UHGV virus genome: UHGV-0110177
Direction: 5' to 3' (one strand)
DNA from: a virus
DNA: 26,194 nucleotides
In this document: in pieces, positions 1 through 26,194 of the stretch
Position numbering within the stretch: the stretch's first letter is position 1
How the letters are laid out: each line of letters opens with the position of its first letter
Translations under genes and position numbers: made by a program
The notes under the pieces: model-generated
The model's database searches: none
What the model was told of the DNA's origin: nothing
The model's input: the letters and a program-made list of their open reading frames with translations, nothing else

Positions 1-70
1 CTTTTCTCCCTAAATTAACGGTATTAGTAGTTTAACGCTGATTGTGTGGATTGAAACCAGCGCTATGAAA

Positions 71-1357
71 TTAAATGACTTTTTTCATACTCCCTCGCCC
101 GTGGGGGCGTCCTGGGGGCAGTGCTGTCGGCATCTGATTGTTCAGCATGTTGACCTGTTCCTGGTTCATATCACCAATCCACTTGGAGTAAACCTCGTAT
201 ACCATCCGCGCATCTTCATGCCCCATCTGACTGGCTATGAATGACGGGTTCGCTCCGGCCATCAGCGTCCAGCAGGCATATGTGTGACGCGACTGATATG
301 GATTGCGCTCACGTATACCTGAAAGTTTAGTCCCACGCCTCCAGCCATACGAAATCGAGTCCTTGGAAAAGTAACCGCCTTTCGTTGACGAGTATGTTGT
401 CGGTGAAAAAACGAAGCGAAGATATTGCTGCTCAGTTTTTCCGATCTCACGATGATGAAACTGAATTTCCTGTTTTGGACTGTTACCGGTGATTTCGTAT
501 TGCTCCAGCAGAGCATCATGAGCAGGTTTCAGCAACGTTATCGTCCTTATCCCGGCATCTGTTTTAGGGGGTACAAATACTCGCTTGTTCGTCAAATTTC
601 TGGATACGTGGATTTCACCTTTTACCAAATCAATATCTTCCCATGCCAGTGCGCATATCTCGCCCGGCCTCATCCCTGTATGTACCGCAATAATGATGAT
701 TAATGCCTGGCTACGGGGAAGGGCGGCTATCAGTGCCTGGTACTCATGAAGTAAAAGTGGGTCGGGATCATTTTTAGATAACTTGAGTCTCGACACTCCT
801 TCATAAGGAGCATGCAATATAAACTGGCTTCGGTTTGCAAGCTTCAGCATTTCTGATAAAACAGCCATCTGTTTATTGACTGTTGAGGGCGCGCGCCCAT
901 TTTTGATGCGGTTTGGCATTGAAGGGTTGAAAACTTCCCCGGTCAGGAGTTCTTTGCGGTAATTCAGAATATCTGCGTGCTGAATATCAACCAGGCGTGT
1001 GTTCTCACCCACTACTCGTTTCAGGGTGTTAACGACTGATGTGATGGATAGCAAAGTGGCTTCAGATACCTCCAGTGACTTTGTATCTGTAAAAAAATCA
1101 CTCAGTTCTTTGAATGTGGAGATCCGTTTTGTGGACGAAAATTTCTTAAGAGCTTTTGATTCCGGGAAACGATCTGCGTAGTCGAACTTACCGAGTTGTA
1201 TCTCACTCACAATTGCCGCGCGCAGATTGCCCGCTTTTTTAATGTTGCTACTGTTGACAACCCAACCCTGGAGAACTTCGCGGCAACGAATGCCGCGATA
1301 GATAAATGTGATCCTGATTTTTCCGTTATGCAGTTCAACACCAGTCGGGTATTTCAT
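71..1357 (-). CDS. int: Tyrosine recombinase, phage integrase (428 aa)
   Basis: C-terminal catalytic region typical of lambda-family integrases (HTGMRPGE..., RHTYA...GHED...VY); ATG overlaps xis stop by 1 nt; first gene at prophage end. Confidence 0.9.
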   Translation of the reverse strand: MKYPTGVELHNGKIRITFIYRGIRCREVLQGWVVNSSNIKKAGNLRAAIVSEIQLGKFDYADRFPESKALKKFSSTKRISTFKELSDFFTDTKSLEVSEATLLSITSVVNTLKRVVGENTRLVDIQHADILNYRKELLTGEVFNPSMPNRIKNGRAPSTVNKQMAVLSEMLKLANRSQFILHAPYEGVSRLKLSKNDPDPLLLHEYQALIAALPRSQALIIIIAVHTGMRPGEICALAWEDIDLVKGEIHVSRNLTNKRVFVPPKTDAGIRTITLLKPAHDALLEQYEITGNSPKQEIQFHHREIGKTEQQYLRFVFSPTTYSSTKGGYFSKDSISYGWRRGTKLSGIRERNPYQSRHTYACWTLMAGANPSFIASQMGHEDARMVYEVYSKWIGDMNQEQVNMLNNQMPTALPPGRPHGRGSMKKVI

Positions 1358-1572
1358 TAAGCATCCTGAACTAACTGATTAATCTTCGGGTAGTTGTACC
1401 AAAGCAGACCTTTAGAGTTGTCAGTCTGTCCAAGCGCAGTAAGGCGCTTGAAGTGAACACCTTCAACCCATAGTTTCTGGCGATAATTTTTAATCTGTCC
1501 TTCAGTAAGCCCTGTTCTTTCGGTAAGTCTGGACTCAACAACCCACTCTTCGTTAAAAATTACCTGTGACAT
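1357..1572 (-). CDS. xis: Excisionase-like small DNA-binding protein (71 aa)
   Basis: Small basic protein immediately upstream of and overlapping int; SD GAGGTG 4-5 nt before ATG. Confidence 0.7.
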   Translation of the reverse strand: MSQVIFNEEWVVESRLTERTGLTEGQIKNYRQKLWVEGVHFKRLTALGQTDNSKGLLWYNYPKINQLVQDA

Positions 1573-1636
1573 GGTTCACCTCAGGTAACCGGCGCCAGTA
1601 TAGATGCGCCGGTGTTGTGACATTGATAATTCGTTA

Positions 1637-1876
1637 TCAGGCAATCTGCCCTGGCAGTGCGCGCAGTCGGCGCATACCTGTCATTGCGGTGGCTACATAG
1701 CTCTTGTGTCGGTTAACAACTTCTACCGTCACCTTCACGCCATCGACCGCCACGGTATAAGTGGTCTTTGTTTTCTGTCGGCCAAACTCCCCGTAAAGCT
1801 CAACATGTTTTGCCAGTGCTGCATCGCACGCCCGGCGCGCCAGCGGAGATTGCGTGCTGCGGTTAATTAGTCGCAT
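1637..1876 (-). CDS. Hypothetical phage protein (79 aa from ATG at 1876; GTG at 1882 possible)
   Basis: ORF co-oriented with early-left operon; SD GAGGTG before ATG. Confidence 0.5.
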   Translation of the reverse strand: MRLINRSTQSPLARRACDAALAKHVELYGEFGRQKTKTTYTVAVDGVKVTVEVVNRHKSYVATAMTGMRRLRALPGQIA

Positions 1877-1883
1877 ATTCACC

Positions 1884-2156
1884 TCACTTAATCAGGCCAA
1901 GCGTGTAATTAAGTTCATGGAGGCATTCTTTGTCGTACTCAAAGAAGTAGTCCCATTGCTCTTGATTGCGGTGCTCACGAACCATCGCCCAGCGCCAGCC
2001 ATCGCCATCTAAAACGCGGCGAACCTTGCGTTTAACAACGGTATCAACATCGTAAATTACACCGTAATTAGCCCCGAACCCGTTACGCAAAACGTCAAGT
2101 TCAACAGTGATAACCCGGTATAATTTCGGAAGCTTTTTCAGTTCTTCAATACGCAT
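1884..2156 (-). CDS. Hypothetical phage protein (90 aa)
   Basis: ORF in operon; SD GGGGGTGA before ATG at 2156; overlaps 3' end of upstream gene. Confidence 0.55.
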   Translation of the reverse strand: MRIEELKKLPKLYRVITVELDVLRNGFGANYGVIYDVDTVVKRKVRRVLDGDGWRWAMVREHRNQEQWDYFFEYDKECLHELNYTLGLIK

Positions 2157-2766
2157 GGTCACCCCCGTCGATCCGTCTGAATTCGATTACCCACACCCAG
2201 GGGTTAGCATCCCAATTTTCTTGCCCATAGATTGACTGCCAGAGGTAGGCGAAGACATCAGTTGCGTCTGGTTGTGGATTAACACAGCCGCATGGCTCAG
2301 GTTCCCCGCAATTCAGACAGCCACCGTCAATAATGCCTTCTGCTCGCGCATCCTCTTCGCTGATAGCGTTCAACCGCTCAACCCGCACGTCTGTAATTTC
2401 CAGAAGAATACGACTAGCCCAGCGCGGCATGTGAATTGATGGACGCCATCTTCCTTCTTCTGGCCAGTCTGTAGGGGGCGTAGCCCGGTAAGCCATATCG
2501 TGGCTATCCTGGTCGATGTTGTAGCGCGCCCACGTCTCACGCACCCAGATGCGATCGCCGACGGCGCCGAACGGACAATGGATTGCGATATCTTCAATTT
2601 TCGGCAACAACAGTCCGTTAAGAGGTCTGCTTAACCACTTACCGGATAAACTTCCGCTTAATGTTGCCTCTGGCTGCGGCTTGATGATTCGCCGCGTCTG
2701 CGTCTTCCGGCCGTCGAGAATGGCGCGCACCATCTCACCATTAAAAATCATTCCGCGCTCAGTCAT
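2146..2766 (-). CDS. Hypothetical phage protein with C-terminal Cys cluster (CLNCGEPEPCGC), 206 aa from ATG 2766
   Basis: Long ORF; chosen start gives ATGACTGA overlap with the stop of the upstream gene; longer start at 2826 would overlap that gene by 68 nt. Confidence 0.6.
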   Translation of the reverse strand: MTERGMIFNGEMVRAILDGRKTQTRRIIKPQPEATLSGSLSGKWLSRPLNGLLLPKIEDIAIHCPFGAVGDRIWVRETWARYNIDQDSHDMAYRATPPTDWPEEGRWRPSIHMPRWASRILLEITDVRVERLNAISEEDARAEGIIDGGCLNCGEPEPCGCVNPQPDATDVFAYLWQSIYGQENWDANPWVWVIEFRRIDGGDHAY

Positions 2767-3109
2767 TCCAGGCCTCCAGCTCGTTCTGAATCTCTTCGTC
2801 GATATCGTCATTGGTCGCATCTTCATTCAGGAAGTCGCGCGCTTCTTTGAGATATTTTCCCCGGCGCAAGCGATACCAGAGAGAGAGAGAGAACTCATAG
2901 CTCCAGCAGTTCGGCGCGCCGTCATAGTCAAATTTGGCGTTGTTCTCAGCCATGCTCTCAACCATGTTGTAAGCAGTGTTGAGCGCCGCTTCGCGGATAT
3001 ACCCGCGCAGATCACGCTTGCGCCAGTACGGGTTTACTTTCGAATCGCAGAGTGGTTTAAATTCGACTTCCCAGCGGCGAATGCAGCGTGCATTTAATGA
3101 TTTGCTCAT
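2759..3109 (-). CDS. Hypothetical phage protein (116 aa)
   Basis: ORF in early-left operon directly downstream of recT. Confidence 0.55.
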   Translation of the reverse strand: MSKSLNARCIRRWEVEFKPLCDSKVNPYWRKRDLRGYIREAALNTAYNMVESMAENNAKFDYDGAPNCWSYEFSLSLWYRLRRGKYLKEARDFLNEDATNDDIDEEIQNELEAWND

Positions 3110-3143
3110 GTCATTACCGGGAGGGCGAACCCTCCCGCCTCCC

Positions 3144-4145
3144 TTAGCCCACGTATTCCGGTTTCATGTCGTCCAGGGTGATGCGGAACTGGTCATACAG
3201 TTCGTCGCCTAAGTGCCGTTTCGCTGTGTGAAGAGTGCCTTCAGCTTTAGCAAACAGTTCCGCCGCTTCTGGTTCTCCGGGATTCGACAGGGAGTTGATA
3301 GCGGCCTCAACTTTATTTTTGGCGTCAACAAGGTAGTAGCGCTTCACCGCTTTATTTTTCAGCTCAGTGAACAGCGCAGTTCCCAGCAACGCTTTCTGCG
3401 ACTCAATATCAGCGCGGATAGCTTTGGCCTGGTCAACAGAGCTTGCTGTGTCAATGCGGTCGCGTAGGTCGTCGGCAACGGCATCAACGTTAGTTGCTGA
3501 TTCCTGCGCGGTAGCGAGGATGCCTGTTTCGCTGGTGATCTCTTCAACAGTCATTCGCGGGGTTGGATTTATTTCGCGCTCAACGCGTTCCTCCAACTCA
3601 TCAGGGGTGTAGACCCCCAAAATCGCCCATGGTGTGTAGGCACGAGCCCAGTATTTCACTTGCAAGTAGCCAATTTGCTGCTTTGGGTTACTTTTCCACA
3701 GGGGCGAGTTTTTGATTGTTACTTCCGAAACGCAGAGCCATTCATTCCATGTAATGTCTTTTTCTCCGCTAATAATTGCGCCAACACGGCACTCCATCAG
3801 ATCCTTTTCGCCACGATATTCATAATGGAATCGCCCCCGTATTGCGCCGGTGGCAGTCAGTACCGCGCTAACTAACTGAGCTTCATATCCTAGAGTGCCA
3901 TTTATAACGTGTGTTTTCTGACCGACTACGTAGGGGTCCATACCCCATCGCGCGGCTTGCATGACAATGGCGAGGCAGTCTGATGGCTTACCCTGAAGAT
4001 GTTTGGGCACAGTAGAAATACCCTGGGACATAACATCAGCAATCTTCATCATGCGATCCATGACATCGCCATTCAGCAGTAACGAGCCATTATTCATTGT
4101 GCTGGGTGCCTGCTGATCAATTACCGCTATGTTTCTATTTTCCAT
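3144..4145 (-). CDS. recT: RecT/Bet(Red-beta)-family single-strand annealing protein (333 aa)
   Basis: Recalled similarity to lambda Bet/RecT core (PLWKSNPKQ...VKYWARAY compared with GPWQSHPKR...CARLA); start is 13 nt after recE stop with SD AAGGGGGAA; classic exonuclease-annealase pair. Confidence 0.65.
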   Translation of the reverse strand: MENRNIAVIDQQAPSTMNNGSLLLNGDVMDRMMKIADVMSQGISTVPKHLQGKPSDCLAIVMQAARWGMDPYVVGQKTHVINGTLGYEAQLVSAVLTATGAIRGRFHYEYRGEKDLMECRVGAIISGEKDITWNEWLCVSEVTIKNSPLWKSNPKQQIGYLQVKYWARAYTPWAILGVYTPDELEERVEREINPTPRMTVEEITSETGILATAQESATNVDAVADDLRDRIDTASSVDQAKAIRADIESQKALLGTALFTELKNKAVKRYYLVDAKNKVEAAINSLSNPGEPEAAELFAKAEGTLHTAKRHLGDELYDQFRITLDDMKPEYVG

Positions 4146-4157
4146 GACTGTTCCCCC

Positions 4158-7049
4158 TTATGCCTGTACGCGCAGCGCTTCAAGGCGGCGCACATCAAAA
4201 TCGTTGAGTTCTTCGGCGTAATCTTCGGTAATCGGCGCTGGCCATTCGCCAGTGTCGAATCCGTTCGCGATGGCGCGCATTGCTTTGCGGTATTCCAGCA
4301 TGCCGAGTTCAAGCAGTTCTTCGGATGCCTCGATGATGGCGATCCAGTGGTAGTTCTCGTCTTTGTTGACGAATATCCAGAAAAACTGGTCCAGCGCTGC
4401 GGTTTCGCAGTACATGGCAGCGCTCAGGTGATAATCGCGATCGATGATTTCCCGGTGCAACTTCGCGCGCAGACCTTCCTGCTTGATATTCCACATGCTG
4501 ATAGTCTTCAGGTCAGCGCCGATGCGCAGGCCGCCCATGTCAATTTCAAGGTCAGGGCGCACGCGGATTTCCAGCCCGGTTTCCTCATCAATACCGAAAT
4601 AGCTCACCTCTACGGCGCGGTTCGGATGCGTCAGCAGCTTCCCGGCGGTCGGGTGATTCAGCAGCGCTTTCTGGATGGCCTGCGCGGTGCTCAACTGCTG
4701 GCGGGTAACCAGAATTTTATCGCCGGGGTTTTCGCGCCATGCGTCAAGCAGCTCGTCGGCAAACACTGTTTCAGGTTTGACGGATTTCACTGCCTGAATC
4801 AGATCCGCTTTGGTGCCGGATACTTTCAACGGCTGTGGCTTCTGTGCTTCCTGTGCAACGAGATCAGGATTGATGATCGCCAGTTGCTCAAGCAGCGCGT
4901 CACGGCTTCCGCTGGTTTTAACCGGCGCGGGCAGGGTGGCGTTGTATTCTTTGATGCAGGCCTTCATTGCCGCTGCTGTATGCTTAGTCCCGTTTTCGAT
5001 GCGCTGGAACTCTTCAGGCAATAGCTCATATGACGCATACGCTTCGTCGACGGATGCCCCAAGCGGTAATGGCGCGGGCAGGGTGGCGTTGTACTCTTCC
5101 AGCAACGCTTTGATATCGTCTGCGGTGAGTAATGCCGGCAGGCTGGCGTTGTGTTCGTCGATAACCGCGCGGATCGTCGCTGTCGTCGTGAGCGCGCCTT
5201 CCGAGATTTCCGGTTCGATGCTGAACTCTTTTTCCAGTTGTTCAGGCTGTAACGCCAGCGCGTGCACCAGGTTCCCCATATCCAGAACTTTGGTGCGTTC
5301 TTTCTGGATGGTTTTGGATACGTGGCGCGCTTCGAAATACATCAGACTTACACGTGCATCTTTGACCATTGTCGAACTGATGCCATTCGCCGCGTGATAT
5401 ACCTCGTTCGGTACGCCTTCATAACGCCCCGGCTCGAAGTATTCCGGCCACACTGACGCTGGCTCTGGTTCTTCCTGTTGCATTTCCGGCACGTTTTGTT
5501 GCGTTTCTGGCTCAGAATGGCTTGCAGAATCGTTGTTCTGGCTCACTTCCGGCTGATGGTGGTCTACATCGGCTTGCTCGCCGGTATCTGCCTCTTCACC
5601 ATTCCCCAAATCACTTTCGCTTGCGAGCAGCGCATCACCAGTCTGTTCTTCATTACCGTCAGTTTCTTGAACCTGCACATCGGCGGCGTCCTCATTTTCC
5701 GTTTTTTCTCCCTCATTTGAGGCGGCGTTGTAGTCTTCATGAACCCACTTCGGATCGTTAGGGTCACTGATACCTTCAACGTAATCACCGCGCGCAGCTG
5801 CGAGTTGTCGGTTTACTTCTTCAACGGATGGTTCATCCTGTCTTACTGGCGTTGGCATAGGCATGGACGAACGTCCGCAGGCAATATCAACGACAAGCGG
5901 ATCGGGATTGGCGTGGTCAGTTTCTGTCAGCACCTTATTCAGGTACTCGCGGTGGCGAAACGGGGATTTGTATAGTTCATCTGGTGTGGTTTTTACTGTT
6001 GCAACGATGCATGCGCGGGAATAGTCCAGACCACCAGGCATTGACACGAACAGTTCGCGCGTTGCCAGCCACTCAGGGTCGTCAACTGCGTTCATGATTG
6101 AGTTAGCCTTTAGTTCGATCTGCAATGGCAGAGAATAAATATCAAATTCGTACTGACGCGCCAGCAGGCCTAAGGCTATTTCAAATTCAAGACCGAGAGT
6201 GGTCTGGGGCATCTTGCGATCGGATGCAATTCCGCCGCCAGCGTTCGCGCCGCTTTCAGTACGCTGAATAGCTGATACACGATTACCTTTGCACCACTCT
6301 TTAACGAGCAACCCGCGATCAATATGAGGGGTATCGAACCATGTTTTCAGAAACTGGATAACGCTTGCCAGCTCAGGGATTTTGCCATCAGCAGGAAACA
6401 CGTTCTTAACGGCATTTACCGCTTTATGGATATCGTGTTCAATGGCCTTTTTGAATGGTTCAACATTCTCAGCCGCAAGTAAAATGTTCTGGACATATGA
6501 GTTATCAGTGTCCATTTCCAGAGCGAGAATTGCTTTTTTCTGCTCTGCATCGACATGATAGAGATACTCGCCATCGCCAATATGTTGGGCCAGTATGCGA
6601 TGACGGAAGGGCATCGTTGCCACAACGGTTAACTGAGGGTGTTCAGGTAGATCGCCATTGTCTTCAGTTGACGCCTGATCGTGCTGGATAATTTCGCCAG
6701 TTTCGGTATCAACACCATCAACGATACGCTGACGGGCGACGGCAACGGCCTCAGAAGAGGGCAGCGTAACACCGGGGATCTGTACCCAGGTCATGTTGTC
6801 TTTGCCGAGCTGGTAGAAATCGCAGAACGTTAAGCTGAGTTCGCCTTCCGGCGGCAGTTCGTTAACGACAGGGAAATTAGTGGCGACAGCTTTAAAATAA
6901 TCTTTCAGCTTTGCGCCGGATTTAATCAGGAGATAATCCAGTGTGGCATTTGCCGATTCAAAATCATCACTGCACCAGAGAACCGCATCTTTTTGTCCTG
7001 ATGATTTTTTTGCTTTGCGGACTAAAAATACAGGATTAGTTCCACTCAT
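4158..7049 (-). CDS. recE: Exodeoxyribonuclease VIII (RecE-like), 963 aa
   Basis: N-terminus from ATG at 7049 (MSGTNPVFLVRKAKKSSG...VLWCSDDFES...DYLLIKSG...KAVATNFPVVN) matches E. coli RecE N-terminus from memory; conserved LNKVLTETDHANPDP...DIACGRSS block; SD GAGGAT upstream; the ORF-track start at 7259 is a 70-codon over-extension. Confidence 0.85.
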   Translation of the reverse strand: MSGTNPVFLVRKAKKSSGQKDAVLWCSDDFESANATLDYLLIKSGAKLKDYFKAVATNFPVVNELPPEGELSLTFCDFYQLGKDNMTWVQIPGVTLPSSEAVAVARQRIVDGVDTETGEIIQHDQASTEDNGDLPEHPQLTVVATMPFRHRILAQHIGDGEYLYHVDAEQKKAILALEMDTDNSYVQNILLAAENVEPFKKAIEHDIHKAVNAVKNVFPADGKIPELASVIQFLKTWFDTPHIDRGLLVKEWCKGNRVSAIQRTESGANAGGGIASDRKMPQTTLGLEFEIALGLLARQYEFDIYSLPLQIELKANSIMNAVDDPEWLATRELFVSMPGGLDYSRACIVATVKTTPDELYKSPFRHREYLNKVLTETDHANPDPLVVDIACGRSSMPMPTPVRQDEPSVEEVNRQLAAARGDYVEGISDPNDPKWVHEDYNAASNEGEKTENEDAADVQVQETDGNEEQTGDALLASESDLGNGEEADTGEQADVDHHQPEVSQNNDSASHSEPETQQNVPEMQQEEPEPASVWPEYFEPGRYEGVPNEVYHAANGISSTMVKDARVSLMYFEARHVSKTIQKERTKVLDMGNLVHALALQPEQLEKEFSIEPEISEGALTTTATIRAVIDEHNASLPALLTADDIKALLEEYNATLPAPLPLGASVDEAYASYELLPEEFQRIENGTKHTAAAMKACIKEYNATLPAPVKTSGSRDALLEQLAIINPDLVAQEAQKPQPLKVSGTKADLIQAVKSVKPETVFADELLDAWRENPGDKILVTRQQLSTAQAIQKALLNHPTAGKLLTHPNRAVEVSYFGIDEETGLEIRVRPDLEIDMGGLRIGADLKTISMWNIKQEGLRAKLHREIIDRDYHLSAAMYCETAALDQFFWIFVNKDENYHWIAIIEASEELLELGMLEYRKAMRAIANGFDTGEWPAPITEDYAEELNDFDVRRLEALRVQA

Positions 7050-7176
7050 TGTTTTATCCTCACTTCGTGTAGAATGGAGGCGCCTTAATGGCACCTCGGT
7101 TTTACCAAGTAGAATGTCCGGTTCGCTTTGGTCGGTTAGACCGGACAGGGCAAGCCCACCTCGTGTGGGCTTTTGC

Positions 7177-7464
7177 TTAATGAACGGTGCTGAAAACTTT
7201 TTCTGAGTAATCGAGTTTGTAGCTGCGGTAGTTGCCAAACCCGGCGTTATCGCCATCACTTACTTTCACGGACAACATTGAAATTGCCTCTACAGCACAA
7301 AGAGGACAGTCGAACTTGCCGAATACATAGCCACCGTCAAGAATGACCGTGACCGCGCCCGTTTCGGCTGAATGAATAACGCCTGATACTTTCTTCTCGC
7401 AGTTGAATACAGCCAATTCTTTATTCACTGCTTTCAGGTTCATTTCGATTTTTACGATTTCCAT
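7177..7464 (-). CDS. Hypothetical phage protein (95 aa)
   Basis: ORF in early-left operon. Confidence 0.5.
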   Translation of the reverse strand: MEIVKIEMNLKAVNKELAVFNCEKKVSGVIHSAETGAVTVILDGGYVFGKFDCPLCAVEAISMLSVKVSDGDNAGFGNYRSYKLDYSEKVFSTVH

Positions 7465-7504
7465 AAAACTTCTCTGGTTATTAAATTCAGGGTGTAAAAA
7501 GCCG

Positions 7505-7530
7505 CGCCAAATTAATGGCGAGTTTTTTAT
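7505..7530 (+). terminator. Hairpin (CGCCA-aattaa-TGGCG) followed by TTTTTTATTT; intrinsic-terminator-like, oriented for plus strand
   Basis: Read directly; lies inside the minus-strand early operon, so may act as attenuator or bidirectional element. Confidence 0.35.
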
Positions 7531-7551
7531 TTCATATTTCAGAACTGCTGG

Positions 7552-7710
7552 TTAACTTTCGTGCGCCATCTGATCGTATTCAGCGCATTGCTTTGAGCAG
7601 TATTCTTTTTCTTTGTTGGCAAGCCGGTTGCCATTGCGATAGAAAAGGATGCTCTTTACTTCTTTGCCTTCTTCAACGGGTTTGCGGCAGTAACCGCATT
7701 CTTTCTGCAT
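7552..7710 (-). CDS. Small zinc-ribbon-like protein, 52 aa (MQKECGYCRKPVEEGKEVKSILFYRNGNRLANKEKEYCSKQCAEYDQMAHES)
   Basis: Not in ORF track (<60 aa); strong SD GAGGAGGGG 5 nt upstream of ATG; CxxC...CxxxC motif; sits 9 nt downstream of preceding gene stop. Confidence 0.5.
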   Translation of the reverse strand: MQKECGYCRKPVEEGKEVKSILFYRNGNRLANKEKEYCSKQCAEYDQMAHES

Positions 7711-7719
7711 TACCCCTCC

Positions 7720-7905
7720 TCAGATGCTTGCTGGTAGCTCTCCGTTGCGAATGATTCCCTCAACAGGCCAGCACTCACCATTAACCTTTTGCTCGACAGC
7801 TGCGGCCTGGCATTCCTGCTGGTTGTCATATACACCGAGAATCACATCCTGAAAGTCACCGTTGGTCATTGCGACCGTTAATACCAGTGCGAACAAAGAG
7901 TTCAT
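7720..7905 (-). CDS. Small protein with hydrophobic N-terminus (61 aa, MNSLFALVLTVAMTNG...)
   Basis: ATG at 7905 with SD AAGGAA 9 nt upstream; signal-peptide-like N-terminus. Confidence 0.5.
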   Translation of the reverse strand: MNSLFALVLTVAMTNGDFQDVILGVYDNQQECQAAAVEQKVNGECWPVEGIIRNGELPASI

Positions 7906-8029
7906 TTGCTGGTTTCCTTTTTGGTGATACAACCTTTCATGACACACCAAAAAAATCGAAATGGCGCTGTAAAAGCATTCCCTCGAACGGCCTGGATGCG
8001 TGCTGGCTGACGTGCGAAATCAATCATTT

Positions 8030-8254
8030 TCATCCTCTGCGATGACTGTTTTTAATTTCATTCCAGTACTGAAAAGTGCACGGAATGTTTGCATCCAGGA
8101 CTGCCTGCGTGGCCGCAATGATGTTCGCATGCCAGGTTACGCAGACCGTTGCTCGCATCTGCATATAACGCAGTGACGGATCTGCCTTACTCATCAACAT
8201 CCCAGCGCGTGCTGCATCCTGAGAATTGTCAAAGCTAAAAATAACCTCACTCAT
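8030..8254 (-). CDS. Hypothetical protein, first gene of leftward early operon (74 aa)
   Basis: SD AGAGGGA upstream of ATG 8254; ~150 nt leader from candidate pL. Confidence 0.55.
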   Translation of the reverse strand: MSEVIFSFDNSQDAARAGMLMSKADPSLRYMQMRATVCVTWHANIIAATQAVLDANIPCTFQYWNEIKNSHRRG

Positions 8255-8405
8255 GATTTATCCCTCTGCTTGCCGTTGTCGCCCGGCTGGCGGAACGTTT
8301 GATACCTGCTGCGCGTTAACTCATCCACCTCATCACCATCTTCATACGCCTGGTGCGGCTACATTCGTGGGCGTCCTGCCTGGGTGGTCGTGTTGCTGTG
8401 AATTT

Positions 8406-8472
8406 ATATTAAGCCTTAGACTTAACTAGTGTCAAGCTCAGGACTGAATTCATAGTTAAGTTTTAGGCTTAT
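8406..8472. promoter_or_regulatory. OL-like operator/promoter unit: 17-bp palindromes TTAAGCCTTAGACTTAA (8409-8425) and TTAAGTTTTAGGCTTAT (8456-8472); leftward promoter -35 TTGACA (8435..8430) and -10 TAATAT (8411..8406)
   Basis: Palindromes share the half-site TAAG/CTTA with the two sites between repressor and cro; good sigma70 hexamers on minus strand with 18-bp spacer. Confidence 0.6.
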
Positions 8473-8538
8473 TTTTTTGACGAATGTATGGGAGTAGAGG
8501 ATGCTTATGCTCACAAAAACGCCAAAGAGGATGGGTAT

Positions 8539-8742
8539 ATGTCAAACGATGATGAGTTTTTCGCGGAGATGCATCCGCAGATAGCGCAGGTGATCGGTAT
8601 GGCTGTGATGCAGATTCTGGTTGAAGGGCGTGAGATCACAAAGGCAGAAATAATCGAGACGATTCAGGTTCTGTGGCAGGAGGAGCAGGTTGATCTTGCT
8701 GTTGAGTTAGCGCTGGATGTACTAATGCTGCCAAAAGAATAG
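8539..8742 (+). CDS. Small acidic hypothetical protein (67 aa) transcribed rightward from the OL-like region
   Basis: ATG 8539 with SD GAGGA; reading frame continues from the track ORF 8488..8742. Confidence 0.5.
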   Translation: MSNDDEFFAEMHPQIAQVIGMAVMQILVEGREITKAEIIETIQVLWQEEQVDLAVELALDVLMLPKE

Positions 8743-8745
8743 GGC

Positions 8746-8780
8746 AAAAAAAAAGCCCGGAACGTGTCGTAATCCGGGCT
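8746..8780 (-). terminator. Rho-independent terminator for minus-strand transcription (8-bp stem AGCCCGGA/TCCGGGCT, then U9 on the minus strand)
   Basis: Perfect stem plus A9 run on plus strand read directly. Confidence 0.7.
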
Positions 8781-8888
8781 GTAAGTCGGATATATGGTGC
8801 TGTTATTTCTTGTTCATGCACCATAACAGAGCTCGTCTGACCGGAGTGTGTTGTCGCGCATGTTTCAGGGAAAAGACCCCTGCAAAAT

Positions 8889-8966
8889 TCACCAGGCCAG
8901 CATAACCAGTGAAATCGCGGCGACCATAACAACAGTTACCAAGCATACTATCAGATACTCTCTCAT
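8889..8966 (-). CDS. Candidate 25-aa hydrophobic peptide (MREYLIVCLVTVVMVAAISLVMLAW)
   Basis: Only coherent small ORF in a ~300-bp unit bounded by two minus-strand terminators; weak SD; speculative. Confidence 0.25.
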   Translation of the reverse strand: MREYLIVCLVTVVMVAAISLVMLAW

Positions 8967-9093
8967 TATTTTCCAACTGATTATTTGCATCATATATCAA
9001 CAAGGATAGCCTGATTAAGTAGATGTAGCGTGCATGGCTACGAAACAGGCAAGGGTGCAAAGAGGGATGCTGCGGAGTTCGTGAGGAAAGGGC

Positions 9094-9120
9094 AATAAAA
9101 ACCCGGCGTGGTGTCCGGGT
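9094..9120 (-). terminator. Rho-independent terminator ending the repressor operon (stem ACCCGG/CCGGGT, then UUUUUAUU on the minus strand)
   Basis: Hairpin and T-run located 8 nt after the stop of the 118-aa gene. Confidence 0.7.
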
Positions 9121-9127
9121 CGAAGAG

Positions 9128-9484
9128 TTATTTTAGAACAAGTCCATTAAGAGCATCCAGAATTTTTGAAACGTAATTCCCAAAAATATAAGCACAGAAA
9201 GCAAAAATGATGCTCACTACAGCAGCCGATGCTTTTATGGTTGTTTTGGCGGAGCCAATGCCTGTCTCTATTGCCGCTAACCTTGAATCGATTGACTTTA
9301 TGTCAGATTTTACTTCAGCGATATCGCGCTTAATGTATTCAACATCTGACTCAAGCTTTGCAACTCTTGCCTGCATGTCACCACCCCCACCAGAACCATC
9401 ACCGTCTTTGAAGTTAGTATGGGGGGTTACAGCTCTATTTTCAACTGGCGCTTTCGCGGGGTTAAAACTATAAACTTGCCCCAT
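9128..9484 (-). CDS. Tail-anchored membrane protein: Gly-rich linker, coiled coil, C-terminal TM helix (118 aa; alternative ATG at 9376 gives 82 aa)
   Basis: ORF co-transcribed downstream of repressor; ~42% GC versus ~52% in core genes; C-terminal hydrophobic segment AAVVSIIFAFCAYIFGNYV. Confidence 0.6.
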   Translation of the reverse strand: MGQVYSFNPAKAPVENRAVTPHTNFKDGDGSGGGGDMQARVAKLESDVEYIKRDIAEVKSDIKSIDSRLAAIETGIGSAKTTIKASAAVVSIIFAFCAYIFGNYVSKILDALNGLVLK

Positions 9485-9920
9485 TTACGGCATCTCCGGT
9501 GTGATGAATTACATGAAAATAACAGCTATGGCTGTCGATTATTTCGCTTGTCTTATTACCATGTTCATCATTTTTGAAGTTTGTAATTTTGGCTTCATAA
9601 AGCCCCTCTTTACTGAGGTCTACATCGCTGACAAACATAGATGAAATGTAACAAACGTGATCGCTTTCAATGAAGTTGATTGATGATGTTTCAAAATAAC
9701 CATCATCATCATGCATAATGATTACTGTATGATTATTAAATAGAATATCTATTTCAGTGCGTACAAGATGATTTACAGGGACAGAAAAGCCTATAGTGAT
9801 AATCACTGTCTGCAACTCATTTGTAGGAGAGGGGGATAGCATCGGCATGGGCTGATACCACTTAAGCCCCTTTATTCCATCTTTCTGTAATGTGGGATAA
9901 GCAAACAGAATTTTATTCAC
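9468..9920 (-). CDS. AT-rich hypothetical protein (150 aa, GTG start)
   Basis: GTG at 9920 with SD AAGGAAG 8 nt upstream; ~37% GC; sits between repressor and membrane protein. Confidence 0.55.
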   Translation of the reverse strand: MNKILFAYPTLQKDGIKGLKWYQPMPMLSPSPTNELQTVIITIGFSVPVNHLVRTEIDILFNNHTVIIMHDDDGYFETSSINFIESDHVCYISSMFVSDVDLSKEGLYEAKITNFKNDEHGNKTSEIIDSHSCYFHVIHHTGDAVNGASL

Positions 9921-9977
9921 TTGATTGCTTCCTTAACACTTAAAATGTGCCACTAGAGCATGATTTTCAAAAAACGG

Positions 9978-10364
9978 CTATTCTCCGTCACCCTTAATCC
10001 GCCGCCCCATGTACTTGGCGTACAGCTCGTCGAGTTCCTTAAGGCGCAGAGACACGATCCGCAACATGTTCTGCTGCTCTTCTTCCGGCAACTGGCGATA
10101 GAGCTCGAGTAGGCGCTGTTCGTCAGGCTTAAGACCGTCCTTCTCTCCAACATCCTCACCAAGTAGCCAGGGAACTGATACGCCAGCAGCATCTGCAACC
10201 GCTAATGCAGAACTTTTGCTAATAACACCTTTTTTGAACCAGCCGTTTACGGATTGCGGGGTAATCCCCGCAACCCTTGCCATATCAGATTTTGTCATCC
10301 CTCGTTGCGTCAGTTCTGTCAAACGCTCGATGAGAATCGGGTTAAGTATTTTTTTCTCAGCCAT
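9978..10364 (-). CDS. Prophage repressor, HTH (XRE-type), 128 aa, no recognisable LexA-like S24 cleavage domain
   Basis: HTH motif MTKSDMARVAGITPQSVNGWFKKG; divergent from cro-like gene across the operator region; short C-terminal helical domain only. Confidence 0.8.
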   Translation of the reverse strand: MAEKKILNPILIERLTELTQRGMTKSDMARVAGITPQSVNGWFKKGVISKSSALAVADAAGVSVPWLLGEDVGEKDGLKPDEQRLLELYRQLPEEEQQNMLRIVSLRLKELDELYAKYMGRRIKGDGE

Positions 10365-10373
10365 ATCAGAAGA

Positions 10374-10441
10374 ATAAGCCTTTTGCTTATAAATTAAAAT
10401 TCGCTCAGGACTTGATCTTTTGTTAAGTCTGAGGCTTAATT
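10374..10441. promoter_or_regulatory. OR-like operator/promoter unit: palindromes ATAAGCCTTTTGCTTAT (10374-10390) and TTAAGTCTGAGGCTTAA (10423-10439); rightward promoter -35 TTGATC (10412-10417), -10 TTAATT (10436-10441)
   Basis: Inverted repeats read directly; placed between divergent repressor and cro-like genes; cro SD GGAGA follows. Confidence 0.65.
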
Positions 10442-10467
10442 TATTTGTGAATCTAGTGGAGATACTC

Positions 10468-10701
10468 ATGAACGGATTAGAAAAGGCCATTCAGAAAGCT
10501 GGCACTGCCAGCAACTTAGCCGCAAAGCTAGGCATTAAACCGATGTCGGTTAGTCGCTGGAAAACACGATACAAGGGCGTCGTGCCAGCCGATCGTGTTT
10601 TACCAATTTTCAACGCAACTGGTGTTACCCCCCATGAATTGCGCCCTGATCTGTATCCGAACCCCACGGACGGATTACCAGCGCAGGATGCGAGGGCGTA
10701 A
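10468..10701 (+). CDS. Cro/YdaS-like HTH protein (77 aa)
   Basis: HTH (ASNLAAKLGIKPMSVSRWK); first gene rightward of operators; SD GGAGA. Confidence 0.75.
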   Translation: MNGLEKAIQKAGTASNLAAKLGIKPMSVSRWKTRYKGVVPADRVLPIFNATGVTPHELRPDLYPNPTDGLPAQDARA

Positions 10702-10703
10702 CC

Positions 10704-11246
10704 GTGCATTCAATTTCATTTCAACAAAATACCGGGTTTCCTCCAGCCACGATGATAAATCGCAATCAGCCTGATCCGGCGGATAAGCATGACCAGATTC
10801 GGGCTGCCGTTCGTGCGTGGTCGGCATCGCTGGACAACCAGGACGTAGTCGCCGGGATCATCGTTGAGGAATGGGAACGGCAGGGCGGCGCCGGGCTGGA
10901 TTTTCCTGACGACCTGAGCCGTAAGCGGCAGAAGCTTTTCCGCTGGCTGGACAGCGATACCGGATATGCGCGCGAAAACATCCGTCAGCTGACTCCGGCG
11001 ATCCTGGCTGTTTTGCCGCTTGAGTTTCGTGGTCGCCTTATCGGACAGGATTGTTTCATGACGCGTTATGCAGCGATGGAGAAGGAAATCAGCGAGGCGA
11101 AACAGGCCGTAATGCTGAATGCGCCAAAGCATCAACTGGTGAAAGAGGTCAGGGAAGGGATTGAGCATCTGCTGAATATGTTGCCGGGTGATGCTGTCGT
11201 TCAGGTTCTGAGTGGTATCGCGGCCATAGCGCCGGGTGTCATGTGA
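10704..11246 (+). CDS. YdaT-family protein (CII-position regulator), 180 aa from GTG
   Basis: Recalled similarity to E. coli YdaT core (EEWERQGGAGL...LTPAILAVLPLEFRGRL compared with EEYLRQGGGEL...LIPAILAILPRELRHRL); SD GAGGG before GTG. Confidence 0.65.
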   Translation: MHSISFQQNTGFPPATMINRNQPDPADKHDQIRAAVRAWSASLDNQDVVAGIIVEEWERQGGAGLDFPDDLSRKRQKLFRWLDSDTGYARENIRQLTPAILAVLPLEFRGRLIGQDCFMTRYAAMEKEISEAKQAVMLNAPKHQLVKEVREGIEHLLNMLPGDAVVQVLSGIAAIAPGVM

Positions 11247-11255
11247 GGTTGCCAG

Positions 11256-11510
11256 ATGAATCATTTGGAGTTCATAGAAAAGCATGTCCGGGAAGAGTTG
11301 ATCCGCCAGGGCTTCACCGTAGCGGTGGCTCAGGGAGGGGCATTTCAGGCCGTCGATATGTACAAGCGAATGAGCCAGGCAAGCAGAAAGGGGAGGATTT
11401 TTGATGATGTTTTACGCCACGCGAAATTGTGGGCAGAAAAGCAAACATTACCGGCTGATCGGTTTGATTCAAAACGGGCTAAACGGGGCAAGCAACAGGG
11501 CTTGTTCTGA
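11256..11510 (+). CDS. Hypothetical protein (84 aa)
   Basis: ORF in operon; SD GAGG. Confidence 0.5.
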   Translation: MNHLEFIEKHVREELIRQGFTVAVAQGGAFQAVDMYKRMSQASRKGRIFDDVLRHAKLWAEKQTLPADRFDSKRAKRGKQQGLF

Positions 11511-11629
11511 AAGGGTGAAGACCGCTGTGCTCCAACACAGACGGCCTTCGGGTGCAATTCGTTGCGTACTCATTGCGAGATCATTATGACAAAGAGTTTT
11601 TCAAAACACCAGGCAAGGGAGGCATAGCT

Positions 11630-12628
11630 ATGTCGAATGTCGCCTACGCCGATTTTGCGGCGGTACGCGCCGCCAGGAGCAACCGGATGGAAAACCAGAA
11701 GACCGGATTCATCCCGTTGTACCGGAGTGTACTCAAGCAGCCATGGTCAGAAGATGTTTACCTGCGTACGTTGTGGGATAACCTGCTTTTGGGCGCTGCC
11801 AGCCAGCCATACACAGCGAGCTTTAAAGGTCGCCAATGGCCGCTACAAACCGGACAACTGGTGACCACGGCGGCCGATCTGGGCCTGAAACTACGTGACA
11901 GAAAAGGCAACCCAACAAGCCGTGATGCTGTTGAGAGAATGCTGACGTTTTTTGTGCGTGAAGGGATGATTTCCATTGAGGGAGAACGGCAAAGAGGGCG
12001 TGTGATCACGATCTCAAATTATGTCGAATATGCTCAAAAAATGGACAATTTGCCCGCACAAACTTCCGCACATACCAGCGCACATATGCCCGCACATGGC
12101 GAAGCCAGTAACGGCGCGGATTTGGCGGTAGGTAGCGCACATGAAAGCGCACATACATCCGCACAAACAAGCGCACATCATGAACAATATATATTAAATA
12201 CTAACGTATTTAATGTACGTCAGAGAATTTCCAAAATTGTTCCTGATGCAGCAGTCCAGACTCCGAAAGGTGACAAGTGGGGGACATCTGACGATCTCCG
12301 CTGCGCAGAGTGGATGCTGGCGCTGCGTGACATCACCAAACCATCCCTGAAAAAACCGAATATGGCTGGCTGGGCGAATGACATACGCCTGATGCGCCAG
12401 CTGGACGGACGCACCCACAAAGAGATTTGTGAGTTGTTCAGATGGGCCTGCAAAGACTCGTTCTGGTACAAAAATATTCTCTCCCCCGCAAAGCTCCGCG
12501 CCAAGTGGGACACGTTAACCCTTCACCGTGAAGACACTACCCGCAAGCCACGCGCAGATGTCAGCGCAAGCAAATCCGAAACCGGCCCGCACTGGAACAG
12601 TGCTGAAGCATGGGAGAAATTTTTATGA
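11630..12628 (+). CDS. Replication initiator (lambda O-like replisome organiser), 332 aa
   Basis: Position immediately upstream of P-like gene; embedded iterons plus AT-rich tract inside gene as in lambda O; SD AGGGAGG 8 nt before ATG 11630. Confidence 0.7.
   Translation: MSNVAYADFAAVRAARSNRMENQKTGFIPLYRSVLKQPWSEDVYLRTLWDNLLLGAASQPYTASFKGRQWPLQTGQLVTTAADLGLKLRDRKGNPTSRDAVERMLTFFVREGMISIEGERQRGRVITISNYVEYAQKMDNLPAQTSAHTSAHMPAHGEASNGADLAVGSAHESAHTSAQTSAHHEQYILNTNVFNVRQRISKIVPDAAVQTPKGDKWGTSDDLRCAEWMLALRDITKPSLKKPNMAGWANDIRLMRQLDGRTHKEICELFRWACKDSFWYKNILSPAKLRAKWDTLTLHREDTTRKPRADVSASKSETGPHWNSAEAWEKFL
12053..12225. repeat. Candidate replication origin: 8 copies of (C/G)CGCACA(A/T) in two clusters of four (12053-12098, 12134-12179), then AT-rich tract 12183-12225
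   Basis: Repeats at 11-13 bp spacing read directly; encode the AH-x-SAH protein repeats; architecture matches ori-lambda inside O. Confidence 0.6.
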
Positions 12629-13320
12629 CCCCGGATCTTTATCGTGCAATTCAGAATCGCGACAGCGAAGTGCTATCGCGCATGGCTGGAGATTCTTACG
12701 ACGGCCGTAAGGTTGTTAACAGTGACGCTGAAAAGCTGGTGGATATGCTTTTTGAAAATCTCATGCAGGTATTTCCGGCATCCACTCAGACGAACCTACG
12801 TACTGGCGATGATATTCGCGTTGCAAAGCAGCAATGGATCGCCGCCTTTGCTGAGTCAGGCATCACCTCCCGTGAGCAACTTTCCGCCGGAATGCAGAAA
12901 GCCCGATCCAGTCAGTCACCGTTCTGGCCGTCGCCCGGGCAGTTTATTTCGTGGTGCCGTGAAGGGAGTGGCGCGCTGGGAGTCAGTGTGGACGACATCA
13001 TGAGCGAATACTGGCGCTGGCGGAAACTTGTTTTTCGCTATCCGACGAGTGAGCAATTCCCCTGGAGGGATAAAAACCCGCTGTATTACCACGTCTGCCT
13101 GGAGTTGCGCCGTCGTGGAACGGAGGGGCAACTCAGCGAAAAGGAACTTATCCGGGCTGCTGGCGACATCCTGCATGACTGGGAAAAACGCACTCTTGCT
13201 GGAAAGCCCATACCACCCGTTCGTCGCGCTATAGCCGCACCTTTGCAGGATCGTGGGCCAACACCAGCCGAGTTGTTAATGGCGAAATACAAGCAGCGTA
13301 AAGACGCCGGGCTGATTTAA
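12625..13320 (+). CDS. Replication protein P-like helicase loader (231 aa)
   Basis: Recalled similarity to lambda P (FPAS...QWIAAFAESGITSREQLSAGMQKAR...PFWPSPGQFISWCRE); ATGA overlap with O stop. Confidence 0.85.
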   Translation: MTPDLYRAIQNRDSEVLSRMAGDSYDGRKVVNSDAEKLVDMLFENLMQVFPASTQTNLRTGDDIRVAKQQWIAAFAESGITSREQLSAGMQKARSSQSPFWPSPGQFISWCREGSGALGVSVDDIMSEYWRWRKLVFRYPTSEQFPWRDKNPLYYHVCLELRRRGTEGQLSEKELIRAAGDILHDWEKRTLAGKPIPPVRRAIAAPLQDRGPTPAELLMAKYKQRKDAGLI

Positions 13321-13336
13321 CGGGAGGAGAATGACG

Positions 13337-13648
13337 ATGGCAAGCAAATCACTGTGGGCAATTGTTGATTTCCTTCGGGAAAACCAGACCATCACGCCGA
13401 GACAGGTTCAGAACCTGCTGGGATGCGACGGCAAGAAATCTCACAACCTGCTGCTTCACCTGACGCGCAAAGCGGTAGTTATCCGTACAGGCGAGCCGCA
13501 TCACCCGGTTTATTCGCTGTTGCCCGGCGGAGAACTGAATATCAAGCGCTTCAAATCGACCGTGAGAAAAAACATGGTCACATCCGTTTGCCGCAACAGC
13601 GCGGCGATGAAGAGAGTTCTGGCATTTTACGGGAGAGCGTCAGCATGA
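13337..13648 (+). CDS. Hypothetical protein (103 aa)
   Basis: SD GGAGGAG 7 nt before ATG 13337. Confidence 0.5.
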   Translation: MASKSLWAIVDFLRENQTITPRQVQNLLGCDGKKSHNLLLHLTRKAVVIRTGEPHHPVYSLLPGGELNIKRFKSTVRKNMVTSVCRNSAAMKRVLAFYGRASA

Positions 13649-14244
13649 AATCAACGGTAGAAACAAAAATCATTGAGTTAGTGAAGTCAGGGCATGATCT
13701 GGCGAAAGAACTGCATTGTGCTGAGTCTGCCGCGCTGATTAGCGATCTGGCATCTCAACTGGAAGTGCAGTTTGCCCGTAGCAATGCGCTGGCTGCAAAG
13801 CTGAGCATGATTAACGGCCTCATGGATGCTGCTGAACAGGCCAATAAACTTGCGCAGGAAGCAACGGAAAAACTGGTACAGGAGCGTGACGCGCTGGCTG
13901 CGGAGAATGCGGGGCTGATTAGTAGTTCTGAATGTTTACTCCATGAAGCGAGCGAAGTGTACCGGGCTTATAACAAAACACAACTGCCGGATGGCGACCT
14001 TGTTGACGAACAATGCTTGCAAGAAGTGTATGACGCCATCAACGCGACTCCGACAACCGACGCTTTCCTGGCTGAAGTGCGGGCGCATGACCTTAACGCC
14101 TTCATTCAGCATCACAGGGCAGAACTGGATGCGCATATTAAAAACGGTGGTGAGCAGTTAGACGAAAAATCAGTACGCATCAGAGACATCATCGTCTCAG
14201 CTCGCTTGTTCATGGAGAAACTTCGCAAAGGCGGTGCAGCATGA
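13645..14244 (+). CDS. Coiled-coil hypothetical protein (199 aa)
   Basis: ATG 13645 with SD GGGAGAG; ATGA overlap with upstream stop; the track ORF start at 13423 is an over-extension across the upstream gene. Confidence 0.6.
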   Translation: MKSTVETKIIELVKSGHDLAKELHCAESAALISDLASQLEVQFARSNALAAKLSMINGLMDAAEQANKLAQEATEKLVQERDALAAENAGLISSSECLLHEASEVYRAYNKTQLPDGDLVDEQCLQEVYDAINATPTTDAFLAEVRAHDLNAFIQHHRAELDAHIKNGGEQLDEKSVRIRDIIVSARLFMEKLRKGGAA

Positions 14245-14498
14245 GCATTCTGGACGTTCTAAATACCGGACTCGCCTTAATGGGATGGCTATTCATCATG
14301 TTCAAAACAGGCCAGTGGTTTATCTCTATTGCGCTAAAGCAGTGGGATAAACGCAGAAAGCAATCTCGTCGTCAAAAAGCAGTAAACGAATTTTACGATG
14401 CGTTTGACCTTTCCAGCATCGAGCCCGGAACGACAGTTCGCCTGGCTACTAAAGGCGATCTGACAATCATGATGTTTCGCCAGGAGACCGCCCAATGA
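14241..14498 (+). CDS. Small membrane protein (85 aa)
   Basis: ATGA-coupled start; hydrophobic N-terminal helix LALMGWLFIMF. Confidence 0.55.
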   Translation: MSILDVLNTGLALMGWLFIMFKTGQWFISIALKQWDKRRKQSRRQKAVNEFYDAFDLSSIEPGTTVRLATKGDLTIMMFRQETAQ

Positions 14499-15241
14499 GC
14501 AACATAGACAAACAGGCGCTGCGTGATATCGCAGAGAAAACAAAAATCGCTGGCGAAGCTCCGGTTATGCCGTTCGAGCAACGAATCAATGCGCTGAATG
14601 ATTTCATGAAGCATTTTACCCCGGCAACTGCGCTGGCGCTGCTGGATGAGCTGGAAGCGCTCCAGTCTTTCCGTACCGCATTCAATGAGTGGCACGATAA
14701 AACAGAATGGGTGCAGGGTGATAAGCGATTTGACGTCATTAAGCCGTGGGGTAAGCACCGCGCCGACGTTCTGAAGCTCTATATCGATCACCTGGAATCA
14801 AAGCTGGAAGCCAAAGAAGAACAGCGAGCTAACTGGTTTCAGATGGCGCAGAAGTTAGGCGAGGATTTGGACGCCGCAGAGAAGCGCATAGCAGAACTGG
14901 AGGCGCGTGCATTCAACCCCGCAATTCTGGATGTGATAGCAGAGCGCCAGCGGCAACAATCGGTTGAAGGGTGGACGCCAGAGCATGACGATTTACATGA
15001 TAGCGGGGAATTAGCTGGCGCAGCGGCATGTTATGCGCATTACACGAACGCTCGCGGGTGGGTATTTCCGACAAACCCTGGCGATTATCAGTCAGCAGAC
15101 GAGCCAAATAACTGGCCGTGGGACCCGGCATGGTGGAAACCAACTAACCCGCGCCGTGACCTGGTGAAAGCTGGCGCGTTAATTCTGGCAGAAATTGAAC
15201 GCATTGACCGCGCCGCTGGCATCAACATGGAGGCTGAGTGA
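14495..15241 (+). CDS. Ead/Ea22-like protein (248 aa)
   Basis: N-terminus MSNIDKQALRDIAEK...ALALLDELEA recalled as typical of the Ea22-like family; ATGA-coupled. Confidence 0.6.
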   Translation: MSNIDKQALRDIAEKTKIAGEAPVMPFEQRINALNDFMKHFTPATALALLDELEALQSFRTAFNEWHDKTEWVQGDKRFDVIKPWGKHRADVLKLYIDHLESKLEAKEEQRANWFQMAQKLGEDLDAAEKRIAELEARAFNPAILDVIAERQRQQSVEGWTPEHDDLHDSGELAGAAACYAHYTNARGWVFPTNPGDYQSADEPNNWPWDPAWWKPTNPRRDLVKAGALILAEIERIDRAAGINMEAE

Positions 15242-15465
15242 TGGCTAATTCATTACTGGAAACCTGCAACAACTGGCAGATTCGGCGCGCTGAGTTACTG
15301 GCTCACAACCCTGACATAGCAATGACAATCGATCAACTGGACTCTCTGATTGAGCGCACTGTGCGCTCTGCAATTGAGATAGCGCACCGCGTGGATTGGG
15401 ACTTTCGTGAAGCTGAGCGGCTGGCGAAAGAAGTTGCCGCCGCTGGCATCGGTAAGGGGGAGTGA
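15241..15465 (+). CDS. Hypothetical protein (74 aa)
   Basis: ATG overlaps upstream stop. Confidence 0.5.
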   Translation: MANSLLETCNNWQIRRAELLAHNPDIAMTIDQLDSLIERTVRSAIEIAHRVDWDFREAERLAKEVAAAGIGKGE

Positions 15466-15468
15466 GTT

Positions 15469-15636
15469 ATGTGGGTATTAATTATCTGGATGCTTGGCGG
15501 CTACAACTGGAATAGCCCCTCAATCGCCGCTCAGGAATTTAACTCAGAATCAGCGTGTCGCGCAGCCTTTGCTGAAGTTAAAAAGATAAACGACGGTGAA
15601 ATACCTCTTCGTGGCGCATGTACGCCAAAGGACTAA
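15469..15636 (+). CDS. Small protein with hydrophobic N-terminus (55 aa; MWVLIIWMLGGYNW...)
   Basis: Not in track (<60 aa); SD GGGGAG 7 nt upstream; fills gap between flanking genes. Confidence 0.4.
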   Translation: MWVLIIWMLGGYNWNSPSIAAQEFNSESACRAAFAEVKKINDGEIPLRGACTPKD

Positions 15637-15639
15637 CCC

Positions 15640-16107
15640 ATGACCACTATTACCAGAGAACAGGCGCAAAAAATTATTGATGCAGCCGACGAGGTGATTA
15701 CCGCGCTGGCCGGAACAAATGAGGATGTACACCCTGAAAGCGACAACATGCTCCGTCTGTGGGATGACCTGAATGACCGTTACGCACCACCAGAAGTTGT
15801 ACGAGAGCTGGCGCGTATCGCGCTGGCATCGCTTACCGCTGAGCCTGTGGCATATGCAGACCCGCAGTCATTCGACAATTTCAAGAGCATGGGCGGGAAA
15901 AACGCTGCGTGCACTAAAGAGTGGATGTGGCGAGATTCCGGTGAGGATCTGATTCCTGTCTACACCGCCCCGCCAGCGCCGGCAGTACCAACATTCGACG
16001 AATGGCTGGAAATTCGCGGTAACAAGCCGCTTGGATGGGTCAAAGATGCCATGCGTGAATCGTATGACGCCTGCCGCGCCGCAATGCTTAACGGAGGTAA
16101 ATCGTGA
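15640..16107 (+). CDS. Hypothetical protein (155 aa)
   Basis: ORF in operon. Confidence 0.55.
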   Translation: MTTITREQAQKIIDAADEVITALAGTNEDVHPESDNMLRLWDDLNDRYAPPEVVRELARIALASLTAEPVAYADPQSFDNFKSMGGKNAACTKEWMWRDSGEDLIPVYTAPPAPAVPTFDEWLEIRGNKPLGWVKDAMRESYDACRAAMLNGGKS

Positions 16108-16619
16108 AAACTATCCAGTTATCAGAGCGTGAACTTTCCATGATTTTCAGCATGCTGACGCCGCCGTACTGCGCTGAAGATATTCGCTCTGACGAGTTCA
16201 ACGAATTGCGTAATAAAGTCTTTTACGCTCTGCGTGATGCAAGGAACGATGAACTTGTAAGTAATCGTGATGAGTTGCCTGAAGAAAAAGGCGCATCTCT
16301 CCAACTGCGTAATTTAATCCGGCGGCGCCATGCTGAATGGTCTGATGCCACGTTCGGAAATGTTGGTCCTGTTGGTCCACTTAAGCACCTGTCGAAAGAG
16401 GCGCTGGAAGCCGCAGCAGAACCTGACGACCTCAGCGAGTGGGCTGATATGCAGTTCCTGTTATGGGACGCCCAGCGGCGCGCTGGTATCTGCGATGGTG
16501 AAATCACAGCAGCAATGGAAGAAAAGCTGAAAGTGAATATGGCGCGCCAGTGGCCAGAACCGAAAGACGGAGAACCACGGCTGCACATCAAAGCGGATCA
16601 ACAGCAGGAGCACAAGTGA
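16104..16619 (+). CDS. Protein with DUF550-like (dATP/dGTP pyrophosphohydrolase-like) C-terminal region, 171 aa
   Basis: Motif HAEWSDATFGN...LKHLSKEALE...EWADMQFLLWD recalled as DUF550-like; GTGA-coupled start with SD GGAGGT. Confidence 0.55.
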   Translation: MKTIQLSERELSMIFSMLTPPYCAEDIRSDEFNELRNKVFYALRDARNDELVSNRDELPEEKGASLQLRNLIRRRHAEWSDATFGNVGPVGPLKHLSKEALEAAAEPDDLSEWADMQFLLWDAQRRAGICDGEITAAMEEKLKVNMARQWPEPKDGEPRLHIKADQQQEHK

Positions 16620-16691
16620 CGGACTGGCCTACTGCGTTCATGATTGTTGGTGTGGCGTTTGCTATGGCCGCAATGGTTATATGGGGGTGAG

Positions 16692-16919
16692 GTGATTACT
16701 TATCTTTTTTTCGGTTTCCTTATTGTTTGCACTCTGTTTTGCATGGTGATGTTATGGCGGGTTGCCAAGGTGGCAGAGTGGCGACTCAAGGCCCTCGAGA
16801 TGAGTGCTGATGATTATCAGGCGCTACCTGAATTTCATAAGATGCTGTGGATGATTTGGATATGGAGGCTAGAACGCTTCCCGAGATGTAATAAGCGGGC
16901 ATGGTCGGAGGTGAAGTGA
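16692..16919 (+). CDS. Possible small membrane protein (75 aa from GTG)
   Basis: Hydrophobic N-terminus; start uncertain (TTG/GTG); competing 24-codon ORF in another frame at 16616..16690. Confidence 0.3.
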   Translation: MITYLFFGFLIVCTLFCMVMLWRVAKVAEWRLKALEMSADDYQALPEFHKMLWMIWIWRLERFPRCNKRAWSEVK

Positions 16920-17080
16920 TGGATCAACTTTCGCAATACACCACTAACAGGATTATTGAACTGGAAAATCTGCTGCTGGTGGATGTTGAGGAAACGGTCT
17001 GGCCAGCGGAAGTGAAAATGGTTTTTTCTCAGGTTGAGAACGCCGGGGATCTCCCGGCGCACCATAGTTTTCATGGCTGA
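16919..17080 (+). CDS. Possible small protein (53 aa)
   Basis: Not in track; SD GGAGGTGAAG; 1-nt overlap with upstream stop; 3' end overlaps convergent lipoprotein gene by 10 nt. Confidence 0.3.
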   Translation: MDQLSQYTTNRIIELENLLLVDVEETVWPAEVKMVFSQVENAGDLPAHHSFHG

Positions 17081-17475
17081 CCTTCGAAGTTCCATCTTGC
17101 GGAACCCATATTAAAGTAAACTCTCCGATCGGTAAACGCCGGGAATGTCGCTCTTTCAGAAGCTTTTTGCAATGCAGCGCAATAATCTTTGTCACCACCT
17201 TTCACGATAAAATTTTGCAGGGTGCCATCGACTTTGAAATCCAGATGAGCGTTACATTTTTTACCATTCCAGGCATGGGGCTCTGTAAGTGCTGCGTCCA
17301 AAGCTTTTTTTATTCTGGATGAATACCATCCATATATATCCTTATCCGACACTTTACCCGAACTCTTATATTCGCATGATTCCATTGCATTTTCTTTCTG
17401 ACAGCCTGTAGGTGCAAGAGGGGAGCAACCTGCAATGGTTAATGTCACCACAATCAACATTAAAAATTTTATCAT
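17071..17475 (-). CDS. Lipoprotein (signal peptide with lipobox IAGC), 134 aa, reverse-oriented accessory gene
   Basis: N-terminus MIKFLMLIVVTLTIAGCS; opposite strand to surrounding operon; AT-rich upstream region. Confidence 0.65.
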   Translation of the reverse strand: MIKFLMLIVVTLTIAGCSPLAPTGCQKENAMESCEYKSSGKVSDKDIYGWYSSRIKKALDAALTEPHAWNGKKCNAHLDFKVDGTLQNFIVKGGDKDYCAALQKASERATFPAFTDRRVYFNMGSARWNFEGQP

Positions 17476-17550
17476 ATATGTTCCCATCATGCTGAAATTC
17501 AATTTATTGAATTGTATAGTTATTTTCAGAGATTTAAAATATGATAGTTA

Positions 17551-17589
17551 CATTACTTCTTCAGTAATGAAGTGACAGACTTCATTACT
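17551..17589. repeat. Three-arm inverted repeat: CATTACT (17551-57) / AGTAATGAAGT (17563-73) / ACTTCATTACT (17579-89)
   Basis: Perfect 11-bp stem with 5-nt loop and an alternative 7-bp pairing; read directly. Confidence 0.6.
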
Positions 17590-17758
17590 AATGTTTCAAC
17601 TGCACGAAATCTACCATGCAGGGTTTCCTGCTGCGGTAATGCTGTGCCGCCGTCGTTCGCCGCGGCGCTCGTCCGGGTGGATCTGCCCGAACTTTGCCAG
17701 CCGAAAGAAATGGCTGCGTAATGTATAATCCCTCTCAAAGCATCGAGGGGGATTCATC

Positions 17759-18007
17759 ATGTCAGACTGGAACATCGCAGCAAAACCGAAAGACGATCAG
17801 GACAAAATCAACGTGGATTTAGCGGCCAGCGGCGTTGCGTACAAAGAGCGCCTGAACATGCCGGTTATCGCTGAAGTGGTGATGCGCGAGCAGCCAGAGC
17901 ATCTGCGGGACTATTTCCTTGAGCAGTTACGATATTACCGGGAGCAGAGTATTTCTCTGCCAAAAGCATTTGACCCTCGATATCTCAAACAGGAGGAAGG
18001 TAAGTGA
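17759..18007 (+). CDS. Hypothetical protein (82 aa), upstream partner of AT-rich gene
   Basis: SD GAGGGGGA; candidate -10 TATAAT at 17724-17729. Confidence 0.6.
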   Translation: MSDWNIAAKPKDDQDKINVDLAASGVAYKERLNMPVIAEVVMREQPEHLRDYFLEQLRYYREQSISLPKAFDPRYLKQEEGK

Positions 18008-18639
18008 AATTTTCTCGAATCGAACAAAGCCCAATAATGGACAAGGGAAACTACGTTAAAATTGATCATGATTTTGGCTATTTTTTAGATCCGAATAAGA
18101 TGGCTTCGATAGCTAACTATGAAGATGAGTCAGCAGCACTATTAAAATTAATGCTAATTCATGAGGACTTTCTTCGAGTTGTTATTGAGAACTTAAGGCC
18201 TGAGGGTTCAGAGAAGTACAATGCCATCAAAAGCTATAAGTATTTTGCACCGAAGTTGTCAGCTGCCGTTCTCTTAGGGCTTCCTGTATCACTTGCTGAT
18301 GCTATGTCTGAACTCAACAGCATTCGAAACAAGTACGCTCATAAAATTGACTATGTCATTACAAATGAAGAAGTTGACAAGCTTGCGGAAACGATTAAAA
18401 AAATAAAAATCGAAGAAATTAACCACGGTGGCTACATACATCAAGTTATTGAGCCAATCCTTAAGGATGGGATCTACGCAGTGGCTCTGATGAACGATCT
18501 ACCTCCTGATTTGGAAGAAAATCGTCTTCGTATATGCAAATTAGTCACTAGCGCACACTGCATGTGCTTACTGGGGGCTTTTTGGTTAATTAATACTCTC
18601 CACGTTAAGGACAAACTAAAACTTTCCATGTCTGAGTAG
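18004..18639 (+). CDS. AT-rich hypothetical protein with R-x4-H motif (RNKYAH); possible HEPN-like protein (211 aa from GTG; 200 aa from ATG 18037)
   Basis: Low GC compared with neighbours; GTGA overlap with upstream gene; motif read directly, family assignment not verified. Confidence 0.55.
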   Translation: MKFSRIEQSPIMDKGNYVKIDHDFGYFLDPNKMASIANYEDESAALLKLMLIHEDFLRVVIENLRPEGSEKYNAIKSYKYFAPKLSAAVLLGLPVSLADAMSELNSIRNKYAHKIDYVITNEEVDKLAETIKKIKIEEINHGGYIHQVIEPILKDGIYAVALMNDLPPDLEENRLRICKLVTSAHCMCLLGAFWLINTLHVKDKLKLSMSE

Positions 18640-18804
18640 GGCAGGAGGAACGTTTCCACACAATTTATTTTCTGGAATCAACCCGCCATAATCATGTCAT
18701 CGGAGCCTGAACAACTCCGGTGACTTCTGCGCATTTAAGTCCCCTTAAATGCGACCACCATCTCAACTCCTCACCTGCCACAGATGCAAATGCTCTTAAT
18801 GATT

Positions 18805-18828
18805 AAACCCGCTTCGGCGGGTTTTTTT
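18805..18828 (+). terminator. Rho-independent terminator (CCCGC-ttcg-GCGGG then T7)
   Basis: Read directly. Confidence 0.75.
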
Positions 18829-18899
18829 ACGCCTGAAATTTGTGTCTATGGGTTAACAATTCGTGCTCTTAAAACGTTGATCATTTCGCTTTATAGGTA

Positions 18900-18919
18900 T
18901 ACTGTATAAAAACACAGTA
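18900..18919 (+). promoter_or_regulatory. LexA box (TACTGTATAAAAACACAGTA) upstream of dinI
   Basis: Matches CTGT-N8-ACAG SOS box consensus; 19 nt upstream of dinI ATG. Confidence 0.8.
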
Positions 18920-18937
18920 TACGCAGTGGAGGCCACT

Positions 18938-19171
18938 ATGAAAGTTGAGTTAACTATTGATCGAACAAAGAAACTTCCTGATGGTGCAGTGCCAGCATTA
19001 GAAGCCGAACTGTTACGTAGGCTCAGCCAGAACTATGAAGGGGTAAAACTTACAATTCGCCGCGCAGGGGCTGATGGCCTGAGTATTCTGGGGGGTGAAA
19101 AAGGGGACAAGCAGCGCATTGAGGAGATTCTTCAGGAGACCTGGGTAAGCGCCGACGACTGGTTTTACTAA
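18938..19171 (+). CDS. dinI: DinI-like DNA-damage-inducible protein (77 aa)
   Basis: Recalled similarity to E. coli DinI (KQRIEEILQETWVSADDWFY C-terminus); LexA box upstream; SD GGAGG. Confidence 0.85.
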   Translation: MKVELTIDRTKKLPDGAVPALEAELLRRLSQNYEGVKLTIRRAGADGLSILGGEKGDKQRIEEILQETWVSADDWFY

Positions 19172-19288
19172 CATTGCGCTTGGGGCTGGCGCGCATTTTT
19201 TCAGAATACCGCAATTTGTGTATCCCTTTGATGCTGCTGCCGACAATTTTTAACCGCGTCTGTATGTCGCTCGAAGGGAGAATAGAAT

Positions 19289-19537
19289 GTGAGTAATTCA
19301 GCTTTGCAAACGTCAGAAGATAACTGGTATGACATTGTAAGACGGTCTGACGGCTGCGTGGTGTTTAGCTTTCCTTCGTCGGGCAGGCATCTTATCTATC
19401 GCGTCAATGGTATGGTTTCTATGCGGCCTTTGCTGGATGATGAAGAAGTCTTTACTCCCAATGGCTTTATGCAATTTATTCGCCGTCTCGGCTACCGGGT
19501 AACGCCACCTTCTGATAATATGAAATCAACGGTCTGA
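19289..19537 (+). CDS. Hypothetical protein (82 aa, GTG start), downstream of dinI
   Basis: SD AAGGGAG 9 nt before GTG. Confidence 0.5.
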   Translation: MSNSALQTSEDNWYDIVRRSDGCVVFSFPSSGRHLIYRVNGMVSMRPLLDDEEVFTPNGFMQFIRRLGYRVTPPSDNMKSTV

Positions 19538-19574
19538 ACAGCCGTTAACCTGCTGCGCCACGGAGTGAACAACC

Positions 19575-20171
19575 ATGGCGCAAACACTGTATTTTGAAAA
19601 GACCTTCCAGAACGCCCTGATTTCGGTTGATCCCGGAACCAGCGAATTTTTACAACTGTTACCAACAGGACAGTTGCTCACTGGTGAGTTCCGCAAGCCG
19701 CGAAACTACGCATTCCACAAAAAATTCTTCAAGCTATTGTCGCTTGGCTATCACTACTGGACACCAACCGGCGGACTTGTTGAGGAATCAGAGCGGTCGC
19801 TAATCTCCGGGTATATTGATTTCCTGTCATCAAACCCGACACAACGTAACGCGCTCCATAACGCTGCTGATATGTACCTGAATACTGTCGGACTGGTGCG
19901 TTCCCGCGAAGTCGTACTGCTGAAGCATTTCGAATCCTTCCGCGAGTGGGCAACTATTCAGGCGGGATTTTACGACGAATATATCATGCCCGATGGCAGC
20001 CGACGGCGCACGGCTAAATCCATTTCCTTCGCCAGCATGGATGATGCCGAATTTAACGGCGTCTATCAGTCGGTGCTCAACGTTCTCTGGAACTACATAC
20101 TGCGTCGAAAATTCCGTTCAGCGAATGACGTCGAGAACGCCGCCGCCCAGCTCATGAGCTTTGCGGGGTGA
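19575..20171 (+). CDS. Conserved phage protein of unknown function (198 aa)
   Basis: ORF in nin-like region. Confidence 0.6.
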   Translation: MAQTLYFEKTFQNALISVDPGTSEFLQLLPTGQLLTGEFRKPRNYAFHKKFFKLLSLGYHYWTPTGGLVEESERSLISGYIDFLSSNPTQRNALHNAADMYLNTVGLVRSREVVLLKHFESFREWATIQAGFYDEYIMPDGSRRRTAKSISFASMDDAEFNGVYQSVLNVLWNYILRRKFRSANDVENAAAQLMSFAG

Positions 20172-20377
20172 TGGCGATGAAGTATTCATATTTTCACCAT
20201 ACGGAATGCACCACCGAGCAGGCAGAGCGCCTGATTGCCGATTATCGGGCTCGCGGTATCAGGACCGAAAAAAGCCTCAACCCTGATTTCCTTACCTGGA
20301 CGGTCAGCGTGAAATTGCCAGAGTTCGGACGTCCGGCACGGACGCCGAGAACCTTCCGACAAAAGGTCTGGGGGTGA
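20171..20377 (+). CDS. Hypothetical protein (68 aa)
   Basis: ATG overlaps upstream stop (TGATG). Confidence 0.5.
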   Translation: MAMKYSYFHHTECTTEQAERLIADYRARGIRTEKSLNPDFLTWTVSVKLPEFGRPARTPRTFRQKVWG

Positions 20378-20379
20378 TC

Positions 20380-20661
20380 ATGGCTATTTATCGAAATAGG
20401 AAATGGCTCGCTGCCGTTGGTCAGATTGAGCGTTGCGTTCTATGTGGGGCGTGGGGGACGCAAGTAGCGCACCGCAATGAAGGTAAGGGGATGGGGCTTA
20501 AGGTTGATGATTGTGCAACTGCTGCGATCTGCGTGACCTGTCATTCAGAGATTGATAACGGGAAAAACCTCTCTCGTGATGAGCGTCGGCAGTTAATGGA
20601 TCGCGCTATCGTGCTTACTGTCATTGAGATAGTCCGCCGTGGGCTGGTGGTGCCAGTATGA
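20380..20661 (+). CDS. Cys-rich hypothetical protein (CxxC...CxxCH), 93 aa
   Basis: ORF in nin-like region; putative zinc-binding motifs. Confidence 0.55.
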   Translation: MAIYRNRKWLAAVGQIERCVLCGAWGTQVAHRNEGKGMGLKVDDCATAAICVTCHSEIDNGKNLSRDERRQLMDRAIVLTVIEIVRRGLVVPV

Positions 20662-21011
20662 AAATTTACGACATCACGCCGATCGGCAAGCCCAGAATGA
20701 CCAGGGCCGACAAATGGAAAACTCGACCAGCGATCATGCGTTACCGGGCATTCTGCGATGAAGCACGCCTGCGCAAAATTCATCTGCCGGAGTCCGGCGC
20801 CCACGTCACGTTCGTTATGCCGATGCCAGCGAGCTGGAGCAAAAAGAAGCGAGAGCAGTTCAACGGCAAGCCGCACCAGTCAAAACCCGACTGCGACAAC
20901 ATGCTTAAAGCACTAATGGATGCCCTGTTTGATGATGATTCCAGCGTCTGGGATTGTCGCATCACGAAGCTATGGGGCGAGAAAGGGCAGATCATCGAGG
21001 AGGCAAAGTGA
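20658..21011 (+). CDS. rusA: RusA-family Holliday junction resolvase (117 aa)
   Basis: Motif KPDCDNMLKALMDAL resembles the RusA catalytic D-x-D-N block; typical position before Q. Confidence 0.7.
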   Translation: MKIYDITPIGKPRMTRADKWKTRPAIMRYRAFCDEARLRKIHLPESGAHVTFVMPMPASWSKKKREQFNGKPHQSKPDCDNMLKALMDALFDDDSSVWDCRITKLWGEKGQIIEEAK

Positions 21012-21143
21012 AGCCCGAAGTTATTGAGTCTCTTCGCTGGCGCTGGCTGCGTCTTTGCATTTATCGCTACCGGGGATCTTTTCCGGTGGCATACCGCATC
21101 CTTCGCAATTACATCCGCATTGAAGCAAAACGGGAGCATCGAA

Positions 21144-21941
21144 ATGAAGCTTGAGTCCTTACCAAAATATTTTTCGCCTAAATCCATGATGCCCGGCGCT
21201 GTTCCATGCGGTATTTCAGCAGATACGCTGACTATTACTGACGTAATGGCATCCCTCGGGCTACTTTCCGCAAAAGCAGCGGTGGGTATTGAATTGTATC
21301 TGGCAAAAGCCGGGGTTTTATCTTCAGACAATATCATTGCCTACATCAAGAAGCTGGCAGAGCAGCGCGCAGAACGGCACGGATCGCTGCGGAAAATGGA
21401 AGAGAGTGAACGATCAAAATTTCTCGGTATTCTGGCGCGGTATGTTTTCCGCGATTATTCCCTCAGCGCGGCAAGCCTGGTGACGTGCAGTAGCTGTCAT
21501 GGCGCTAAATTTATTGATGCTGAGGTTTTCACGAACAAGGTTACTTACCCGGATGGTAAGCCACCAAAATGGGTAAAAGATACGAAAGGCATTTCTCCTT
21601 CTGACTGGGAAGTGTGGAAATCAGTACGTGAGCAAGTGCGCGTCGTGTGTAAGACGTGCGATGGTAAAGGCCATGTGAAAAACGAATGCCGTTGCCGGGG
21701 GCGCGGAGAAATTCTCGATAAGAAAAAATCAGAGTTGCAGGGCGTTCCGGTTTATAAAAAATGCCCGAGATGCAAGGGAAGAGGTCACCCACGCCTCAAA
21801 GATACCGAGATTTTTAAAGCGCTGGGAGTAACGGAAATGGTATGGCGGTACAACTATAAACAGTTTTTCGATCGGCTGGTGGAGCATTGCCATATTGAGG
21901 AATCCTATGCAGAAAAGGTTCTGGGAAACGTGACTCGATGA
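21144..21941 (+). CDS. Late-gene antiterminator Q-like protein (265 aa) with CxxC zinc-binding motifs
   Basis: Position immediately upstream of promoter plus short terminated transcript and lysis genes; CKTCDGKGH...CRCRGRG...CPRCKGRGH; SD GGGAG 7 nt before ATG. Confidence 0.6.
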   Translation: MKLESLPKYFSPKSMMPGAVPCGISADTLTITDVMASLGLLSAKAAVGIELYLAKAGVLSSDNIIAYIKKLAEQRAERHGSLRKMEESERSKFLGILARYVFRDYSLSAASLVTCSSCHGAKFIDAEVFTNKVTYPDGKPPKWVKDTKGISPSDWEVWKSVREQVRVVCKTCDGKGHVKNECRCRGRGEILDKKKSELQGVPVYKKCPRCKGRGHPRLKDTEIFKALGVTEMVWRYNYKQFFDRLVEHCHIEESYAEKVLGNVTR

Positions 21942-21958
21942 CCGGCATAATTTAGCTA

Positions 21959-21987
21959 TTGCAAAATTAACGGAAAATGGCTAATCT
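21959..21987 (+). promoter_or_regulatory. Candidate late promoter (pR'-like): -35 TTGCAA, 17-bp spacer, -10 TAATCT
   Basis: Hexamers read directly, 18 nt after Q stop. Confidence 0.5.
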
Positions 21988-22035
21988 GATTCCAACGATG
22001 GGTTATTACGCCTGTAACGTTACAAGAATTAAGAA

Positions 22036-22060
22036 CCTCGCCTCGGCGGGGTTTTCTTTT
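22036..22060 (+). terminator. Rho-independent terminator (tR'-like): CCTCGCC-tcg-GGCGGGG then TTTTCTTTT
   Basis: About 66 nt downstream of the candidate late promoter. Confidence 0.7.
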
Positions 22061-22241
22061 ATGGATTCCCGACGCCAATAAGACAAAGTGCGGGGAGTGT
22101 TGCGGAGCCTACATGTTCCAGCCGTCCGCAAAAGCTCACATGGGCAGGACCACAATCTGATACCGCGATAGCTTTTGCTGATCGCGCCGGAGCGGTAACC
22201 GGCAACAATTTAAGCCCCGGTTATTGCCGGAGCTTTCTGTG

Positions 22242-22499
22242 TTAGATATAAATCTCACTCTTACTTAGTGTGGTAAAAGAGGTTTTGGTTGGCGAGTTTA
22301 GTTGAAGATCTGAAATCAACCCGCCAACTTGCTGTTGACCCGATGTAATTACGTAAACATTTACTGTCTGATTTACATAAGTACTGAAATTTCCTGTAGC
22401 ACCCTGACTGATTTGGTGTAGTTGACTAGTCAGATTGTGGCGTTGAACTTCAAACTTAAAGTAAGCATCGTTTTGATGTTGAACACGGAAAATGTACAT
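22242..22499 (-). CDS. Hypothetical Q/N/S/T-rich protein (85 aa), reverse-oriented gene between Q and lysis genes
   Basis: SD AAGGAT before ATG; only ORF in ~650-bp gap. Confidence 0.45.
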   Translation of the reverse strand: MYIFRVQHQNDAYFKFEVQRHNLTSQLHQISQGATGNFSTYVNQTVNVYVITSGQQQVGGLISDLQLNSPTKTSFTTLSKSEIYI

Positions 22500-22623
22500 G
22501 CTTTATCCTTTTTTGTTGAAAAAAATATTAACGGCATTTTGCAATAAGCCTTTAGTTTTTTTTAACAAACTCCAGCCAGGGTATCTTCAGCCGCAGAGCT
22601 GACATTGCCACACCCTCACATTG

Positions 22624-22650
22624 CCAGCCTGTCGCTGGCTTTTTTATTTC
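22624..22650 (+). terminator. Rho-independent terminator (GCCAGC-ctgtc-GCTGGC then TTTTTTATTT) ~100 bp upstream of holin
   Basis: Read directly. Confidence 0.65.
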
Positions 22651-22751
22651 AGGCTCACGGGAATCAATCACTACGTGCTTTGTTGAAAATCCAGCCCGAG
22701 GGCCTGACCCTACAACACACAGCTCCCGCATTTACCGCGAGGAGAGAGACT

Positions 22752-23024
22752 ATGAAGATGGACGAAAGATACAGCAACGCGACATACGGCAGCGCTGGTC
22801 TTGCGGCTTTCTTTGCCAGCCTGTCATTGCAGGACTGGGGCTTCATCATTGGCGTCGCTTTCAGCATCATCCTCGGCGTCCTGACATACAGGCTCAATAA
22901 GCGTGAGCAAATGAAGCGCACGAAGATACTGCAGGACATTCTGAACAAGACTGATTCAAGCAACCCATCTGCTACAGCCAAAGTTCTCGCCGATCTCGGA
23001 CAGAAAGCACCGAAGGAAATCTGA
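22752..23024 (+). CDS. Holin, two TM domains, pinholin-like (90 aa, MKM dual-start motif)
   Basis: Resembles phage 21 S21 pinholin pattern; SD GGAGAGAGA; precedes SAR endolysin. Confidence 0.7.
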   Translation: MKMDERYSNATYGSAGLAAFFASLSLQDWGFIIGVAFSIILGVLTYRLNKREQMKRTKILQDILNKTDSSNPSATAKVLADLGQKAPKEI

Positions 23025-23512
23025 TGAACAGCACCATGCGAAATAAAATTGCTGCCTCCATCGGTGGCGGTGCGATTGCTATCGCAACAGTCATGCTGTC
23101 AGGTAAAGATGGTCTTGAAGGTCGAGAATATGTGGCCTACCGAGATGTTGTCGGAGTGCTGACCATCTGCGATGGCCACACCGGATCCGACATAATCCCC
23201 GGAAAGCGATATACCGATAAGGAATGCGAAACACTAACCCGGAAAGATTTAACGCGTATTGCCGCGCAGGTTGATCCACATATCAAAGTGCCGACTACTG
23301 AAACTCAACGAGCAGCGATTTACTCTTTCGCGTACAACGTTGGCGCTTCTGCGGCCATCAACTCAACACTGCTGAAAAAACTCAATGCCAAAGAATACGC
23401 AGCGGCATGCGAAGAATTAAAGCGTTGGGTGTATGCCGGTGGTAAGAAGTGGAAAGGCCTGATGAATCGTCGCGATGTTGAGTATGAGGTTTGTACCTGG
23501 AGCCAGAAATGA
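23024..23512 (+). CDS. SAR endolysin (T4-lysozyme-like muramidase with N-terminal signal-anchor-release domain), 162 aa
   Basis: Gly/Ala-rich N-terminal TM ([18 protein letters not shown]) followed by catalytic E...D...T ([23 protein letters not shown]). Confidence 0.85.
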
Positions 23513-23976
23513 GCAGGTTAACCGCAATCATCATCGCTTTTGTCGTCTGCATCATCGTATCTCTTGGCTGGGCTGTTAACCACTACCGCGATAACGCCAT
23601 CACCTACAAAGACCAGCGCGATAAAGCCACTGAGAAACTCAGCCTGGCGAACGCCACCATCAAAGACATGCAGACCCGCCAGCGTGATGTTGCTGCGCTG
23701 GATGCCAAATACACGAAGGAGTTGGCAGATGCGAAAGCTGAAAATGATGCTCTTCAGCGTAAGCTTAATAATGGTGGTCGGGTGCTCGTCAAAGGCAAGT
23801 GTCCAGTGCCAGCCTCAACCGAAGCCGCCAGCACCTCCAGCTTGGGCAATGATGCCACCGTCGAACTCTCTCCAGCTTCTGGACGCAACGTTCTCGGTAT
23901 CAGAGACGGAATCATCAGAGATCAGACAGCACTGAGAACCCTTCAGGAATACATCAATACGCAGTGCCTGAGGTAG
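23509..23976 (+). CDS. Rz: i-spanin Rz (155 aa)
   Basis: Strong recalled similarity to lambda Rz ([14 protein letters not shown]...[26 protein letters not shown]); ATGA overlap with endolysin stop. Confidence 0.85.
23729..23935 (+). CDS. Rz1: o-spanin Rz1 lipoprotein embedded in +1 frame of Rz (68 aa)
   Basis: [19 protein letters not shown] lipobox plus Pro-rich [11 protein letters not shown] as in lambda Rz1; SD GAAGGAG. Confidence 0.75.
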
Positions 23977-24091
23977 AGCTCCGGGGAAGTTTTTTACTAT
24001 GTACTGAAGATAAATCACATTGTTTTAGAGTCGCTTTTGGTAATATAACCTATTATTTATAATAGATTTGTGATGCTTAAGGAGCGATAAA

Positions 24092-24265
24092 ATGAAAAAT
24101 GAACAGTTGGTCCGTAAAGCCGAGGAAGATATTTCTGCCCTCATTACGAAAAAGATTGCGGAGCTAAAAAAGAAAACAGGCAAAGAAGTATCTGAGATCG
24201 TGTTTGTTCCACGTGAGATAATGGCCGGTCTTGATGGATACGAAGTAAAAATTAAGTTGATATAA
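24092..24265 (+). CDS. Small hypothetical protein (57 aa; MKNEQLVRKAEEDISALITKKIAELKKKTGKEVSEIVFVPREIMAGLDGYEVKIKLI)
   Basis: Not in track; strong SD AAGGAG 7 nt upstream; AT-rich promoter-like region upstream; preferred over antisense track ORF 24025..24300. Confidence 0.55.
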   Translation: MKNEQLVRKAEEDISALITKKIAELKKKTGKEVSEIVFVPREIMAGLDGYEVKIKLI

Positions 24266-24421
24266 AAGCGAGTCGGCGTAGTTGTATCTTTTGCGTCCAA
24301 TCAAAGGCCTGTCGACGAATGATGTATGAGATAATGTGGGGGCCTATTGCGCCGTTAAATTTTGGTCAAAAAATGTGCGCTTTATGGTACAATGAAGCCC
24401 ATTCACAAAAGGCCAACCATC

Positions 24422-24586
24422 ATGTCGTTCTTCGATTATGCAATGCAGCGTGTTGGGCTTGTAGCCAATATGACTGTCACGTGTCCAATATGCGGACATA
24501 AATCAATTCAGTCGACCACTAAAGTACGCCAGCAACAGGCGTTACTTTGTCCTGAATGTAAATCACTCTTTGTCATTCACAGATAA
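24422..24586 (+). CDS. Small zinc-ribbon protein (54 aa, CPICG...CPEC)
   Basis: Candidate -10 TACAAT upstream, terminator downstream; start uncertain (ATG 24391 or 24422). Confidence 0.45.
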   Translation: MSFFDYAMQRVGLVANMTVTCPICGHKSIQSTTKVRQQQALLCPECKSLFVIHR

Positions 24587-24610
24587 CACACTCCAATACA
24601 GTTGATTCAG

Positions 24611-24637
24611 GCCCTGCATTAGCGGGGCTTTTTTATT
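24611..24637 (+). terminator. Rho-independent terminator (GCCCTGC-atta-GCGGGGC then TTTTTTATT)
   Basis: Read directly. Confidence 0.65.
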
Positions 24638-24729
24638 GCCATCACCATGGGTAGGTCCATAGTAATGACAGTATCCCCTACAGCGGATAATCAACCAAAT
24701 ATCCCCACTAGCGGATAAAGAGGCTCTCA

Positions 24730-24933
24730 ATGTCCGACATCTACCAAATCACGCTAACCACCCAAACAGGCGAAACCTTCACGGGCAAGATGTCACGACG
24801 TCAGCCTGAGCTGGTTAACGGCTTTGTACCGATAGCGACGGAGACGGGAGAGTGGCTTTATTTTGCTCCTGCTGATGTGAAGCGCGTGCAGTTTACGCCG
24901 CTGGTCGGGAGCGTTGAAGAAAAGGGCGAATGA
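24730..24933 (+). CDS. Hypothetical protein (67 aa)
   Basis: SD AAGAGG upstream. Confidence 0.5.
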   Translation: MSDIYQITLTTQTGETFTGKMSRRQPELVNGFVPIATETGEWLYFAPADVKRVQFTPLVGSVEEKGE

Positions 24934-24945
24934 ACGCCCTGTGTA

Positions 24946-25185
24946 TTAACCGCGGGCTTCTCGGCCTTCTTCATCCTCAGAGACACGGTATCGCCAGTAC
25001 TTATCTGGCTTCACCCAAACGACATTTTTCCCGCTTTCAACTCTAAATTTATTGATTATTTTGGTTGATAGCGCCTGGTTGCCATCTGCATTTTCTTTGA
25101 GGTGCTGCTCGTTATGTTGTTTAACGAGATAATCCACAACATCCTGCTGATATAGACAACCATCCCTCAATAAAGCACCCATCAT
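24946..25185 (-). CDS. Hypothetical protein (79 aa)
   Basis: ORF only; weak SD. Confidence 0.35.
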   Translation of the reverse strand: MMGALLRDGCLYQQDVVDYLVKQHNEQHLKENADGNQALSTKIINKFRVESGKNVVWVKPDKYWRYRVSEDEEGREARG

Positions 25186-25229
25186 CCAGGATGAAACATC
25201 ATCAAGAGTTAAGGTTAGTGCGTTTGGGG

Positions 25230-25412
25230 CTATGGCTTTGGGGTAACGCGCTCAATGGATTCCGGTTTGAAATAGCCTTGCTCAAGTTTTTTACCAGCAA
25301 ACCATTGGCAAAGAAAAGAATGACCTTGAGTAGTTGAAAATGACCTGATGGTCATATCAGGTCCGCCTGATTTCAATTTAACAATGTCCCCTGTTTTGAA
25401 GTCATCGCTCAT
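25230..25412 (-). CDS. Small DUF2158-like protein (60 aa; MSDDFKTGDIVKLKSGGPDMTIRS...)
   Basis: Strong SD AAGGAG 7 nt before ATG 25412; N-terminal motif recalled as YodC/DUF2158-like. Confidence 0.6.
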   Translation of the reverse strand: MSDDFKTGDIVKLKSGGPDMTIRSFSTTQGHSFLCQWFAGKKLEQGYFKPESIERVTPKP

Positions 25413-25438
25413 AACAATCTCCTTATTGGAAGTAAAAA

Positions 25439-25954
25439 ATGGCACTCACCGACAAACAAGAAATGTTCTGTCGCGAGTACCTCATCGATTTAAATGCCAC
25501 GCAAGCGGCTATTCGGGCGGGGTACAGCGCTAAGACAGCTAACCGCACCGCGTCCGAAAACCTGTCAAAACCTGACATCCAGTCCAGAATTGCCGAACTT
25601 AAAGCGCACCGCAATGATCTGGTTGGCATAAATGCGACATACGTCCTGAATCGTCTCGTTGAGATTGACCAGATGGATGTGCTGGACATCCTGACCTCGA
25701 CCGGAGAGTTGAAGCCGGTTTCTCAGTGGACGAAGGTCTGGAGGACAACGCTATCCGGGCTGGATGTCGTCGAGATGTCAGCCGAGGGAAACACAGCTGC
25801 GCTGCTCAAGAAGATAAAGTGGCCTGACAAGGTGAAGAACCTCGAGCTGATTGGTAAGCATATCGACGTCCAGGCATTCCGCGAGCAGGTGAAAACTGAG
25901 CATGTCGTTGAATCAATTTCTGAACTGATGGATTCACTGTCTCAGGGGGCGTAA
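25439..25954 (+). CDS. Terminase small subunit (171 aa)
   Basis: N-terminus MALTDKQEMFCREYLIDLNATQAAIRAGYSAKTA is a classic terminase-small-subunit HTH. Confidence 0.8.
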   Translation: MALTDKQEMFCREYLIDLNATQAAIRAGYSAKTANRTASENLSKPDIQSRIAELKAHRNDLVGINATYVLNRLVEIDQMDVLDILTSTGELKPVSQWTKVWRTTLSGLDVVEMSAEGNTAALLKKIKWPDKVKNLELIGKHIDVQAFREQVKTEHVVESISELMDSLSQGA

Positions 25955-26194
25955 TGAAACCTGAGCACCTCAAGCTGCTGTCTGACAAAGACTGGCGACT
26001 GAACAATCTCTACTGGATCACCGACAAAGAGGGAAAGCCTACGCGCTTCAGGATGACACCGGAGCAGCGTGAATACTTCGAGGGGATCCACACCCGCAAC
26101 ATCATTCTGAAAGCTCGCCAGCTCGGTTTCACAACTGAGGTGTGCATCATCCAGTTGGACGCGGCTCTGTTCGAGTCGGCGAAATGCGCGCTGA
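25955..26194 (+). CDS. Terminase large subunit, N-terminal fragment (runs off window)
   Basis: Immediately follows small subunit; no stop within window. Confidence 0.6.

Follow-up and report, generated by a model that had tools for sequence, protein, structure and literature searches.

The window, meaning the whole 26,194-nt stretch of the virus genome UHGV-0110177, contains around positions 8406-8472 a group of ORFs that Pfam and PHROG searches identify as a Rac-type lambdoid immunity region. A short HTH_3 repressor is paired with a divergent YdaS-family gene in the Cro position and then a YdaT gene, which is the composition of a RacR/YdaS/YdaT module. HTH_3 was the only domain found in the 128-aa repressor, and an S24 peptidase (LexA-like cleavage) domain was absent. 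Replication genes lie to the right of the YdaT/CII-like gene. The early-left genes are all on the minus strand and comprise DUF1482, phrog_1520 and phrog_2434 members followed by a gene for a 1033-aa RecE-like protein. The genes that matter most here are the following.

8539-8742, plus strand: gene for a 67-aa acidic four-helix protein (phrog_3946), with a Shine-Dalgarno AGAGGA at 8526-8531
9978-10364, minus strand: gene for a 128-aa RacR-like repressor (Pfam HTH_3, E = 2.9e-07; PHROG category transcriptional regulators)
10468-10701, plus strand: Cro-position gene of the YdaS family (PF15943, E = 1.2e-14)
10704-11246, plus strand: YdaT/CII-like gene (PF06254, E = 2.8e-47; phrog_163, CII-like)

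No near-identical phage or E. coli prophage was found, and no record covered the left operator region (OL) described below. The repressor-cro part alone matches the Salmonella phages SW-37 and SEN34 and the coliphage mEp237 at 78-85% identity. Citrobacter is the probable host, since proteins from this genus are 100% identical to the 67-aa product. The repressor operon continues 3' with two accessory genes (9128-9920, minus strand) in a rexAB-like position. One encodes a 150-aa protein, has a low GC content (34-39%) and matched no family. The product of the other, a 118-aa member of phrog_6136 with weak similarity to XhlA, is glycine-rich over one stretch, contains a coiled coil and has a hydrophobic segment at its C-terminus. 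These two genes may have exclusion or defence roles.

Our analysis of the noncoding DNA started from the motif TAAG-N7-CTTA, which has five matches in the window (2619, 8410, 8457, 10375 and 10424) compared with 0.18 expected. Four of them form two pairs, one at 8406-8472 (OL) and one next to the repressor gene (OR), separated by 1,967 bp. The start-to-start spacing is 47 bp in OL and 49 bp in OR, in agreement with the first-pass annotation of this DNA. Sites were scored with a leave-one-locus-out 17-mer weight matrix (PWM), and the four OL and OR sites took ranks 1-4, with OR-right at 25.2 and OR-left at 19.5. In both units the site embedded in a promoter scored highest (26.1 and 25.2) versus the distal one (22.0 and 19.5). 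The sites and the two promoters are as follows.

8410-8424: OL-left, palindrome TAAGCCTTAGACTTA, top PWM score of the window (26.1), flanked by the -35 and -10 of PL
8433-8447: OL-mid, operator-like CAAGCTCAGGACTGA, weak, PWM 5.6, rank 11 of ~26,000 positions
8457-8471: OL-right, palindrome TAAGTTTTAGGCTTA, PWM 22.0, rank 3, the distal (O3-like) OL site
10375-10438: OR, made up of OR-left (10375-10389), a weak site in the middle (10400-10414) and OR-right (10424-10438)
8435..8406, minus strand: promoter PL, -35 TTGACA (8435..8430), 18-nt spacer, -10 TAATAT (8411..8406), 10/12 consensus positions
10412-10440, plus strand: promoter PR, TTGATC (10412-10417), 17 nt, CTTAAT (10435-10440)

The four matches and their PWM ranks bear out the earlier proposal that 8406-8472 is a second operator unit, which would be recognized by the same repressor as OR. 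The fifth match (TAAGAGGTCTGCTTA, 2619-2633) lies far from both units, falls outside the top PWM ranks and is probably a chance occurrence.

The first-pass annotation had described this unit as a diverged copy of OR in the same orientation. In part this holds, and over a longer stretch than was claimed: 8436-8494 aligns with 10403-10461 directly and without gaps at 43 of 59 bases (73%). The best direct ungapped score of 27 is far above that of 2000 dinucleotide-preserving shuffles of 8380-8500 and 10360-10470 (8.9 +/- 1.25, maximum 19). The shared 10-mer GCTCAGGACT is present at 8436 and 10403 and nowhere else in the 26-kb window, with 0.01 occurrences expected. Taken together, the shuffles and the expected counts (0.18 and 0.01) rule out a chance origin of the likeness between OL and OR. 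The central and right part of OL aligns better with OR in the direct orientation; OL-right and OR-right agree in 13 of 15 bases, and past the right-hand operator the direct similarity runs on for another 26 nt (18/26 bases). Because the direct 59-nt match goes beyond the operator consensus, OL may be partly descended from OR or have been homogenised with it. What does not hold is the same-orientation description of the unit as a whole, since its functional layout is a mirror image of OR and inverted alignments score equally well (gapped local scores of 28.5 inverted and 28.0 direct). The inverted alignment is as good as the direct one because the operators are palindromic. OL-left is identical to the reverse complement of OR-right at 14 of 15 bases, the block 8405-8426 matches 10422-10443 in inverted orientation at 20 of 22 bases, and OL is itself an inverted repeat around its own centre, its two 19-nt arms being 89% complementary.

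PL was the sole site at the 10/12 level in a consensus promoter scan of 7900-10800, and the near-consensus leftward promoter previously noted over the left palindrome is therefore upheld (TTGACA-18-TAATAT). Its transcript would start near 8399. Read on their own strands, the promoters are TTGACA-ctaGTTAAGTCTAAGGCTTAATATA for PL and TTGATC-ttttGTTAAGTCTGAGGCTTAATTTA for PR, and the 20/22 inverted block makes them mirror images, each built around its nearest operator, as in lambda. The TGTCAA and the AT-rich -10 of PL are kept in nearly all RacR-type relatives. PL lies upstream of the DUF1482 and RecE-like genes, so, as had been suggested, it would drive the early-left operon. In terms of sequence, then, the region has the features of an OL/PL: sites of the OR consensus, a promoter that points away from the repressor into the DUF1482 and RecE-like genes, and a layout that mirrors OR/PR.

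Between the strong sites of each unit lies a weaker one. OL-mid includes the 10-mer (8436-8445) and overlaps the -35 of PL, and the central OR site (10400-10414), which carries the same 10-mer, likewise overlaps the -35 of PR. In the window itself the central sites speak against a tripartite arrangement, being weak, with a score of 5.6 for OL-mid and a negative one for its OR counterpart. The relatives speak for it. Three loci, L006 (Citrobacter werkmanii), L007 (Atlantibacter) and L030 (Phytobacter), encode repressors that are 59-95% identical to the one in the window and have operators of the same type. They retain the 47-bp and 49-bp spacings, and halfway along OL as well as OR each has a site that fits the operator consensus less well (for example CAAGTCTTAAACTAA, CAAGCCCAAGGCTAA and CAAGTCTATGGCTTT in OL, TTCGCCTAAGACTTG and TTCGTCTCAGGCTTG in OR). 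These central sites take PWM ranks 5-12 per 8-kb locus at fixed offsets, and the equivalents of OL-mid take ranks 5-7 at the same offset (+23/+24). The presence of a weak third operator at the position of the 10-mer in relatives suggests that OL and OR are probably tripartite, with centres 23-25 bp apart. The central cores are identical in the window but not in the relatives, which hints at homogenisation between OL and OR.

The arrangement extends beyond loci with this operator type. All RacR-type relatives, whose operator sequences differ, have a promoter-embedded site, TGTCAA and a second site ~47 bp away, and the OR layout likewise recurs in all of them despite their other operator sequences. 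In ~15 of 22 RacR-type relatives a terminator follows within tens of bases of the right-hand site with no gene between them; it consists of a conserved A-run and hairpin, and L007 and L030 have a terminator after OL-right. A rightward ORF of 37-48 codons and uncertain status lies beyond the terminator in L007, and an initial description of that locus as devoid of any rightward ORF was dropped. A near-identical A-run and hairpin, GCAGGCAAAAAAAATCCCGAC, lies to the right of OL in L007-L012, L015, L016, L025 and L028. It marks the boundary of OL and the repressor operon in RacR-type prophages with differing operators, which suggests a conserved recombination junction, or a terminator, for the exchange of immunity cassettes.

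Based on these observations, we consider it likely that positions 8406-8472 are the core of the OL/PL region of a Rac-type (RacR/YdaS/YdaT) lambdoid prophage. The 128-aa repressor would recognize 15-bp palindromes of the form TAAGYCTnAGRCTTA, of which OL would hold two strong examples (8410-8424 and 8457-8471) and probably a weak third between them (8433-8447). Repressor bound to OL-left, inside PL, would block RNA polymerase. The central and right-hand sites would most likely serve cooperative binding and perhaps looping between OL and OR over the 1,967 bp. Upon derepression, PL would be transcribed leftward through a structured leader RNA (8390..8322) into the early genes of kil/recE type. 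The OL/PL region itself is ordinary, textbook biology. Its value lies in the annotation of an uncharacterised immunity type, for which it provides the operator consensus, the probable tripartite layout and the mirror-image lytic promoters.

The leader of the PL transcript contains the following element.

8322-8390, minus strand: structured leader RNA (covariance model R1, 78.9 bits, one copy in the window)

It begins ~10 nt past the predicted PL start and forms a three-way junction with stems P1 (5 bp), P2 (3 bp, GGC/GCC) and P3 (5 bp, closing a conserved loop of 12 nt). Model R1 (68 positions, 13 pairs) was built from an alignment that shows compensatory changes. Among 72 distinct sequences, standard pairs fill 96.9% of cells compared with 73.1% in column shuffles, and both sides have changed in 10 of the 13 pairs, with up to five pair types. 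When the pairing partners were slid by 1-3 columns, only 22-44% remained paired. The G-U pairs fall on the PL-sense strand. Folding of the single sequence gave nothing better than shuffles (z = +1.9), and the structure is visible through covariation only. R1 is found once per related locus, just downstream of PL, in the window and in L001, L002, L004, L006-L031 and L115-L194. The invariant 22-mer core of the RNA occurs in at least 120 IMG/VR contigs. The ~145 nt from PL to the first ORF are conserved in SW-37, SEN34, mEp237, Klebsiella phages and nearly all RacR-type loci, and a 43-53-nt leader core is also present in SfV, SfII, ZF40, phiNP and Yersinia phages. An Rfam search of 7000-11500 returned no match in OL or the PL leader, its only hits being isrB and a sub-threshold match (both described below), and no occurrence of the core sequence was found in the literature. 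The leader RNA is thus widespread and apparently undescribed. It is a candidate for a regulator that acts in cis on early-left transcription.

Several other elements were noted in and around this leader. A second conserved block at 8270-8320 (minus strand) consists of ACGCGCAGCAGGU...AACGUUCCGCC and a small hairpin of 4 bp that covaries to some extent. Peculiar to this window is a mini-ORF of 9 codons, AUGAAGAUGGUGAUGAGGUGGAUGAGUUAA, which overlaps the motif of the leader RNA in its 3' half. Further along the operon, a weak terminator-like hairpin with a T-run lies at 7520..7505 (minus strand) between the 52-aa and 95-aa ORFs, ahead of the RecE-like gene. It may be a tL-like site, in which case read-through would be needed. 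A full-length Rfam match to isrB, an Hfq-binding sRNA (RF01386, 74.7 bits, E = 1.2e-12), lies at 7087-7175 on the plus strand, antisense to the early-left operon and just upstream of the RecE-like gene. The sole promoter-like scan site in 1-8400 (7088-7115, plus strand) coincides with the isrB start.

The absence of a leftward N-like antiterminator, as stated by the first-pass annotation, was confirmed: Pfam and PHROGs searches of the five early-left ORFs (7177-8254) revealed no antiterminator family. Rfam likewise found no nut-like RNA family, so that neither half of a lambda-type N/nut system was detected in these searches. Put-like antitermination by the leader RNA is an attractive hypothesis by analogy with HK022. 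The RNA showed no similarity to HK022 put by sequence or model (putL was also read directly), and it is present as a single copy rather than as putL and putR; a second, putR-like copy was not found in the window. R1 finds no match in the KilS leader of the K-12 Rac prophage either. R1 also gave no match in HK022, epsilon34 or ST104.

On the other side of OL, the 67-aa ORF is a real gene. It matches phrog_3946 over its full length (E = 2.9e-33) and has 319 homologues, most of them listed at 67 aa. As the first-pass annotation pointed out, it runs convergent to the repressor operon (8539-8742 on the plus strand versus 9978-10364 on the minus strand). A terminator and a terminator candidate for leftward transcripts lie between the two, and are listed here with the candidate promoter of the gene.

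8746-8780, minus strand: intrinsic terminator, hairpin and U9 (-15.7 kcal/mol, z = -3.4, 0/200 shuffles as stable)
9121..9100, minus strand: second terminator candidate from the scan
8477-8511, plus strand: candidate promoter of the 67-aa gene, TTGACG (8477-8482), 17 nt, GATGCT (8500-8505), or TATGCT (8506-8511)

The 8746-8780 element, an A9 run and hairpin on the plus strand, stands at the end of the 67-aa gene and is not followed by a U-run in that direction. A sub-threshold Rfam match (8747-8794) lies over the terminator. Homologues of the 67-aa gene adjoin OL on its right in epsilon34, ST104, Klebsiella phages and 80 IMG/VR contigs. Members of phrog_3946 were located in L003 and L005 (3501-3701 in both). 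The gene is unannotated in the epsilon34, ST104 and g341c references, where it is conserved at ~65% identity.

The phages that carry this gene have at least six unrelated operator sets and share a block of 40-60 nt upstream of it. An alignment of 83 loci shows that the block comprises an extended -10-like TGnTA(A/T)GCT, an A-rich leader and a Shine-Dalgarno. Since the block is kept across at least six operator sets, the 67-aa gene appears to be an independently promoted cassette rather than the Cro-position gene of a duplicated switch. On this comparative evidence we picture it as a small cassette that is mobile, would bring its own promoter and leader, and was inserted between OL and the terminator for leftward transcripts. 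In the window, TATGCT (8506-8511) aligns with the extended -10 of the cassette in other phages, and TTGACG-17-GATGCT is common to L006, where another small ORF follows the same leader. Both candidates fall below the scan threshold, and promoter function is inferred. The candidate starts (~8512-8518) are both downstream of OL-right, which would accordingly be centred at about -49 to -54. As OL-right ends 5 bp before the candidate -35, the repressor could have an effect, positive or negative, on the cassette promoter.

Searches of Pfam, PDB sequences and PADLOC with the 67-aa protein gave no matches. The fold predicted for it is similar to YmgB/AriR (2OXL) at a modest score, again with no Pfam match to that effect. 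In other RacR-type loci the slot is taken by small helical ORFs of other kinds, one of which is a clear member of DUF2767 (E = 1.6e-37), a family for which we found no mention in the literature. Comparison of the profiles of that DUF2767 slot gene and the 67-aa family gave a weak match (E = 0.031). In the Rac prophage of E. coli K-12, sieB has the same position and orientation as the 67-aa gene. With differing small ORFs and sieB at one place, the slot beside OL looks like a site for accessory cargo.

A broader reading joins the two sides of OL. It combines two undescribed elements in this widespread group of N-less lambdoid prophages, a put-like, protein-independent leader RNA that would permit read-through into kil/recE and a YmgB/AriR-like cassette that would be controlled by the distal OL site. 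We regard this combination as doubtful, and offer it tentatively. If it is true, OL would be a genuinely bidirectional control region, and the leader RNA would modify the PL transcription complex so that it passes terminators or escapes Rho-dependent termination.

An alternative closer to the first-pass annotation is that OL is a direct duplicate of OR with a divergent promoter pair, in which the right-hand site represses a PR-like rightward promoter. The 67-aa gene would then be silent in the lysogen and come on at induction, and would interfere with the repressor operon by collision or through its protein. The 43/59 direct alignment with its identical 10-mer, the 13/15 match of OL-right to OR-right, the 18/26 bases beyond the operator and the lack of a strong plus-strand terminator after the 67-aa gene are all consistent with such a duplication. 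Nevertheless, we find it unlikely. The hexamers that align with TTGATC/CTTAAT of PR are TGAATT/CTTATT, with only 5/12 consensus positions, and no plus-strand promoter-like site was reported by the consensus scan in 8440-8540; the "OR-like rightward arrangement" described earlier is thus degenerate. The inverted alignment is equally good, and L006 has no similarity past the operator. A rightward gene is not conserved with the operator unit, as the 67-aa gene was found in 0 of 26 loci with a related repressor, and the cassette with its upstream block stands beside at least six unrelated operator sets instead. In L007, L030 and most other relatives, OL-right is present without a gene before the terminator. 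Conservation of the OL layout without a following gene suggests that OL-right belongs to OL and not to a rightward promoter.

A further alternative, that OL-right is an activator site from which bound repressor (centred ~49-54 bp upstream of the start) stimulates the cassette promoter, so that the 67-aa protein is lysogen-specific with a lysogenic-conversion or exclusion function like sieB or rexB, fits the 5-bp gap to TTGACG, the position of the distal OL site 10-20 nt upstream of the cassette block in every immunity type, the moron-like layout (promoter, gene, terminator) and the place of sieB in K-12 Rac, but is very unlikely given that the operator-promoter distance differs between immunity types, that the junction by the distal site may be a mere recombination boundary, and that we know of no activation surface in RacR-type repressors.

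Returning to the OL/PL reading, its wider interest lies in what flanks the operators. Many N-less lambdoid prophages of the Enterobacteriaceae have in common a strongly covarying leader RNA right after PL that is absent from Rfam. Should this RNA act on elongation or termination, phage early transcription would have a second class of cis-acting RNA regulators, after HK022 put, and the early-left expression of Rac-like prophages would become directly testable. On the other side, small helical proteins (phrog_3946, DUF2767 and relatives) are found at one fixed place next to OL in many immunity types.

Several known systems can be compared with the locus. The leader RNA alone resembles HK022 put, in that both are structured RNAs of ~65 nt, ~10-20 nt from the PL start, in an N-less phage. 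They differ in that no similarity links them and in that HK022 has putL and putR, whereas a single three-way junction is present here. Epsilon34, ST104, g341c and ST974-OXA48phi18.2 have a homologous 67-aa gene in the same orientation just right of their annotated or evident OL, with the conserved upstream block and an A-run and hairpin past the stop codon. These P22-like and Klebsiella phages with phrog_3946 differ in their repressors and operators, which are unrelated, and some of them have LexA-type repressors with N and nut.

The Rac prophage of K-12 shares YdaS, YdaT, a RecE-like protein and small early-left genes with the window. In it, too, an accessory gene that reads rightward, sieB, separates the early-left promoter region from the repressor operon. 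For its racR-ydaS intergenic region, several RacR operators and a promoter with TTGACA/TAATAT have been reported (PMC11879457). Its operator sequences are different, the leader ahead of kilR, which is annotated as the sRNA KilS, lacks an R1 match, and SieB takes the place of the 67-aa helical protein. Unlike lambda, the window has a 128-aa HTH repressor without a LexA-like cleavage domain, 15-bp TAAG-N7-CTTA operators with weak central sites, no N protein or nut site, and a rightward small gene beside OL. The overall plan is nonetheless that of lambda OL/PL and OR/PR: two operator clusters ~2 kb apart flank the repressor operon, each probably has three sites whose centres are about 23-25 bp apart, the repressor gene has a weak site overlapping its start, and the strongest site of each cluster lies within a lytic promoter, the two lytic promoters being mirror images.

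Follow-up and report, generated by a model that had tools for sequence, protein, structure and literature searches.

In phage lambda, the rexA and rexB genes lie downstream of cI and belong to the repressor (pRM) operon. The moron concept, which is said to go back to Juhala, Hendrix and colleagues, describes an extra gene that has its own terminator and is inserted between conserved lambdoid genes. Small membrane proteins of less than 50 aa, such as KdpF, MgtS, AcrZ and YohP, have been described in bacteria, and in the type I systems of Bacillus prophages the convergent transcripts overlap at their 3' ends. Prophages are also rich in sRNA genes (PMC4104026). The anti-sRNAs of the AgvB type, with a length of 51-60 nt, are located 3' of PR' in the late region, outside the immunity region (PMC4104026), and the Pas sRNA preprint describes sRNAs in late and structural gene neighbourhoods.

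The window analysed here, a stretch of 26,194 nucleotides representing the virus genome UHGV-0110177, is according to its gene content a Rac-like lambdoid prophage (Table 1). Behind its repressor operon, two terminators named T1 and T2 enclose a gap with an ORF of 25 codons. We consider it moderately probable that this ORF is a genuine unannotated gene, encoding a 25-residue membrane peptide with a single helix, and that it belongs to a repressor-linked family from which the window copy was displaced on a mosaic module. The setting of the gap can be judged from related phages. The convergent ORF of the phrog_3946 type adjoins the operon terminator directly in MG40 and in most of 80 related viral loci, and in RAH1 a terminator spacer of 50 nt and a 40-aa ORF are found between the convergent ORF and the first sizeable operon gene. 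The position of the convergent 67-aa ORF marks the normal partner of the repressor/moron operon terminator in related phages, and the window differs at this joint by an extra 315 bp.

Table 1. Features of the window around the inter-terminator gap and in the surrounding prophage
Feature	Coordinates	Strand	Remarks
RecE-type exonuclease gene	4158-7259	minus	
YdaE-like and DUF1482 genes		minus	
Strong pL-like promoter	8435..8406		TTGACA-18-TAATAT; PWM score 12.9 (control site)
Convergent 67-aa ORF (phrog_3946)	8539..8742	plus	PHROGs E 6e-33; outside the module
T2, strong intrinsic terminator	8746-8780	minus	stem of 7-8 bp G+C, nine U
3' tail of the ORF, 108 nt	8781..8888	minus	two hairpins and a CA-rich stretch
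Type D ORF, 25 codons and TGA	8889..8966	minus	MREYLIVCLVTVVMVAAISLVMLAW; supported by sequence, hydrophobicity, homologues and coding signature
69 nt of unplaced origin	8967..9035	minus	upstream of the ORF
Gene-fragment scar, about 60 nt	9036..9098	plus	last 20 codons and stop, GYETGKGAKRDAAEFVRKGQ*
T1, intrinsic terminator	9092..9121 (hairpin 9121..9100)	minus	terminator scan: 7 pairs, 5 of them G-C
150-aa gene, then 118-aa XhlA-like gene, then T1		minus	3' of the repressor
HTH repressor	9978-10490 (ORF as listed)	minus	called as 127-128 aa on identical contigs
YdaS/YdaT-like genes		plus	divergent from the HTH repressor

The initial annotation had placed two minus-strand terminators about 315 bp apart, and both hairpins were confirmed by scan or fold together with their U-tails. 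In the terminator scan, the T1 hairpin is followed on the minus strand by TTTTTATT, and it folds at -11.7 kcal/mol (z -2.8) with UUUUUAUU after it. The stem of T2, GCCCGGA / TCCGGGC, occupies 8755-8779 and precedes nine U on the minus strand at 8746-8754. Its fold of -15.7 kcal/mol (z -5.6) was equalled in stability by none of 200 shuffles, and it was absent from the terminator scan only because its loop of 11 nt exceeds the scan maximum of 8. On the plus strand, no U-run follows the hairpin of T1 or that of T2, and both are therefore mainly terminators of the minus strand. T1 is the end of the minus-strand operon of the repressor, the 150-aa gene and the 118-aa (XhlA-like) gene, as well as the upstream edge of the mosaic module. 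T2 is the downstream edge and lies 4 nt past the stop of the convergent plus-strand ORF. A leader peptide or attenuator was rejected on the grounds that the gene beyond T2 is convergent and no same-strand gene is found there.

In line with the initial annotation, no gene is called between T1 and T2 on the four contigs that are 100% identical in this gap (L004-L007). In L017/L018, gene callers give a 108-aa ORF in another frame that runs across T1, and this call looks spurious. Among the contigs that share the 118-aa gene, two classes can be distinguished, those with a 100% identical gap (L004-L007) and those from which the module is absent (L003 and L008). In the latter, homology to the window ends at about 9089 and a convergent ORF stands directly after T1. 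The module comprises 386 bp (9120-8735) and consists of T1, the 60-nt scar, 69 nt, the ORF, the 108-nt tail and T2. In the viral contig L010, 9120-8735 is present at 96% identity, with 15 substitutions across the module and other genes on both flanks, and L017/L018 carry the module in a third combination of neighbours. The unit therefore spans T1 through T2. T2 is common to the window and L010 despite different convergent ORFs beyond it, and the homology stops at GCCCTATTCTT. The module is rare, since in the viral, genome, metagenome, E. coli, phage and plasmid collections it was found only in the window type, L010 and L017/L018. As in a moron, this module is discrete, bounded by terminators and found in three contexts, being present or absent among syntenic phages with sharp edges (L003/L008 compared with L010/L017), and it has a terminator of its own in T2 (-15.7 kcal/mol and nine U). 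It differs from a moron in that it is without a convincing promoter of its own and in that part of it is not a clean cassette but a scar left by a destroyed gene.

This scar is the C-terminus of a convergent small-ORF family of 65-68 aa, which is intact in other elements; the rest of the gene is missing here. Searches by tblastn with the intact 65-aa (L016) and 68-aa (L015) proteins gave E values of 1.5e-6 and 8.6e-5, the match being limited to the C-termini. In E. coli and in plasmids and phages of Enterobacter, the blastn matches end within the scar stretch, and T1 together with the scar gave 138 matches among the other fetched prophage loci. Since the scar is widespread in company with T1 and represents a truncated gene end, part of the 315-bp gap between the terminators is therefore a recombination scar. 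The spacing of the terminators had been read as a sign of a separate unit; with 60 nt of scar at T1, it is largely explained by mosaic recombination.

The remaining 255 bp of the module (9035-8781) had no counterpart elsewhere at the DNA level. Positions 8781-9035 were unmatched by megablast and blastn in 5,426 E. coli genomes, 50,697 phage records and 72,556 plasmids, and the same DNA searches matched only the flanks and the stretch of T1 plus scar. By sensitive blastn, no sequence similar to 8967-9035 was found in any other fetched locus, and the 3' tail had no relatives in all fetched loci beyond near-identical copies. Two of the 15 substitutions of L010 fall in 8967-9035, both at the end proximal to T1, and an A to G change is additionally present there in L017/L018; the 3' tail has 3 substitutions compared with L010. 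When all neighbouring repressor and moron proteins were used as tblastn queries, nothing was obtained for 9035-8967 or 8888-8781. Wobble-tolerant pattern scans of the genome and metagenome contig collections returned only chance matches without homology (L011-L014).

The 25-codon hydrophobic ORF was found exactly as first described. Its product has a short polar N-terminus, M-R-E-Y, followed by one predicted transmembrane helix. The Kyte-Doolittle mean over 19 aa is 3.04, a value that none of 2000 dinucleotide-preserving shuffles and none of the other 314-nt tiles in the window attains. Ahead of the ATG there is only a weak Shine-Dalgarno sequence, GGA at a distance of 8 nt. If translation began at the in-frame ATGATG (8993/8990), the product would have 34 or 33 aa. 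The 34-aa version is disfavoured, as the ATGATG is without a Shine-Dalgarno sequence and the homologues begin at M-[RSK]-E. Moreover, each of the three changes in the 9 codons of the extension (I4M, K8E and M10I) alters the amino acid, as for non-coding sequence. In the L010 allele the ATG is changed to ATA without an adjacent GTG, and this allele may be dead, impaired or starting elsewhere.

Homologues of the peptide were found in several steps. Inspection of the sequence beyond the convergent ORF in 80 related viral loci revealed in L059 a 25-codon ORF, MSEYLINALVTLIAVIAIALLVFHW, which is 52% identical to the window peptide, equal in length and shares the terminal W-stop. By tblastn over all loci, MKEHFFNGLVALISVMAISLLIFHW was found in L065, and MREYLIVGVVTLLSVVAIVLMVA in L064, L020 and an Enterobacter plasmid. 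An unannotated ORF of phage phi80, located between cI and gene 40A, encodes the last of these peptides with 100% identity, and phi80, L064, L020 and L016 share the form (V)[MI]REYLIVGVVTLLSVVAIVLMVA. The phi80-type ORF exists in 64 of the 5,426 complete E. coli genomes, and no annotated feature lies under any of the 40 matches listed, many of these matches being in phi80-derived laboratory strains that are in common use for cloning; an example of the phi80 remnant is NZ_CP025520.1 128303-128383 (minus strand). With a degenerate DNA pattern derived from the four types, 60 viral contigs were obtained, each with a family ORF of 23-25 codons, and no chance matches. Other tiny hydrophobic ORFs were seen beside the family ORF in L059, L065 and L020.

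The family was defined by 23-25 codons, the N-terminus M-[RKS]-E-[YH]-[LF]-[IF] and one hydrophobic helix reaching to the C-terminus. The window peptide has this N-terminal motif and helix and aligns over its full length with type A (14/23 identical), type C (13/25) and type B (10/25); its own type, type D, consists of three near-identical variants only. The homologues are 40-60% identical, have the same length and keep the positions of start and stop. Conservation of the ORF, a point on which the initial annotation would have allowed itself to be contradicted, is thus documented by diverged homologues in 60 viral contigs and in phi80. All family ORFs inspected, including that of phi80, are unannotated. 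NCBIfam, Pfam and PHROGs searches gave no family match at E up to 10 beyond noise, the exact peptide sequences are absent from a collection of 15 billion proteins, and a literature search on the peptide strings and on small proteins downstream of cI found nothing relevant.

The family frame is the sole frame that is open in all four diverged types. The earlier statement that it is the only coherent frame is an overstatement for the window, which has further open frames, among them one of 85 aa with a TTG start and one of 53 aa on the plus strand. The 85-aa frame was rejected as a gene; it is closed in type C, and the one relative found for it is this very locus, wrongly called as a gene of 108 aa across T1. 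In the family alignment, the variable columns are distributed over codon positions 1/2/3 as 17/6/20 (p 0.02) and the pooled pairwise differences as 26/8/31 (p 0.001), which are modest statistics from 25 codons and four types. The T at codon position 2 is kept, as expected of a peptide selected to stay hydrophobic. The dN/dS is 0.3-0.5 (0.5 or lower), or dS is saturated, and the single indel in the alignment is one whole codon and in frame. Within type A, leaving aside codon 1, four sites vary synonymously and a single one conservatively (M to I, codon 21). These patterns indicate selection on the translated hydrophobic peptide at the level of the family. Together with the shared length, start and stop of the homologues, the conservation of codon position 2 agrees with the small membrane peptide of the initial annotation, and the view that the window ORF is a genuine conserved coding sequence for such a peptide is supported by these comparisons.

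The DNA of the type A cassette is nearly invariant between two variable flanks, with direct repeats of the cI 3' end on either side. Because of these features, recent spread as a recombination linker could account for part of the conservation of type A. It is highly improbable that the cassette as a whole is a conserved DNA linker, that is, a homology block for recombination in the immunity region with the open frame as a by-product. The peptides of types B, C and D differ by 40-50%, yet length, start, stop and the T at codon position 2 are kept and no other frame stays open, whereas a recombination linker needs identity and not a frame.

The members of the family other than the window copy occupy a characteristic position. 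They start at the stop of a LexA/cI-type repressor gene or, usually, 23-81 nt after it on the same strand, and in eight loci 234-267 nt after it. Among the 54 viral-contig and phi80 loci of types A-C with an upstream gene present, the gap to this gene is -1 to 81 nt in 46. The family therefore belongs to the lysogenic repressor operon. The cassette is found 3' of at least 6 different LexA/cI-type repressor alleles and 5' of at least 15 different downstream genes; judged from these arrangements, it is, within the lysogenic operon, the element that stays constant where a variable repressor meets variable morons. In some loci the cassette abuts the repressor gene and the start of the ORF shares nucleotides with the repressor stop (GTGA / TGATG), an arrangement that points to translational coupling with the repressor gene there. 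Many type A copies have ATA in place of ATG and a GTG one codon upstream, and where the cassette abuts, this GTG overlaps the repressor stop. Elsewhere the cassette is preceded by a leader resembling the cI 3' end, in some cases with a Shine-Dalgarno-like GAGGTG motif. The phi80 copy stands between direct repeats of a lambda-cI-like 3' end, 'WPEETFG*'. Its GTG/ATG comes after the repeat that is found shortly past the phi80 cI stop.

Like rexA-rexB, the family directly follows a cI/LexA-type repressor gene in the same orientation, and its expression in the lysogen is expected. Its product is also predicted to be membrane-embedded, as is RexB, from which it differs in having 23-25 residues, one helix and no sequence similarity. 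The window copy does not share the position of its relatives. It is found 1 kb downstream of the repressor gene, past two genes, T1 and the gene scar, and so differs from rexA-rexB in being parted from the repressor operon by two genes and a terminator. With KdpF, MgtS, AcrZ and YohP, the window peptide has in common its size, one transmembrane helix behind a short polar N-terminus, and the fact of being missed by gene callers. It has no homology to these proteins, is phage-borne and is without a known partner protein.

The position of the relatives also bears on the type I toxin that the initial annotation had considered. With 25 aa and a mean hydropathy of 3.04 over 19 aa, the window product is a small hydrophobic peptide, similar in size and composition to Ibs-, ShoB- and Fst-like toxins, and as in Ibs, ShoB, Ldr, TisB and Hok, a short and very hydrophobic ORF is placed on a short terminator-bounded stretch. 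A membrane-depolarising toxin could be paired with an antisense RNA, for example one arising from plus-strand read-through across T2, which is a poor terminator in the plus direction (no plus-strand U-tail), and the convergent overlap at the 3' ends would be laid out as in the Bacillus prophage systems. Such a toxin-antitoxin system is nevertheless very improbable. NCBIfam, Pfam and PHROGs gave no toxin family match, the families unmatched by the window peptide being Hok, Ldr, Ibs, ShoB, TisB, Zor, DinQ, Fst and others. Neither an antitoxin RNA signal nor a promoter in antisense orientation that exceeds background was found in the interval, the best plus-strand promoter-like site having a score of 8.8 that is reached by 13% of random pieces. 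Most relatives lie directly 3' of the repressor with same-strand genes within tens of nt downstream, a tight layout in which an antitoxin would find no space and from which constitutive expression in lysogens is to be expected. These relatives, which differ from the known toxins in their place in the repressor operon, appear to share a transcript with the repressor gene and, in some loci, to be coupled to it in translation.

In the window, a sigma-70 scan of the interval found no site with 9 of 12 matches. The best site upstream of the ORF is TTAATC (9018-9013), an 18-nt spacer and TATGAT (8994-8989) on the minus strand. Its PWM score of 7.5 is reached by 29% of random 185-nt pieces; the matrix was built from approximate frequencies and scores the sigma-70 consensus only. 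The separate short transcript put forward in the initial annotation is accordingly not supported, with no sigma-70 promoter above background between T1 and the ORF. Because such a promoter is absent and T1 stands between the ORF and the repressor operon, the window copy may be silent.

A silent copy would be in keeping with a relic, in which case the family is real, the window copy is an unexpressed remnant of illegitimate recombination inside the convergent gene, and the layout of terminator, gap and terminator is a recombination scar without a transcription unit. The truncated gene end of 60 nt beside T1, the lack of a promoter above background, the weak Shine-Dalgarno sequence, the loss of the ATG in the L010 allele and the rarity of the module in the collections searched all agree with this. 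However, the 25-codon core is intact in three variants and, besides the start change of L010, has only one more change, a synonymous one, unlike the 9 codons directly upstream with their 3 non-synonymous changes. The module also retains a strong terminator of its own and was moved as a unit into three contexts. A relic is consequently regarded as rather unlikely, and the window ORF as a displaced but genuine gene is preferred.

The region downstream of the ORF could suggest an RNA as the product. The 3' tail contains a small hairpin at about 8882-8866, the CA-rich GACAACACAC at about 8857-8848 and a second, imperfect hairpin. The sequence 8891-8746 folds at -39.9 kcal/mol and better than shuffles (z -2.75), in part owing to T2. 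An sRNA or dual-function RNA would be a minus-strand RNA of about 200-240 nt that ends at T2, with the ORF incidental or secondary, for example an Hfq-binding regulator or a sponge acting via the CA-rich GACAACACAC. The long U-tail of T2, preceded by hairpins and single-stranded A/C-rich sequence, would suit this role. In a permissive Rfam 15 scan of 8000-10000, only sub-threshold matches aligned mainly to the terminator were obtained, with AgvB at 19 bits and a toxic sRNA family at 23 bits, far under the gathering thresholds of 56 and 50 bits. AgvB/AsxR (RF02702; PMC4104026) shares with the window a prophage-borne position, a strong terminator at the end and the weak Rfam alignment, and differs in its length of 51-60 nt and its place 3' of PR' in the late region. 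This late-region location led to the rejection of an AgvB identity. Mimicry of GcvB via the CA-rich motif depends on an 8-nt complement that is within chance by our own estimate. Relatives exist for the ORF and, beyond near-identical copies, none for the 3' tail, and the substitutions in the family show codon periodicity and no structural pattern. The sRNA that the initial annotation had offered as an equal choice is thus not borne out, with no Rfam family at threshold and no wider conservation of the tail, and is considered improbable.

The preferred reading, a displaced member of a membrane peptide family, can be given a possible course of events. The relatives would be transcribed together with the repressor in the lysogen. 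In a Rac-like prophage, the type D copy would have been displaced onto the 386-bp module with its own strong terminator T2. The window ORF would then be expressed by read-through of T1, from the weak TTAATC-18-TATGAT promoter or by both, with transcription ending at T2; another sigma factor would be an alternative route. The peptide would insert into the inner membrane of the lysogen and could serve as a lysogenic-conversion factor, most plausibly in the exclusion of or defence against other phages or in modulating a host membrane protein. We infer this function of a lysogen-expressed inner-membrane micro-protein by position only, because of the analogy with other repressor-operon genes such as lambda rexB.

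For the window itself, the seemingly empty gap of 315 bp has become a defined mosaic module, and terminators and gene 3' ends act as recombination joints in prophage immunity regions. The lambda-like immunity region is among the best-studied DNA, yet a conserved micro-ORF after the repressor is unannotated in phi80, and no curated protein family or searchable paper with the family peptide was found. It can tentatively be proposed, at less than even confidence, that these ORFs represent a new class of transmembrane micro-proteins at the repressor 3' end, expressed in lysogens and taking part in immunity, exclusion or physiology, and that the module of the window is a free-standing mobile version. 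If this is true, the class, with its 23-25 residues, would exist in many lambda-like prophages and in phi80, and hence also in the phi80 remnants of DH5alpha and DH10B. Provided that the peptide is produced, lysogens would express a new membrane factor, and phi80 offers a direct way to test what it contributes to exclusion, defence or lysogen fitness.

The table displays the related loci (L020, L059, L065, L017, L018 and phage phi80) together with the features of the window. In L020, the fragment that follows the type A cassette codes for the C-terminal end of a repressor of the window's type (9978-10490); repressor-gene 3' ends are thus shown to be used as recombination joints. A GGGCAA(T/A)AAAAA(G)CCCGG ... 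CCGGG frame is common to the terminators at 8746-8780 and 9092-9121 in the window and at 2633-2665 in L002, another locus, and the homology between mosaic partners starts or stops inside these same terminators. The shared frame and the position of the homology edges therefore suggest that modules are shuffled with the terminators as recombination joints.

Features of the window and of related loci
Locus	Position	Strand	Feature	Remarks
L020	about 4050-4105	-	fragment encoding ELYAKYMGRRIKGDGE and stop	downstream of peptide stop, after type A cassette
L020	just downstream of 4106	-	tiny hydrophobic ORF MRIGIAFPASVFIIAVAFLAWFILGGYATPGT	
L059	within 3063-3328	-	tiny hydrophobic ORF MVHNLIIWAISASALVTFVYLNVIG	AGGAGG Shine-Dalgarno sequence
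L059	within 3063-3328	-	29-aa ORF	second tandem companion of family member
L065	about 4380-4676	-	tiny hydrophobic ORFs MRSLIFVLALIVIVAGICVFMLQDNTLKGFSAW and MVRKYLVVIIAAILVALIVWQWVLDLG	
L099 (phi80, NC_021190)	2501-2569, within 2477-2588		23-codon ORF MREYLIVGVVTLLSVVAIVLMVA	unannotated; between cI and gene 40A
L017 / L018	4001-4327 / 1092-1418		108-aa called gene (protein P0001)	ENA assemblies
Window	8406-8435	-	strong sigma-70-like promoter	TTGACA-18-TAATAT, 10/12 matches
Window	about 8848-8857	-	CA-rich stretch GACAACACAC	single-stranded part of 3' tail
Window	within 9128-9920	-	118-aa protein	coiled-coil and transmembrane; weak XhlA (haemolysin/holin-like) match, phrog_6136

The phi80 copy of the family ORF is flanked by the direct repeats GTGGCCTGAAGAGACGTTTGGGTGAT and GTGGCCTGATGAGACGTTTTGGTGA, both of which look like the lambda cI 3' end ('WPEETFG*'). 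The 81 bp of this cassette recur in 64 complete E. coli genomes; none of the 40 E. coli matches listed, DH5alpha and DH10B included, carries an annotated feature under them. No database protein other than P0001 covers the inter-terminator interval. Its frame spans the terminator T1 and is closed in other family types, and the gene is probably a spurious call.

Two genes separate the repressor gene from T1 in the window. No family match was found for the 150-aa product of the one, encoded within 9128-9920 (-) like its 118-aa neighbor, and in other prophages a 302-306-aa gene replaces the pair at the same position. Both genes look like lysogenic-conversion morons. Within the 3' tail, 8 nt of the CA-rich stretch would be complementary to the GU-rich R1 region of GcvB, a match within chance expectation. 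The sigma-70-like promoter, probably pL, precedes the kil-like early-left genes and points away from the beginning of the 67-aa plus-strand ORF.

Additional tiny hydrophobic ORFs occur in tandem with a family member, inside the repressor operon, in L059, L065, and L020. Micro transmembrane ORFs appear to recur across these prophage immunity regions.

Follow-up and report, generated by a model that had tools for sequence, protein, structure and literature searches.

A widespread gene pair of the prophage repressor-adjacent slot as a candidate phage-exclusion module

What do the two AT-rich genes located directly downstream of the repressor in virus genome UHGV-0110177 do for the prophage or its host? 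The stretch of DNA analyzed (the window, 26,194 nucleotides) carries the two genes, here termed geneA and geneB, on its minus strand. The first-pass annotation, made from the letters of the window, had suggested that they form a lysogen-expressed exclusion or abortive infection pair in the position held by rexAB in lambda. We found the pair to be widespread and unnamed, and regard it as a promising candidate for a new module of phage exclusion.

Both open reading frames were confirmed on the minus strand with unchanged coordinates. geneA (9468..9920) encodes 150 amino acids from a GTG start codon with the Shine-Dalgarno sequence AAGGAAG 8 nt upstream, geneB (9128..9484) encodes 118 amino acids from an ATG start codon, and the two genes overlap by 17 nt. 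The repressor gene (9978..10364, minus strand) is separated from geneA by 57 nt and encodes a protein of 128 amino acids with an HTH_3 domain (Pfam, E 2.9e-7; phrog_8, E 2.9e-18) and lacking S24. The presumed leftward immunity transcript begins with this gene, and in the opposite direction run genes for a YdaS/Cro-like (10468-10701) and a YdaT/CII-like protein (10704-11246). The control region separating the divergent repressor and YdaS/Cro-like genes (10365..10467), delimited by the gene layout, presumably contains the operator and the PRM- and PR-type promoters by analogy to lambdoid architecture. At the other end, a terminator scan identified an intrinsic terminator at about 9094..9121 on the minus strand, which closes the repressor-geneA-geneB unit. 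Its hairpin (9121..9100) begins 7 nt past the geneB stop codon and consists of a 7-pair stem with five G-C pairs, followed by TTTATTG. The open reading frames, the 57-nt gap and the hairpin confirm the earlier description of two genes downstream of the repressor, on the same strand and with a shared terminator.

No consensus promoter was called in the gap between the repressor and geneA. Because none was called in the divergent repressor/cro control region either, the expected PRM included, the scan is considered insensitive here. As the scan found no consensus promoter, the proposed co-transcription of repressor, geneA and geneB is argued from their spacing and from the analogy to lambda. The prophage has a lysis cassette of its own, Q-lysozyme-Rz, with lysozyme and Rz located at 23024-23976, after Q and on the opposite strand.

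The GC content of geneA is 0.366, within the lowest 0.4% of segments of equal size, compared to 0.42 for geneB and 0.492 for the window. The AF2 model of geneA is a seven-stranded Ig-like beta-sandwich (pLDDT 92), which superposes on solved Ig-like domains. The protein is cytosolic. A word-indexed search with geneA gave only one match, a C. koseri protein that is 99% identical. That geneA might be an orphan was rejected, since a profile search retrieved 237 cluster representatives and a phmmer search with geneA alone was significant; the superfamily thus delimited is unannotated and comprises about 237 clusters of proteins of 130-155 amino acids. Aligned alone by hhalign to the E. coli-type A alignment, geneA obtained a probability of 39%, a value superseded by the connection via intermediate sequences. 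The Ig-like AGS-C domain of a Pycsar cyclase (PDB 9ard) shares only a generic fold similarity with geneA. The two are 7% identical, and equal scores against geneA are reached by hundreds of other Ig-like domains. AGS-C is moreover part of an enzyme fusion, unlike geneA, which stands alone.

geneB was found to match phrog_6136 (E 2.6e-29), with residues 15-118 aligned to profile positions 18-120 of 120, and to have 90 homologues, many of which carry the NCBI product name 'hemolysin XhlA'. Given these 90 homologues and the 237 cluster representatives for geneA, both genes are real. The statement of the first-pass annotation that neither protein matches a recognized family thus holds only in part, for geneB matches a PHROG and geneA belongs to a large Ig-like superfamily. 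What stands is that the families themselves are uncharacterized, the superfamily of geneA being unannotated, with geneB itself distantly XhlA-like.

The geneB protein starts with a variable N-terminal peptide (residues 1-26, MGQVYSFNPAKAPVENRAVTPHTNFK; 9407..9484, minus strand), which is disordered in the AF2 model. It is followed by a Gly-rich linker, DGDGSGGGGD (residues 27-35; 9380..9406, minus strand), which is both a flexible joint and the recombination junction between the variable and the conserved parts of the protein. Residues 36-82 (9239..9379, minus strand) form a coiled coil with the near-invariant motif RVAKLESDVEYIKRDI. The a/d heptad pattern is unbroken from V41 to I83 (V41, L44, V48, I51, I55, V58, I62, I65, L69, I72, I76, A79), residues E45, Y50, I51, R53, D54, R68, and E73 are invariant, and the coiled-coil profile matches trimeric coiled coils in PDB. 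The remainder, residues 83-118 (SKILDALNGLVLK; 9131..9238, minus strand), contains a TM helix (about 83-104) and a short C-terminal tail, with F101, G102, Y104, and N113 invariant. The best 19-residue hydropathy window (residues 83-101, KD 2.08) represents the sole hydrophobic segment, and AF2 models residues 36-118 as a single long helix with a pLDDT >90 for the coiled coil. Heptad pattern, hydropathy and modeled helix bear out the earlier claim of a Gly-rich linker, a coiled coil and a C-terminal TM segment. geneB is thus predicted to be a tail-anchored inner-membrane protein.

The product name of the homologues could be taken to mean that geneB is a lysogenic-conversion or virulence factor, i.e., a cell-associated haemolysin, and the XhlA-domain gene of Mannheimia lambda-like phages was read likewise in 2015 (PMC4553209). 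A signal peptide is missing from geneB, and no more than 14 residues follow the TM helix, which argues against this. The XhlA protein of Xenorhabdus is reportedly a large secreted two-partner-secretion protein. The haemolysin interpretation hence depends on a shared name: its source in the Mannheimia paper is cited work on Xenorhabdus XhlA (PMC4553209), and the XhlA family of Pfam models a small PBSX membrane protein (PMC5589764). We regard a haemolysin as extremely unlikely.

The pairing of the two genes was found to be strict. In 82 of the 83 loci with a relative of geneB, a small gene (90-160 amino acids) was located directly upstream, at a spacing of mostly -17 to +3 nt. As the spacing differs between loci, a programmed frameshift fusion of A and B was dropped from consideration. 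The upstream gene encodes an Ig-like or a zinc-ribbon protein and is usually itself preceded by a prophage repressor; among 30 representatives of the genes preceding the pair, chosen from 54 distinct sequences, HTH_3 was found in 18, Peptidase_S24 in 15 and Phage_CI_repr in 6. Seen from the A side, a protein consisting of a Gly/acidic linker, a coiled coil and a TM segment comes next after every one of the relatives P0165, L095-99 and the more distant P0141. A locus scan with the A alignment added five new loci, and 11 loci were obtained when genomes were scanned with the B alignment. A tblastn search of phage genomes with a Proteus-type B protein gave no match, probably due to low-complexity masking. 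The pair is present in Salmonella phage epsilon34 (gp45/gp44), in g341c and in EPEC E2348/69 (E2348C_RS13565-75). It ranges over Enterobacterales and Pasteurellaceae, and Pseudoalteromonas, Shewanella, and Pseudomonas have relatives that are more distant.

The homologous pair of E. coli begins 7 nt past cI, and the A gene of epsilon34 begins so early that its start overlaps the stop codon of the repressor. In the E. coli prophages the pair is located between a lambda-type cI and PL, with flanks that match phage lambda at 92%. This is in agreement with the rexAB-equivalent slot claimed in the first-pass annotation. The same cI-PL slot contains rexA-rexB in lambda and SfI, and hicBA in mEp234/HK106, and the cI-N region is known as a mosaic hotspot that is also home to the defense gene bstA (PMC8585504). 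The pair was further found beside integrases, Arc-like repressors and tail-fiber assembly genes, and from these contexts appears to be autonomous of the repressor slot.

This distribution bears on whether the pair is a prophage life-cycle accessory, either an XhlA-type helper in lysis or its timing or a membrane-linked input to lysis-lysogeny, and not anti-phage at all. Such a function would agree with the position next to the repressor and with the distant similarity to XhlA, for which Proteus-type B proteins pass the Pfam model in precomputed hits, and holin-endolysin lysis by PBSX does require XhlA (PMC5589764). However, the pair is encoded on the strand and presumed transcript of the repressor, far from the opposite-strand Q-lysozyme-Rz cassette, and it is dispensable, as the same flanks can enclose rexAB, hicBA or unrelated genes in its place. 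It is also found beside integrases and tail-fiber genes, and a housekeeping phage function would not be expected to go with a hypervariable A. We therefore consider a life-cycle role very unlikely.

When the module was compared by blastn to 110+ loci, similarity was confined to the repressor and to geneB from codon ~32 onward. It ends at the repressor stop codon, which makes the repressor the conserved left flank, restarts at geneB codon ~32 and continues through the terminator, which sits in the conserved right flank. The variable cassette between the flanks (9393..9977, minus strand) comprises the 57-nt spacer with the Shine-Dalgarno sequence, geneA and codons 1-31 of geneB, and coincides with the GC trough. 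None of the compared loci showed DNA similarity to it, the exceptions being this element itself in C. koseri and copies of it from metagenomes. In loci L012, L014, and L031/L100 the two flanks enclose a different A, so that the turnover of cargo which the first-pass annotation proposed to look for in this slot is indeed seen as different genes between the same flanks. Judged from these comparisons, geneA through codons 1-31 of geneB is a swappable cassette in a DNA mosaic. The low GC content, from which horizontal acquisition had been suggested, marks this cassette rather than two wholly foreign genes.

Identity among A proteins was found to correlate with identity among B N-termini (Mantel, r=0.59, p=2e-4) and not to track that of the B core (r=0.06, p=0.28). 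N-terminal peptides related to that of geneB were seen only in loci whose A relative belongs to the same subfamily (L088, L096-99). Between classes the A proteins are 13-40% identical, with the zinc-ribbon class (22 loci) representing a different fold, whereas the B core of the main type is 61-88% identical. The exchange also goes the other way: epsilon34 has kept A and the B N-terminus and has a different coiled-coil/TM module, its similarity to E. coli stopping at B codon ~39. Co-variation of A and the B N-terminus could stem from physical linkage alone, without protein contact, since their coding sequences are neighbors and the same pattern would arise if recombination took place in the conserved DNA of linker and core.

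Co-variation of A with a segment of B would also be compatible with a toxin-antitoxin or addiction pair that stabilizes the prophage and has no dedicated anti-phage role. geneB would be a small, holin-like toxin of the membrane and geneA its cognate antitoxin, and the variability of A and the B N-terminus would prevent cross-talk between co-resident pairs. The tight translational coupling with the putative neutralizer encoded first fits such a pair, as does hicBA, a toxin-antitoxin system filling the same lambda-type slot. However, no homology to any toxin-antitoxin family was found in Pfam, PADLOC and other profile searches, a stable Ig-like domain of 150 amino acids is unusual as a labile antitoxin, and two unrelated A folds on the same B core fit sensors better than antitoxins. 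An addiction pair proper is thus distinctly unlikely, and since many toxin-antitoxin systems act as phage defenses anyway, it overlaps with the reading that we prefer.

Based on context and architecture, we infer that geneA and geneB constitute a self-contained two-component module, expressed in the lysogen together with the repressor, which most likely protects the lysogen from other phages; we assign this reading a probability of roughly 0.5. It is drawn from the operon layout, the strict pairing, the slot and the apparent autonomy from it, the variable A and conserved B, the cassette structure, the co-variation, the distant link to XhlA, and the existence of a separate Q-lysozyme-Rz lysis cassette. 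We propose that the fast-diversifying, cytosolic and Ig-like geneA would serve as the specificity or sensor subunit and the conserved coiled-coil/TM core of geneB as the effector. The first ~30 residues of geneB, carried on the flexible Gly-rich linker, would be a cognate tether that binds geneA, as proposed from the fact that this peptide changes together with geneA. In the resting lysogen, tether-bound geneA would hold the geneB rods inactive. Once a protein from an incoming phage engages geneA, the rods would assemble via their coiled coils, probably from trimers, and disturb the inner membrane. The membrane potential would collapse and the infection be aborted, which would make the pair a functional analog of RexA/RexB with unrelated parts.

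Some observations speak against this mechanism. A single TM helix with a periplasmic tail of 14 residues is a minimal pore former, and a trimer of single TM helices is not an obvious channel. In the AF2 model of an A-(GS)15-B fusion, computed from a partly paired alignment in which MAFFT misaligned some unpaired rows, the B N-terminus came out at low confidence (pLDDT <50) and was not placed onto A.

The same layout and lysogenic context could instead serve superinfection exclusion at the membrane, a process that the cell survives. The anchored rods would then hold the Ig-like subunits beneath the inner membrane, where these would bind and block ejection or pilot proteins, or the entry of DNA, of an incoming phage. 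The geometry of a flexible tether, a long coiled-coil stalk and a membrane anchor fits this, a hypervariable binding subunit suits the recognition of diverse phage proteins, and B lacks pore-like features except for its one TM helix. However, A and B are almost entirely cytoplasmic, whereas known injection blockers such as SieA, Imm, Cor, and HK97 gp15 are for the most part either active in the periplasm or outer membrane or polytopic in the membrane. In addition, XhlA, a distant relative, damages the membrane in concert with a holin, and a coiled-coil/TM module that is freely exchanged looks more like a generic effector than like a precise site of docking. Superinfection exclusion of this kind is unlikely on balance, but deserves to be kept in mind.

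Neither protein, nor their relatives of other classes, had a significant model match in PADLOC-DB 2.0.0, hence the defense role is also without homology support. A PADLOC 'CorA-like' match (E 0.005-0.06) and matches to Mak/Nhe/XaxA pore-former models (E ~0.02) were attributed to coiled-coil composition and dismissed. A literature search found no paper on the E. coli or epsilon34 accessions and none that connects XhlA to defense, and the pair was absent from the DefensePredictor text and supplements; Brenes & Laub 2025, on defenses of E. coli prophages, could name it. It is quite possible, although we put it forward tentatively, that the pair belongs to a large, unrecognized anti-phage family of prophages, which would combine an exchangeable sensor cassette with an exchangeable tail-anchored coiled-coil effector and follow RexAB-like logic with unrelated proteins. 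The sensor cassette of such a family would consist of an Ig-like or zinc-ribbon protein and the matching tether peptide at the 5' end of the next gene, and both parts would be joined at the Gly-rich linker, doubling as recombination joint.

If the pair does defend lysogens, a widespread system has been missed by current defense finders, the geneA profile alone covering hundreds of clusters. It would also be a very small and dissectable sensor-effector defense made of three naturally swappable parts (an Ig-like sensor of 150 residues, a tether of 30 and a membrane rod of 80), so that the encoding of specificity and the arrest of phage by a single-pass membrane protein would become directly testable. 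By analogy it would shed light on the RexAB problem, as slot and logic are shared and the parts are simpler. The analysis also corrects the 'hemolysin XhlA' label, from which the virulence interpretation arose.

RexA/RexB have the slot in common with the pair, i.e., the immunity region directly downstream of cI, closed by a terminator. In both cases a gene for a cytosolic protein precedes one for a membrane protein, geneA and geneB presumably being read with the repressor as rexAB are. RexB crosses the membrane several times, in contrast to the single C-terminal TM helix and long coiled coil of geneB, and RexA is larger than the 150-residue Ig-like domain of geneA. Pfam contains models for both RexA and RexB, and no RexA/RexB homology of geneA or geneB was found among the Pfam, NCBIfam, PHROG, and PADLOC matches. 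To our knowledge, cassette modularity of this kind is not known for Rex. In the Rex model, as outlined in the work on BstA, a cytosolic sensor activates a membrane protein and the membrane potential collapses (PMC8585504).

PBSX XhlA of Bacillus subtilis (PF10779) resembles geneB in being small and in having a cytoplasmic coiled coil followed by a single TM helix. Residues 37-83 of geneB matched Pfam XhlA with an E of 6e-4 and 20.3 bits, below the gathering threshold of 34.7, and a Proteus-type relative scored 23.9 bits here, Proteus-type relatives also having precomputed PF10779 hits. PBSX XhlA is a membrane protein that is required together with the holin XhlB for lysis (PMC5589764). Unlike XhlA, geneB is encoded in the immunity region and not in a holin-endolysin lysis cassette, and its protein is extended by the variable N-terminal peptide and the Gly-rich linker. 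It also comes with an upstream partner that is obligatory.

The mycobacteriophage pairs Butters gp30/gp31 and Sbash gp30/gp31 are said to be prophage-expressed two-gene defenses near the immunity region, with a cytosolic and a membrane protein. Set beside geneA and geneB by description only, they differ in sequence, host and the multi-pass nature of the membrane partner. BstA of the Salmonella prophage BTP1 occupies the same repressor-adjacent slot as the pair; its gene directly follows that of the repressor and has a terminator of its own, and the protein is highly expressed during lysogeny and acts by abortive infection. The authors stressed this slot as a defense hotspot (PMC8585504). BstA is a single unrelated protein, described there as localizing to sites of phage DNA replication (PMC8585504) and not to the membrane.

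The only published mention of the present arrangement found in the literature search is the Mannheimia paper, which remarked on the XhlA gene alone as a possible virulence haemolysin (PMC4553209). The lambda-like phages of Mannheimia haemolytica (535AP2, 3927AP1, and others) carry cI, a 126-residue zinc-ribbon protein and a 161-residue XhlA-domain protein with one TM helix. The three-gene layout is as found here, but the A partner is a zinc-ribbon protein, and in the B protein the TM helix lies in the middle and a long C-terminal coiled coil follows it, whereas the TM helix of geneB is C-terminal.

Both open reading frames lay on the minus strand at the positions given in the first-pass annotation. 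geneA (9468-9920, GTG start, 150 aa) and geneB (9128-9484, ATG start, 118 aa) each have an upstream Shine-Dalgarno sequence and overlap by 17 nt. They are located 57 nt downstream of a repressor gene (9978-10364, minus strand; 128 aa) matching HTH_3 (Pfam E 2.9e-7) and phrog_8 (E 2.9e-18). A YdaS/Cro-like gene (10468-10701) and a YdaT/CII-like gene (10704-11246) are divergent from the repressor, and the three genes constitute a Rac-type immunity region. The terminator proposed to end the module was also found, as a minus-strand hairpin (9121..9100) that has a T run and starts 7 nt past the geneB stop codon. The short repressors of the window and of loci L012, L014, L031 and L043-L052 lack an S24 domain and share a conserved C-terminal helix, LLELYRQLPEEEQQNMLRIVSLRLKELDELYAKYM; induction of such prophages by an antirepressor route is possible.

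The window corresponds to IMG/VR contig UViG_3300045988_081801, and the same element was found in a Citrobacter koseri chromosome adjoining phoPQ (L002). The remainder of the window is an ordinary lambdoid prophage arm carrying int, RecT, RecE, O, P, Q, lysozyme, Rz and TerS. The RecE-like exonuclease (4158-7259, minus strand; 1033 aa) has a long acidic low-complexity middle, with Exonuc_VIII in the C. koseri copy; its gene is followed by that of RecT (3144-4145), and the two form a Rac-type recombination module. A gene of the dATP/dGTP pyrophosphohydrolase family, located in the nin-like region (16104-16619), and the Q antiterminator (21024-21941), the latter with a weak, sub-threshold match to a DnaJ-type CXXCXGXG zinc finger, look like ordinary lambdoid cargo. 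Convergent with the module is a small plus-strand ORF (8488-8742) that gave no Pfam match at E<=1e-4; the matching position holds a convergent DUF2767 gene in the C. koseri copy and a gene annotated fumD in E. coli CRE444. The ~350 nt between this ORF and the module terminator (8743-9093) hold no convincing ORF, and DNA similarity with other loci runs past the terminator into this stretch.

geneA and geneB form a unit. A small gene was found directly upstream of the geneB relative (B), on the same strand, in 82 of 83 loci, mostly at a spacing of -17 to +3 nt. These partners were of the Ig-like superfamily, comprising several BLAST-unlinked classes including that of geneA, of a zinc-ribbon class (CPxC...CxxCG; 22 loci) or of a rare 90-aa class. 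In L058 and L065 the third class measures 90-95 aa and is unrelated to the other two; in these loci and in L053 and L054 the B-type gene comes after an Arc/Mnt-like ribbon-helix-helix repressor. Loci reached from the side of the geneA relatives (A) gave the same picture: A was paired with B in L095-99, the nearest relative of geneA (P0165, 37% identity) has the same YdaT-YdaS/HTH_3/A/B layout, and a distant A (P0141), located after a tail-fibre assembly gene, is followed by a protein with linker, coiled coil and TM helix. Among 30 representative upstream neighbours of the pair, taken from 54 distinct sequences, most were repressors (18 HTH_3, 15 Peptidase_S24 and 6 Phage_CI_repr); the others included one Arc-like protein, one integrase and one DUF6246 protein.

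The first-pass annotation recognized no family for either protein. An indexed search with geneA returned a single C. koseri protein, 99% identical, and geneA therefore seemed an orphan. This was rejected, as a profile of the small genes that precede geneB relatives, searched against 1.84 billion representatives, matched 237 clusters at E<1e-3, nearly all of 130-155 aa and full-length. geneA alone (phmmer against these hits, scaled to the whole library) matched 22 at E<1e-3, the best at 5e-23. geneA and the small upstream genes share, end to end, an N-terminal K-I-x-F-x-Y-P strand, G-x-Y and a C-terminal Y-F-x-V. geneA thus belongs to a superfamily, none of whose members has a name or a Pfam domain. 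AlphaFold2 with the family alignment confidently predicted a 7-strand beta-sandwich (pLDDT 92, pTM 0.85), and geneA lacks a hydrophobic leader. The profile also matched giant proteins (600-6700 aa; P0122, P0127, P0132, P0150, P0170 and others), each through many short repeats; they are presumably Ig-like repeat adhesins, backing the fold assignment but probably not homologous in function.

For geneB, a family was found: it matched phrog_6136 over its full length (E 2.6e-29), and Pfam XhlA only weakly (20.3 bits, cut-off 34.7 bits). Its 90 homologues in a large protein database are spread across Enterobacterales, and many are named 'hemolysin XhlA' in NCBI records. All share one plan: ~25-35 variable residues come first, then a Gly-rich run (GGGNGGG-type) and the nearly invariant RVAKLESDVEYIKRDI; after it the coiled coil continues, up to a single hydrophobic helix and a short tail. 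In geneB the a/d positions are unbroken (V41 L44 V48 I51 I55 V58 I62 I65 L69 I72 I76 A79 I83), residues 83-101 form the best hydropathy window, and AlphaFold2 predicted a single helix for residues 36-118 (pLDDT >90) after 33 disordered residues. Since it has a C-terminal anchor and no signal peptide, the bulk of geneB should be cytoplasmic. In the PDB the family profile matched only trimeric parallel coiled coils (P22 gp26 needle, SadA, sigma-1, Lpp); these matches reflect composition and not homology, but they point to a putative trimeric stalk.

The low GC content (0.366 for geneA, within the lowest 0.4% of windows of equal size, and 0.42 for geneB, compared to 0.492 for the window) had been taken to suggest horizontal acquisition. 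When repressor-A-B-terminator was compared by blastn to all fetched loci, similarity was confined to a stretch through the repressor stop codon and one from geneB codon ~32, in the Gly run, through the terminator; outside C. koseri and metagenome copies of the element itself, the spacer, geneA and geneB codons 1-31 matched no fetched locus. L012, L014 and L031/L100 kept both flanks with a different A class. Salmonella phage epsilon34 represents the reverse swap: A and the B N-terminus are shared with the E. coli type (~77% DNA identity), there is no similarity past B codon ~39, the coiled-coil/TM part being unrelated. The A subfamily of the window is also joined to another TM module (L088, L096-99) with a related N-terminal peptide (M-G/A-Q/R-V/M-Y/F-x-F ... 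H-T-x-x-F/Y). Across 19 non-redundant pairs, A identity correlated with that of the B N-terminus (Mantel r=0.59, p=2e-4) but not with that of the coiled-coil/TM core (r=0.06, p=0.28), nor did B N-terminus and core correlate (r=0, p=0.5). Low GC therefore marks a swappable cassette (about 9393-9977) rather than two wholly foreign genes. Physical linkage alone could account for the co-variation of A and the B N-terminus.

The pair of E. coli prophages (145 aa and 123 aa) begins 7 nt past the end of a cI of 237 aa, and N comes next; 16 of 5426 complete genomes carried it, EPEC E2348/69 among them. The flanks match those of phage lambda at 92% in two pieces. Comparison of L004:4500-6900 with lambda (J02459 35570-38255), mEp234, HK106 and SfI revealed one immunity frame, with cro-cI on one side and OL/PL on the other, holding three cargos: rexA-rexB (lambda, SfI), hicB-hyp-hicA (mEp234/HK106) and the Ig-like/XhlA-like pair. 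The 'rexAB-equivalent position' of the first-pass annotation is therefore correct in the strict sense, and the frame offers a clean natural experiment in how cargo is exchanged. In epsilon34 the pair (gp45/gp44) lies between repressor gp46 and the annotated OL/PL. Other cargo was also seen behind relatives of the window's repressor: CRE444 carries an unrelated 117-aa gene there, SEN34 a second HTH gene, and mEp237 additional genes annotated as HTH. Both rexAB and bstA, a defence gene, lie in the cI-N interval, a mosaic hotspot whose promoter is among the most active prophage promoters in lysogeny (PMC8585504). geneA and geneB are likely expressed in the lysogen.

The best fit is an anti-phage module expressed in the lysogen and combining a variable sensor with a membrane effector, every functional step of which we infer. 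This is because a cytosolic domain of binding type, which diversifies fast and comes in two unrelated folds, is paired with an obligatory, conserved, tail-anchored coiled-coil membrane partner bearing a partner-specific peptide on a flexible linker, because the slot on the repressor transcript elsewhere holds RexAB, BstA or HicAB, and because the pair also occurs at other moron sites. geneA would bind the N-terminal peptide of geneB and thereby control assembly of geneB rods; an incoming phage protein engaging geneA would lead to membrane damage and abortive infection. In an AlphaFold2 fusion model the peptide was not docked on geneA, and one TM helix is a minimal effector. The pair could instead act in membrane-proximal superinfection exclusion, without cell death, or as a toxin-antitoxin or addiction pair. 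PBSX XhlA is a membrane protein needed with holin for lysis (PMC5589764), and the distant link of geneB to it would agree with geneB acting on the membrane. As a further alternative, the pair could assist the lysis or the switch of the prophage itself; that the same phage has a separate normal lysis cassette argues for the anti-phage module.

A role as haemolysin rests on a name shared with a Xenorhabdus haemolysin. Mannheimia phage vB_MhS_3927AP1 (L117, KP137439 41765-43345) encodes, in this order, cI, a 126-aa zinc-ribbon protein and a 161-aa XhlA-domain TM protein with a central TM helix ahead of a long coiled coil at the C-terminus. The only mention of such a gene that we found reads it as a virulence factor, ignoring the partner and citing the Xenorhabdus haemolysin as source (PMC4553209); this looks like a name-transfer error.

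No class of either protein matched a PADLOC model, and a literature search, its scope excluding Brenes & Laub 2025, found no paper treating the pair. geneB can be no more than a distant relative of XhlA: its score is under the Pfam threshold, and its genomic context is the wrong one. We file the pair as a candidate prophage repressor-adjacent two-gene exclusion or abortive-infection module with a putative function; its cassette architecture is unusual and attractive for experiments. It resembles RexAB in where it lies, in the order of its genes and in its presumed logic, but it is not a member of that system, to which it has no homology and whose membrane subunit is polytopic whereas geneB is single-pass.

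Follow-up and report, generated by a model that had tools for sequence, protein, structure and literature searches.

Four 17-bp palindromes as probable operators in a lambda-style immunity switch of a Gifsy/Rac-like prophage

Genes and features of the immunity region

The window is the whole 26,194-bp stretch of DNA that was analysed, taken from the virus genome UHGV-0110177. It contains the immunity region of a Gifsy/Rac-type lambdoid prophage, the host of which is probably Citrobacter. The exact repressor sequence is recorded from this genus and close relatives are found in Salmonella, Klebsiella, Enterobacter, Raoultella and E. coli, where the regulators are annotated generically as 'helix-turn-helix domain-containing protein'. 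The region is built around two divergent genes, for a repressor and a Cro-like protein, whose start codons (ATG 10364 on the minus strand and ATG 10468 on the plus strand) border a gap of 103 bp (Table 1). The cro-like gene is followed by a gene for a YdaT-domain protein (Pfam YdaT_toxin, E 2.8e-47; a CII analogue) and by O- and P-like replication genes, and to the left of the immunity region lie RecT- and RecE-like genes and an integrase gene. The window also holds a match to the isrB sRNA, which is typical of Salmonella prophage islands; an Rfam search of the control regions gave no known RNA family.

The repressor belongs to the transcriptional regulator family phrog_8. Its N-terminal helix–turn–helix (HTH) is recognized by Pfam as HTH_3 (E 2.9e-07), the only other Pfam match being HTH_26, and the N-terminus shows weak similarity to the DNA-binding HTH of the 434 repressor. 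Pfam gives no S24 peptidase or other cleavage domain and there are no peptidases among the hits to solved structures. The hits to ubiquitin in the PDB are spurious, being summed short matches to polyubiquitin repeats. A longer reading frame of 170 aa (ATG 10490) is not a conserved feature and was on that ground rejected as the true repressor, as many relatives have stop codons 1–24 codons upstream of the shared ATG. The Cro-like protein is a member of the YdaS family (Pfam YdaS_toxin, E 1.2e-14) and matches a Cro protein of known structure (PDB 3bd1, E 3e-09). The apparent repressor operon continues with two more genes (9920-9468 and 9484-9128), after which comes a terminator-like hairpin (9121-9100); PADLOC assigned no defence family to the genes between the repressor and the left operator.

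Table 1. Positions in the window of the features discussed; operator and promoter entries are predictions.
Feature	Position	Strand	Sequence or PWM score	Remarks
OL1, putative operator	8409-8425		TTAAGCCTTAGACTTAA; 26.8	Top score in window; in PL spacer
Possible half-site, OL (hypothetical)	8432-8448		6.8	Centre 8440; score below shuffle maximum; overlaps PL -35
OL2, putative operator	8456-8472		TTAAGTTTTAGGCTTAT; 22.5	47 bp from OL1; counterpart of OR2
Repressor gene	9978-10364	-		128 aa; N-terminal HTH_3 and conserved C-terminal helical domain
Predicted PRM -10	10371-10376	-	TATTCT	Overlaps outer arm of OR2; ends 6 nt before ATG 10364
OR2, putative operator	10374-10390		ATAAGCCTTTTGCTTAT; 16.9	In predicted PRM spacer; weakest consensus match of the four
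Candidate PRM -35	10394-10399	-	TTTTAA	17 bp upstream of TATTCT; weak, low confidence
Possible degenerate middle site, OR (hypothetical)	10399-10415		AGGACTTGA	Right arm only; centre 10407; overlaps PR -35
OR1, putative operator	10423-10439		TTAAGTCTGAGGCTTAA; 26.3	In PR spacer; overlaps start of PR -10
PR -10	10436-10442	+	TTAATT (18-bp spacer) or TAATTT (19-bp spacer)	Registers equally possible; overlaps right arm of OR1
cro-like gene, YdaS family	10468-10701	+		77 aa; GGAG Shine-Dalgarno 6 nt upstream
LexA box	18900-18919	+	TACTGTATAAAAACACAGTA	Match to CTGT-N8-ACAG; preceded by terminator-like hairpin
dinI homologue	18938-19171	+		Pfam DinI, E 5.1e-25; first gene of predicted LexA-controlled unit
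82-aa gene, candidate antirepressor	19289-19537	+		phrog_340; position of Gifsy gfoA/gfhA
DUF1367 gene	19575-20171			Directly after 82-aa gene
Next-best PWM hit	22443-22459		9.0	

Palindromes and their promoters

An earlier note on this DNA had described two 17-bp inverted repeats in the gap between the divergent genes, and both were confirmed there, with a centre-to-centre distance of 49 bp (OR2 and OR1 in Table 1). A scan of the window with the motif WTAAG-N7-CTTAW gave five exact matches, starting at 2618, 8409, 8456, 10374 and 10423, compared with a mean of 0.09 in 100 dinucleotide-preserving shuffles of the window, none of which reached five. Allowing one mismatch added no further site in the window. 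Four of the copies fall into pairs, spaced by 49 bp at 10374/10423 and by 47 bp at 8409/8456. The note had also reported that the half-site recurs at 8409-8472 and had taken this to define the regulon of the repressor. The recurrence stands, as the pair OL1 and OL2; the claim about the regulon is narrowed, since the recurring sites are specifically the OL/PL pair and the regulon in the window amounts to four sites.

Sites gathered from related loci extend the motif to TTAAGYCT-N-AGRCTTAA, in which the arms of the palindrome reach inward to 8 bp and the inner positions carry 0.7–0.9 bits each. When the window is scanned with a PWM of this motif, exactly four sites (OL1, OR1, OL2 and OR2) exceed the noise, the mean maximum score in shuffled sequence being 9.6; the pattern with which the sites were gathered dictates the outer arm positions of the PWM, so that the independent information in these scores lies in the inner positions only. 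The centres of the TAAG and CTTA arms are 11 bp apart, about one helical turn, which is the standard geometry for a dimer of HTH domains.

The fifth exact match (2618-2634) was rejected as a member of the regulon, with a PWM score of 4.1 against 16.9–26.8 for the four operators. It lies inside a coding ORF (2146-2826, minus strand, phrog_874) and its inner positions do not fit the consensus. Of 80 related loci, 22 have the same sequence in their homologous gene. Only two of these show TAAG-type immunity; in five the repressor is heteroimmune, and 15 lack a related repressor within 10 kb. Judged from sequence, the match is a coincidence of the coding sequence.

The rightward promoter PR, which the earlier note had placed over the right-hand repeat, is supported by a -35 hexamer TTGATC (10412-10417) and a -10 hexamer TTAATT (10436-10441) with an 18-bp spacer. 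The -35 is conserved: its CTTGA occurs without exception in 60 unique OR sequences, and TTGACA is the reading in many relatives. The -10 is poor in either of its two registers. The sequence GGCTTAAT is invariant at this position among the OR sequences, and related sequences fit both registers. The rules of the promoter scanner exclude both; PR is absent from the scanner's list because TTAATT has no A at position 2.

The leftward promoter PL, which was not part of the earlier note, is predicted as a strong promoter on the minus strand from TTGACA (8435-8430), an 18-bp spacer and TAATAT (ending at 8406), with 10 of 12 matches in the promoter scan. Its spacer is filled by OL1, it is directed towards kil/recET-type early-left genes, and both of its hexamers are conserved across 69 unique OL sequences. 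The OL1/PL segment gives a 91% inverted match to the operator region of PR (10422-10443), and the two promoters are thus inverted homologues. A second rightward, PR-like promoter at OL2, within a 59-nt direct repeat (D1), was considered and is not supported: its -35 is poor, and groups of loci differ in sequence to the right of OL2. The resemblance between the copies of D1 comes mostly from the palindromic operator and from the inverted homology of PL and PR.

The predicted promoter of the repressor gene, PRM, has a weaker upstream element: its candidate -35 matches at three of six positions, reads TTTTCA in relatives and lies in a region where an AAATT block is conserved. As TATTCT ends 6 nt before the ATG, the predicted transcript start is the A of the start codon itself. 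There is no Shine-Dalgarno sequence upstream of ATG 10364. The arrangement recurs in heteroimmune relatives, where the last two bases of the palindrome arm open a TAnnnT element (TACAAT, TACACT, TAGAAT or TAAAAT) whose end is 6–8 nt before the ATG. The suggestion made earlier that the repressor mRNA lacks a leader fits the geometry of the region, the missing Shine-Dalgarno sequence being joined by a TAnnnT that ends 6–8 nt before the ATG in every immunity class, and transcripts from ATG 10364 appear to be leaderless. Leaderless transcription of paaR2, the repressor gene of prophage CP-933P, has been demonstrated by 5' RACE and N-terminal sequencing (PMC8630535). In agreement with this reading, the gfhR promoter of the Gifsy phages was located between two in-frame AUGs (PMC3121763), and a predicted promoter between two in-frame AUGs is also seen for the annotated long ORF of phage mEp237 and for the 170-aa ORF of the window. 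The centre of OR2 lies at -18 from ATG 10364, and overall PR, PL and the predicted PRM each hold a 17-mer centred at about -17/-18, the starts predicted for PR and PL being about 10448 (plus strand) and about 8399 (minus strand).

Midway between the full sites of each pair, a right-arm-like AGRCTTGA lies on the -35 hexamer. The centre of this element at OR (10407) is 25 and 24 bp from the flanking sites and that at OL (8440) is 23 and 24 bp from OL1 and OL2. The bases GR precede CTTGA in 54 of 60 unique OR sequences and in 43 of 69 OL sequences, and AGR in 28 and 34, respectively; this signal is confounded with conservation of the -35 itself, and the scores are below noise. Three operators per region, in the fashion of lambda, are not found: each region has two full sites and, midway, only a sub-threshold half-site. 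The spacings of 46–49 bp, which differ among members of the family, do not amount to whole helical turns. This makes it unlikely that the paired full sites cooperate simply side by side, and the spacing looks as though it is set by the geometry of back-to-back promoters and not by contacts between dimers.

Conservation and covariation among related loci

The window was compared with 27 genomic and 80 viral loci (fetched by repressor search) and with six from annotated phage or E. coli records. A same-type set of 83 loci carries the repressor HTH TKSDMAR..TPQSVNGW; the repressors in this set are 82–100% identical, together with one Phytobacter outlier (L031) at 68%. An OR1-type TAAG-N7-CTTA is found at -74/-75 from the repressor ATG in every one of them. 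At -25/-26, and always 49 bp from OR1, OR2 has exact arms in 81 of the 83 and a single base change in the arms of the other two, and its central bases are nearly invariant. The second, OL pair is present in 81 of 83 loci, 0.9–2.5 kb beyond the repressor gene and across variable DNA, with a spacing of 47 bp (46 bp in 10 loci). Column entropy over 60 unique OR sequences averages 0.013 bits in the arms, 0.30 in the centres and 0.72 in the rest of the intergenic DNA. The earlier note had named absence of the palindromes from homologous immunity regions as evidence that would count against it; they are present, with invariant half-sites in 83 of 83 loci.

This pattern bears on whether the palindromes might be RNA or DNA hairpins, such as terminators or processing sites, or a chance symmetry of AT-rich DNA. 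Two of the four do fold better than shuffled sequence (-4.4 and -5.2 kcal/mol, z about -3), but all four are weak (-0.4 to -5.2 kcal/mol), none has a T-tract, they lie upstream of the predicted transcription starts, and the arms are invariant, without the compensatory changes of a conserved stem. Chance is excluded by the five matches found against 0.09 expected and by the conservation in 83 loci, and the reading as hairpins or coincidence is scarcely credible.

The remaining 30 loci have a different repressor HTH and share with the window the C-terminal half of the repressor. All 30 of these heteroimmune relatives keep two palindromes 47–49 bp apart, at about -25 and -73, with a change in the arms: TAAA..TTTA in 30 of 30, compared with TAAG arms and PQSV in 83 of 83 same-type loci. 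The inner bases also follow the HTH class, PQAV being associated with TAAAC, KQAV with TAAAG and [SA]QSV with TAAACA/T, and the HTH of the Cro-like protein changes in parallel with the operator type. An exact second pair that matches the type of the locus occurs in 19 of the 30, with a spacing of 46–48 bp and at a distance of 0.5–2.5 kb. The comparison amounts to about four or five independent specificity classes and not to 113 independent events. Covariation at OR alone could reflect linkage, because the OR sites and the DNA for the HTH lie within about 150 bp of each other and form one mosaic block. Variable DNA lies between the repressor gene and the OL pairs, so the agreement of these pairs with the HTH class is not explained by linkage alone; they weaken this objection without removing it.

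Since the HTH regions of the repressor and of the Cro-like protein both change with the operator type, the sequence cannot say which of the two proteins reads the sites, and this parallel change leaves room for binding by YdaS alone or by the repressor alone instead of by both. Against this stand the characterised lambdoid switches, including the YdaS-type switch of CP-933P, in which both proteins footprint the same region (PMC8630535). Moreover, a repressor needs sites at PR and PL to confer immunity, and an OL pair beside a promoter distant from cro accords with a role for the repressor. Binding by one protein only is accordingly regarded as improbable.

It is also conceivable that the repeats are recognised by the CII-like YdaT or a host factor, with only an incidental location at promoters. 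The YdaT of CP-933P does bind DNA, and it is reported to recognise the inverted repeat TTGATT-N6-AATCAA (PMC9986795). That motif differs from the 17-mers, and YdaT does not track the operator type, because the E. coli CRE444 locus, with ydaT DNA about 85% identical to that of the window, nevertheless has palindromes of the TAAAC type. A site for a host factor would not be expected to change with the immunity class of the phage. Taken together these points make recognition by YdaT or by a host factor very unlikely, and the palindromes are best regarded as sites for both the repressor and the Cro-like protein.

Comparison with known switches and proposed mechanism

The closest characterised switch is PaaR2/YdaS/YdaT of CP-933P, a cryptic prophage of E. 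coli O157:H7 (Jurenas et al., 2021; PMC8630535). As in the window, a short repressor gene is divergent from a ydaS gene (the gap is 97 bp, compared with 103 bp here), and the ydaS gene is followed by ydaT and an O-like gene. Well-conserved palindromes cover PRM and PR, where they have been footprinted (PMC8630535), and a copy of the promoter and operator is present at PL. Half-conserved repeats between the CP-933P palindromes (PMC8630535) resemble the possible middle half-sites of the window, at the position of lambda OR2. The leaderless repressor mRNA established by 5' RACE in CP-933P is in the window a prediction from geometry. The two systems are nonetheless different in sequence. PaaR2 aligns with the window repressor over the C-terminal 44 aa (23% identity, E 9e-05), a weak similarity, and was rejected as a full-length homologue as the N-terminal DNA-binding domains do not align; between the two YdaS proteins no similarity could be detected. 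The CP-933P operators are unrelated, being 18-mers of the GTTTAGTAA type of which four repeats are described, compared with two full 17-mers here. Behind the repressor gene, CP-933P has the paaA2-parE2 toxin-antitoxin genes and the window has two genes of unknown function.

In the logic of induction the closest relatives are the GfoR/GfhR and GfoA/GfhA systems of the Salmonella phages Gifsy-1 and Gifsy-3 (Lemire et al., 2011; PMC3121763). These likewise have a short repressor without a cleavage domain (128 aa in the window, in a class of about 130–150 aa), and beyond their replication genes comes a LexA box with a dinI homologue, a small ORF and a further gene; the likeness is one of gene order. 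One difference is the distance of the LexA box beyond the P gene, which is about 5.6 kb here and 1.3 kb in the Gifsy phages. Another shared feature is that near-identical small proteins are common to heteroimmune phages. In the phage collection the 82-aa protein has 13 matching records, 12 of which come from nine genomes (SW-37, SEN34, mEp237, PHB10, two Klebsiella phages, Chris1, SPN3UB and FSL SP-016), and all nine carry this repressor family. The thirteenth is a partial match in an Elizabethkingia phage. The annotation of mEp237 cites a regulator of S. Typhimurium 14028S.

The 82-aa protein is 97.6% identical in mEp237, which is heteroimmune to the window; such identity across immunity types fits an antirepressor that would act on the conserved C-terminal half of the repressor. 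The proposed function draws on this co-occurrence and on synteny with the Gifsy phages, where the LexA-controlled antirepressor operon has a matching gene order (PMC3121763); the protein is a candidate antirepressor. Induction probably does not proceed by cleavage of the repressor. The operator sequences of GfoR and GfhR are not given in PMC3121763, and the literature on GfoR/GfhR and on phages SEN34, mEp237 and SW-37 yielded no description of the operator reported here. The immunity specificity is previously undescribed, in an element of a standard kind.

A similar arrangement is found in the Rac prophage of E. coli K-12 (PMC5700373, PMC11879457), in which the short repressor RacR is divergent from ydaS-ydaT and represses them by binding in the intergenic region. 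It is set apart, on the published descriptions, by a different class of repressor sequence and by different operators.

Several features are shared with phage lambda itself.

In lambda, 17-bp pseudo-palindromic operators lie at the divergent PR and PRM promoters (OR), a second set lies at PL (OL), and the repressor mRNA is leaderless, as is predicted for the window. With lambda values taken from general knowledge, the outer sites are spaced by 47 bp (49 bp here) and the starts of PRM and PR by 82 bp (about 84 bp here), and the extra genes between the repressor gene and OL occupy the position of lambda rexAB. Unlike lambda, the window has two full operators per region and at most a half-site at the OR2 position, its operators lie in the spacers between -35 and -10, its repressor has no S24 autocleavage domain, and no N-like protein was recognised. 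Divergent genes, operators that overlap promoters, an early-left set of sites and covariation with both the repressor and Cro, the marks by which lambdoid OR and OL regions are known, are all found in the window. On these grounds of sequence and comparison, the four 17-bp palindromes very probably serve as operators for an immunity switch of the lambda type. The Gifsy/Rac-like prophage that carries it would be induced via a LexA-controlled antirepressor.

In the proposed mechanism, the two recognition helices of a repressor dimer would enter the major groove at the TAAG and CTTA arms, whose centres are 11 bp apart. Repressor bound at OR1 and OL1 would exclude RNA polymerase, keeping both PR (the cro/ydaT/replication operon) and PL (the early-left operon) silent. 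The location of OR2 in the PRM spacer would lead to negative autoregulation at high levels of repressor. When the switch flips, the Cro-like YdaS would probably bind OR2 first; in CP-933P the site at PRM is, as measured, the preferred target of Cro/YdaS. OL2, as the counterpart of OR2 at the left operator, is probably auxiliary. Induction would come from the LexA-controlled unit of dinI, the 82-aa protein and DUF1367, with the 82-aa protein acting as antirepressor on the C-terminal half of the repressor.

It is possible, and is offered here only tentatively, that the region represents a minimal form of the switch, in which each region has two full operators, one per spacer of the back-to-back promoters, that are out of phase, with at most a half-site where lambda has OR2, stable repression depends on higher-order assembly of C-terminal domains (possibly with looping between OL and OR) instead of on contacts of neighbouring dimers, the target of the antirepressor is shared and specificity resides in very few contacts. 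The C-terminal domain is remotely similar to that of PaaR2, which forms octamers. If this were so, heteroimmune prophages would be induced together through a common LexA-controlled antirepressor, and the specificity of immunity would turn on a few contacts, for example PQS reading TAAG and PQA reading TAAA.

The conceptual gain is small: studies of CP-933P and of the Gifsy phages had foreshadowed this variant of the lambda switch. What the finding provides is a precise definition of the operators for one immunity group and its heteroimmune relatives, in prophages with a wide distribution in Citrobacter, Salmonella, Klebsiella, Enterobacter and E. coli. Possible uses include the annotation of PL, PR and PRM in Gifsy/Rac-like prophages and the design of orthogonal repressor–operator parts. 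HTH classes and their matching half-sites make up a natural series of specificities, which could serve to predict superinfection immunity from sequence.

Repressor and cro genes

Comparison of the repressor and the divergent Cro-like gene (9978-10701) with the related loci L003-L032 places mosaic boundaries inside both genes. The C-terminal halves (repressor, GEDVGEKDGLKPDEQRLLELYRQLPEEEQ...; Cro, TGVTPHELRPDLYPNPTDGLP) are common to heteroimmune phages, which share the layout and differ in repressor HTH and half-sites. Exchange is confined to the operators and to the HTH-coding halves on either side of them. A fifth exact match to the operator palindrome wTAAG-N7-CTTAw (2618-2634) lies inside the coding sequence of the phrog_874 gene; homologous genes carry this match whatever their immunity type, and it was therefore rejected as an operator.

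The repressor frame is open upstream to an ATG at 10490 (10365-10490, minus strand), giving a 170-aa ORF that crosses the operators and the start of the opposite-strand cro. This extension, open in some relatives only, recalls the N-terminally extended GfhR* of Gifsy-3 that appears on induction. Downstream, the repressor gene is followed by a two-gene stretch (see table) ended by a terminator-like hairpin (9121-9100). The two genes occupy the position of rexAB in lambda, and no defence family was matched in PADLOC by the minus-strand genes of 9100-9920.

Features flanking the repressor and elsewhere in the window
Feature	Coordinates	Strand	Remarks
Structured RNA candidate	8319-8393	-	Conserved; leader of PL transcript, directly downstream of predicted PL start
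67-aa acidic protein gene	8539-8742	+	phrog_3946, full length, E 2.9e-33
118-aa gene	9484-9128	-	phrog_6136, weak XhlA-like match
150-aa gene	9920-9468	-	No family match; downstream of repressor gene
LexA box, dinI homologue, 82-aa gene (phrog_340), DUF1367 gene	18900-20171

A LexA box, a second, poorer match and an isrB match

The unit containing the LexA box and dinI homologue, preceded by a terminator-like hairpin (18808-18830), lies approximately 5.6 kb beyond the P-like gene and matches the layout of a Gifsy-type antirepressor operon. The second CTGT-N8-ACAG match in the window (CTGTGCTCCAACACAG, 11525-11540) is found just upstream of the mechanically assigned GTG start of the O-like ORF (11552), and its centre is a poorer fit to the LexA box. 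An Rfam match to the Hfq-binding sRNA isrB (7087-7175, plus strand), which scores 74.7 bits where the gathering score is 35, is antisense to the RecE-like ORF (4158-7259, minus strand), inside the 5' part of that ORF.

The PL region

The 67-aa gene adjoins the inferred left operator OL2 on its right, oriented away from the predicted leftward early promoter PL and opposite to its neighbours. OL2 lies 67-83 nt upstream of the gene's start, which has GAGGA as its Shine-Dalgarno sequence; the mechanically assigned ORF start, at 8488, lacks conservation.

In the RNA candidate of the PL leader, the closing helix (CCACC/GGUGG) is invariant. The candidate also has a small hairpin (GGC-N5-GCC) and another of 5 bp, whose 12-nt loop, GGCAUACGAAnA, is conserved. 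Across 18 diverse copies, compensatory double changes occur at all five pairs of the 5-bp hairpin. The candidate matched no family in Rfam, and it might represent a nut/put-like or processing element.

What the first reader, a model, noticed from the sequence alone, without database searches (positions are those of the whole stretch)
12053..12225. Iteron array and AT-rich tract embedded in the O-like gene: candidate replication origin
Eight copies of (C/G)CGCACA(A/T) are arranged as two clusters of four with 11-13 bp spacing, followed by a ~40-bp AT-rich tract (AACAATATATATTAAATACTAACGTATTTAATGTACG). This mirrors ori-lambda inside the O gene, and the repeats are also translated as AH-x-SAH peptide repeats in the initiator linker.
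Basis: partly seen in the sequence, partly recalled or inferred. Interest (0 to 1): 0.5.

Follow-up and report, generated by a model that had tools for sequence, protein, structure and literature searches.

The report
Replication origin inside phage O gene
This is almost certainly the prophage's replication origin, written into the flexible middle of its own initiator gene, which is an ordinary kind of feature; but its centre holds a short DNA box that recurs in the origins of very different mobile elements across many bacterial groups and that nothing I found explains.

Summary
Eight SCGCACAW cores lie on the + strand in two runs of four (12054-12097, 12135-12178), at exactly 12 bp (four codons), followed by an AT-rich tract (12181-12222, GC 0.20).

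They sit in the predicted disordered linker of a PF04492 O-like initiator (11630-12628). The next gene is lambda-P-like.

In 76 distinct relatives the layout is always n+n (4+4 or 3+3), with a fixed 45-bp junction. Codon choice shows selection on the DNA rather than the peptide. Core sequence tracks one residue at the start of the predicted recognition helix: D with CGCACA, H with CG(C/A)GCA. The AT tract carries a palindrome kept by compensatory changes that alter the protein.

Best reading: an O-dependent origin that works like ori-lambda. However, the repeats are direct and 12-bp phased, not 19-bp dyads. The closest annotated relative is the two-piece rep_origin in phage HK620 gene O. This is therefore a new member of a known kind.

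Unexplained extra: the spacer box AANCCAGTAAYGGCGCGGNTT (12101-12121) also lies between other iterons. It occurs next to at least ten unrelated initiator families in phages, PICI-type satellites and Tn4371-type ICEs from several phyla.

The parts
11630..12628 (+). O-like replication initiator gene (332 aa). ATG at 11630 follows AGGGAGG. The TGA stop at 12626-12628 overlaps the next gene's ATG.
   Evidence: PF04492 Phage_rep_O, E 9.4e-19. 97% identical to a Citrobacter koseri 'replication protein'. RBS and stop read.
11720..12037 (+). Coding for the N-terminal winged-helix domain (model residues 32-137). The predicted recognition helix is residues 99-111. The class-specific residue D100 (D99 of the native protein) is the codon GAT at 11924-11926.
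12038..12271 (+). Coding for the predicted disordered linker (model residues 138-215). It contains the whole array and the AT tract.
   Evidence: pLDDT below 30 across residues 138-215.
12054..12097 (+). Iteron cluster 1: CCGCACAA, CCGCACAT, GCGCACAT, CCGCACAT at 12054, 12066, 12078 and 12090.
   Evidence: The same 4-unit cluster occurs in CUS-3, Mulock, JEP4 and Stx2a phages.
12098..12134 (+). Spacer between the clusters. It holds the conserved box AAGCCAGTAACGGCGCGGATT at 12101-12121 (core CCAGTAACGGCGCGG at 12104-12118).
   Evidence: The junction is 15 codons in all 75 correctly parsed relatives. Codon use in the box: GGC 27/28, GCG 31/32, preceding third base C 34/34. The same box occurs in other origins.
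12135..12178 (+). Iteron cluster 2: GCGCACAT, GCGCACAT, CCGCACAA, GCGCACAT at 12135, 12147, 12159 and 12171.
12181..12222 (.). AT-rich tract, the presumed unwinding element. It starts directly after the last iteron.
   Evidence: GC 0.20 at 12180-12219. Among the 0.25% lowest 40-bp windows of the window sequence.
12190..12217 (.). Palindrome inside the AT tract: core ATTAAATAC | TAAC | GTATTTAAT (12193-12201 / 12206-12214).
   Evidence: DNA fold z = -3.9. Compensatory variants in L070, L210 and L061. The 9 core pairs are paired in all 10 distinct sequences; two of them show double changes.
12218..12229 (+). CGTCAGAGAATT, identical to the start of the palindrome on the right side of ori-lambda. 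Here it is read in a different frame (V-R-Q-R-I).
   Evidence: Window sequence compared with lambda L006 660-674 and with Mulock-type relatives.
12272..12625 (+). Coding for the C-terminal domain of O, which is lambda-O-like and presumably binds P.
   Evidence: 56% identity to lambda O residues 174-283, E 5e-43. pLDDT 81-91.
12625..13320 (+). Lambda-P-like helicase-loader gene. Its ATG overlaps the O stop codon (ATGA).
   Evidence: PF06992 Phage_lambda_P, E 1.5e-52. Overlap read.

Best explanation
The segment 12054-12222 is the vegetative replication origin of a lambdoid prophage, embedded in the linker-coding part of its own initiator gene.

Proposed mechanism:
1. After derepression, O is made. 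Its N-terminal winged-helix domain binds the eight direct CGCACA cores, one domain per 12-bp unit. The start of the recognition helix (S-R-D-A-V-E-R) reads the core.
2. The two equal clusters, held 45 bp apart around the conserved spacer box, fold into an O-DNA complex.
3. That complex, helped by negative supercoiling, opens the adjacent AT-rich tract. The palindrome there may extrude or form a hairpin.
4. The lambda-like C-terminal domain of O recruits the P-DnaB complex to the opened DNA.

Shown here: the anatomy, the gene context, DNA-level selection on the cores, box and palindrome, and covariation of core sequence with a recognition-helix residue.

Inferred: physical binding by O, stoichiometry, the folding of the two clusters, unwinding at the AT tract, and P/DnaB recruitment (the last by homology with lambda).
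For: 1. Context. A PF04492 O gene is followed by a PF06992 P gene with an ATGA overlap. It lies downstream of repressor, cro-like and YdaT-like genes in a prophage with integrase and RecE/RecT-type genes.

2. Position. The array and AT tract lie wholly in the predicted disordered linker, between a winged-helix N-domain and a C-domain 56% identical to lambda O. That is where ori-lambda, the P22 ori and the HK620 ori are annotated.

3. Conservation of layout. Of 76 distinct relatives, 58 are 4+4 and 17 are 3+3; the one remaining record, L003, was misparsed by the script and is 3+3 on inspection. The junction is 15 codons in all 75 correctly parsed. L031 lost one unit from each cluster by two separate 12-bp deletions within a 4+4 clade.

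4. Selection on DNA rather than peptide.
- Motif Ala is GCA in 235/236 cases (class A) or GCG in 215/216 (class B), against about 20% elsewhere in the same genes.
- Motif His is CAT in 445/446 cases.
- The residue before the motif is P, S, A, T, G, C or V, yet its third base is C in 238/239 cases.
- In class B, Ala and Glu alternate (GCG/GAG).
- In the window alone, GCA is 8/8 in the motif against 7/31 elsewhere, p = 1e-4.

5. Specificity.
- D100 goes with CGCACA and H100 with CG(C/A)GCA in all 76 genes.
- Two later DNA tests agree (L210, L211).
- All 120 database proteins are consistent.
- More distant subfamilies keep the layout with other cores and other residues at positions 99-100: CCGATRA with P-Q, GTCGAA with A-K.

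6. Modularity. The N-domain plus iterons recombine independently of the right arm and C-domain. Right arms are lambda-like, P22-like or palindromic, and partners are P or a DnaB-type helicase.

7. AT tract. The palindrome is kept by compensatory changes that alter the peptide: LNTNVFN, LDTNVSN, FNTNVLN, SNNKLLD.
Against: - No experiment. Binding, unwinding and origin firing are all inferred.
- The cores have no dyad symmetry, and the 12-bp spacing differs from the characterised O-iteron complexes of lambda. The binding mode cannot simply be copied from lambda.
- Covariation is weakened by relatedness and linkage. Class B is close to one clade in a neighbour-joining tree, so there were perhaps only 1-2 switches. 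The iterons also lie inside the gene whose product is proposed to bind them.
- CCGCACA arrays with the same spacer box occur next to a primase-helicase with no detectable O-like domain. The core alone therefore does not prove O binding.
- The prophage may be defective elsewhere. The window shows only 26 kb.
Confidence: 0.8

Rival explanations
1. The repeats matter only as protein. On this view they form a His/Ala-rich flexible linker (for example for metal binding or for spacing the two domains), and the DNA periodicity is a by-product of peptide repeats created by slippage.
For: The units are in frame, and the peptide A-H-x-x is visibly repeated in more than 100 homologues. The linker is predicted disordered, as low-complexity linkers often are.
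Against: Codon choice is fixed far beyond what the peptide needs: GCA 235/236 or GCG 215/216; CAT 445/446. Amino acids change (A/E; P/S/A/T/G) while the bases CG-GCA stay fixed. Within the same class-A genes, Ala is GCA in the iterons but GCG (31/32) in the spacer box. Other subfamilies encode quite different peptides in the same layout. The spacer box also occurs in inverted orientation in an O gene and in non-coding DNA.
Confidence: 0.04
2. The array is a real cis-acting site, but the cores are bound by something other than O. Candidates are a host protein or another phage or satellite protein, so that the site serves regulation, exclusion or hijacking rather than O-dependent initiation.
For: CCGCACA repeats with the same spacer box lie in non-coding DNA downstream of a Toprim/DUF5906 primase-helicase that has no detectable similarity to the O N-domain. 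The spacer box is shared by origins with many different initiators.
Against: The core sequence changes with the O N-domain subfamily, and with a residue at the start of its recognition helix. A host factor would predict one core across subfamilies. There are no DnaA-box or IHF consensus sites in or near the array. The primase-helicase loci were found by searching for this very core, so that resemblance is partly an effect of how they were found.
Confidence: 0.08
3. It is origin-like by descent but no longer the working origin, either because the prophage is cryptic or because it replicates from elsewhere.
For: Only 26 kb is visible, and nothing tests activity. Many enterobacterial prophages are defective.
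Against: The O, P, repressor, integrase and RecE/RecT-type reading frames are intact. All eight cores match the family consensus. Near-identical modules occur in complete viral contigs and in isolated phages.
Confidence: 0.08

Closest known systems
Two-piece rep_origin annotated in gene O of coliphage HK620 (GenBank AF335538)
   Same: Lies inside a PF04492-type O gene, between the N-domain and the C-domain. It has two equal clusters of short direct repeats (3+3, TTACCAGCA at an 11-12 bp period) around a spacer, followed by an AT-rich tract with a palindrome (TCTCTAATAC|TGAC|GTATTAGAGA).
   Different: O proteins are only 22% identical. The iteron core differs. The clusters are 66 bp apart rather than 69 or 81. 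The HK620 spacer keeps only the first half of the box (AAGCCAGCAAT). The partner is a DnaB-type helicase, not lambda P.
ori-lambda (and its 6-iteron form in Stx phages 933W and P27)
   Same: The origin lies in the middle of gene O. O-binding repeats sit upstream of a roughly 40-bp AT-rich tract. The O C-terminal domain is 56% identical and a P gene lies downstream (PMC7466680). The 12 bases after the AT tract (CGTCAGAGAATT) are identical.
   Different: Lambda iterons are 18-19-bp inverted repeats, each bound by an O dimer, contiguous and 20-24 bp apart (PMC7466680, PMC6022878). Here the cores are 8-bp direct repeats at 12 bp, in two clusters around a GC-rich spacer. The N-domains are related only at Pfam-profile level. 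The palindrome is inside the AT tract, not beside it.
P22 ori in gene 18 (rep_origin annotated in BK000583)
   Same: Origin inside the O-like gene. Relatives of the window's O (CUS-3, JEP4, Stx2a phages) carry the P22-type right arm (AT-rich, then CCCCCC..GGGGG) and a DnaB-type helicase gene.
   Different: P22 iterons are lambda-like inverted repeats (TTACCGAATCGGTAAA type). The window has a different right arm and a P-type partner.
PICI / SaPI satellite origins (for example EcCICFT073; Fillol-Salom et al. 2018, PMC6092414)
   Same: Two sets of iterons flank a central region. An E. coli Nissle satellite, with the capsid and head-decoration genes also reported for EcCICFT073, carries the identical box CCAGTAATGGCGCGGCTTTCAG between GTCTACC iterons, 84 bp downstream of its primase gene. 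[quoted passage not shown]
   Different: The satellite origin is non-coding and lies downstream of a primase-helicase initiator. Its iterons occur in both orientations. The paper describes the central region as AT-rich. I did not verify that the Nissle island is identical to EcCICFT073.
Iteron plasmid origins (RepE, pi, RepA, TrfA type)
   Same: Direct repeats bound by a winged-helix initiator, next to an AT-rich unwinding element.
   Different: Plasmid iterons are 17-22 bp long and about two helical turns apart. Their Rep proteins have two WH domains, and DnaA boxes are usual. Here the repeats are at 12 bp, there is one WH domain, and there is no DnaA box.

Membership tests
Lambdoid origin embedded in the O gene (ori-lambda type) | Lies inside a PF04492 initiator gene, in the segment between the DNA-binding N-domain and the C-domain. 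| tested here: met
   Pfam hit. The AlphaFold2 model puts 12054-12222 within the disordered linker, residues 138-215.
Lambdoid origin embedded in the O gene (ori-lambda type) | Several repeated initiator-binding sites (iterons). | tested here: inconclusive
   Eight repeats are present and under DNA-level selection, and they co-vary with a recognition-helix residue. Binding itself was not testable.
Lambdoid origin embedded in the O gene (ori-lambda type) | Each iteron is a roughly 19-bp inverted repeat, a dimer site. | tested here: not met
   The cores are direct, 8 bp, 12-bp phased and without dyad symmetry. Compare lambda and P22.
Lambdoid origin embedded in the O gene (ori-lambda type) | AT-rich tract immediately downstream of the last iteron. 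| tested here: met
   GC 0.20 at 12180-12219, starting 3 bp after the last core.
Lambdoid origin embedded in the O gene (ori-lambda type) | Cognate helicase-loader (P) or helicase gene directly downstream, and an O C-domain of the matching type. | tested here: met
   PF06992 P gene at 12625-13320. C-domain 56% identical to lambda O.
Lambdoid origin embedded in the O gene (ori-lambda type) | Supports O/P-dependent replication. | not testable with these tools
   Needs a mini-replicon or induction experiment.
Bipartite direct-repeat O-gene origin (HK620 type) | Two equal clusters of short direct repeats separated by a spacer, inside gene O, followed by an AT-rich tract. | tested here: met
   The window is 4+4. 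All 76 relatives are n+n once the L003 misparse is corrected.
Bipartite direct-repeat O-gene origin (HK620 type) | Palindrome within the AT-rich tract. | tested here: met
   12193-12214 in the window. HK620 has TCTCTAATAC|TGAC|GTATTAGAGA. Compensatory variants.
PICI/SaPI-type origin | Two sets of iterons flanking a central region. | tested here: met
   The same central box occurs in an E. coli PICI-like island.
PICI/SaPI-type origin | Non-coding, immediately 3' of a pri-rep initiator gene; the central region is the AT-rich melting site. | tested here: not met
   Here the origin is inside the initiator gene, the spacer is GC-rich (0.60-0.65), and the AT tract lies to one side.
Iteron plasmid origin (Rep_3 / RepE type) | Iterons of 17-22 bp about 22 bp apart, a Rep protein with two WH domains, and DnaA boxes. 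| tested here: not met
   12-bp period. Single WH domain. No DnaA box near the array.

The most novel reading that the evidence does not exclude
The 21-bp box in the spacer (12101-12121, AANCCAGTAAYGGCGCGGNTT) may be a previously undescribed, near-universal core element of iteron origins in integrative mobile elements.

Where it sits: between family-specific iterons, in either orientation, in coding or non-coding DNA.

Initiator families seen next to it:
- O (PF04492)
- D5_N/DUF5906
- Toprim-DUF927
- Toprim-AAA_25
- Prim-Pol-AAA_25
- AAA_25 alone
- VapE-like
- DUF3987
- Toprim-DUF5906
- RepA of Tn4371-type ICEs

These occur in Proteobacteria, Firmicutes, Verrucomicrobia and other phyla.

Proposed role: the site of a universally conserved host replication factor, or a DNA structure needed where the two initiator arrays meet.
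Probability: 0.35. Interest if true: 0.85.

Novelty: new member of a known kind. Interest (0 to 1): 0.5.

Why it matters
For this window, the result gives a confident origin annotation and a testable rule for initiator-origin specificity. One residue (D or H at the start of the recognition helix) goes with one base change in the core. That could be used to design orthogonal O/ori pairs, or to predict replication incompatibility and cross-activation among lambdoid prophages, including Stx2a phages that carry the same module.

It is also a clean example of a coding sequence whose codons, and even amino acids, are dictated by an overlapping DNA element.

The wider point is the spacer box. If one 15-21-bp sequence really is shared by the origins of phages, satellites and ICEs that use unrelated initiators in distant phyla, it points to a common step of initiation that has not been described. 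It would also give a simple sequence tag for finding origins of integrative elements.

Tried and rejected
- **Nucleotide searches with the O gene.** Megablast found nothing in the phage collection and only partial 78% hits in E. coli genomes. Relatives had to be found through protein searches.
- **Solved structures.** No relative by sequence.
- **Host-factor sites.** There is no DnaA box (TTWTNCACA) or IHF consensus within kilobases of the array. By eye, the box does not fit sigma-54, Fis or dif consensus sequences. An ops-like GGCGGTAG at 12123-12130 is not conserved in relatives.
- **RNA.** No Rfam family at the array or the box, in the window or in five other box loci.
- **Shared DNA-binding domain.** I tested whether the primase-helicase next to CCGCACA arrays has an O-like DNA-binding domain. 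Profile comparison gave probability 0.1%, so this was rejected.
- **Phage P4.** Its ori and crr do not contain the box.
- **Outer inverted repeat** 12176-12188 / 12236-12248. It is partly forced by the invariant H-H-E-Q codons, is only partly kept in relatives, and shows no compensatory change. It is not claimed as part of the origin.
- **Positions 82 and 118 of the N-domain.** They separated the two iteron classes in the first set but failed in L211 and L210. Only position 100 holds.
- **First repeat-enrichment measure.** A 7-mer count was too permissive because controls were also high. It was replaced by 8- and 9-mers.
- **Literature.** Searches for the core, the box sequence, iterons in P22-like or Stx phages, PICI origins and the Tn4371 oriV found no description of these iterons or of the box. 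Older subscription papers, such as the HK620 and HK022 genome papers, could not be read.
Full report
**1. The observation**

Reading 11700-12600 and scanning for SCGCACAW shows eight copies on the + strand. They start at 12054, 12066, 12078, 12090 and at 12135, 12147, 12159, 12171. There are only two other matches in the 26-kb window.

The period is exactly 12 bp, not 11-13. The two clusters start 81 bp apart. Runs of four identical 6-mers at 12-bp spacing were never reached in 200 Markov simulations, where the maximum was 2.

Directly after the last copy, GC falls to 0.20 (12180-12219). This is one of six such places in the window. The tract contains a palindrome with a 9-bp perfect core, ATTAAATAC|TAAC|GTATTTAAT, at 12193-12214.

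**2. Context**

The array lies in a 332-aa gene, 11630-12628. The ATG follows AGGGAGG. The gene matches PF04492 Phage_rep_O.

The next gene (12625-13320, ATGA overlap) matches PF06992 lambda P.

Upstream are an HTH repressor, a YdaS-like cro and a YdaT-like gene. Further left are an integrase, RecT and an exonuclease VIII-like gene. The window is therefore a lambdoid prophage. The best protein match is from Citrobacter koseri, at 97%.

An AlphaFold2 model built on 66 homologues gives three parts:
- A folded N-domain, residues 32-137. It has helix 82-88, helix 99-111 and a beta wing at 115-129.
- A disordered linker, residues 138-215.
- A folded C-domain.

The model is numbered from the codon at 11627, one codon before the ATG. 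Model D100 is therefore D99 of the native protein.

**3. Relatives**

The same 4+4 array with identical spacing occurs in phages CUS-3, JEP4, Klebsiella phage Mulock and a Stx2a phage. A Yersinia phage has 3+3.

From 80 viral contigs plus these phages I parsed 76 distinct O genes. Of these, 58 are 4+4 and 17 are 3+3. The script misparsed L003 as 3+4, but it is 3+3 on inspection. The last unit of cluster 1 and the first of cluster 2 are 15 codons apart in the other 75.

L031 is 3+3 inside a clade of 4+4 genes. It reached that state by two separate 12-bp deletions, one in each cluster. Equal copy number therefore appears to be kept.

**4. DNA-level versus protein-level selection**

There are two core classes. 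Class A is SCGCACAW, as in the window. Class B is SCG(C/A)GCAT. Codon counts come:
- Motif alanine is GCA in 235/236 cases in class A and GCG in 215/216 in class B. Either codon makes up about 20% of alanine codons elsewhere in the same genes.
- Motif histidine is CAT in 445/446 cases.
- The preceding residue can be P, S, A, T, G, C or V, but its third base is C in 238/239 cases.
- In class B, alanine and glutamate alternate through GCG/GAG.
- In the window alone, GCA is 8/8 in the motif against 7/31 elsewhere (p = 1e-4).

Only the core is uniform. The other four bases of each unit vary between units. That pattern argues for selection on a binding site rather than neutral repeat homogenisation.

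**5. Link to the O protein**

Three N-domain columns separated the classes in the first set. After two further loci were fetched as tests (L210 and L211, both class B by DNA), only one column held. This is residue 100 of the model, the second residue of the predicted recognition helix (S-R-[D/H]-A-V-E-R). It is D with CGCACA and H with CG(C/A)GCA.

No database protein with Glu-His units has D at this position. The apparent exceptions were E-H pairs outside the iterons.

Two more distant subfamilies keep the 3+3, 69-bp layout but have other cores and other residues at positions 99-100:
- Salmonella phage S.Inf 5-2 has CCGATRA with P-Q.
- Enterobacter phage ENT1 has GTCGAA with A-K.

A neighbour-joining tree suggests only one or two A/B switches. 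The covariation is therefore suggestive, not statistical proof.

**6. The right arm**

Relatives carry three kinds of right arm:
- The window type, an AT tract with an internal palindrome.
- A lambda type, nearly identical to lambda's AAAAGAT..TCGTCAGAGAATTCTGGCGAATCCTCTGAC and read in the same frame.
- A P22 type, AT-rich and then CCCCCC..GGGGG, matching the annotated P22 rep_origin neighbourhood.

Right arms go with the C-domain and partner gene (P or a DnaB-type helicase). Iterons go with the N-domain. This is the modular behaviour expected of an origin.

The window-type palindrome has compensatory variants:
- ATTAGATAC/GTATCTAAT in L070.
- ATTTAATAC/GTATTAAAT in L210.
- A different palindrome in L061.

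Each variant changes the peptide. All nine core pairs are paired in all 10 distinct sequences.

**7. Mechanism proposed**

O N-domains occupy the eight 12-bp units. Eight sites equals the eight half-sites of lambda's four dyad iterons, though that comparison is my inference. The two clusters assemble around the spacer, the AT tract opens, and the lambda-like C-domain brings in P-DnaB.

The direct orientation and 12-bp phase mean the geometry must differ from that of lambda. One possibility is that the two clusters fold back on each other, so that units from opposite clusters become two-fold related. This would explain why copy number stays equal. It is speculation.

**8. Comparison with what is known**

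The kind is known. Lambda and Stx-phage origins are described in PMC7466680. P22 and HK620 carry rep_origin annotations inside their O-like genes.

HK620's annotation is in two pieces. Its sequence shows 3+3 direct TTACCAGCA repeats around a spacer, followed by an AT tract with a palindrome. This is the same architecture in a sister subfamily whose protein is 22% identical.

I found no paper describing CGCACA-type iterons. I therefore file the feature as a new member of a known kind. It works like ori-lambda but fails lambda's dyad-iteron criterion.

**9. The unexplained box**

The middle of the spacer (12101-12121, AAGCCAGTAACGGCGCGGATT) is conserved across all four iteron classes. Its codon use is fixed: GGC 27/28, and GCG 31/32 in class A, whose iterons use GCA.

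*Viral contigs.* A pattern scan found the box not only in O genes but also between other short repeats. Examples of those repeats are GTCTACC, TTGTCCAAC, TGAACCAAC, GTGACAG, TTGACAC, CGCGCAYTT and CCGCACA. Many of these copies are in non-coding DNA. In one O subfamily the box is in inverted orientation.

About 9 chance matches are expected in the whole 596-Gb collection. Hosts include many Paenibacillus, Alicyclobacillus, Pelotomaculum, Akkermansia, Poribacteria, and alpha-, beta- and gamma-proteobacteria. Of 104 distinct loci, 42 have a 9-mer repeated three or more times within 130 bp. Only 3 of 301 control windows do.

*Neighbouring genes.* The adjacent gene is usually a replication initiator, of many unrelated families:
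- D5_N/DUF5906
- Toprim-DUF927
- Toprim-AAA_25
- Prim-Pol-PriCT-AAA_25
- AAA_25 alone
- VapE-like
- DUF3987
- RepA of Tn4371-type ICEs, where the box lies between repA and parA

The box occurs in both orientations relative to the initiator gene. That argues against an RNA role.

*Satellites.* An E. coli Nissle satellite has the gene content described for EcCICFT073. It carries the box between its iterons, 84 bp downstream of its primase gene. PMC6092414 shows that this region is the origin in EcCICFT073. That paper also states that the two-iteron-set organisation is unknown in other replicons.

*Other copies.* Some copies lie 8-10 nt after a tRNA 3' end and form one arm of a hairpin.

*What does not explain it.* There is no Rfam family and no paper containing the sequence. 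DnaA and IHF consensus scans find no site near the array, and by eye the box does not resemble either consensus. Phage P4 lacks the box. What recognises the box is unknown.

**10. Verdict**

As an origin the feature is ordinary. The D/H specificity rule and the palindrome are useful details. The spacer box is the part that deserves follow-up.

Noticed in passing
window 7087-7175 (+): Rfam match to isrB, an Hfq-binding sRNA (RF01386): 74.7 bits against a gathering score of 35. It overlaps the start of the exonuclease VIII-like gene on the other strand.
   Followed up: no
window 71-11246: Prophage backbone: integrase (71-1357, -), RecT-like (3144-4145, -), exonuclease VIII-like 1033-aa protein (4158-7259, -), HTH repressor (9978-10490, -), YdaS-like cro (10420-10701, +), YdaT-like protein (10704-11246, +). 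A Ren-like exclusion gene lies at 13331-13648.
   Followed up: partly
window 11953-11958: A single inverted copy of the iteron core (TGTGCG) lies inside the N-domain coding region, 102 bp upstream of the array. Klebsiella phage Mulock has one at the same distance (L002 1776) but CUS-3 does not. It is probably a consequence of the F-V-R-E codons.
   Followed up: partly
window 12123-12130: GGCGGTAG, the first eight bases of the ops (RfaH) element, lies in the spacer just before cluster 2. It is not conserved in relatives, so it is probably chance.
   Followed up: partly
window 12176-12188 and 12236-12248: A 13-nt inverted repeat (CATCATGAACAAT / ATTGTTCCTGATG) brackets the AT tract and joins the hairpin in the DNA fold (z = -3.9). 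It is only partly kept in relatives, with no compensatory changes.
   Followed up: partly
L211 1501-2634 (Serratia prophage O gene, P0115): An expanded array with four small clusters of class-B iterons separated by three copies of the spacer box (CCTAGTGCTGGCGCGGCTTGC type). This suggests the repeating module is iterons plus box.
   Followed up: partly
L433 4001-4163 (Citrobacter plasmid carrying a Tn4371-type ICE) and about 25 genome loci, e.g. L339-L341, L344, L345: A nearly identical 165-bp segment lies between repA (replication initiator protein A) and parA in many proteobacterial genera. It consists of TCGTGCTATCAGGAGTAC repeats, then the box, then CTCTAACTT repeats. AACGGCGCG pairs with CGCGCCGTT about 70 nt downstream. 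It is likely the ICE's oriV.
   Followed up: partly
L332, L370, L380, L381, L432 (genomes of Thermoleophilia, Sumerlaeota, Alicyclobacillus, Bacillota, and others): The box lies 8-10 nt after the 3' end of a tRNA gene. There it forms one arm of a terminator-like hairpin with CCGCGCC(R)TT. In L380 it is followed by TGCAAATCA repeats. These may be ends of integrated elements.
   Followed up: no
L197 5040-5320, L130, L118 (high-GC viral contigs): Non-coding arrays of (A/C)TGCCGCACA in direct and inverted orientation lie just downstream of a Toprim/DUF5906 primase-helicase gene. L197 and L130 have the box between clusters. L118 instead has a perfect IHF consensus (AATCAACAACTTA) in that position.
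   Followed up: partly
L221 / L404 (O genes with GTACCGAATCGGTAC iterons): A PF04492 O gene with lambda/P22-like dyad iterons carries the box in inverted orientation relative to the gene. It encodes P-A-P-L-L-D instead of S-N-G-A.
   Followed up: partly

Follow-up and report, generated by a model that had tools for sequence, protein, structure and literature searches.

[quoted passage not shown] In the nin region of a lambdoid prophage from Citrobacter koseri, a methylase gene has given way to a 526-bp cassette, and the lipoprotein gene lies on this cassette. The best explanation, which we hold with somewhat less than even confidence, is that the 526 bp constitute a lysogenic-conversion cassette encoding a TolAIII copy that is tethered to the outer membrane, is not energised and intercepts the ligands of TolA.

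The open reading frame containing the gene extends from 17071 to 17502 on the minus strand. Because all homologues (23 of 23) begin with M-x-K, the ATG at 17475 is the real start, and the coding sequence (17071-17475, stop codon included) specifies 134 amino acids. As the sequence-only reading had it, the gene runs antisense to the plus-strand nin operon and possesses the lipobox IAGC. Residues 1-17 (17425-17475, minus strand; MIKFLMLIVVTLTIAGC) are the predicted signal peptide, in which K3 and the hydrophobic residues 4-14 precede the lipobox TIAGC, with the predicted lipidated Cys at codon 17 and Ser at position +2. The lipobox prediction proposed in that reading was carried out with a PROSITE-type lipoprotein pattern, which matched here and in 23 of 24 family members. 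Across 24 sequences Cys17 never varies and Gly16 hardly does, while the +2 residue is S, A, T or V across the family and never Asp. The protein is presumably lipidated and located at the outer membrane, a sorting predicted from the sequence by the +2 rule, and the gene would be expressed in the lysogen. The exact protein is recorded in Citrobacter koseri under the label 'tolA family protein'.

Of the predicted mature protein (residues 18-134), the TolAIII domain comprises residues 47-134 (17074-17337, minus strand). Pfam PF06519 matched residues 48-126 over profile positions 13-92 of 96 (E 6.5e-11, 42.7 bits, curated cut-off 25), and no other Pfam family matched the lipoprotein at E <= 1. A profile search against the PDB returned TolAIII entries only, at about 3e-9. 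The fold search of the mature domain, likewise proposed in the earlier reading, also identified TolAIII. The AF2 model (mean pLDDT 81.5; 93-98 across most of the domain and 81 in the 61-70 block) was aligned by Foldseek to 3QDP with a target TM of 0.88 and an rmsd of 1.2 Å over 83 columns, and the next matches were 3QDR, 2X9A, 1S62, 1TOL and 4G7X. With E. coli TolA domain III (3QDP, 1TOL, 1S62) the protein shares the fold (helix, two strands, two helices, C-terminal edge strand), a homologous sequence and a pair of cysteines: Cys74 and Cys99, invariant in 24 sequences, align with Cys363 and Cys388 of TolA and may form a disulfide. Sequence identity to E. coli TolAIII is only 26%.

The window protein is not TolA proper, the force transducer of the Tol-Pal system. 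The full-length NCBIfam TolA models NF007065 (41.8 bits, cut-off 213) and TIGR02794 (34.4 bits, cut-off 59.45) failed, and their matches were confined to the last ~100-120 profile positions. Instead of the N-terminal inner-membrane anchor, the long helical domain II and the tolQRA-tolB-pal operon that characterize TolA, we found 134 amino acids, a lipoprotein signal and phage nin neighbours.

The earlier suggestion of receptor-level superinfection exclusion or serum resistance, taken as a function of the Cor, Llp or Bor kind, calls for revision. Cor (phi80/HK022/N15), Llp (T5), lambda Bor and plasmid TraT are all small mobile-element outer-membrane lipoproteins altering the envelope for the resident element, as the window lipoprotein would be, and Llp acts on the periplasmic side of the outer membrane. 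However, the window protein is unrelated to them in sequence or fold, and its TolAIII identity makes the Tol import pathway in the periplasm the likely target, rather than a surface receptor such as FhuA or complement. We consider it quite unlikely that a TolA/TonB-type domain of this kind masks a receptor, binding the periplasmic face or a TonB-box-like strand of an outer-membrane receptor and thereby blocking adsorption or DNA entry of tailed phages. Such a role would suit an outer-membrane-type lipoprotein within a lambdoid prophage. In fold, TolAIII is related to the C-terminal domain of TonB, domains of this type appeared among the weaker Foldseek matches (ranks 10-21, including TonB-FhuA and TonB-BtuB complexes), and Llp is described in 10.64898/2026.03.26.714494 as binding FhuA from the periplasmic side. 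Against this, the TonB matches are 3-5 orders of magnitude weaker than the TolAIII ones, sequence similarity to Cor, Llp and Bor is lacking with PF06519 as the single family at E <= 1, and there is no known receptor candidate.

The cassette occupies 17065-17590 and supplanted the body of a phage gene for a C5 cytosine methylase. Its left boundary lies at 17064/17065, as homology to methylase-carrying relatives stops at 17064 in 6/6 DNA comparisons, and its right boundary at 17590/17591, where the 3' remnant of the methylase gene begins. This remnant (17591-17721, plus strand) runs from MFQLHEIYHAGFP to CGNAVPPSFAAALVRVDLPELCQPKEMAA and the stop, with ~63 nt deleted internally. Among the 22 related IMG/VR contigs, defined as those sharing the left flank with the window, 19 carry an intact methylase of ~715 amino acids in the same slot. 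The cassette is missing from otherwise collinear relatives and has sharp boundaries, as is characteristic of morons, which in the Hendrix/Juhala sense are autonomous additional genes in phage operons; it is a replacement of the methylase gene and not a pure insertion. On its left side a small plus-strand ORF (phrog_16025, 16901-17080) is truncated and retains codons 1-49 of a phage ORF that is 85 amino acids long; it is conserved up to 17064, and its final codons and stop are supplied by the insert. The composition is also that of a moron, with a GC content of 0.31-0.39 in the cassette against about 0.5 in the flanks. The lipoprotein gene is foreign to the phage backbone and of the moron type. 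The surrounding plus-strand nin operon includes O, P, a PF04447 gene (dATP/dGTP pyrophosphohydrolase domain, 16104-16619), theta, DinI, NinB, RusA and Q. No close phage or E. coli match was obtained at the DNA level, where the theta gene alone matched, at ~80%.

The lipoprotein family is common on prophages, F-type plasmids and chromosomal islets. It is present at six Citrobacter lambdoid prophage loci and as a tandem pair after Q in the E. coli phage mEp460_ev081, and a pair of the mEp460 type occurs in 776 of 5426 complete E. coli genomes (about 14%). About 600 plasmids carry relatives, with the pO157 copy located beside psiA/psiB/hok, and stand-alone chromosomal copies exist in many Enterobacterales, many of them in Serratia, Pantoea and Erwinia outside prophages. 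The mEp460_ev081 pair, the pO157 copy and the second lipoprotein of a sister cassette (loci L026/L027), i.e. PHROG 5772 and relatives, have the same lipobox and TolAIII domain in 123-143 amino acids and occupy prophage moron positions or the plasmid psiA/psiB/hok region. They are 17-40% identical to the window protein and differ from it in position and orientation (after Q, same strand). Protein A of mEp460 is 59% identical to E. coli TolAIII and represents a much more recent capture. The mobile-element relatives are labelled by automatic annotation alone, sometimes misleadingly as 'tolA', and full-text searches of the literature turned up no study of TolAIII lipoproteins from prophages or plasmids. 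The only PHROG match of the window protein is phrog_5772, of unknown function, and PADLOC assigned no defence family to it or to three other TolAIII lipoproteins. A recurrent partner gene was not found among the 100 neighbours at 29 distinct chromosomal loci, which represent 93 Pfam families, and the lipoprotein probably acts alone.

The family is under strong purifying selection, with a dN/dS of 0.12 for the whole gene and about 0.09 in the domain; this is a real, constrained gene. This constraint also bears on the possibility that the lipoprotein is a modulator of envelope physiology, which we regard as unlikely. It would bind TolB at the N-terminus, or some other conserved partner in the periplasm, and tune Tol-Pal (outer-membrane stability, vesiculation, Pal mobilisation) to the benefit of the host or of phage release. 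The low dN/dS, together with the strong conservation across genera of the beta3 edge strand (SARW, with invariant R127/W128, within the conserved SARWNxEG of residues 125-131) and of H77-L78-D79-F80, argues for a conserved partner. The stand-alone chromosomal copies in many Enterobacterales are in line with such a role, and so is the change in outer-membrane permeability caused by periplasmic TolAIII. The gene is, however, accessory and patchy, stands in variable contexts, sometimes beside defence or restriction genes (Mrr, GmrSD, NucC, HEC-05), and is recurrent prophage and plasmid cargo, as is typical of conflict genes.

The same recurrence as mobile-element cargo counts in favour of the interception of TolA ligands, the explanation that we prefer. 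To enter enterobacteria, group A colicins and filamentous phages have to grasp TolA domain III, which serves them as a handle in the periplasm. Citrobacter was the original source of colicin A. Cells exporting TolAIII to the periplasm, in an engineered system of 1993, reportedly became colicin-tolerant. The lipoprotein would show its TolAIII domain in the periplasm, tethered to the outer membrane; without an inner-membrane anchor or TolQR coupling, this copy cannot transmit force. By beta-strand addition the domain would bind the ligands of TolAIII, namely the TolB N-terminus, and the TolA-binding segments of group A colicins or of the filamentous-phage protein g3p. Beta-strand augmentation is the mode in which TolAIII binds TolB, g3p N1 and colicin A (PMC7391070; PMC3365938). 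Tol-dependent invaders might then be intercepted at the outer membrane, which would render the lysogen tolerant. Both the ligand and the phenotype are what we infer for this lipoprotein. In the engineered fusions of a signal sequence to TolAIII (Levengood-Freyermuth 1993; Wan & Baneyx 1998), as in the window protein, periplasmic TolAIII is freed from TolA's membrane anchor; in the fusions it is known to perturb Tol function. Those constructs were soluble and overproduced E. coli TolAIII, whereas the window protein is natural, lipid-anchored by prediction, much diverged and equipped with its own putative promoter.

Several observations speak against interception. Purifying selection is very strong across genera, a pattern more readily explained by a conserved partner in the host than by toxins or phages that evolve fast, and the many non-prophage chromosomal homologues in Serratia, Pantoea and Erwinia suggest a physiological role. 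Unregulated TolAIII could also be costly through tol-like leakiness; TolAIII exported to the periplasm made E. coli leaky according to Wan & Baneyx 1998, in the use made of that work in PMC6195910. Three TolA lysines contact colicin A (PMC3365938), and their counterparts in the window protein are D79 for K368, I90 for K379 (both invariant or nearly so in the family) and E107 for K396. With the contact lysines replaced, the lipoprotein is not a close mimic of TolA's colicin A site. The divergence from E. coli TolAIII, with only 26% identity, the lack of a canonical terminator and the lack of a PADLOC model count on the same side.

A broader generalization seems possible but rather doubtful to us, namely that TolAIII lipoproteins anchored in the outer membrane constitute a widespread and as yet unstudied single-gene protection class of prophages, F-type plasmids and chromosomal islets. 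At the outer membrane, and without coupling to the proton-motive force, its members would capture the segments with which group A bacteriocins and filamentous phages bind Tol, or else the N-terminus of TolB that such invaders exploit. If true, they would confer a broad 'tolerance' without specific immunity proteins, and the same system would take in the E. coli relatives, both those found in about 14% of complete genomes and the one on pO157. Should a lipid-anchored, unenergised handle be regular cargo of mobile elements, bacteriocins and phages would be resisted in a simple and general way through mimicry of a host hub protein, in a mode unlike receptor masking and unlike immunity proteins.

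The region upstream of the gene is AT-rich, as had been noticed from the sequence, with a GC content of 0.315 at 17400-17599 compared to about 0.5 in the flanks. It contains a predicted sigma-70-like promoter on the minus strand (17511-17538) consisting of the -35 element TTTAAA (17538-17533), a 16-nt spacer and the -10 element TACAAT (17516-17511). The consensus scan gave 9/12 matches for it, a score at which the number of sites equals the shuffle expectation. Transcription would most likely start from this promoter, independently of the nin operon and antisense to it. A promoter-proximal palindrome, AATTCAAT-AA-ATTGAATT (17496-17513), overlaps the -10 element and the predicted start site, and a T-to-G change in L001, L025 and L060 extends it to 9+9. 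The sister cassette in L026 has a different upstream region, in which a putative promoter was read by eye as TTCAAA-16-TATACT. Just past the stop codon of the lipoprotein gene, the backbone DNA contains a GC-rich hairpin, CGCCGGG-GATCT-CCCGGCG (17041-17059), a possible weak terminator of the minus-strand transcript. The terminator scan returned no canonical terminator after the gene and did not call this hairpin because it lacks a T-run.

Further upstream lies the perfect 11-nt inverted repeat AGTAATGAAGT/ACTTCATTACT described in the sequence-only reading, with arms at 17563-17573 and 17579-17589 and a 5-nt loop. Together with the 'third arm' CATTACT (17551-17557), a 7-nt copy of the repeat sequence, it spans 76-114 nt upstream of the ATG, where that reading had placed it. 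The centre of the inverted repeat lies ~72 nt ahead of the predicted transcription start near 17504. The palindrome makes up the last bases of the insert: the right arm ends at 17589 and the methylase remnant follows from 17591. Its main value is to mark the exact end of the inserted DNA; it matters less than the gene, and nothing in the analysis makes the gene depend on it. Apart from being the distal cassette end, it may be a regulator site at about -72 or a relic of the donor locus or of the recombination junction.

We give roughly an even chance to the reading that the palindrome has no present function and is either a donor-locus relic or a hairpin-prone sequence favouring illegitimate recombination, its three-arm appearance being coincidental. 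The right arm ends one base short of the insert edge, and the other junction (17064/17065) also adjoins a hairpin-capable GC-rich palindrome, the one at 17041-17059. The 11-nt repeat is the longest perfect hairpin-type repeat of the window. Repeats of 11 nt or more turned up in 16 of 200 block-shuffled 26-kb windows (8%). The pairing of the left arm with 17551-17557, which had been claimed to give mutually exclusive hairpins, is sound insofar as the 7-nt copy exists. It is at chance level, however, such a 7-mer occurring in 7.6% of shuffled flanks. In the minimum-energy fold of the minus-strand RNA the main hairpin prevails and the third arm goes unused, and a switch between alternative hairpins was rejected on these two grounds. 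The sister cassette L026/L027, with a protein 95% identical and an unrelated upstream region, does without the palindrome. Less easily reconciled with a lack of function are the local improbability, as just 2 of 5000 shuffled versions of the 300 nt upstream of the gene reached 11 nt or more, and the unchanged sequence in six loci (the window, L001/L002, L024, L025 and L060) while the flanking methylase remnant differs by up to ~25%.

A functional cis-regulatory site for an activator or repressor, centred ~72 nt upstream of the start and perhaps cooperating with the palindrome at 17496-17513, e.g. by looping, is the less probable reading, and we doubt it. The perfect 11+11 symmetry, rare in the shuffled 300-nt region, the position in the upstream region of the gene and a spacing that would be typical of class I activator sites are in its favour, as is the second palindrome over the -10 element and start, which the sole substitution there lengthens. 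On the other hand, the symmetric operator of the earlier reading found no support when copies were sought elsewhere: half-sites are not present in the window beyond chance, and an exact-pattern search of IMG/VR found the full palindrome only in two contigs with the same cassette. The palindrome is 100% identical in every carrier, and for this reason conservation is uninformative on its function, shows no sign of selection and permits neither a covariation analysis nor a covariance model. It is absent from L026/L027, which retain the gene, and from more than 50 more distant homologues, including all of those at 59-73%. In addition, no regulator gene is linked to it.

Other assignments were tried and rejected. 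As an intrinsic terminator, the palindrome has 3/11 G-C pairs and no T-run on either strand, and the scan did not call it. By eye, there was no convincing match to a Fur, CRP or LexA box. A regulon site is not in agreement with the lack of further copies in the window or in IMG/VR outside the cassette and with the absence from diverged relatives. In Rfam, no match at E <= 1 within 16800-19000 overlapped the palindrome. A minus-strand ORF of 61 amino acids (17553-17738) that covers the palindrome was discarded, as the conserved frame there is that of the plus-strand methylase remnant.

Away from the palindrome, a true LexA box is located at 18900-18919.

The window is, by its gene annotation, the early arm of a lambdoid prophage, running from integrase, RecT, a RecE-like exonuclease, a repressor-like gene and O-like and P-like replication genes into a nin-type region (dATP/dGTP pyrophosphohydrolase-domain gene (PF04447), DNA polymerase III theta, DinI homologue, NinB, RusA) and then the Q antiterminator. 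On its minus strand lies an ORF at 17071-17502, antisense to the neighbouring + strand genes and with AT-rich upstream DNA (GC down to 0.315 at 17400-17599), as the sequence-only reading had described. M-x-K is the start common to 23/23 homologues, which places the true start codon (ATG) at 17475. The product of 134 aa begins MIKFLMLIVVTLTIAGC-SPLAP..., where a lysine is followed by a hydrophobic stretch of 11 residues and by the lipobox TIAGC (Cys17). The reading as a putative lipoprotein was borne out: the PROSITE-type lipoprotein pattern fits the protein itself and, in the family, 23 of 24 members; the residue following the lipobox Cys is S, A, T or V in the family alignment and never Asp. 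The exact sequence is recorded from Citrobacter koseri.

The sole Pfam match at E ≤ 1 is PF06519, the TolA C-terminal domain TolAIII (E 6.5e-11, residues 48-126), and a PDB search with the family profile returned TolAIII chains only (E about 3e-9). The AlphaFold2 model has a pLDDT of 93-98 across most of residues 51-130, and the fold search with this model led to E. coli TolAIII 3QDP (target TM 0.88, rmsd 1.2 Å). The next Foldseek ranks are TolAIII complexes with colicin A, the g3p of phages IF1/M13, CTXphi pIII and a TolB peptide; TonB C-terminal domains follow after these with far weaker scores. Both TolAIII cysteines (Cys74, Cys99) are invariant in the family, and the linker holds a further conserved pair (Cys25, Cys34), whereas identity to E. 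coli TolAIII is 26%. The protein therefore joins a lipoprotein signal to a TolAIII domain that has diverged, and it is not TolA. TolA proper was rejected as NCBI full-length TolA models were matched by their last ~100-120 positions only, far under the cut-off.

DNA homology to related IMG/VR phages ends at 17064 in all comparisons, six bases past the lipoprotein stop codon. On the other side, 17591-17628 aligns to the methylase segment encoding MLQPHELYRAQGFP and 17627-17721 to the last 92 nt of the methylase gene (...CGNAVPPPFAEALVRANLPELC...*); about 63 nt are missing between the two segments, a deletion common to all cassette carriers. Thus the insert spans 17065-17590 (526 bp) and consists of the six bases, the ORF, its 5′ leader and promoter region, and a three-arm repeat. 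It replaced the methylase of a two-gene module on the + strand, of which an 85-aa ORF remnant (phrog_16025, 16901-17080) and the 3′ remnant of a ~715-aa C5 cytosine methylase (17591-17721) are left. Of 22 related contigs that share the left flank, 19 have the intact methylase of ~715 aa in this slot, while two lipoprotein-carrying contigs retain only its last 32-34 codons. The remaining one, the IMG/VR contig L046, has a different replacement of ~2.4 kb and keeps the last 41 codons, so that the methylase slot looks like a recurrent exchange point. The left junction adjoins GC-rich, hairpin-capable backbone sequence (17041-17059).

The third component of the earlier description, a perfect 11-nt inverted repeat with a loop of 5 (17563-17573/17579-17589) and a 7-nt copy of one arm (17551-17557), was found exactly as described. 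Its right arm ends at 17589, one base short of the junction. Among perfect hairpin-type repeats it is the window's longest; one of this length occurs somewhere in 8% of block-shuffled windows, and when the 300-nt upstream region is shuffled by itself, in only 2 of 5000 cases. Mutually exclusive hairpins, as had been proposed, find no support: the third arm is at chance level (such a 7-mer turns up in 7.6% of shuffled flanks) and is unpaired in the minus-strand RNA fold, in which the main hairpin dominates (13 pairs when extended, about -16 kcal/mol, z about -2.7). Neither strand has a terminator-type T-run after the palindrome, and Rfam gave no match to it.

The cassette also occurs in C. koseri (L001/L002), in the IMG/VR contigs L024 and L025 and in the metagenome contig L060. 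Between these carriers and the window the palindrome-promoter stretch (about 17510-17600) is 100% identical, while their methylase remnant diverges by up to about 25%. As nothing varies within the element, the conservation of the palindrome is uninformative on function. In two further IMG/VR Citrobacter-type lambdoid phages, L026 and L027, the same ORF (95% aa) and left flank are present, similarity to the window stops at 17481, and the palindrome-bearing region is replaced by unrelated upstream DNA. The palindrome is likewise absent from all of >50 more distant homologues; in one subgroup of them a GC-rich hairpin stands at about -70, and we read it as terminating the gene upstream. When IMG/VR was scanned for the exact pattern, the palindrome was found in the L024 and L025 contigs only, and its half-site does not recur beyond chance in the window, where a search for further regulator sites had been suggested. 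The gene also persists without it in L026/L027, and the symmetric operator likewise proposed finds no support. The palindrome is thus a real feature and an improbable one locally, with no evidence for an operator or switch, and it marks the insert edge; the evidence favours a relic or, failing that, no more than a site of local regulation. In L060 (OCJN01000001.1), cassette and palindrome lie in an apparently decayed prophage with immunity and replication genes missing and a nin-region fragment joined to partial RecT and to the integrase gene.

A consensus scan gave the minus-strand promoter candidate TTTAAA-16-TACAAT at 17538-17511, of a kind no commoner than in shuffles; it would start transcription near 17504 and give a leader of 29 nt. 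The 11-nt palindrome would be centred at about -72 relative to this start. A second palindrome, AATTCAAT-AA-ATTGAATT (17496-17513), overlaps the -10 element and the predicted start, and the sole substitution there in L001, L025 and L060 extends it to 9+9. On the + strand, a sigma-70-like site within the insert (CTGAAA-17-TATAGT, 17492-17520, a consensus match only) would, if active, send transcripts through the palindrome toward theta.

The main interest lies with the TolAIII domain and not with the palindrome. When 1.84 billion cluster representatives were scanned exhaustively with HMMER, 59 clusters were found, nearly all of 100-160 aa, and those inspected have a lipobox and then the TolAIII domain. 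Homologues with 59-73% identity occur as single genes on the chromosomes of Serratia, Pantoea, Erwinia, Enterobacter, Yersinia, Pluralibacter and Citrobacter, in variable contexts outside prophages. No recurrent partner gene was seen, the 100 neighbours of 29 distinct loci falling into 93 Pfam families; defence or restriction genes appear among them in a few cases (Mrr, GmrSD, GIY-YIG, NucC, HEC-05). L026 (5500-5895, -) and L027 carry a second, divergently transcribed TolA-domain lipoprotein (131 aa, PF06519 27 bits), very divergent from the window protein at about 21% identity. E. coli phage mEp460_ev081 (L028:3416-3844, 3995-4390) encodes two such lipoproteins in tandem, flanked by Q and the lysis genes; the RefSeq pipeline gives the name 'tolA' to the first, which shares 59% identity with E. 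coli TolAIII, and the second is 40% identical to the window protein. Of 5426 complete E. coli genomes, 776 contain this pair at ≥ 99% identity, and about 600 plasmids carry a copy of the second gene, which on pO157 of E. coli EDL933 (L105:3495-3926) adjoins psiB-psiA-hok with 87% DNA identity to the prophage gene. The plasmids with this copy are of F type, and F-type plasmids render cells targets of Ff phages, which need TolAIII. All source names are automatic ('tolA family protein', 'cell envelope integrity TolA C-terminal domain-containing protein', 'colicin import membrane protein'), PHROG 5772 is labelled 'unknown function', PADLOC has no model for the TolAIII lipoprotein, and full-text literature searches found no study of these lipoproteins. 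The window protein belongs to a class of mobile-element TolAIII lipoproteins that is common, conserved and uncharacterised; here its gene is seen replacing that of a methylase.

The proposal of an envelope-changing phage moron lipoprotein holds in kind; its detail, receptor-level superinfection exclusion or serum resistance, needs revision, the domain being TolAIII. TolAIII is a periplasmic hub at which the TolB N-terminus, filamentous-phage g3p N1 and colicin N share one sheet edge and colicin A binds the opposite one, every ligand by beta-strand addition (PMC7391070; PMC3365938). Anchor-less TolAIII exported to the periplasm disturbs the outer membrane (Wan & Baneyx 1998, as used in PMC6195910). 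An unenergised TolAIII-like domain tethered at the outer membrane would be well placed to capture ligands otherwise reaching TolA, hence our proposal that the cassette would make the lysogen tolerant of Tol-dependent invaders; we infer this mechanism as the most likely one. Exported TolAIII reportedly makes cells colicin-tolerant, in work of Levengood-Freyermuth et al. from 1993. The ecology is plausible because colicin A was first described in Citrobacter. However, the family is distant from TolA in sequence, and two of the three colicin A-contacting lysines of TolA map to the family-invariant or nearly invariant D79 and I90, the third to E107 in the window protein. The TolAIII domain has a pairwise dN/dS of 0.09, the whole gene one of 0.12; this strong purifying selection, along with the high conservation of the beta3 edge (SARW...EGQP) and of the HLDF strand, suggests a conserved partner such as TolB and fits a rival reading as a modulator of Tol-Pal physiology. 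A Cor/Llp-like receptor lock acting through a TonB/TolA-type strand-addition surface is kept as a further rival to ligand capture.

Downstream, an intrinsic terminator (AAACCCGCTTCGGCGGGTTTTTTT, 18806-18828, +) has near-identical counterparts directly 3′ of the methylase stop codon in methylase-carrying relatives (CCCGCTACGGCGGG; CCCGCTTCGGCGGG in L036 and L001). Theta and an adjoining 211-aa ORF (18004-18639, +) therefore appear to be additional insertions, lying between what remains of the methylase and its terminator. This AT-rich ORF (GC 0.35-0.41; PHROG 5712, unknown function) has no Pfam match; residues 91-140 give weak PADLOC matches (Csm6, PbeC) and include RNKYAH, an Rx4H HEPN-like motif, which makes it a possible HEPN moron for abortive infection or defence. 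Another perfect inverted repeat, of 10 nt, lies at about 18730. A perfect LexA-box consensus (TACTGTATAAAAACACAGTA, 18900-18919) stands just 5′ of the DinI-like gene (18926-19171, +), and the phage DinI homologue therefore looks SOS-regulated.

Follow-up and report, generated by a model that had tools for sequence, protein, structure and literature searches.

A putative HepS-family abortive-infection nuclease in a lambdoid prophage, and the nin-region leader remnant downstream of its gene

HepS (STM14_3211) is a single-protein defence nuclease of the prophage Gifsy-1 of Salmonella Typhimurium 14028, which cuts tRNA on sensing the tail-tip protein of another phage (PDB 9OIJ, 9OIK; Sargen et al., Nature 2026, PMC13043305). 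It needs no partner protein for its action and by default is not toxic, as was shown experimentally. Its trigger is a peptide of the siphovirus tail-tip protein J (lambda J 902-933, F924), bound by the N- and C-terminal tails, both of which are disordered in apo HepS. The activity requires R100 and H105, and the allosteric pair Y20/I107 repositions H105. Activity also depends on a homotetramer with F66, K78 and L83 at the interface, of which K78 is essential. The anticodon loops of tRNA-Thr, tRNA-Ile and tRNA-Ser are the targets, and their cleavage leads to abortive infection. Phenylalanine at the 924-equivalent position of J makes Gifsy-1 restrict itself, and a phage with a HepS-activating J can still escape (PMC13043305).

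In PrrC/RloC-type anticodon nucleases, Csm6/Csx1, HEPN-MNT toxins and RemN of RemAIN, the Rx4-6H site is likewise formed across a dimer. These HEPN nucleases act on RNA, often tRNA, and defend by growth arrest. A nuclease that is switched on when it directly binds a structural protein of a phage is a feature specific to HepS.

The window (the whole stretch of viral DNA analysed, 26,194 nt) contains a lambdoid accessory region with O and P at 11552-13320 and Q at 21024-21941, and a gene for a 211-aa protein related to HepS is situated between them (Table 1). The sequence-only reading had described this gene as AT-rich and as overlapping an 82-aa gene upstream, and both observations hold: its GC content is 38.5% (50.2% in the upstream gene, 49.2% in the whole window), and the two ORFs share GTGA. 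The GTG start is backed by N-terminal homology (MKFSRIEQ versus MKYSRVEQ in HepS). The order of elements on the 3' side is that of Salmonella hepS (terminator, LexA box, dinI, an 82-aa ORF, DUF1367), and positions 18802-18842 are 85% identical to the Gifsy-1-type hepS-dinI spacer of locus L004 (6730-6768); the prophage locus is thus the same. The LexA box, identified by the CTGT-N8-ACAG consensus, stands upstream of dinI, and the next transcription unit is therefore separate. In the window, unlike the Salmonella locus, a remnant of a nin-region leader is inserted 5' of the terminator, and the start of the gene overlaps the upstream gene, a homologue of the DNA polymerase III theta subunit, so that the gene lacks the spacer with a promoter that Salmonella hepS has. 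That the lysogen expresses it is for this reason an assumption.

Table 1. Positions of the features of the hepS-like locus in the window
Feature	Positions	Strand	Remarks
DNA polymerase III theta-subunit homologue, 82 aa	17759..18007	+	Neighbour, not functional partner; Pfam, PHROG and NCBIfam matches
Shine-Dalgarno AGGAGG	17991..17996	+	Inside the theta coding region, 7 nt 5' of the hepS-like GTG; read from the sequence
HepS-like gene, 211 aa, GTG start	18004..18639	+	Putative HepS-family single-protein HEPN abortive-infection nuclease
Codons of the HEPN catalytic motif R108-N109-K-Y-A-H113	18325..18342	+	Equivalent to HepS R100, N101, H105; alignment to HepS
Truncated lambdoid 'nin leader' module (promoter and structured leader)	18664..18793	+	Normally 5' of ylcH/ninB; megablast and alignments
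Promoter-like element, -35 TTTATT (18664-18669), -10 CATAAT (18687-18692)	18664..18692	+	Overlooked in the sequence-only reading
Hairpin 1, TCATCGGAG / CTCCGGTGA, loop CCTGAACAA	18697..18723	+	Folded; overlooked in the sequence-only reading
Hairpin 2, GCGCATTTAAG (18729-18739) / CTTAAATGCG (18744-18753)	18729..18753	+	Inverted repeat of the sequence-only reading; 10-bp stem, loop TCCC (UCCC in RNA); folded
Intrinsic terminator AAACCCGC-TTCG-GCGGGTTT and T-run	18805..18828	+	Folded; common to the Gifsy-1-type hepS-dinI spacer
LexA box TACTGTATAAAAACACAGTA	18900..18919	+	5' of dinI; read from the sequence, conserved in the Gifsy-1-type locus
DinI-family gene	18938..19171	+	Pfam PF06183, 4.7e-25; same 3' neighbour as Salmonella hepS

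The 211-aa protein belongs to the HepS family. Residues 1-208 align with HepS residues 3-203 (phmmer, E 7.5e-64), and the identity over the full length is 51-53%. The segment SIRNKYAHKIDY (residues 106-117) contains RNKYAH (R108-H113), in which a HEPN-like Rx4-6H motif had been recognised from the sequence. This is the sole Rx4-6H match in the protein, and a single one in 211 residues is, taken alone, about what chance would give. It gains meaning because R108, N109 and H113 show no variation among 13 close homologues (alignment A1) or among 71 distant ones (alignment A3), which bears out the proposed motif and answers the question of whether its R and H are conserved. The predicted model has the alpha-helical fold of HepS and of HEPN proteins, and in the structure comparison HepS is followed by the HEPN-fold MtlR/YggD, by HEPN toxins and by Csm6. 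Together with the homology to HepS, this comparison supports the suggestion of a HEPN-like fold of the abortive-infection type.

The profile search for HEPN and Abi families that the same reading had proposed gave a divided answer: HEPN-clan matches are concordant and centred on the motif, but they are weak and none exceeds its threshold. HEPN_RiboL-PSP, HEPN_Swt1 and DUF4145 score 15 bits against Pfam cutoffs of 23-28. No Pfam, NCBIfam or PADLOC model matches the protein at threshold (NCBIfam has no model for it at all), PADLOC giving weak Csm6/PbeC motif matches only, and HEPN matches among other members of the HepS family are scattered and all sub-threshold. Since the profile thresholds are not reached, membership in the HEPN superfamily rests on fold and motif. 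A tblastn search of 50,697 phage records yielded no homologue of the protein. Complete assemblies that encode exactly this protein include GCA_014856055.1, GCA_030333435.1 and GCA_052315835.1.

HepS and the 211-aa protein have in common the all-alpha HEPN fold (predicted for the latter), the R-N-x-x-A-H motif and a similar length (210 and 211 aa). The allosteric pair Y20/I107 is kept as Y26 and I115, and the variants found in the family at these two positions, F and L, are the kind of substitution tolerated in HepS. The tRNA-contact residues K71 and N101 are kept as K79 and N109. At the tetramer interface L83 is kept as L91, whereas F66 is replaced by Y72 and K78 by S86. The low-confidence tails of the predicted model (residues 1-21 and 209-211) correspond to the disordered tails of apo HepS, but they differ from these in length, the N-tail being longer by 6 residues (an insertion) and the C-tail shorter by 7. 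Three of the four residues that hydrogen-bond the J trigger are changed (S13K, S202M, T203S), and only D15 is kept. With PrrC/RloC, Csm6/Csx1, the HEPN-MNT toxins and RemN, the protein has weak profile and fold similarity, and the sequence similarity outside the motif is negligible. Unlike them, it has no ATPase, CARF, MNT or restriction partner.

The upstream gene encodes a theta homologue over its whole length (Pfam PF06440, DNA_pol3_theta, 3e-33, 113.8 bits versus a cutoff of 34.6), as is also indicated by NCBIfam PRK10969 (102.8 bits, cutoff 97) and phrog_1105 (3e-37). Phage-borne theta homologues are known, and the closest counterparts of the 82-aa protein are Hot of phage P1 and E. coli HolE, with the same Pfam domain. 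Unlike Hot and HolE, the 82-aa gene borders a slot for changing cargo genes on its 5' side, and no link with HepS function was found. In other phages theta precedes at least 10 unrelated ORFs at equally tight spacing (-4 to +17 nt), and lambdoid phages thus have a cargo slot of variable content directly after theta. Two other cargo proteins from this slot contain an RNNLFH motif; they gave no Pfam or PADLOC match and no profile relation to HepS.

The overlap of the two genes had been read as the sign of a two-component unit, in which case the 82-aa and 211-aa proteins would form a toxin-antitoxin or sensor-effector pair, in which the 82-aa member would serve to neutralise the HEPN toxin or to regulate it. 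The 4-nt GTGA overlap, the shared ribosome-binding context and the fact that the pair is unchanged in every contig with this exact protein, and also in viral contig L051, agree with such a unit. It is nevertheless very improbable and largely refuted by the genomic contexts of both genes. The 82-aa product is a genuine homologue of theta, and theta genes are followed by many unrelated ORFs at like spacing. Members of the hepS family have three kinds of upstream neighbours: theta (the window and L051), a dATP/dGTP pyrophosphohydrolase (L004, Gifsy-1 type) and, in E. coli, a 58-aa chimeric ORF in which only the last ~12 theta codons are left, fused to another ORF. As judged from genomic context, no partner gene is conserved with the family. 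An antitoxin conserved with its toxin, as in HEPN-MNT and type II systems, is not found here, the neighbour being theta, which is not conserved with hepS, and Pfam and PADLOC searches revealed no MNT-type or other antitoxin signature near the 211-aa gene. HepS itself is non-toxic and self-sufficient (PMC13043305).

The 211-aa protein is thus probably a HepS-family relative acting as a stand-alone prophage HEPN nuclease in abortive-infection defence, a reading held with good confidence that draws on sequence comparison and on analogy. A catalytically inert HEPN-fold regulator of the MtlR/YggD kind, which would not be a nuclease, is hardly credible: identity to MtlR/YggD is only 8% versus 51% for HepS, and all members of the family keep the R-N-x-x-A-H motif, for which MtlR-type proteins have no need. 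As a HepS-like nuclease, the protein would probably be produced by the lysogen as a tetramer without activity, by analogy with HepS of Gifsy-1, and the theta gene would provide a ribosome-binding context only. Its flexible N- and C-tails could bind a late protein of an infecting siphovirus (in the case of HepS, J of the tail tip). This contact would shift the Rx4H sites (R108/H113) into a new position, and the anticodon loops of specific tRNAs would be cut, which would stop phage production. Tetramer formation, the trigger bound directly, the tRNA targets and the defence itself are here attributed to the 211-aa protein by analogy with HepS. The changed trigger contacts and tail lengths, S86 in place of the essential K78, the lack of a promoter spacer, the sub-threshold profile matches and the F924-bearing J of E. 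coli relatives speak against this reading.

The nature of the trigger presents a puzzle. Close relatives of the 211-aa protein, unlike HepS, occur in E. coli prophages whose J has the HepS-triggering F924. In all three of the E. coli prophages examined that encode an 88%-identical homologue, SCU-113, A2 and JCKP02, J matches lambda J at every residue from 895 to 940, among them F924, and under the Gifsy-1 rule this would mean self-restriction. The same three prophages look intact, with int, xis, recombination, immunity, replication, Q, lysis, head and tail genes. Given the diverged sensor tails as well, the trigger or the mechanism of self-protection may differ from that of HepS. One possible solution, which we propose tentatively and at less than even confidence, is that this clade is of the same family and senses differently: it would not be activated by the central-straight-fibre peptide of a lambda-type J, and another phage cue or another restraining factor would allow prophages with a lambda-type J to carry the gene safely. 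The three changed contact residues and the altered length of both tails point in this direction, as do the lambda-identical trigger peptides of the three E. coli prophages in view of the self-restriction that F at this position imposes on Gifsy-1 (PMC13043305). On the other hand, the equivalents of D15, Y20 and I107 are kept, it may be that the E. coli prophages cannot be induced or that they carry an inhibitor, and a phage with a HepS-activating J can still escape (PMC13043305). The J of the window's own prophage lies outside the sequence within reach, where only siphovirus-type tail tube and tape-measure genes are seen (in a phage with an identical small terminase, on a 10-kb flank ending at the tape-measure gene).

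The 3' UTR is strongly structured, as had been claimed: the minimum free energy of 18640-18830 is -61.9 kcal/mol versus -36.9 +/- 3.6 in shuffled sequences (z = -6.9). The inverted repeat noted earlier does fold as a hairpin (hairpin 2), and the terminator is likewise confirmed as a GC-rich stem-loop with a T-run; both the MFE and the centroid folds give it an 8-bp stem AAACCCGC/GCGGGUUU and a UUCG loop, the T-run extending to 18828. A simple consensus scan listed only an overlapping, weaker alternative hairpin at this place. The 17-nt spacer of the promoter-like element contains the AATCAA half of a TTGATT-N6-AATCAA palindrome, and a consensus promoter scan did not call the weakened -35 of the window. 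The suggestion that the hairpin could be an RNA element stands in part, since the hairpin does exist and has been conserved in evolution; it is, however, part of a general promoter and leader module of lambdoid nin regions and not specific to hepS, and the window copy is truncated and atypical.

By sequence, the 3' UTR is a mosaic, in which a truncated nin-region module with two conserved hairpins is joined to a terminator of the Salmonella hepS type. Of 5426 E. coli genomes searched by megablast, 2127 contain the module, as do phages HK639 and 82; in the K-12 prophage DLP12 it occupies the ybcM-ylcH spacer, which corresponds to the region upstream of phage 82 orf33 (GenBank X92588) and in which the -35/-10 and both hairpins are homologous to those of the window. 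In X92588 a putative -35/-10 is annotated at the promoter-like site, and hairpin 1 as a 'possible regulator-binding site'. In contrast to the phage 82/DLP12 module, the window copy ends after ~130 nt and is followed by another terminator and dinI instead of ylcH/ninB, its -35 is weakened and its hairpin-2 loop is inverted. In contig L051, theta and hepS occur together with ninB and a module that is intact. Among 92 variants of the module, the -35 hexamer is precisely where conservation sets in, and hardly any variation is seen in either hexamer, the -35 being TTGATT in nearly all other copies versus TTTATT in the window. Approximately 40 stem variants of hairpin 1 elsewhere keep 8-12 bp. In the covariation analysis of this hairpin (alignment A7), 94.9% of cells are paired (8-47% in slid controls), and double changes occupy 44 cells versus 12.4 +/- 2.5 in shuffles, none of the 500 shuffles reaching the observed value. 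Eight different stems of hairpin 2 elsewhere all close a GGGA tetraloop, and its reverse complement TCCC is confined to window-type copies; these variants were folded singly, since RNAalifold on the MAFFT alignment mis-aligned hairpin 2.

Short promoter-proximal structured RNAs in lambdoid regulatory regions are also represented by IsrK of Gifsy-1, AgvB/AsxR, the Pas sRNAs and the lambda 6S/PR' leader. Like the module, IsrK is followed by a small ORF and by genes of the nin/Q region. AgvB/AsxR and PasA/C/D are located downstream of Q/PR', whereas the module is upstream of ninB, and the AgvB/AsxR and Pas sRNAs are rejected as its identity on account of this position and the absence of an Rfam match. 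Full-length module copies of phages 82 and HK639 gave no match at E <= 1 with the Rfam covariance models, and no match in Rfam to isrK, AgvB, AsxR, Esr41 or STnc100. With the window 3' UTR, Rfam at gathering and permissive thresholds gave only chance, terminator-driven matches, isrK (15.6 bits) being one of them. Hairpin 1 is presumably neither boxB/nut nor an HK022-type put site: its loop has 9 nt, there is no consistent closing pair of a GNRNA pentaloop, and a promoter stands directly upstream.

A functional RNA could be produced from the window 3' UTR, either as an sRNA of ~130 nt (from the internal promoter-like site, starting near 18697, to the terminator at 18828) or as a 3'-UTR-derived RNA from the hepS transcript. 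The intact -10 CATAAT, the strong terminator after it, the fold z-score of -6.9, the structural selection on both hairpins in the parent module, the CU-rich single-stranded stretch at 18764-18781 between hairpin 2 and the terminator, and an arrangement identical in all contigs with this gene are in favour of it. We nonetheless consider it unlikely: the window departs from the module at its most conserved features (TTTATT for the -35 TTGATT, UCCC for the GGGA tetraloop), it lacks the third hairpin as well as ylcH/ninB on the 3' side, and the copy resembles a recombination remnant. It also has no Rfam match. The combined proposal, in which sensor tails re-tuned to a trigger other than F924 or an undescribed self-protection are joined, as a separate matter, by a 3' UTR derived from an undescribed widespread 'nin leader' RNA, is possible, although we would not expect all of it to hold.

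HepS has been known since 2026 from one Salmonella prophage; the family is extended here by a separate clade, with members in Enterobacter, Klebsiella, Citrobacter and E. coli, in which the catalytic core is conserved and the sensor tails have diverged. Because the relatives' own prophage J has the HepS-triggering residue, the clade offers a natural test of trigger specificity and of the evolution of prophage self-compatibility. The cargo slot after theta is worth mining for defence genes. A further outcome is an RNA leader close to the promoter in lambdoid nin regions, which is strongly conserved, shows covariation and is not represented in Rfam. If the proposal is true, the nin leader RNA, present in more than 2000 E. 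coli genomes including the DLP12 prophage of K-12, may control the expression of the block from ninB to Q.

The window spans a lambdoid prophage's early-right and nin region, with genes for integrase, RecT, a RecE/ExoVIII-type exonuclease, repressor, O, P, Q, lysis proteins and the small terminase. As noted in the sequence-only reading, the 211-aa ORF is AT-rich (GC 38.5% versus 50.2% for the upstream ORF and 49.2% for the window), its GTG start is overlapped by the TGA stop of an 82-aa ORF, and its product contains a single Rx4-6H motif (RNKYAH, R108-H113). AGGAGG lies 7 nt 5' of the start. The HEPN/Abi assignment proposed for this gene was correct and could be sharpened to a HepS-family gene, predicted to encode a stand-alone anticodon nuclease for defence.

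Pfam returned three sub-threshold HEPN-clan matches centred on the motif, PADLOC only weak Csm6/PbeC matches and NCBIfam none. PHROGs places the protein in phrog_5712 (1e-67), which has no assigned function. A word-indexed search gave only 20 homologue clusters (Enterobacter, Klebsiella, Citrobacter, Salmonella, Kosakonia, Serratia), and a profile search against 1.84 billion representatives gave 311 proteins at E <= 1e-3, most alignments spanning residues ~25-135. R108, N109 and H113 are invariant in both the close homologue set and the 71-sequence distant set. The alignment-based AlphaFold2 model is all-alpha and confident (pLDDT 81.5, pTM 0.80), with low confidence at residues 1-21 and 209-211. 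Identity was settled by matches to solved structures (9OIJ/9OIK; Foldseek E 5.8e-15, TM 0.85-0.96; PDB sequence search 7.5e-64, full length), and membership of the HepS family is very probable.

HepS (STM14_3211) is encoded on Gifsy-1 between replication genes and late regulatory genes; homologues of 35-50% identity occur in Enterobacteriaceae and related families (PMC13043305, Nature 2026). This constitutively expressed 'HEPN solo' abortive-infection protein is by default an inactive, non-toxic tetramer, which requires F66, K78 and L83. The siphovirus tail-tip protein J activates it: residues 902-933 of J, with F924 as the key residue, form a composite beta-sheet with the N- and C-terminal tails of HepS, both of which are disordered in apo HepS. 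Activation is relayed by Y20/I107, and the enzyme (catalytic residues R100, H105) then cuts tRNA-Thr(GGT) and a small number of other tRNAs in their anticodon loops; in a docking model, N101 and K71 contact the tRNA. Gifsy-1, -2 and -3 escape self-restriction, having I instead of F at J 924 (PMC13043305).

The window protein keeps the catalytic and tRNA-contact residues (R108, N109, H113 and K79), the allosteric Y26 and I115, and the interface residue L91, whereas interface K78 and F66 are replaced by S86 and Y72. Three of the four trigger-hydrogen-bonding residues are altered (S13 to K19, S202 to M209, T203 to S210) and only D15 is retained, as D21; 6 residues are inserted in the N-tail, and the C-tail is shorter by 7. 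Therefore, the catalytic core is conserved, and divergence is greatest on the sensing surfaces. By analogy, the mechanism of the protein would probably be that of HepS, although its trigger may be another one.

Under HepS-type logic, a siphovirus prophage with a hepS-like gene would need a non-triggering J. A phage with a small terminase identical to that of the window has tail tube and tape-measure genes and is therefore a siphovirus. An 88%-identical homologue occurs in three apparently complete, lambda-like E. coli prophages (SCU-113, A2, JCKP02), whose J proteins (1132 aa, 87% identity to lambda J) all match lambda at residues 895-940, F924 included. This is the opposite of the self-compatibility rule seen in Gifsy-1. 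The diverged sensor tails and the F924-type J together suggest a clade answering to a different cue, another self-protection mechanism or prophages that do not propagate; the first of these is possible though somewhat doubtful. The SCU-113 prophage is integrated beside icd.

The 82-aa protein is a homologue of DNA polymerase III theta (Pfam PF06440, 3e-33; NCBIfam PRK10969, above cutoff; phrog_1105, 3e-37), and the proposal that both proteins form a two-component unit had to be abandoned. The Salmonella-type locus has no theta gene: a dATP/dGTP pyrophosphohydrolase gene is followed by a 108-bp AT-rich spacer and hepS. Eighteen of the 5426 complete E. coli genomes have the homologue (88% protein identity) behind a 58-aa ORF that is theta-derived in its last ~12 codons only (DPRYMKQEEDK), with the same 4-nt overlap. 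Among 99 viral contigs carrying the nin leader module described below, theta lies <=3 kb upstream of it in 24, followed by at least 10 unrelated ORFs (66-211 aa, at -4 to +17 nt) or by none; HK639 and E. coli M37H serve as annotated examples. HepS also works alone in experiment, and its authors report no conserved partner gene (PMC13043305). These contexts and the self-sufficiency of HepS speak against a functional theta-hepS pair; the tight overlap belongs to the post-theta cargo slot and does not point to a two-component system.

Post-theta ORFs of 195 aa and 175 aa in two IMG/VR contigs (L047 and L138) encode R-N-N-L-F-H (Rx4H) near the C-terminus. Neither product has a Pfam or PADLOC match, and profiles show no relation to HepS; both may be additional candidates for HEPN-type defence in this slot. 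A TolA C-terminal-domain ORF (PF06519, 7.8e-11) with a lipoprotein-like N-terminus adjoins the theta-hepS pair in every contig carrying this exact 211-aa protein and looks like another moron. Upstream of theta, a perfect TATAAT precedes an imperfect hairpin (ATCCCTC...GAGGGGGAT) taking in the ribosome-binding site of theta. The theta-hepS transcript may have its promoter and leader here, although no -35 was called by the consensus scan. A 31-nt segment upstream of theta is 87% identical to one downstream of Salmonella-type hepS and may go back to the rearrangement that gave the present gene order.

Features of the window and of related loci
Feature	Position	Strand	Remark
RecE/ExoVIII-like ORF	4158-7259	-	
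isrB match	7087-7175	+	
TolA-domain ORF, 143 aa	17071-17502	-	AT-rich (41% GC)
Match to L004 (Salmonella-type hepS locus)	17684-17714		GAACTTTGCCAGCCGAAAGAAATGGCTGCG; L004:6680-6710
TATAAT	17724-17729		
Putative promoter and leader	17724-17758		
theta homologue, 82 aa	17759-18007	+	
HepS-like gene, 211 aa	18004-18639	+	
Post-stop bases	18640-18649		GGCAGGAGGA
nin leader module	18664-18793		
Inverted repeat	18729-18753		
CU-rich stretch	18768-18781		UCCUCACCUGCC
Terminator	18805-18828		
LexA-box-like palindrome	18900-18919		TACTGTATAAAAACACAGTA
DinI-family gene	18938-19171		
Full module copy, phage 82	L001:46-237		
Full module copy, HK639	L002:2998-3189		
Full module copy, K-12 DLP12	L030:4781-4972		ybcM-ylcH spacer
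E. coli prophage stretches	L210:19827-20632; L211:3624-7022; L213:2264-5662; L214:2297-5695		SCU-113, A2, JCKP02

Behind hepS, the inverted repeat and the terminator fold as had been proposed, and the whole 3' UTR fold is far more stable than that of shuffled sequence (z = -6.9). The hairpin is a real, selected structure; it is not an element specific to this locus, belonging instead to a general lambdoid nin-region promoter/leader, degraded here. By megablast, this module is the only widely conserved part of the region; matches came from 2127 of 5426 E. coli genomes as well as from phages HK639 and 82. There it measures ~130-170 nt and immediately precedes ylcH(orf33)/ninB; the K-12 copy forms the ybcM-ylcH spacer of DLP12.

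Across 92-116 distinct IMG/VR variants, conservation starts exactly at the -35 hexamer TTGATT, one half of a TTGATT-N6-AATCAA palindrome, with a -10 (CATAAT) 17 nt after it. Hairpin 1 has a conserved loop (YCUGAACAM) on ~40 different stems, all of 8-12 bp and with many G.U pairs on the + strand. In its alignment, 94.9% of cells are paired (slid controls 8-47%) and 44 are double-change cells, versus 12.4 +/- 2.5 in shuffles, 0 of 500 of which reached the observed value. Hairpin 2 closes a GGGA tetraloop with eight different stem sequences; covariation in both hairpins is strong. A third hairpin and a T-rich tract (CAGATGCAGAAATGCACCTGCGATTTTCTGCAT) lie 5' of the ylcH/ninB ribosome-binding site. 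A putative promoter is already annotated in the GenBank record of phage 82, as is hairpin 1, under the label 'possible regulator-binding site'. As a terminated leader or an sRNA, the module may control expression of ylcH-ninB-rusA-Q. Neither the window copy nor the full-length copies match any Rfam family. Elsewhere in the window, Rfam isrB (RF01386, Hfq-binding sRNA) is matched (74.7 bits, E 6.8e-12), at a site that adjoins the RecE/ExoVIII-like ORF at its 5' end or overlaps it there.

The window copy differs from typical modules in its -35 (TTTATT) and in the hairpin 2 loop, which is the reverse complement, UCCC, seen in window-type copies only. It ends abruptly at ~18793, where it meets a terminator with 85% identity to that after Salmonella hepS. 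The viral contig L051 has the order theta, hepS, intact module, ninB, presumably the ancestral arrangement; the window copy was probably left over from recombination. In the predicted fold, the post-stop bases pair with the CU-rich stretch, better with CCTGCC of the window than with CCTTGTC of typical modules; this pairing may be coincidental. After the terminator, a perfect LexA-box-like palindrome precedes the DinI-family gene. SOS regulation of the unit downstream of hepS is probable, since Gifsy-1 has the same LexA-box/dinI arrangement.

What still makes this locus interesting is the possible re-tuning of the sensor tails, the cargo slot beside theta and a nin-leader RNA that has no annotation.

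Follow-up and report, generated by a model that had tools for sequence, protein, structure and literature searches.

A LexA-Box-Preceded dinI Operon with a Predicted GfoA-Type Antirepressor in a Gifsy-Like Lambdoid Prophage

The repressors of the Salmonella prophages Gifsy-1 to Gifsy-3 undergo no cleavage on induction (Lemire, Figueroa-Bossi and Bossi, PLoS Genet 2011, PMC3121763). Induction of these prophages requires a LexA-controlled locus located about 1.3 kb downstream from the genes for replication, and this locus is an operon comprising a homologue of dinI, a small gene for the antirepressor with a non-canonical start codon and an irsA homologue, with a terminator-like palindrome and a LexA box ahead of it (PMC3121763). 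The palindrome, resembling a Rho-independent terminator, precedes the LexA box in all the Gifsy prophages (PMC3121763). The antirepressors GfoA, GfhA and GftA form stable complexes with their repressors, which leave the DNA; pull-down, gel filtration and gel shift demonstrated binding and DNA release for the pairs GfoA/GfoR and GftA/GtgR, and the GfoR-GfoA complex is probably A2B2 (PMC3121763). A gfoA-type gene alone suffices for induction (PMC3121763). GfoA and GfhA each inactivate both GfoR and GfhR, though these repressors are heteroimmune, GtgR was reported to be insensitive to GfoA and GfhA, and FsoA of Fels-1 acts on GtgR of Gifsy-2 (PMC3121763).

The DNA analyzed in this study, referred to as the window, is the whole 26,194-nucleotide stretch of the virus genome UHGV-0110177. 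A megablast search grouped it with the Gifsy-like lambdoid prophages found in Salmonella, Escherichia, Klebsiella and Citrobacter, the best genomic matches being mosaic with 78-86% identity and the similarity being distributed among Gifsy-1, Gifsy-2, SPN3UB, SEN34 and mEp237. The results presented below make it very probable that the window belongs to a lambdoid prophage of the Gifsy family in which an antirepressor, and not self-cleavage of the repressor, couples induction to the SOS response. On all the criteria that can be tested in a sequence the system is one already known, a member of the GfoA/GfoR kind of the published Gifsy SOS switch. The present analysis supplies the operon anatomy, the linkage of the parts across genomes and the orthology to GfoA and GfoR/GfhR; LexA dependence, binding and DNA release come from the literature on close homologues. 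The coordinates of the features are collected in Table 1.

Table 1. Features of the immunity region and of the dinI operon in the window.
Feature	Position	Strand	Description
Candidate left operators	8410-8424, 8457-8471		Palindromes of TAAGYY-N3-RRCTTA type
67-aa acidic protein	8539-8742	+	phrog_3946, unknown function
Repressor, GfoR/GfhR family	9978-10364	-	128 aa; HTH_3 the sole Pfam match
Candidate right operators	10375-10389, 10424-10438		15-bp palindromes TAAGYY-N3-RRCTTA between the repressor and cro-like genes
cro-like HTH gene	10468-10701	+	phrog_35, E 1.6e-23; ATG at 10468, GGAG upstream; divergent from the repressor
cII-like gene	10704-11246		Follows the cro-like gene; replication genes next
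Intrinsic terminator	18807-18828	+	ACCCGC-TTCG-GCGGGT then seven T; read from the sequence
Putative PdinI promoter	18877-18903	+	-35 TTGATC (18877-18882), -10 TATACT (18898-18903), 15-nt spacer
LexA box	18900-18919	+	TACTGTATAAAAACACAGTA, overlaps the -10 region of the dinI promoter
dinI homologue, operon gene 1	18938-19171	+	ATG, GGAGG ribosome-binding site; Pfam PF06183, E 4.6e-25; phrog_189
Conserved leader	19172-19288	+	117 nt; hairpin and T-run 19175-19199, Shine-Dalgarno GAAGGGAG 19273-19280
Predicted antirepressor ORF (GfoA orthologue), operon gene 2	19289-19537	+	82 aa, GTG start; phrog_340 ('unknown function')
irsA/DUF1367 homologue, operon gene 3	19575-20171	+	ATG, 198 codons; Pfam DUF1367, E 1.6e-68

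The elements follow one another in the window in the order terminator, LexA box, dinI, small ORF with a non-ATG start, and irsA/DUF1367. The succession dinI, small ORF and irsA was also found in Gifsy-1, Gifsy-2, mEp237, SPN3UB and PHB10, and likewise in Chris1 but without irsA. The original prediction had placed a near-consensus LexA box on the dinI promoter and an 82-aa gene after dinI; both were confirmed, as were all the coordinates it gave, those of the repressor and of the 67-aa ORF included. The box TACTGTATAAAAACACAGTA agrees with the consensus TACTGTATATATATACAGTA at 17 of 20 positions and is the only site with at most three mismatches in the 26-kb window; no match was obtained in any of 100 shuffled sequences. 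The core motif CTGT-N8-ACAG is present in two copies in the window (0.35 expected), of which the second, at 11525, fails to fit the 20-mer, has a spacer rich in G and C and was regarded as a chance occurrence. Upstream of the box, the terminator ends the upstream early-right transcript, and its hairpin is kept in Gifsy-2. The layout TTGA, 15 nucleotides, TATACT is common to the window and Gifsy-2, and this conservation is the sole basis of the putative -35 and -10 assignment of PdinI; a generic sigma-70 consensus scan, which required a spacer of 16-18 nt, did not call this promoter because its spacer is 15 nt.

The promoter and the state of the genes also bear on whether the module could be a decayed remnant, intact in sequence within a prophage that is no longer inducible, for example by reason of a weak promoter or of lost late genes. 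Such silencing is documented, since Gifsy-1 in strain D23580 loses its induction through one SNP within the PdinI-gfoA -10 region, which decides the viability of this prophage (Owen et al. 2017, PMC5322425), and the window covers no more than part of a prophage. In the window, however, all the ORFs of the operon are intact, the -10 TATACT and the -35 TTGA are those of the functional Gifsy-2 promoter, and open ORFs are seen for the repressor, for the cro-like, cII-like and Q-like genes, for replication and in the lysis region. We consider a remnant unlikely.

The first gene of the operon matched NCBIfam model NF007893 with an E value of 9.5e-27 and 93.3 bits, under the curated cut-off of 111 bits for this model. 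The third gene and STM1020 of Gifsy-2 belong to one PHROG, phrog_319. Between them, the 82-aa ORF has its Shine-Dalgarno sequence 8 nt ahead of the GTG. No matches to its product were found in Pfam, NCBIfam or PDB sequence searches, and a fold search of the PDB with its AlphaFold model (pLDDT 65) gave none at E <= 0.001, the best E being about 1. Membership in the large antirepressors of the P22 Ant/KilAC type (ANT, KilAC, Bro-N; about 200-300 aa) was discarded, none of these domains being found in Pfam or NCBIfam and no fold match being obtained. Homologues of the 82-aa protein form about 37 clusters from prophages of Enterobacteriaceae, and the gene is named 'hypothetical protein' in every annotated phage record carrying it and in all the source names of the 37 clusters.

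The sequences of GfoA and GfoR used for comparison were reached through the published primer tables (PMC3121763) and then through IMG/VR loci. The forward primers for gfoA anneal through (ATG)AGTAATTCAGCTTTGCAAAAG, and from position 19289 the window reads GTGAGTAATTCAGCTTTGCAAACG; the gfoA primer sequence ATGAGTAATTCAGCTTTGCAAAAG corresponds to this same stretch. At the other end, the primer sequence TCGTCGTCTCGGCTACCGGGTAACACCACCTTCTGATA corresponds to the 3' end of the window ORF with 2 mismatches, and the counterpart of the gfoA 3' tagging primer TCGTCGTCTCGGCTACCGGGTAACACCACCTTCTGATATA in the window is TCGCCGTCTCGGCTACCGGGTAACGCCACCTTCTGATAATA. The exact 40-nt gfoA 3' primer gave zero matches in IMG/VR, and the GATATA of the primer is GATAATATG in all the database alleles. 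One point counts against the correspondence at this end: the C-terminus encoded by the window ORF is PPSDNMKSTV, and the tagging primers imply a fusion after PPSDI. When IMG/VR was scanned with the core of the gfoA 5' primer, 37 loci were retrieved, 36 of them encoding an 82-aa protein with a TTG start, (M)SNSALQKSEDSWYDIVRRSDGCVVFSFPSSGRHLIYRVNGMVSMRPLLDDEEVFTPNGFMHFIRRLGYRVTPPSDNMKSTA or a close variant, and the remaining one a truncated product of 42 aa. Of 81 positions, 77 are identical between the window protein and the Salmonella allele carrying the primer sequences, and gp49 of coliphage mEp237 shows 97.6% identity to the window protein. From the primer matches at both ends and the identities to these two proteins, the 82-aa ORF is therefore, as judged by sequence, an orthologue of GfoA. 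Homology to GftA was rejected: BLASTP against GftA of Gifsy-2 gave an E value of 0.72 with the wrong register, and the two proteins fall into different PHROGs (phrog_4847 for GftA, phrog_340 for the window protein). This null result agrees with the report that GfoA and GfhA are only distant relatives of GftA (PMC3121763).

The arrangement around the gene was then compared across genomes. All 36 Salmonella-type IMG/VR loci with enough upstream sequence have a LexA box 388-392 nt ahead of the start of the antirepressor gene, the distance in the window being 389 nt. A repressor with the shared C-terminal domain was present in 11 of the 11 IMG/VR loci that reach at least 5.9 kb upstream, in one of them (L027) at only 35% identity. 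A second scan with one genome per species yielded 24 loci from Citrobacter, Enterobacter, Raoultella, Leclercia, Atlantibacter and others. An upstream LexA box was found in 23 of these 24 loci, dinI between box and gene in 20, and a DUF1367 gene downstream in 22; in three the LexA box stands directly before the antirepressor gene, without dinI. Repressors of the GfoR/GfhR type are encoded 5-10 kb upstream on the opposite strand in 16 of the 24 loci, and a GtgR-like repressor in one; the window repressor lies 9 kb upstream of the antirepressor gene, also on the opposite strand. For the other seven, no repressor of GfoR, GfhR or GtgR type was recognisable within 10 kb; therefore, either the linkage is not absolute or the repressor is located further away. 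The antirepressor module is widespread and its parts travel together.

The repressor had been predicted to be a short HTH protein without an S24 autocleavage domain, and the domain and model data bear this out. Peptidase_S24 was sought in Pfam and was absent. The AlphaFold model (pLDDT 83) is all-alpha; a linker separates the HTH domain of five helices (residues 9-67) from a C-terminal pair of helices (residues 80-90 and 94-123). Its Foldseek neighbours are HTH domains of the XRE type, including the N-terminal domains of P22 c2 and 434, and SinR (SinR/SinI complex 1b0n). The S24 family PF00717 is likewise absent from the Pfam domains listed for the best 120 homologues of the repressor, most of which are 126-139 aa long (range 108-216). 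A self-cleaving repressor of the cI/LexA type, with S24 domain, Ser-Lys dyad and Ala-Gly site, was rejected on the lack of S24 in Pfam, the length of 128 aa and the entirely helical model. A phmmer search of the PDB with the repressor returned only ubiquitin matches to residues 72-94, which were taken as chance.

For comparison, GfoR was recovered from the IMG/VR loci, both its ends fitting the published gfoR primers (MKEKTHQIN... and ...EKYMKGRIRTRED). Proteins of the GfhR type were recovered as well, and they show both of the in-frame starts published for gfhR/gfhR*, MTKVKHH... and MSDNTL...; their C-termini resemble, and are not identical to, the end specified by the tagging primer for gfhR. 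Identity of the window repressor amounts to 60% with GfoR, 80% with the short form of the GfhR type and 26% with GtgR. Its C-terminal 78-80 aa (SKSSALA...KYMGRRIKGD) are 97-99% identical to GfhR-type repressors, and its N-terminal 50 residues differ from both tested repressors, GfoR and GfhR. An upstream in-frame ATG at 10490 would extend the repressor ORF to 170 aa, spanning the operator region as in Gifsy-3, where a longer GfhR* was reported to appear on induction (PMC3121763). The divergent N-terminus suggests a new immunity specificity. The sole new element of the window would be an immunity variant with a new HTH head, for DNA recognition, on a conserved C-terminal domain, an illustration of module shuffling.

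Four palindromes of the form TAAGYY-N3-RRCTTA, first spotted by eye and then located by a pattern search, occur in the window, and all of them flank the immunity region; none of 100 shuffled sequences reached four. Reverse-complemented, the site at 10424-10438 agrees with that at 8410-8424 in 14 of 15 positions. Generic repeat finding in the window did not reveal them. These palindromes are probably the right and left operators.

We infer that the contact surface for the antirepressor is the C-terminal two-helix domain shared by these repressors, because GfoA and GfhA act on the heteroimmune GfoR and GfhR and the window repressor has this domain almost exactly. The 50 divergent residues at the N-terminus speak against the pairing of this repressor with the 82-aa protein, since contact there could mean a different specificity. 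If contact through the C-terminal domain is true, one induction signal could be used by many heteroimmune prophages. The same data bear on another arrangement, in which the 82-aa protein is of the GfoA type and acts in trans, its true target being the repressor of a co-resident prophage, with the window repressor inactivated in some other way. Cross-talk of this sort is documented both for GfoA and GfhA and for FsoA (PMC3121763), and the N-terminal third of the window repressor is unlike that of the tested repressors; yet its last 78-80 residues are nearly those of the GfhR-type repressors, demonstrated targets of GfoA and GfhA, and the window contains no further LexA box or antirepressor candidate. 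Action solely in trans seems to us distinctly unlikely, and the repressor encoded in the window is retained as the probable target of the 82-aa protein.

The original prediction had named both the 82-aa protein and the 67-aa acidic protein as candidate antirepressors. GfoA orthology, operon order and repressor family favour the first; the second was not upheld. The gene for the 67-aa protein adjoins the candidate left operators, ahead of a terminator, and the scan of the 26-kb window found no LexA box near it. Its homologues occur in Klebsiella prophages and, at the same position, in P22-like phages such as SPN9CC; the SPN9CC repressor bears the annotation of a regulator of the LexA family, to which the self-cleaving repressors belong. 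With a homologue beside such a repressor in SPN9CC, the 67-aa gene is therefore not tied to non-cleavable repressors; on this ground and on the missing LexA box the protein was rejected as the antirepressor. That the 67-aa protein, small, acidic, encoded in the immunity region and belonging to a PHROG without known function, is nevertheless the antirepressor and the ORF after dinI has another SOS-related role is very improbable, all the more as a gfoA-type gene was enough by itself for induction in the published work (PMC3121763).

The leader between dinI and the antirepressor ORF is 85-90% identical to the corresponding sequences of Gifsy-2, Gifsy-1 (14028 type), mEp237 and a prophage of Citrobacter amalonaticus, in which dinI is 66-71% identical; the value for Gifsy-2 is 85.5%, though the downstream antirepressor gene (gftA) is of a different family. 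Across genera a hairpin just after the dinI stop codon persists, its hairpin character being kept with different sequences, and so do the blocks TCGC...GCG, GCTG, GCGTC...GTCGCT and a G-rich Shine-Dalgarno sequence. In the window a terminator-like hairpin was called at 19175-19193. The fold of the window leader has a z of -2.1, with CCCUU paired with the Shine-Dalgarno sequence, and the same pairing is present in seven of 12 single-sequence folds. RNAalifold on the leader gave only two small invariant hairpins and did not recover the helix between CCCUU and the Shine-Dalgarno sequence. Pair counting for this helix gave 90% pairable cells, zero compensatory changes and no excess over shuffles. 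An upstream ORF within the leader was rejected, inspection of the alignment showing that it is not preserved across genera, and in Rfam no families matched the operon or its leader.

The leader appears to travel as a unit, and a role in attenuating the expression of the antirepressor is plausible. In such a reading, a hairpin acting as a partial terminator immediately behind dinI, a sequestered Shine-Dalgarno sequence and a weak GTG or TTG start would together keep the output of antirepressor far below that of DinI. That the leader is a cis-regulatory RNA element setting the SOS threshold for induction is put forward as a tentative possibility, which we think rather doubtful.

The following course of events is proposed for the prophage, on the model of the characterized Gifsy systems. 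In the lysogen, the 128-aa repressor would keep the early promoters off, probably at the palindromes of 8410-8471 and 10375-10438, and host LexA bound at 18900-18919 would block the dinI promoter. DNA damage would lead to RecA-stimulated cleavage of LexA and thereby open this promoter, the resulting transcript spanning dinI, the GfoA orthologue, whose GTG start is weak, and the irsA/DUF1367 gene. Antirepressor would then accumulate and bind the repressor in a stable complex, and the repressor would be freed from the DNA without proteolysis, so that the prophage becomes derepressed. We infer that this particular pair of 82-aa and 128-aa proteins interacts. The antirepressor route would be reversible, since the repressor is not destroyed.

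The idea of a Gifsy-type LexA-controlled antirepressor in this DNA, part of the original prediction, was correct by anatomy and orthology, but the system itself had already been published (PMC3121763). The locus thus holds no new biology: the prophage would use the published antirepressor route by which induction is coupled to the SOS response. What it exposes is an annotation gap and not a discovery, the gene being without a Pfam or NCBIfam model despite the demonstration of its function in 2011. With a family model of the GfoA type, prophage induction routes would become predictable across Citrobacter, Enterobacter, Klebsiella, Salmonella and E. coli.

Among the known systems, the most distant comparison is an analogy only, with SinR/SinI of Bacillus subtilis, where SinR has an XRE HTH and a C-terminal helical domain as does the window repressor. 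In that system SinI, a small antagonist, binds to SinR at its helical domain. The two pairs have no sequence relationship and their biology is different. With lambda cI, P22 c2 and LexA, the window repressor has in common the N-terminal HTH fold of the XRE type and the control of divergent early promoters, but it is devoid of the S24 peptidase domain, its C-terminus consisting of two helices. Tum of coliphage 186 and AntC of N15 share the logic of the window system, in which an antirepressor gene stands under direct repression by LexA and its product binds a repressor that is not cleavable; Tum is about twice as large and carries a DinI-like part fused at its C-terminus (PMC3121763), whereas dinI is a separate gene in the window, and the first of the operon. 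GftA/GtgR of Gifsy-2 shows the same operon position, the LexA-controlled dinI promoter and the leader, and GtgR is also a short HTH protein; however, the window antirepressor is without detectable similarity to GftA, and GtgR is related to the window repressor only at the low identity given above. The closest cassettes to that of the window are those of Citrobacter and coliphage mEp237, and the host is probably not S. Typhimurium. In comparison with GfoA/GfhA and GfoR/GfhR of Gifsy-1 and Gifsy-3 (PMC3121763), the window repressor departs in its N-terminal HTH region and the start codon of the antirepressor gene is GTG in place of TTG, whereas the operon anatomy, the repressor family and the distance from the LexA box to the antirepressor start are the same.

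The palindrome TAAGYY-N3-RRCTTA occurs four times in the window, with all copies confined to the left and right edges of the immunity region, and a count of four was reached in none of 100 shuffles. The 128-aa repressor of the GfoR/GfhR family probably uses these four copies as its left and right operators. The features of this region and the other elements considered are collected in the table.

Features of the immunity region and additional elements
Feature	Coordinates	Strand	Remark
Palindrome TAAGYY-N3-RRCTTA, 15 bp	8410-8424, 8457-8471, 10375-10389, 10424-10438		pattern match
67-aa acidic protein gene	8539-8742	+	phrog_3946
XhlA-like protein, 118 aa	9128-9484	-	downstream of repressor, same strand
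150-aa protein	9468-9920	-	directly downstream of repressor, same strand
isrB match (Rfam)	7087-7175	+	74.7 bits (gathering score 35)
Second CTGT-N8-ACAG core	11525-11540		CTGTGCTCCAACACAG
Leader between dinI and antirepressor gene	19172-19288		

The gene for the 67-aa protein adjoins the left candidate operators, and a terminator comes after it at about 8744-8780; its homologues hold the equivalent position in P22-like phages with a repressor that carries a LexA-family annotation. Behind the repressor, the genes for the 118-aa and 150-aa proteins form a two-gene run closed by a terminator near 9100-9120, and their position relative to the repressor is rexAB-like. In the XhlA-like protein a segment at the C-terminus is hydrophobic and may be membrane-spanning, and the 150-aa protein gave no family match in Pfam or PHROG. 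Both genes may be exclusion or defence cargo expressed in the lysogen. Further to the left, the match to isrB, an Hfq-binding sRNA, overlaps the recE-like gene, which is encoded on the other strand, at that gene's 5' end.

The leader was 85-90% identical to its counterparts in Gifsy-2, Gifsy-1 (14028 type), mEp237 and C. amalonaticus, whereas dinI identity to the same four was only 66-71%; in Gifsy-2 this holds despite an antirepressor from a different family. A hairpin followed by a T-run lies in the leader directly 3' of dinI. Pairing of an anti-SD with the SD inside the leader is possible, and no covariation was found for it.

Three Silvania and Leclercia loci (L065, L066, L069) have the module in a dinI-less version: a LexA box precedes the GfoA homologue without an intervening dinI, by about 185-192 nt as counted from the matched part of the gene. 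The second CTGT-N8-ACAG core of the window, immediately upstream of the replication gene, is probably a chance occurrence, since its spacer is GC-rich and it agrees poorly with the 20-mer LexA consensus.

The gfoA 3' primers le163 and pp867 (PMC3121763) end ...CTTCTGATATA, unlike the window (19495-19520), which reads ...CTTCTGATAATATGAAA, as do 37/37 database alleles. The difference reflects either a 1-nt deletion in strain 14028, with GfoA then ending at PPSDI, or tagged constructs from which the last 5-6 residues were missing.

Upstream of a gfoA operon, two IMG/VR loci (L017, L033) carry two neighbouring repressor-like genes with the C-terminal domain in common, 88% and 48% identical to that of the window repressor. 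In the window, an in-frame ATG at 10490 (-), upstream of the repressor start, would lengthen the ORF through the operator region (10365-10490), giving 170 aa in place of 128. This option resembles the longer GfhR* form of Gifsy-3, which appears upon induction (PMC3121763).

Follow-up and report, generated by a model that had tools for sequence, protein, structure and literature searches.

Between the gene for a Holliday-junction resolvase and that for a late-gene antiterminator, a viral sequence of 26,194 nucleotides (hereafter the window, meaning the whole stretch analysed) carries a short frame that overlaps both, and the question raised by this locus is whether the frame encodes a protein of its own or is a by-product of translational coupling between its neighbours. 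The original prediction had left the choice between a small basic protein and a coupling artefact. On the plus strand the frame occupies positions 21008..21154 and translates as VKPEVIESLRWRWLRLCIYRYRGSFPVAYRILRNYIRIEAKREHRNEA followed by the stop, that is, 48 codons from a GTG start to a TGA at 21152–21154. The RusA-family resolvase gene upstream (20658..21011, plus strand; PF05866, 57.3 bits; phrog_140) ends in a TGA at 21009–21011 that interlocks with the GTG at 21008–21010, giving a GTGA overlap of start and stop (21008..21011, plus strand). A Shine–Dalgarno-like GAGGAGG (20997..21003, plus strand) lies within rusA at its 3′ end, with 4 nt separating it from the GTG, and is the putative ribosome-binding element of the short frame. 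The GTG, the GTGA overlap, the GAGGAGG and the length of 48 codons had all been predicted, and all are borne out on the sequence. Downstream, the gene for a Q-type late-gene antiterminator begins with an ATG at 21144 (21144..21941, plus strand; PF03589, 164 bits; phrog_127, 304 bits), and the stretch that it shares with the end of the short frame, ATGAAGCTTGA (21144..21154, plus strand), is 11 nt long, not the 10 nt given originally. The product had also been called Arg/Trp-rich, which is accurate for arginine (10 of 48 residues) and not for tryptophan, of which there are only two, with only W13 conserved. Within 3.5 kb around the locus there are 41 ORFs of at least 30 aa; a length of 48 codons is not above chance, so the case for a gene must rest on homology and purifying selection.

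Homology identifies the frame, very probably, as ylcG, a small lambdoid-prophage gene that truly encodes a protein and that stands fifth in a nin-region chain of overlapping genes. The peptide matches the NCBIfam model NF033498 (“YlcG family protein”) over model positions 1–40 of 41 with an E-value of 4.5e-21 and 74.3 bits, the curated cut-off of that model being 30 bits, and it matches PHROG 2705 (phrog_2705) at E 1e-21. A search of the 48-aa peptide against Pfam-A, in a release without PF26818, gave no match; in precomputed annotations, PF26818 (Phage_YlcG) is present on all close database relatives. These relatives come from Citrobacter and Salmonella and are named YlcG family proteins by NCBI, and the exact 48-aa protein, Cys17 included, is deposited as “YlcG family protein [Citrobacter]” on 20 contigs, so the gene was already known and annotated. 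The family is thus catalogued by NCBIfam, Pfam and PHROGs, and the window gene is not new. As a stand-alone peptide of 48 aa it carries the family core pattern [LI]R.[RK]W..LR...R..G[ST]....Y[RK]I[LI][RK]N, represented here by L9, R10, R12, W13, L16, R20, G23, S24, V27 and Y29-R-I-L-R-N34; R37 and I38 also belong to the conserved core positions. The sole departure is Cys17, a position at which 42 of 46 unique sequences have Arg, and this Cys17 variant is widespread in Citrobacter.

The genomic position is typical of the family as well, with RusA, the GTGA overlap, YlcG, the 11-nt overlap and Q following one another, and nothing that we found contradicts the identity as YlcG. In the window, ylcG is the fifth of six genes whose stops and starts overlap (DUF1367, a 69-aa ORF, a YbcO-like HNH gene, RusA, YlcG and Q), and the locus is the nin region of a Citrobacter prophage of the Gifsy-2/SEN34 type. 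When E. coli genomes were searched by megablast, only the rusA part matched, up to position 20996; the ylcG–Q module is therefore not of the E. coli type.

Purifying selection was assessed on two sets of homologous loci. The first comprises 104 loci retrieved through YlcG similarity, among which the frame is open over 43–48 codons in every complete copy except that of locus L089, which is truncated at 38 codons; the copy of L021 is cut by the end of its contig. Because retrieval through YlcG is biased towards intact copies, the test was repeated on a second set of 80 loci retrieved through the Q protein. Here ylcG is intact in 70 loci, and only one of the 71 that bear the gene does not keep the frame: L151 shares its contig with L089 and carries two insertions of 1 nt that affect the tail only and leave the 37-residue core unbroken. 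Disruption of the frame by indels in close relatives, a possibility raised in the original prediction, is thus limited to the tail of this one locus and does not refute the gene.

Codon analysis of the 46 unique core sequences, with pairwise estimates of dN/dS, gave the same picture. The YlcG frame has a dN/dS of 0.18–0.19 and is the only frame open in all unique copies (stops in 0 of 46), which answers in the positive the question of whether the frame is conserved in homologues. The other two forward frames have values of 1.73 and 1.57 with stops in 22/46 and 42/46, respectively, two antisense frames have values of 1.86 and 1.57 with stops in 15/46 and 25/46, and the antisense frame sharing third positions has a value of 0.38 with stops in 46/46. 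Over 23 phylogenetically independent pairs, 144 synonymous differences were counted versus 93 non-synonymous ones (dN/dS 0.19), a result that differs strongly from the synonymous-site fraction of 0.255 (binomial p = 3e-30), and the entropy at codon positions 1, 2 and 3 is 0.43, 0.35 and 1.00. These substitution patterns show the YlcG peptide to be under purifying selection. With conservation of the very sequence of the peptide, a coupling artefact cannot account for the frame in full, and the other half of the original prediction, a small basic protein, holds in the form of a YlcG-family member with a pI of 10.6 and a net charge of +6.6.

Other readings of the same DNA were tried and rejected. 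An N-terminally extended Q, starting at an in-frame TTG at 21024, would have to use a frame with a dN/dS of 1.73 and stops in 22 of the 46 homologues, and a minus-strand ORF of 185 aa (20780–21337) falls into antisense frames that are interrupted by stops in at least 15 and up to all 46 homologues. An RNA element, instead of the ORF or besides it, finds a fold z-score of 0.16 and no Rfam family in the region. No promoter-like site was found in the region, and the one terminator-like match within the ORF (21039–21053) is weak, with a 5-bp stem, and at chance level.

The start of ylcG is joined to the preceding gene in the same way throughout the first set. Start codons are ATG in 90, GTG in 10 and TTG in 4 of the 104 loci, and in every one of them the start forms an NTGA with the upstream TGA, across at least five unrelated upstream families: NinG/Rap (PF05766, two subtypes), RusA (PF05866, two subtypes), a YbcO-like HNH gene where RusA is absent, a protein of 114–147 aa (phrog_1621) and a protein of 74 aa (phrog_3496). 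Either RusA or NinG lies upstream in about 90% of loci. A GGAGG element is common to most RusA and NinG contexts and is weak or absent in some, e.g. gcaggaacatgcagcATGA. On the other side, a Q-type gene lies directly downstream in all 102 complete loci of this set (PF03589 in 88, PF06323 in 14), and between the ylcG stop and the Q start there is an overlap of 11, 4 or 1 nt or a distance of no more than 5 nt. The coupling architecture suspected in the original prediction is therefore general, with the NTGA start found without exception and the Q start overlapped in almost every locus.

The context of five divergent family members was traced through exact sequence matches, and RusA is upstream in three of these. 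Three have a Q or Q-like gene downstream, namely a PF06530 Q, a DUF1133 gene (phrog_753, Q-like) and a phrog_304 Q-like gene, one each. In another, KilA-N and DUF968 genes are placed between ylcG and the Q-like gene, and the remaining one (L108) has no called gene at its 3′ side, where a 107-aa ORF begins in an ATGA overlap with the ylcG stop.

Within ylcG, the residues past position 38 follow the class of the Q N-terminus almost one-to-one: tails of the form EAKREHRNEx are paired with Q proteins that begin with M[KN]L[ED]SLPK, and QQNAGExx tails with those that begin with VKN[LI]SYIR. The 11-nt overlap is present in all 63 loci with an EAKxExxNEx tail. Variants of the core (RYRGSFPVAY, RYRGSVLVDY, RRPGSVLVDY and others), by comparison, are combined freely with both Q families and all upstream families. 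Since the tail tracks Q and the core does not, the tail is part of the Q module, and the core is a unit conserved on its own. In the window, the conserved basic core with its predicted helical hairpin covers codons 2–38 (21011..21121, plus strand), and the variable tail, codons 39–48 plus the stop (21122..21154, plus strand), coincides with the translation-initiation region of Q, whose Shine–Dalgarno sequence (GGGAG, 21132–21136) is separated by a 7-nt spacer from the ATG at 21144. The last ten ylcG codons accordingly belong, in function, to the initiation region of Q.

The loci retrieved through Q also include some that lack the gene. In 8 of the 80, ylcG is cleanly absent and the RusA stop overlaps the Q start directly (…aaaATGAAGCT…); locus L185 is also without ylcG, and there a different upstream gene ends ~30 nt before Q. 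Judged from these junctions, ylcG is inserted or missing precisely at an ATGA joint, in the manner of an optional cassette, and it appears to be dispensable for the same Q family.

The encoded peptide has a GRAVY value of −0.71 and is therefore not a membrane peptide. AlphaFold2 predicts a two-helix hairpin (helices 3–20 and 25–47) with a moderate mean pLDDT of 75; the underlying alignment is shallow and has 15 sequences. Searched exhaustively by HMM, 1.84 billion representative proteins yielded only 60 relatives, all of them stand-alone peptides of 19–99 aa except for one spurious repeat protein of 1083 aa, and none of the 60 offered an informative domain fusion. A profile search of the PDB returned designed TIM barrels, which are compositional matches only and were discarded as spurious; Foldseek comparison of the AlphaFold model with the PDB and BFVD gave 0 matches, and the PADLOC-DB defence models gave 0 families at E ≤ 1 for the YlcG proteins of the window, K-12 and Gifsy-1. 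Relatives among small nucleic-acid-binding proteins of solved structure were not detected in these searches, which lowers a claim of membership in such a group, although the peptide may still bind nucleic acid.

Small ORFs of the nin region such as ninH of lambda and ninZ of P22 are a familiar feature of lambdoid phages: dispensable-looking and with overlapping stops and starts, they lie between the replication genes and Q. Their packing is similar to that of ylcG, but the exhaustive profile search found no sequence relationship. YlcG of E. coli K-12 (b4509, cryptic prophage DLP12) is 50% identical to the window peptide over the 34-aa core, and its gene likewise lies straight after rusA, with an ATGA overlap. 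The proteins of K-12 and phage 82 share with that of the window a length of 46–48 aa, W13 and the G-S and YRIL[RK]N motifs. Downstream the loci differ, as a short, degenerate and non-overlapping quuD lies 85 nt beyond ylcG in K-12, and the phage 82 and Gifsy-1 types have a PF06323 Q; the Gifsy-1 record itself refers to phage 82 ORF45 (“YLCG_BP82”). Compared with K-12 and phage 82, the window copy is peculiar in its GTG start, its Cys17 and its EAKREHRNEA tail joined to a PF03589 Q. The Salmonella prophage Gifsy-2 (STM1022.1n) and the Salmonella phages SEN34 and SPN3UB encode a 48-aa protein with 87.5% identity and agree with the window in Q family and in the 11-nt overlap, but they have NinG/Rap (PF05766) upstream instead of RusA and an ATG start; the SEN34 and SPN3UB copies are named “YlcG family protein” in RefSeq. 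By tblastn of phage genomes, an 87.5%-identical copy was found in Salmonella phage FSL SP-016 as well, and more distant copies in HK225, Gifsy-1 and Enterobacter phage CobraSix.

In stationary-phase K-12 cells, HusR activates the rusA–ylcG mRNA (PMC12844172), and stationary-phase induction of ylcG is credited to Hemm et al. (2008) in the same paper. The only phenotype that we found is a non-specific glycogen deficiency on overexpression of ylcG from the ASKA collection (PMC2853380). In a methanol-evolved strain, complementation with ylcG was tried, and the genes singled out as important there do not include it.

Based on what is established for overlapping stop and start codons in phage operons, we infer that translation is coupled from rusA through ylcG to Q. 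Ribosomes ending rusA would re-initiate on ylcG, helped by the GAGGAGG, and those ending ylcG would re-initiate on Q. With re-initiation at both joints the cassette would pass the coupling on unbroken, and as RusA couples to Q in the same way where the cassette is missing, its presence would be “coupling-neutral”. The 38-residue basic core (net charge about +6.5, a predicted hairpin, not hydrophobic) would act in trans as a small accessory protein, and YlcG would not be required for Q to work. What the core does can be suggested with low confidence only: its composition and position make binding to nucleic acid, or to a nucleic-acid-handling partner, at the delayed-early-to-late transition the most plausible activity. 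The free recombination of core variants, whatever the resolvase or Q beside them, speaks against a specific partnership with one neighbour or the other.

Throughout the loci, ylcG overlaps its two neighbours at start and stop, and the Q initiation region dictates the tail; both features would also be expected if the frame just carried ribosomes from rusA to Q and its peptide had no function at all. This is barely credible in view of the strong purifying selection (dN/dS 0.19), of residues that are invariant in members down to about 50% identity, and of the same core being found beside unrelated Q families with differing initiation regions; such a spacer is also not needed, because the eight related loci couple RusA straight to Q via ATGA. 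A conserved short peptide directly before a dosage-sensitive regulator from at least five Q families, whose start it overlaps, could instead be a regulatory leader or arrest peptide, with nascent YlcG controlling initiation at the overlapping Q start from inside the ribosome. SecM/TnaC-like peptides have a fixed spacing between motif and stop and an obligatory linkage to the regulated gene, and YlcG shows neither: the distance from the YRILRN motif to the stop is 9, 11, 12 or 14 residues, stop and start are variably arranged, between an 11-nt overlap and a 5-nt gap, the cassette is absent from 8–9 of 80 loci with the same Q family, and in one divergent locus the KilA-N and DUF968 genes separate ylcG from the Q-like gene. 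The most conserved residues, moreover, span the whole 38-aa core and not only a C-terminal arrest segment, and the mRNA has no special structure (z = 0.16), so that we regard a leader function as highly improbable.

An accessory protein could also serve one neighbour in particular. As an accessory subunit of the resolvase, YlcG would act with the upstream RusA or NinG on branched DNA, in keeping with the very basic peptide, with the prevalence of these two genes upstream (some 90% of loci, with RusA itself in three of five divergent contexts) and with the treatment of rusA–ylcG as one HusR-activated operon in K-12. Yet ylcG is also found after a YbcO-like HNH gene without RusA and after two unrelated genes, its core variants do not sort by resolvase type, and RusA occurs without ylcG at the same position; RusA alone, according to work on its structure and function, reportedly resolves junctions in vitro, which counts against a dedicated subunit too, and this role seems unlikely to us. 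Acting for Q, YlcG would influence antitermination or late timing in trans through RNA polymerase, the qut-paused complex or late mRNA. The Q-type gene directly after ylcG in 102 loci and in three of the five divergent contexts, belonging to several unrelated Q families, fits this role, as does the predicted nature of the product as an Arg-rich helical peptide. The core variants, however, do not co-vary with the Q family, and a host component that is conserved would consequently be the only kind of target. YlcG is missing from some loci with the same Q family, K-12 retains ylcG beside its degenerate, non-overlapping quuD, and no homology to known antitermination factors emerged from the profile and structure searches, which leaves an action on antitermination doubtful. 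Both accessory roles may hold as sub-hypotheses of an accessory protein acting in trans, each of them weakened by the evidence above.

The reading that we prefer is thus a coupled cassette whose conserved core acts in trans. Taken further, YlcG could be a trans-acting micro-regulator of the early-to-late switch, a basic hairpin peptide that either binds a conserved host component and tunes Q-dependent late expression or binds branched DNA and tunes the resolvase. We consider this extension speculative and rather unlikely; it would explain why the same core is found at the resolvase/Q joint whatever the resolvase or Q family, and a peptide that is strongly constrained and without an analogue or known target leaves room for it. 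The consequences for annotation are small, with the family modelled, the exact protein deposited and the artefact reading discarded on quantitative grounds. Should the micro-regulator reading be true, the conserved host component would be RNA polymerase, the ribosome or mRNA. YlcG is one of many strongly conserved phage micro-proteins, and its fixed site before a late-gene regulator makes it a reasonable, if non-urgent, target for small-protein research.

Six successive genes on the plus strand (19575-21941) are linked by overlapping stop and start codons, in the order DUF1367, a 69-residue ORF of unknown kind, a YbcO-like HNH gene, the RusA gene (20658-21011), ylcG (21008-21154) and the gene for the Q-type late-gene antiterminator (21144-21941). 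At five joints the overlap is a 4-nt NTGA; at the final one it spans 11 nt. In phages carrying the same Q family (66-86% identity), the RusA stop directly overlaps the Q start (aaaATGAAGCT; about positions 1190-1210 in each of the related loci L169-L173, L186, L189 and L190), which identifies ylcG as a cassette whose presence or absence falls exactly on the ATGA joint. Loci L027, L084 and L086 show a further module exchanged cleanly at an ATGA junction: there, RusA is absent and the YbcO-like HNH gene lies directly upstream of ylcG (position 2501 or 2061), with a joint, ...ggtgccagtATGA, identical to the one that precedes rusA in the window.

The ylcG copy of the E. coli K-12 cryptic prophage DLP12 (locus L105, 2231-2460) terminates in ...GGAGTATGA; this ending resembles the remnant of a Q start that once overlapped ylcG. 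The annotated quuD begins 85 nt beyond the end of ylcG and is short (127 aa). Together, these features of the K-12 sequence suggest that the original ylcG-Q joint has been lost in this prophage.

Only one disrupted ylcG was encountered among the loci retrieved (L151, about positions 1150-1200; L089 is the same contig); two 1-nt insertions within the variable tail give a 38-codon product in which the conserved core is intact. The window itself has TGC (Cys) at codon 17 (21056-21058), a position occupied by Arg in 42 of 46 unique homologues. Sequencing error was considered as the source of this residue and ruled out, since the same variant is present on 20 Citrobacter contigs.

Elsewhere in the window, the plus strand carries a match to the Hfq-binding sRNA isrB (Rfam RF01386; 7087-7175; 74.7 bits vs. 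a gathering score of 35), and this match faces the 5′ end of a 1033-residue ORF on the minus strand (4158-7259).

About 90 nt past the Q stop, the plus strand has a 10-pair, G+C-rich hairpin and, directly after it, a T-run (22032-22055), with a holin-like gene (22605-23024) and a lysozyme gene (23024-23512) lying downstream. By its position, this hairpin occupies the place expected for a late-promoter-proximal terminator read through by Q.
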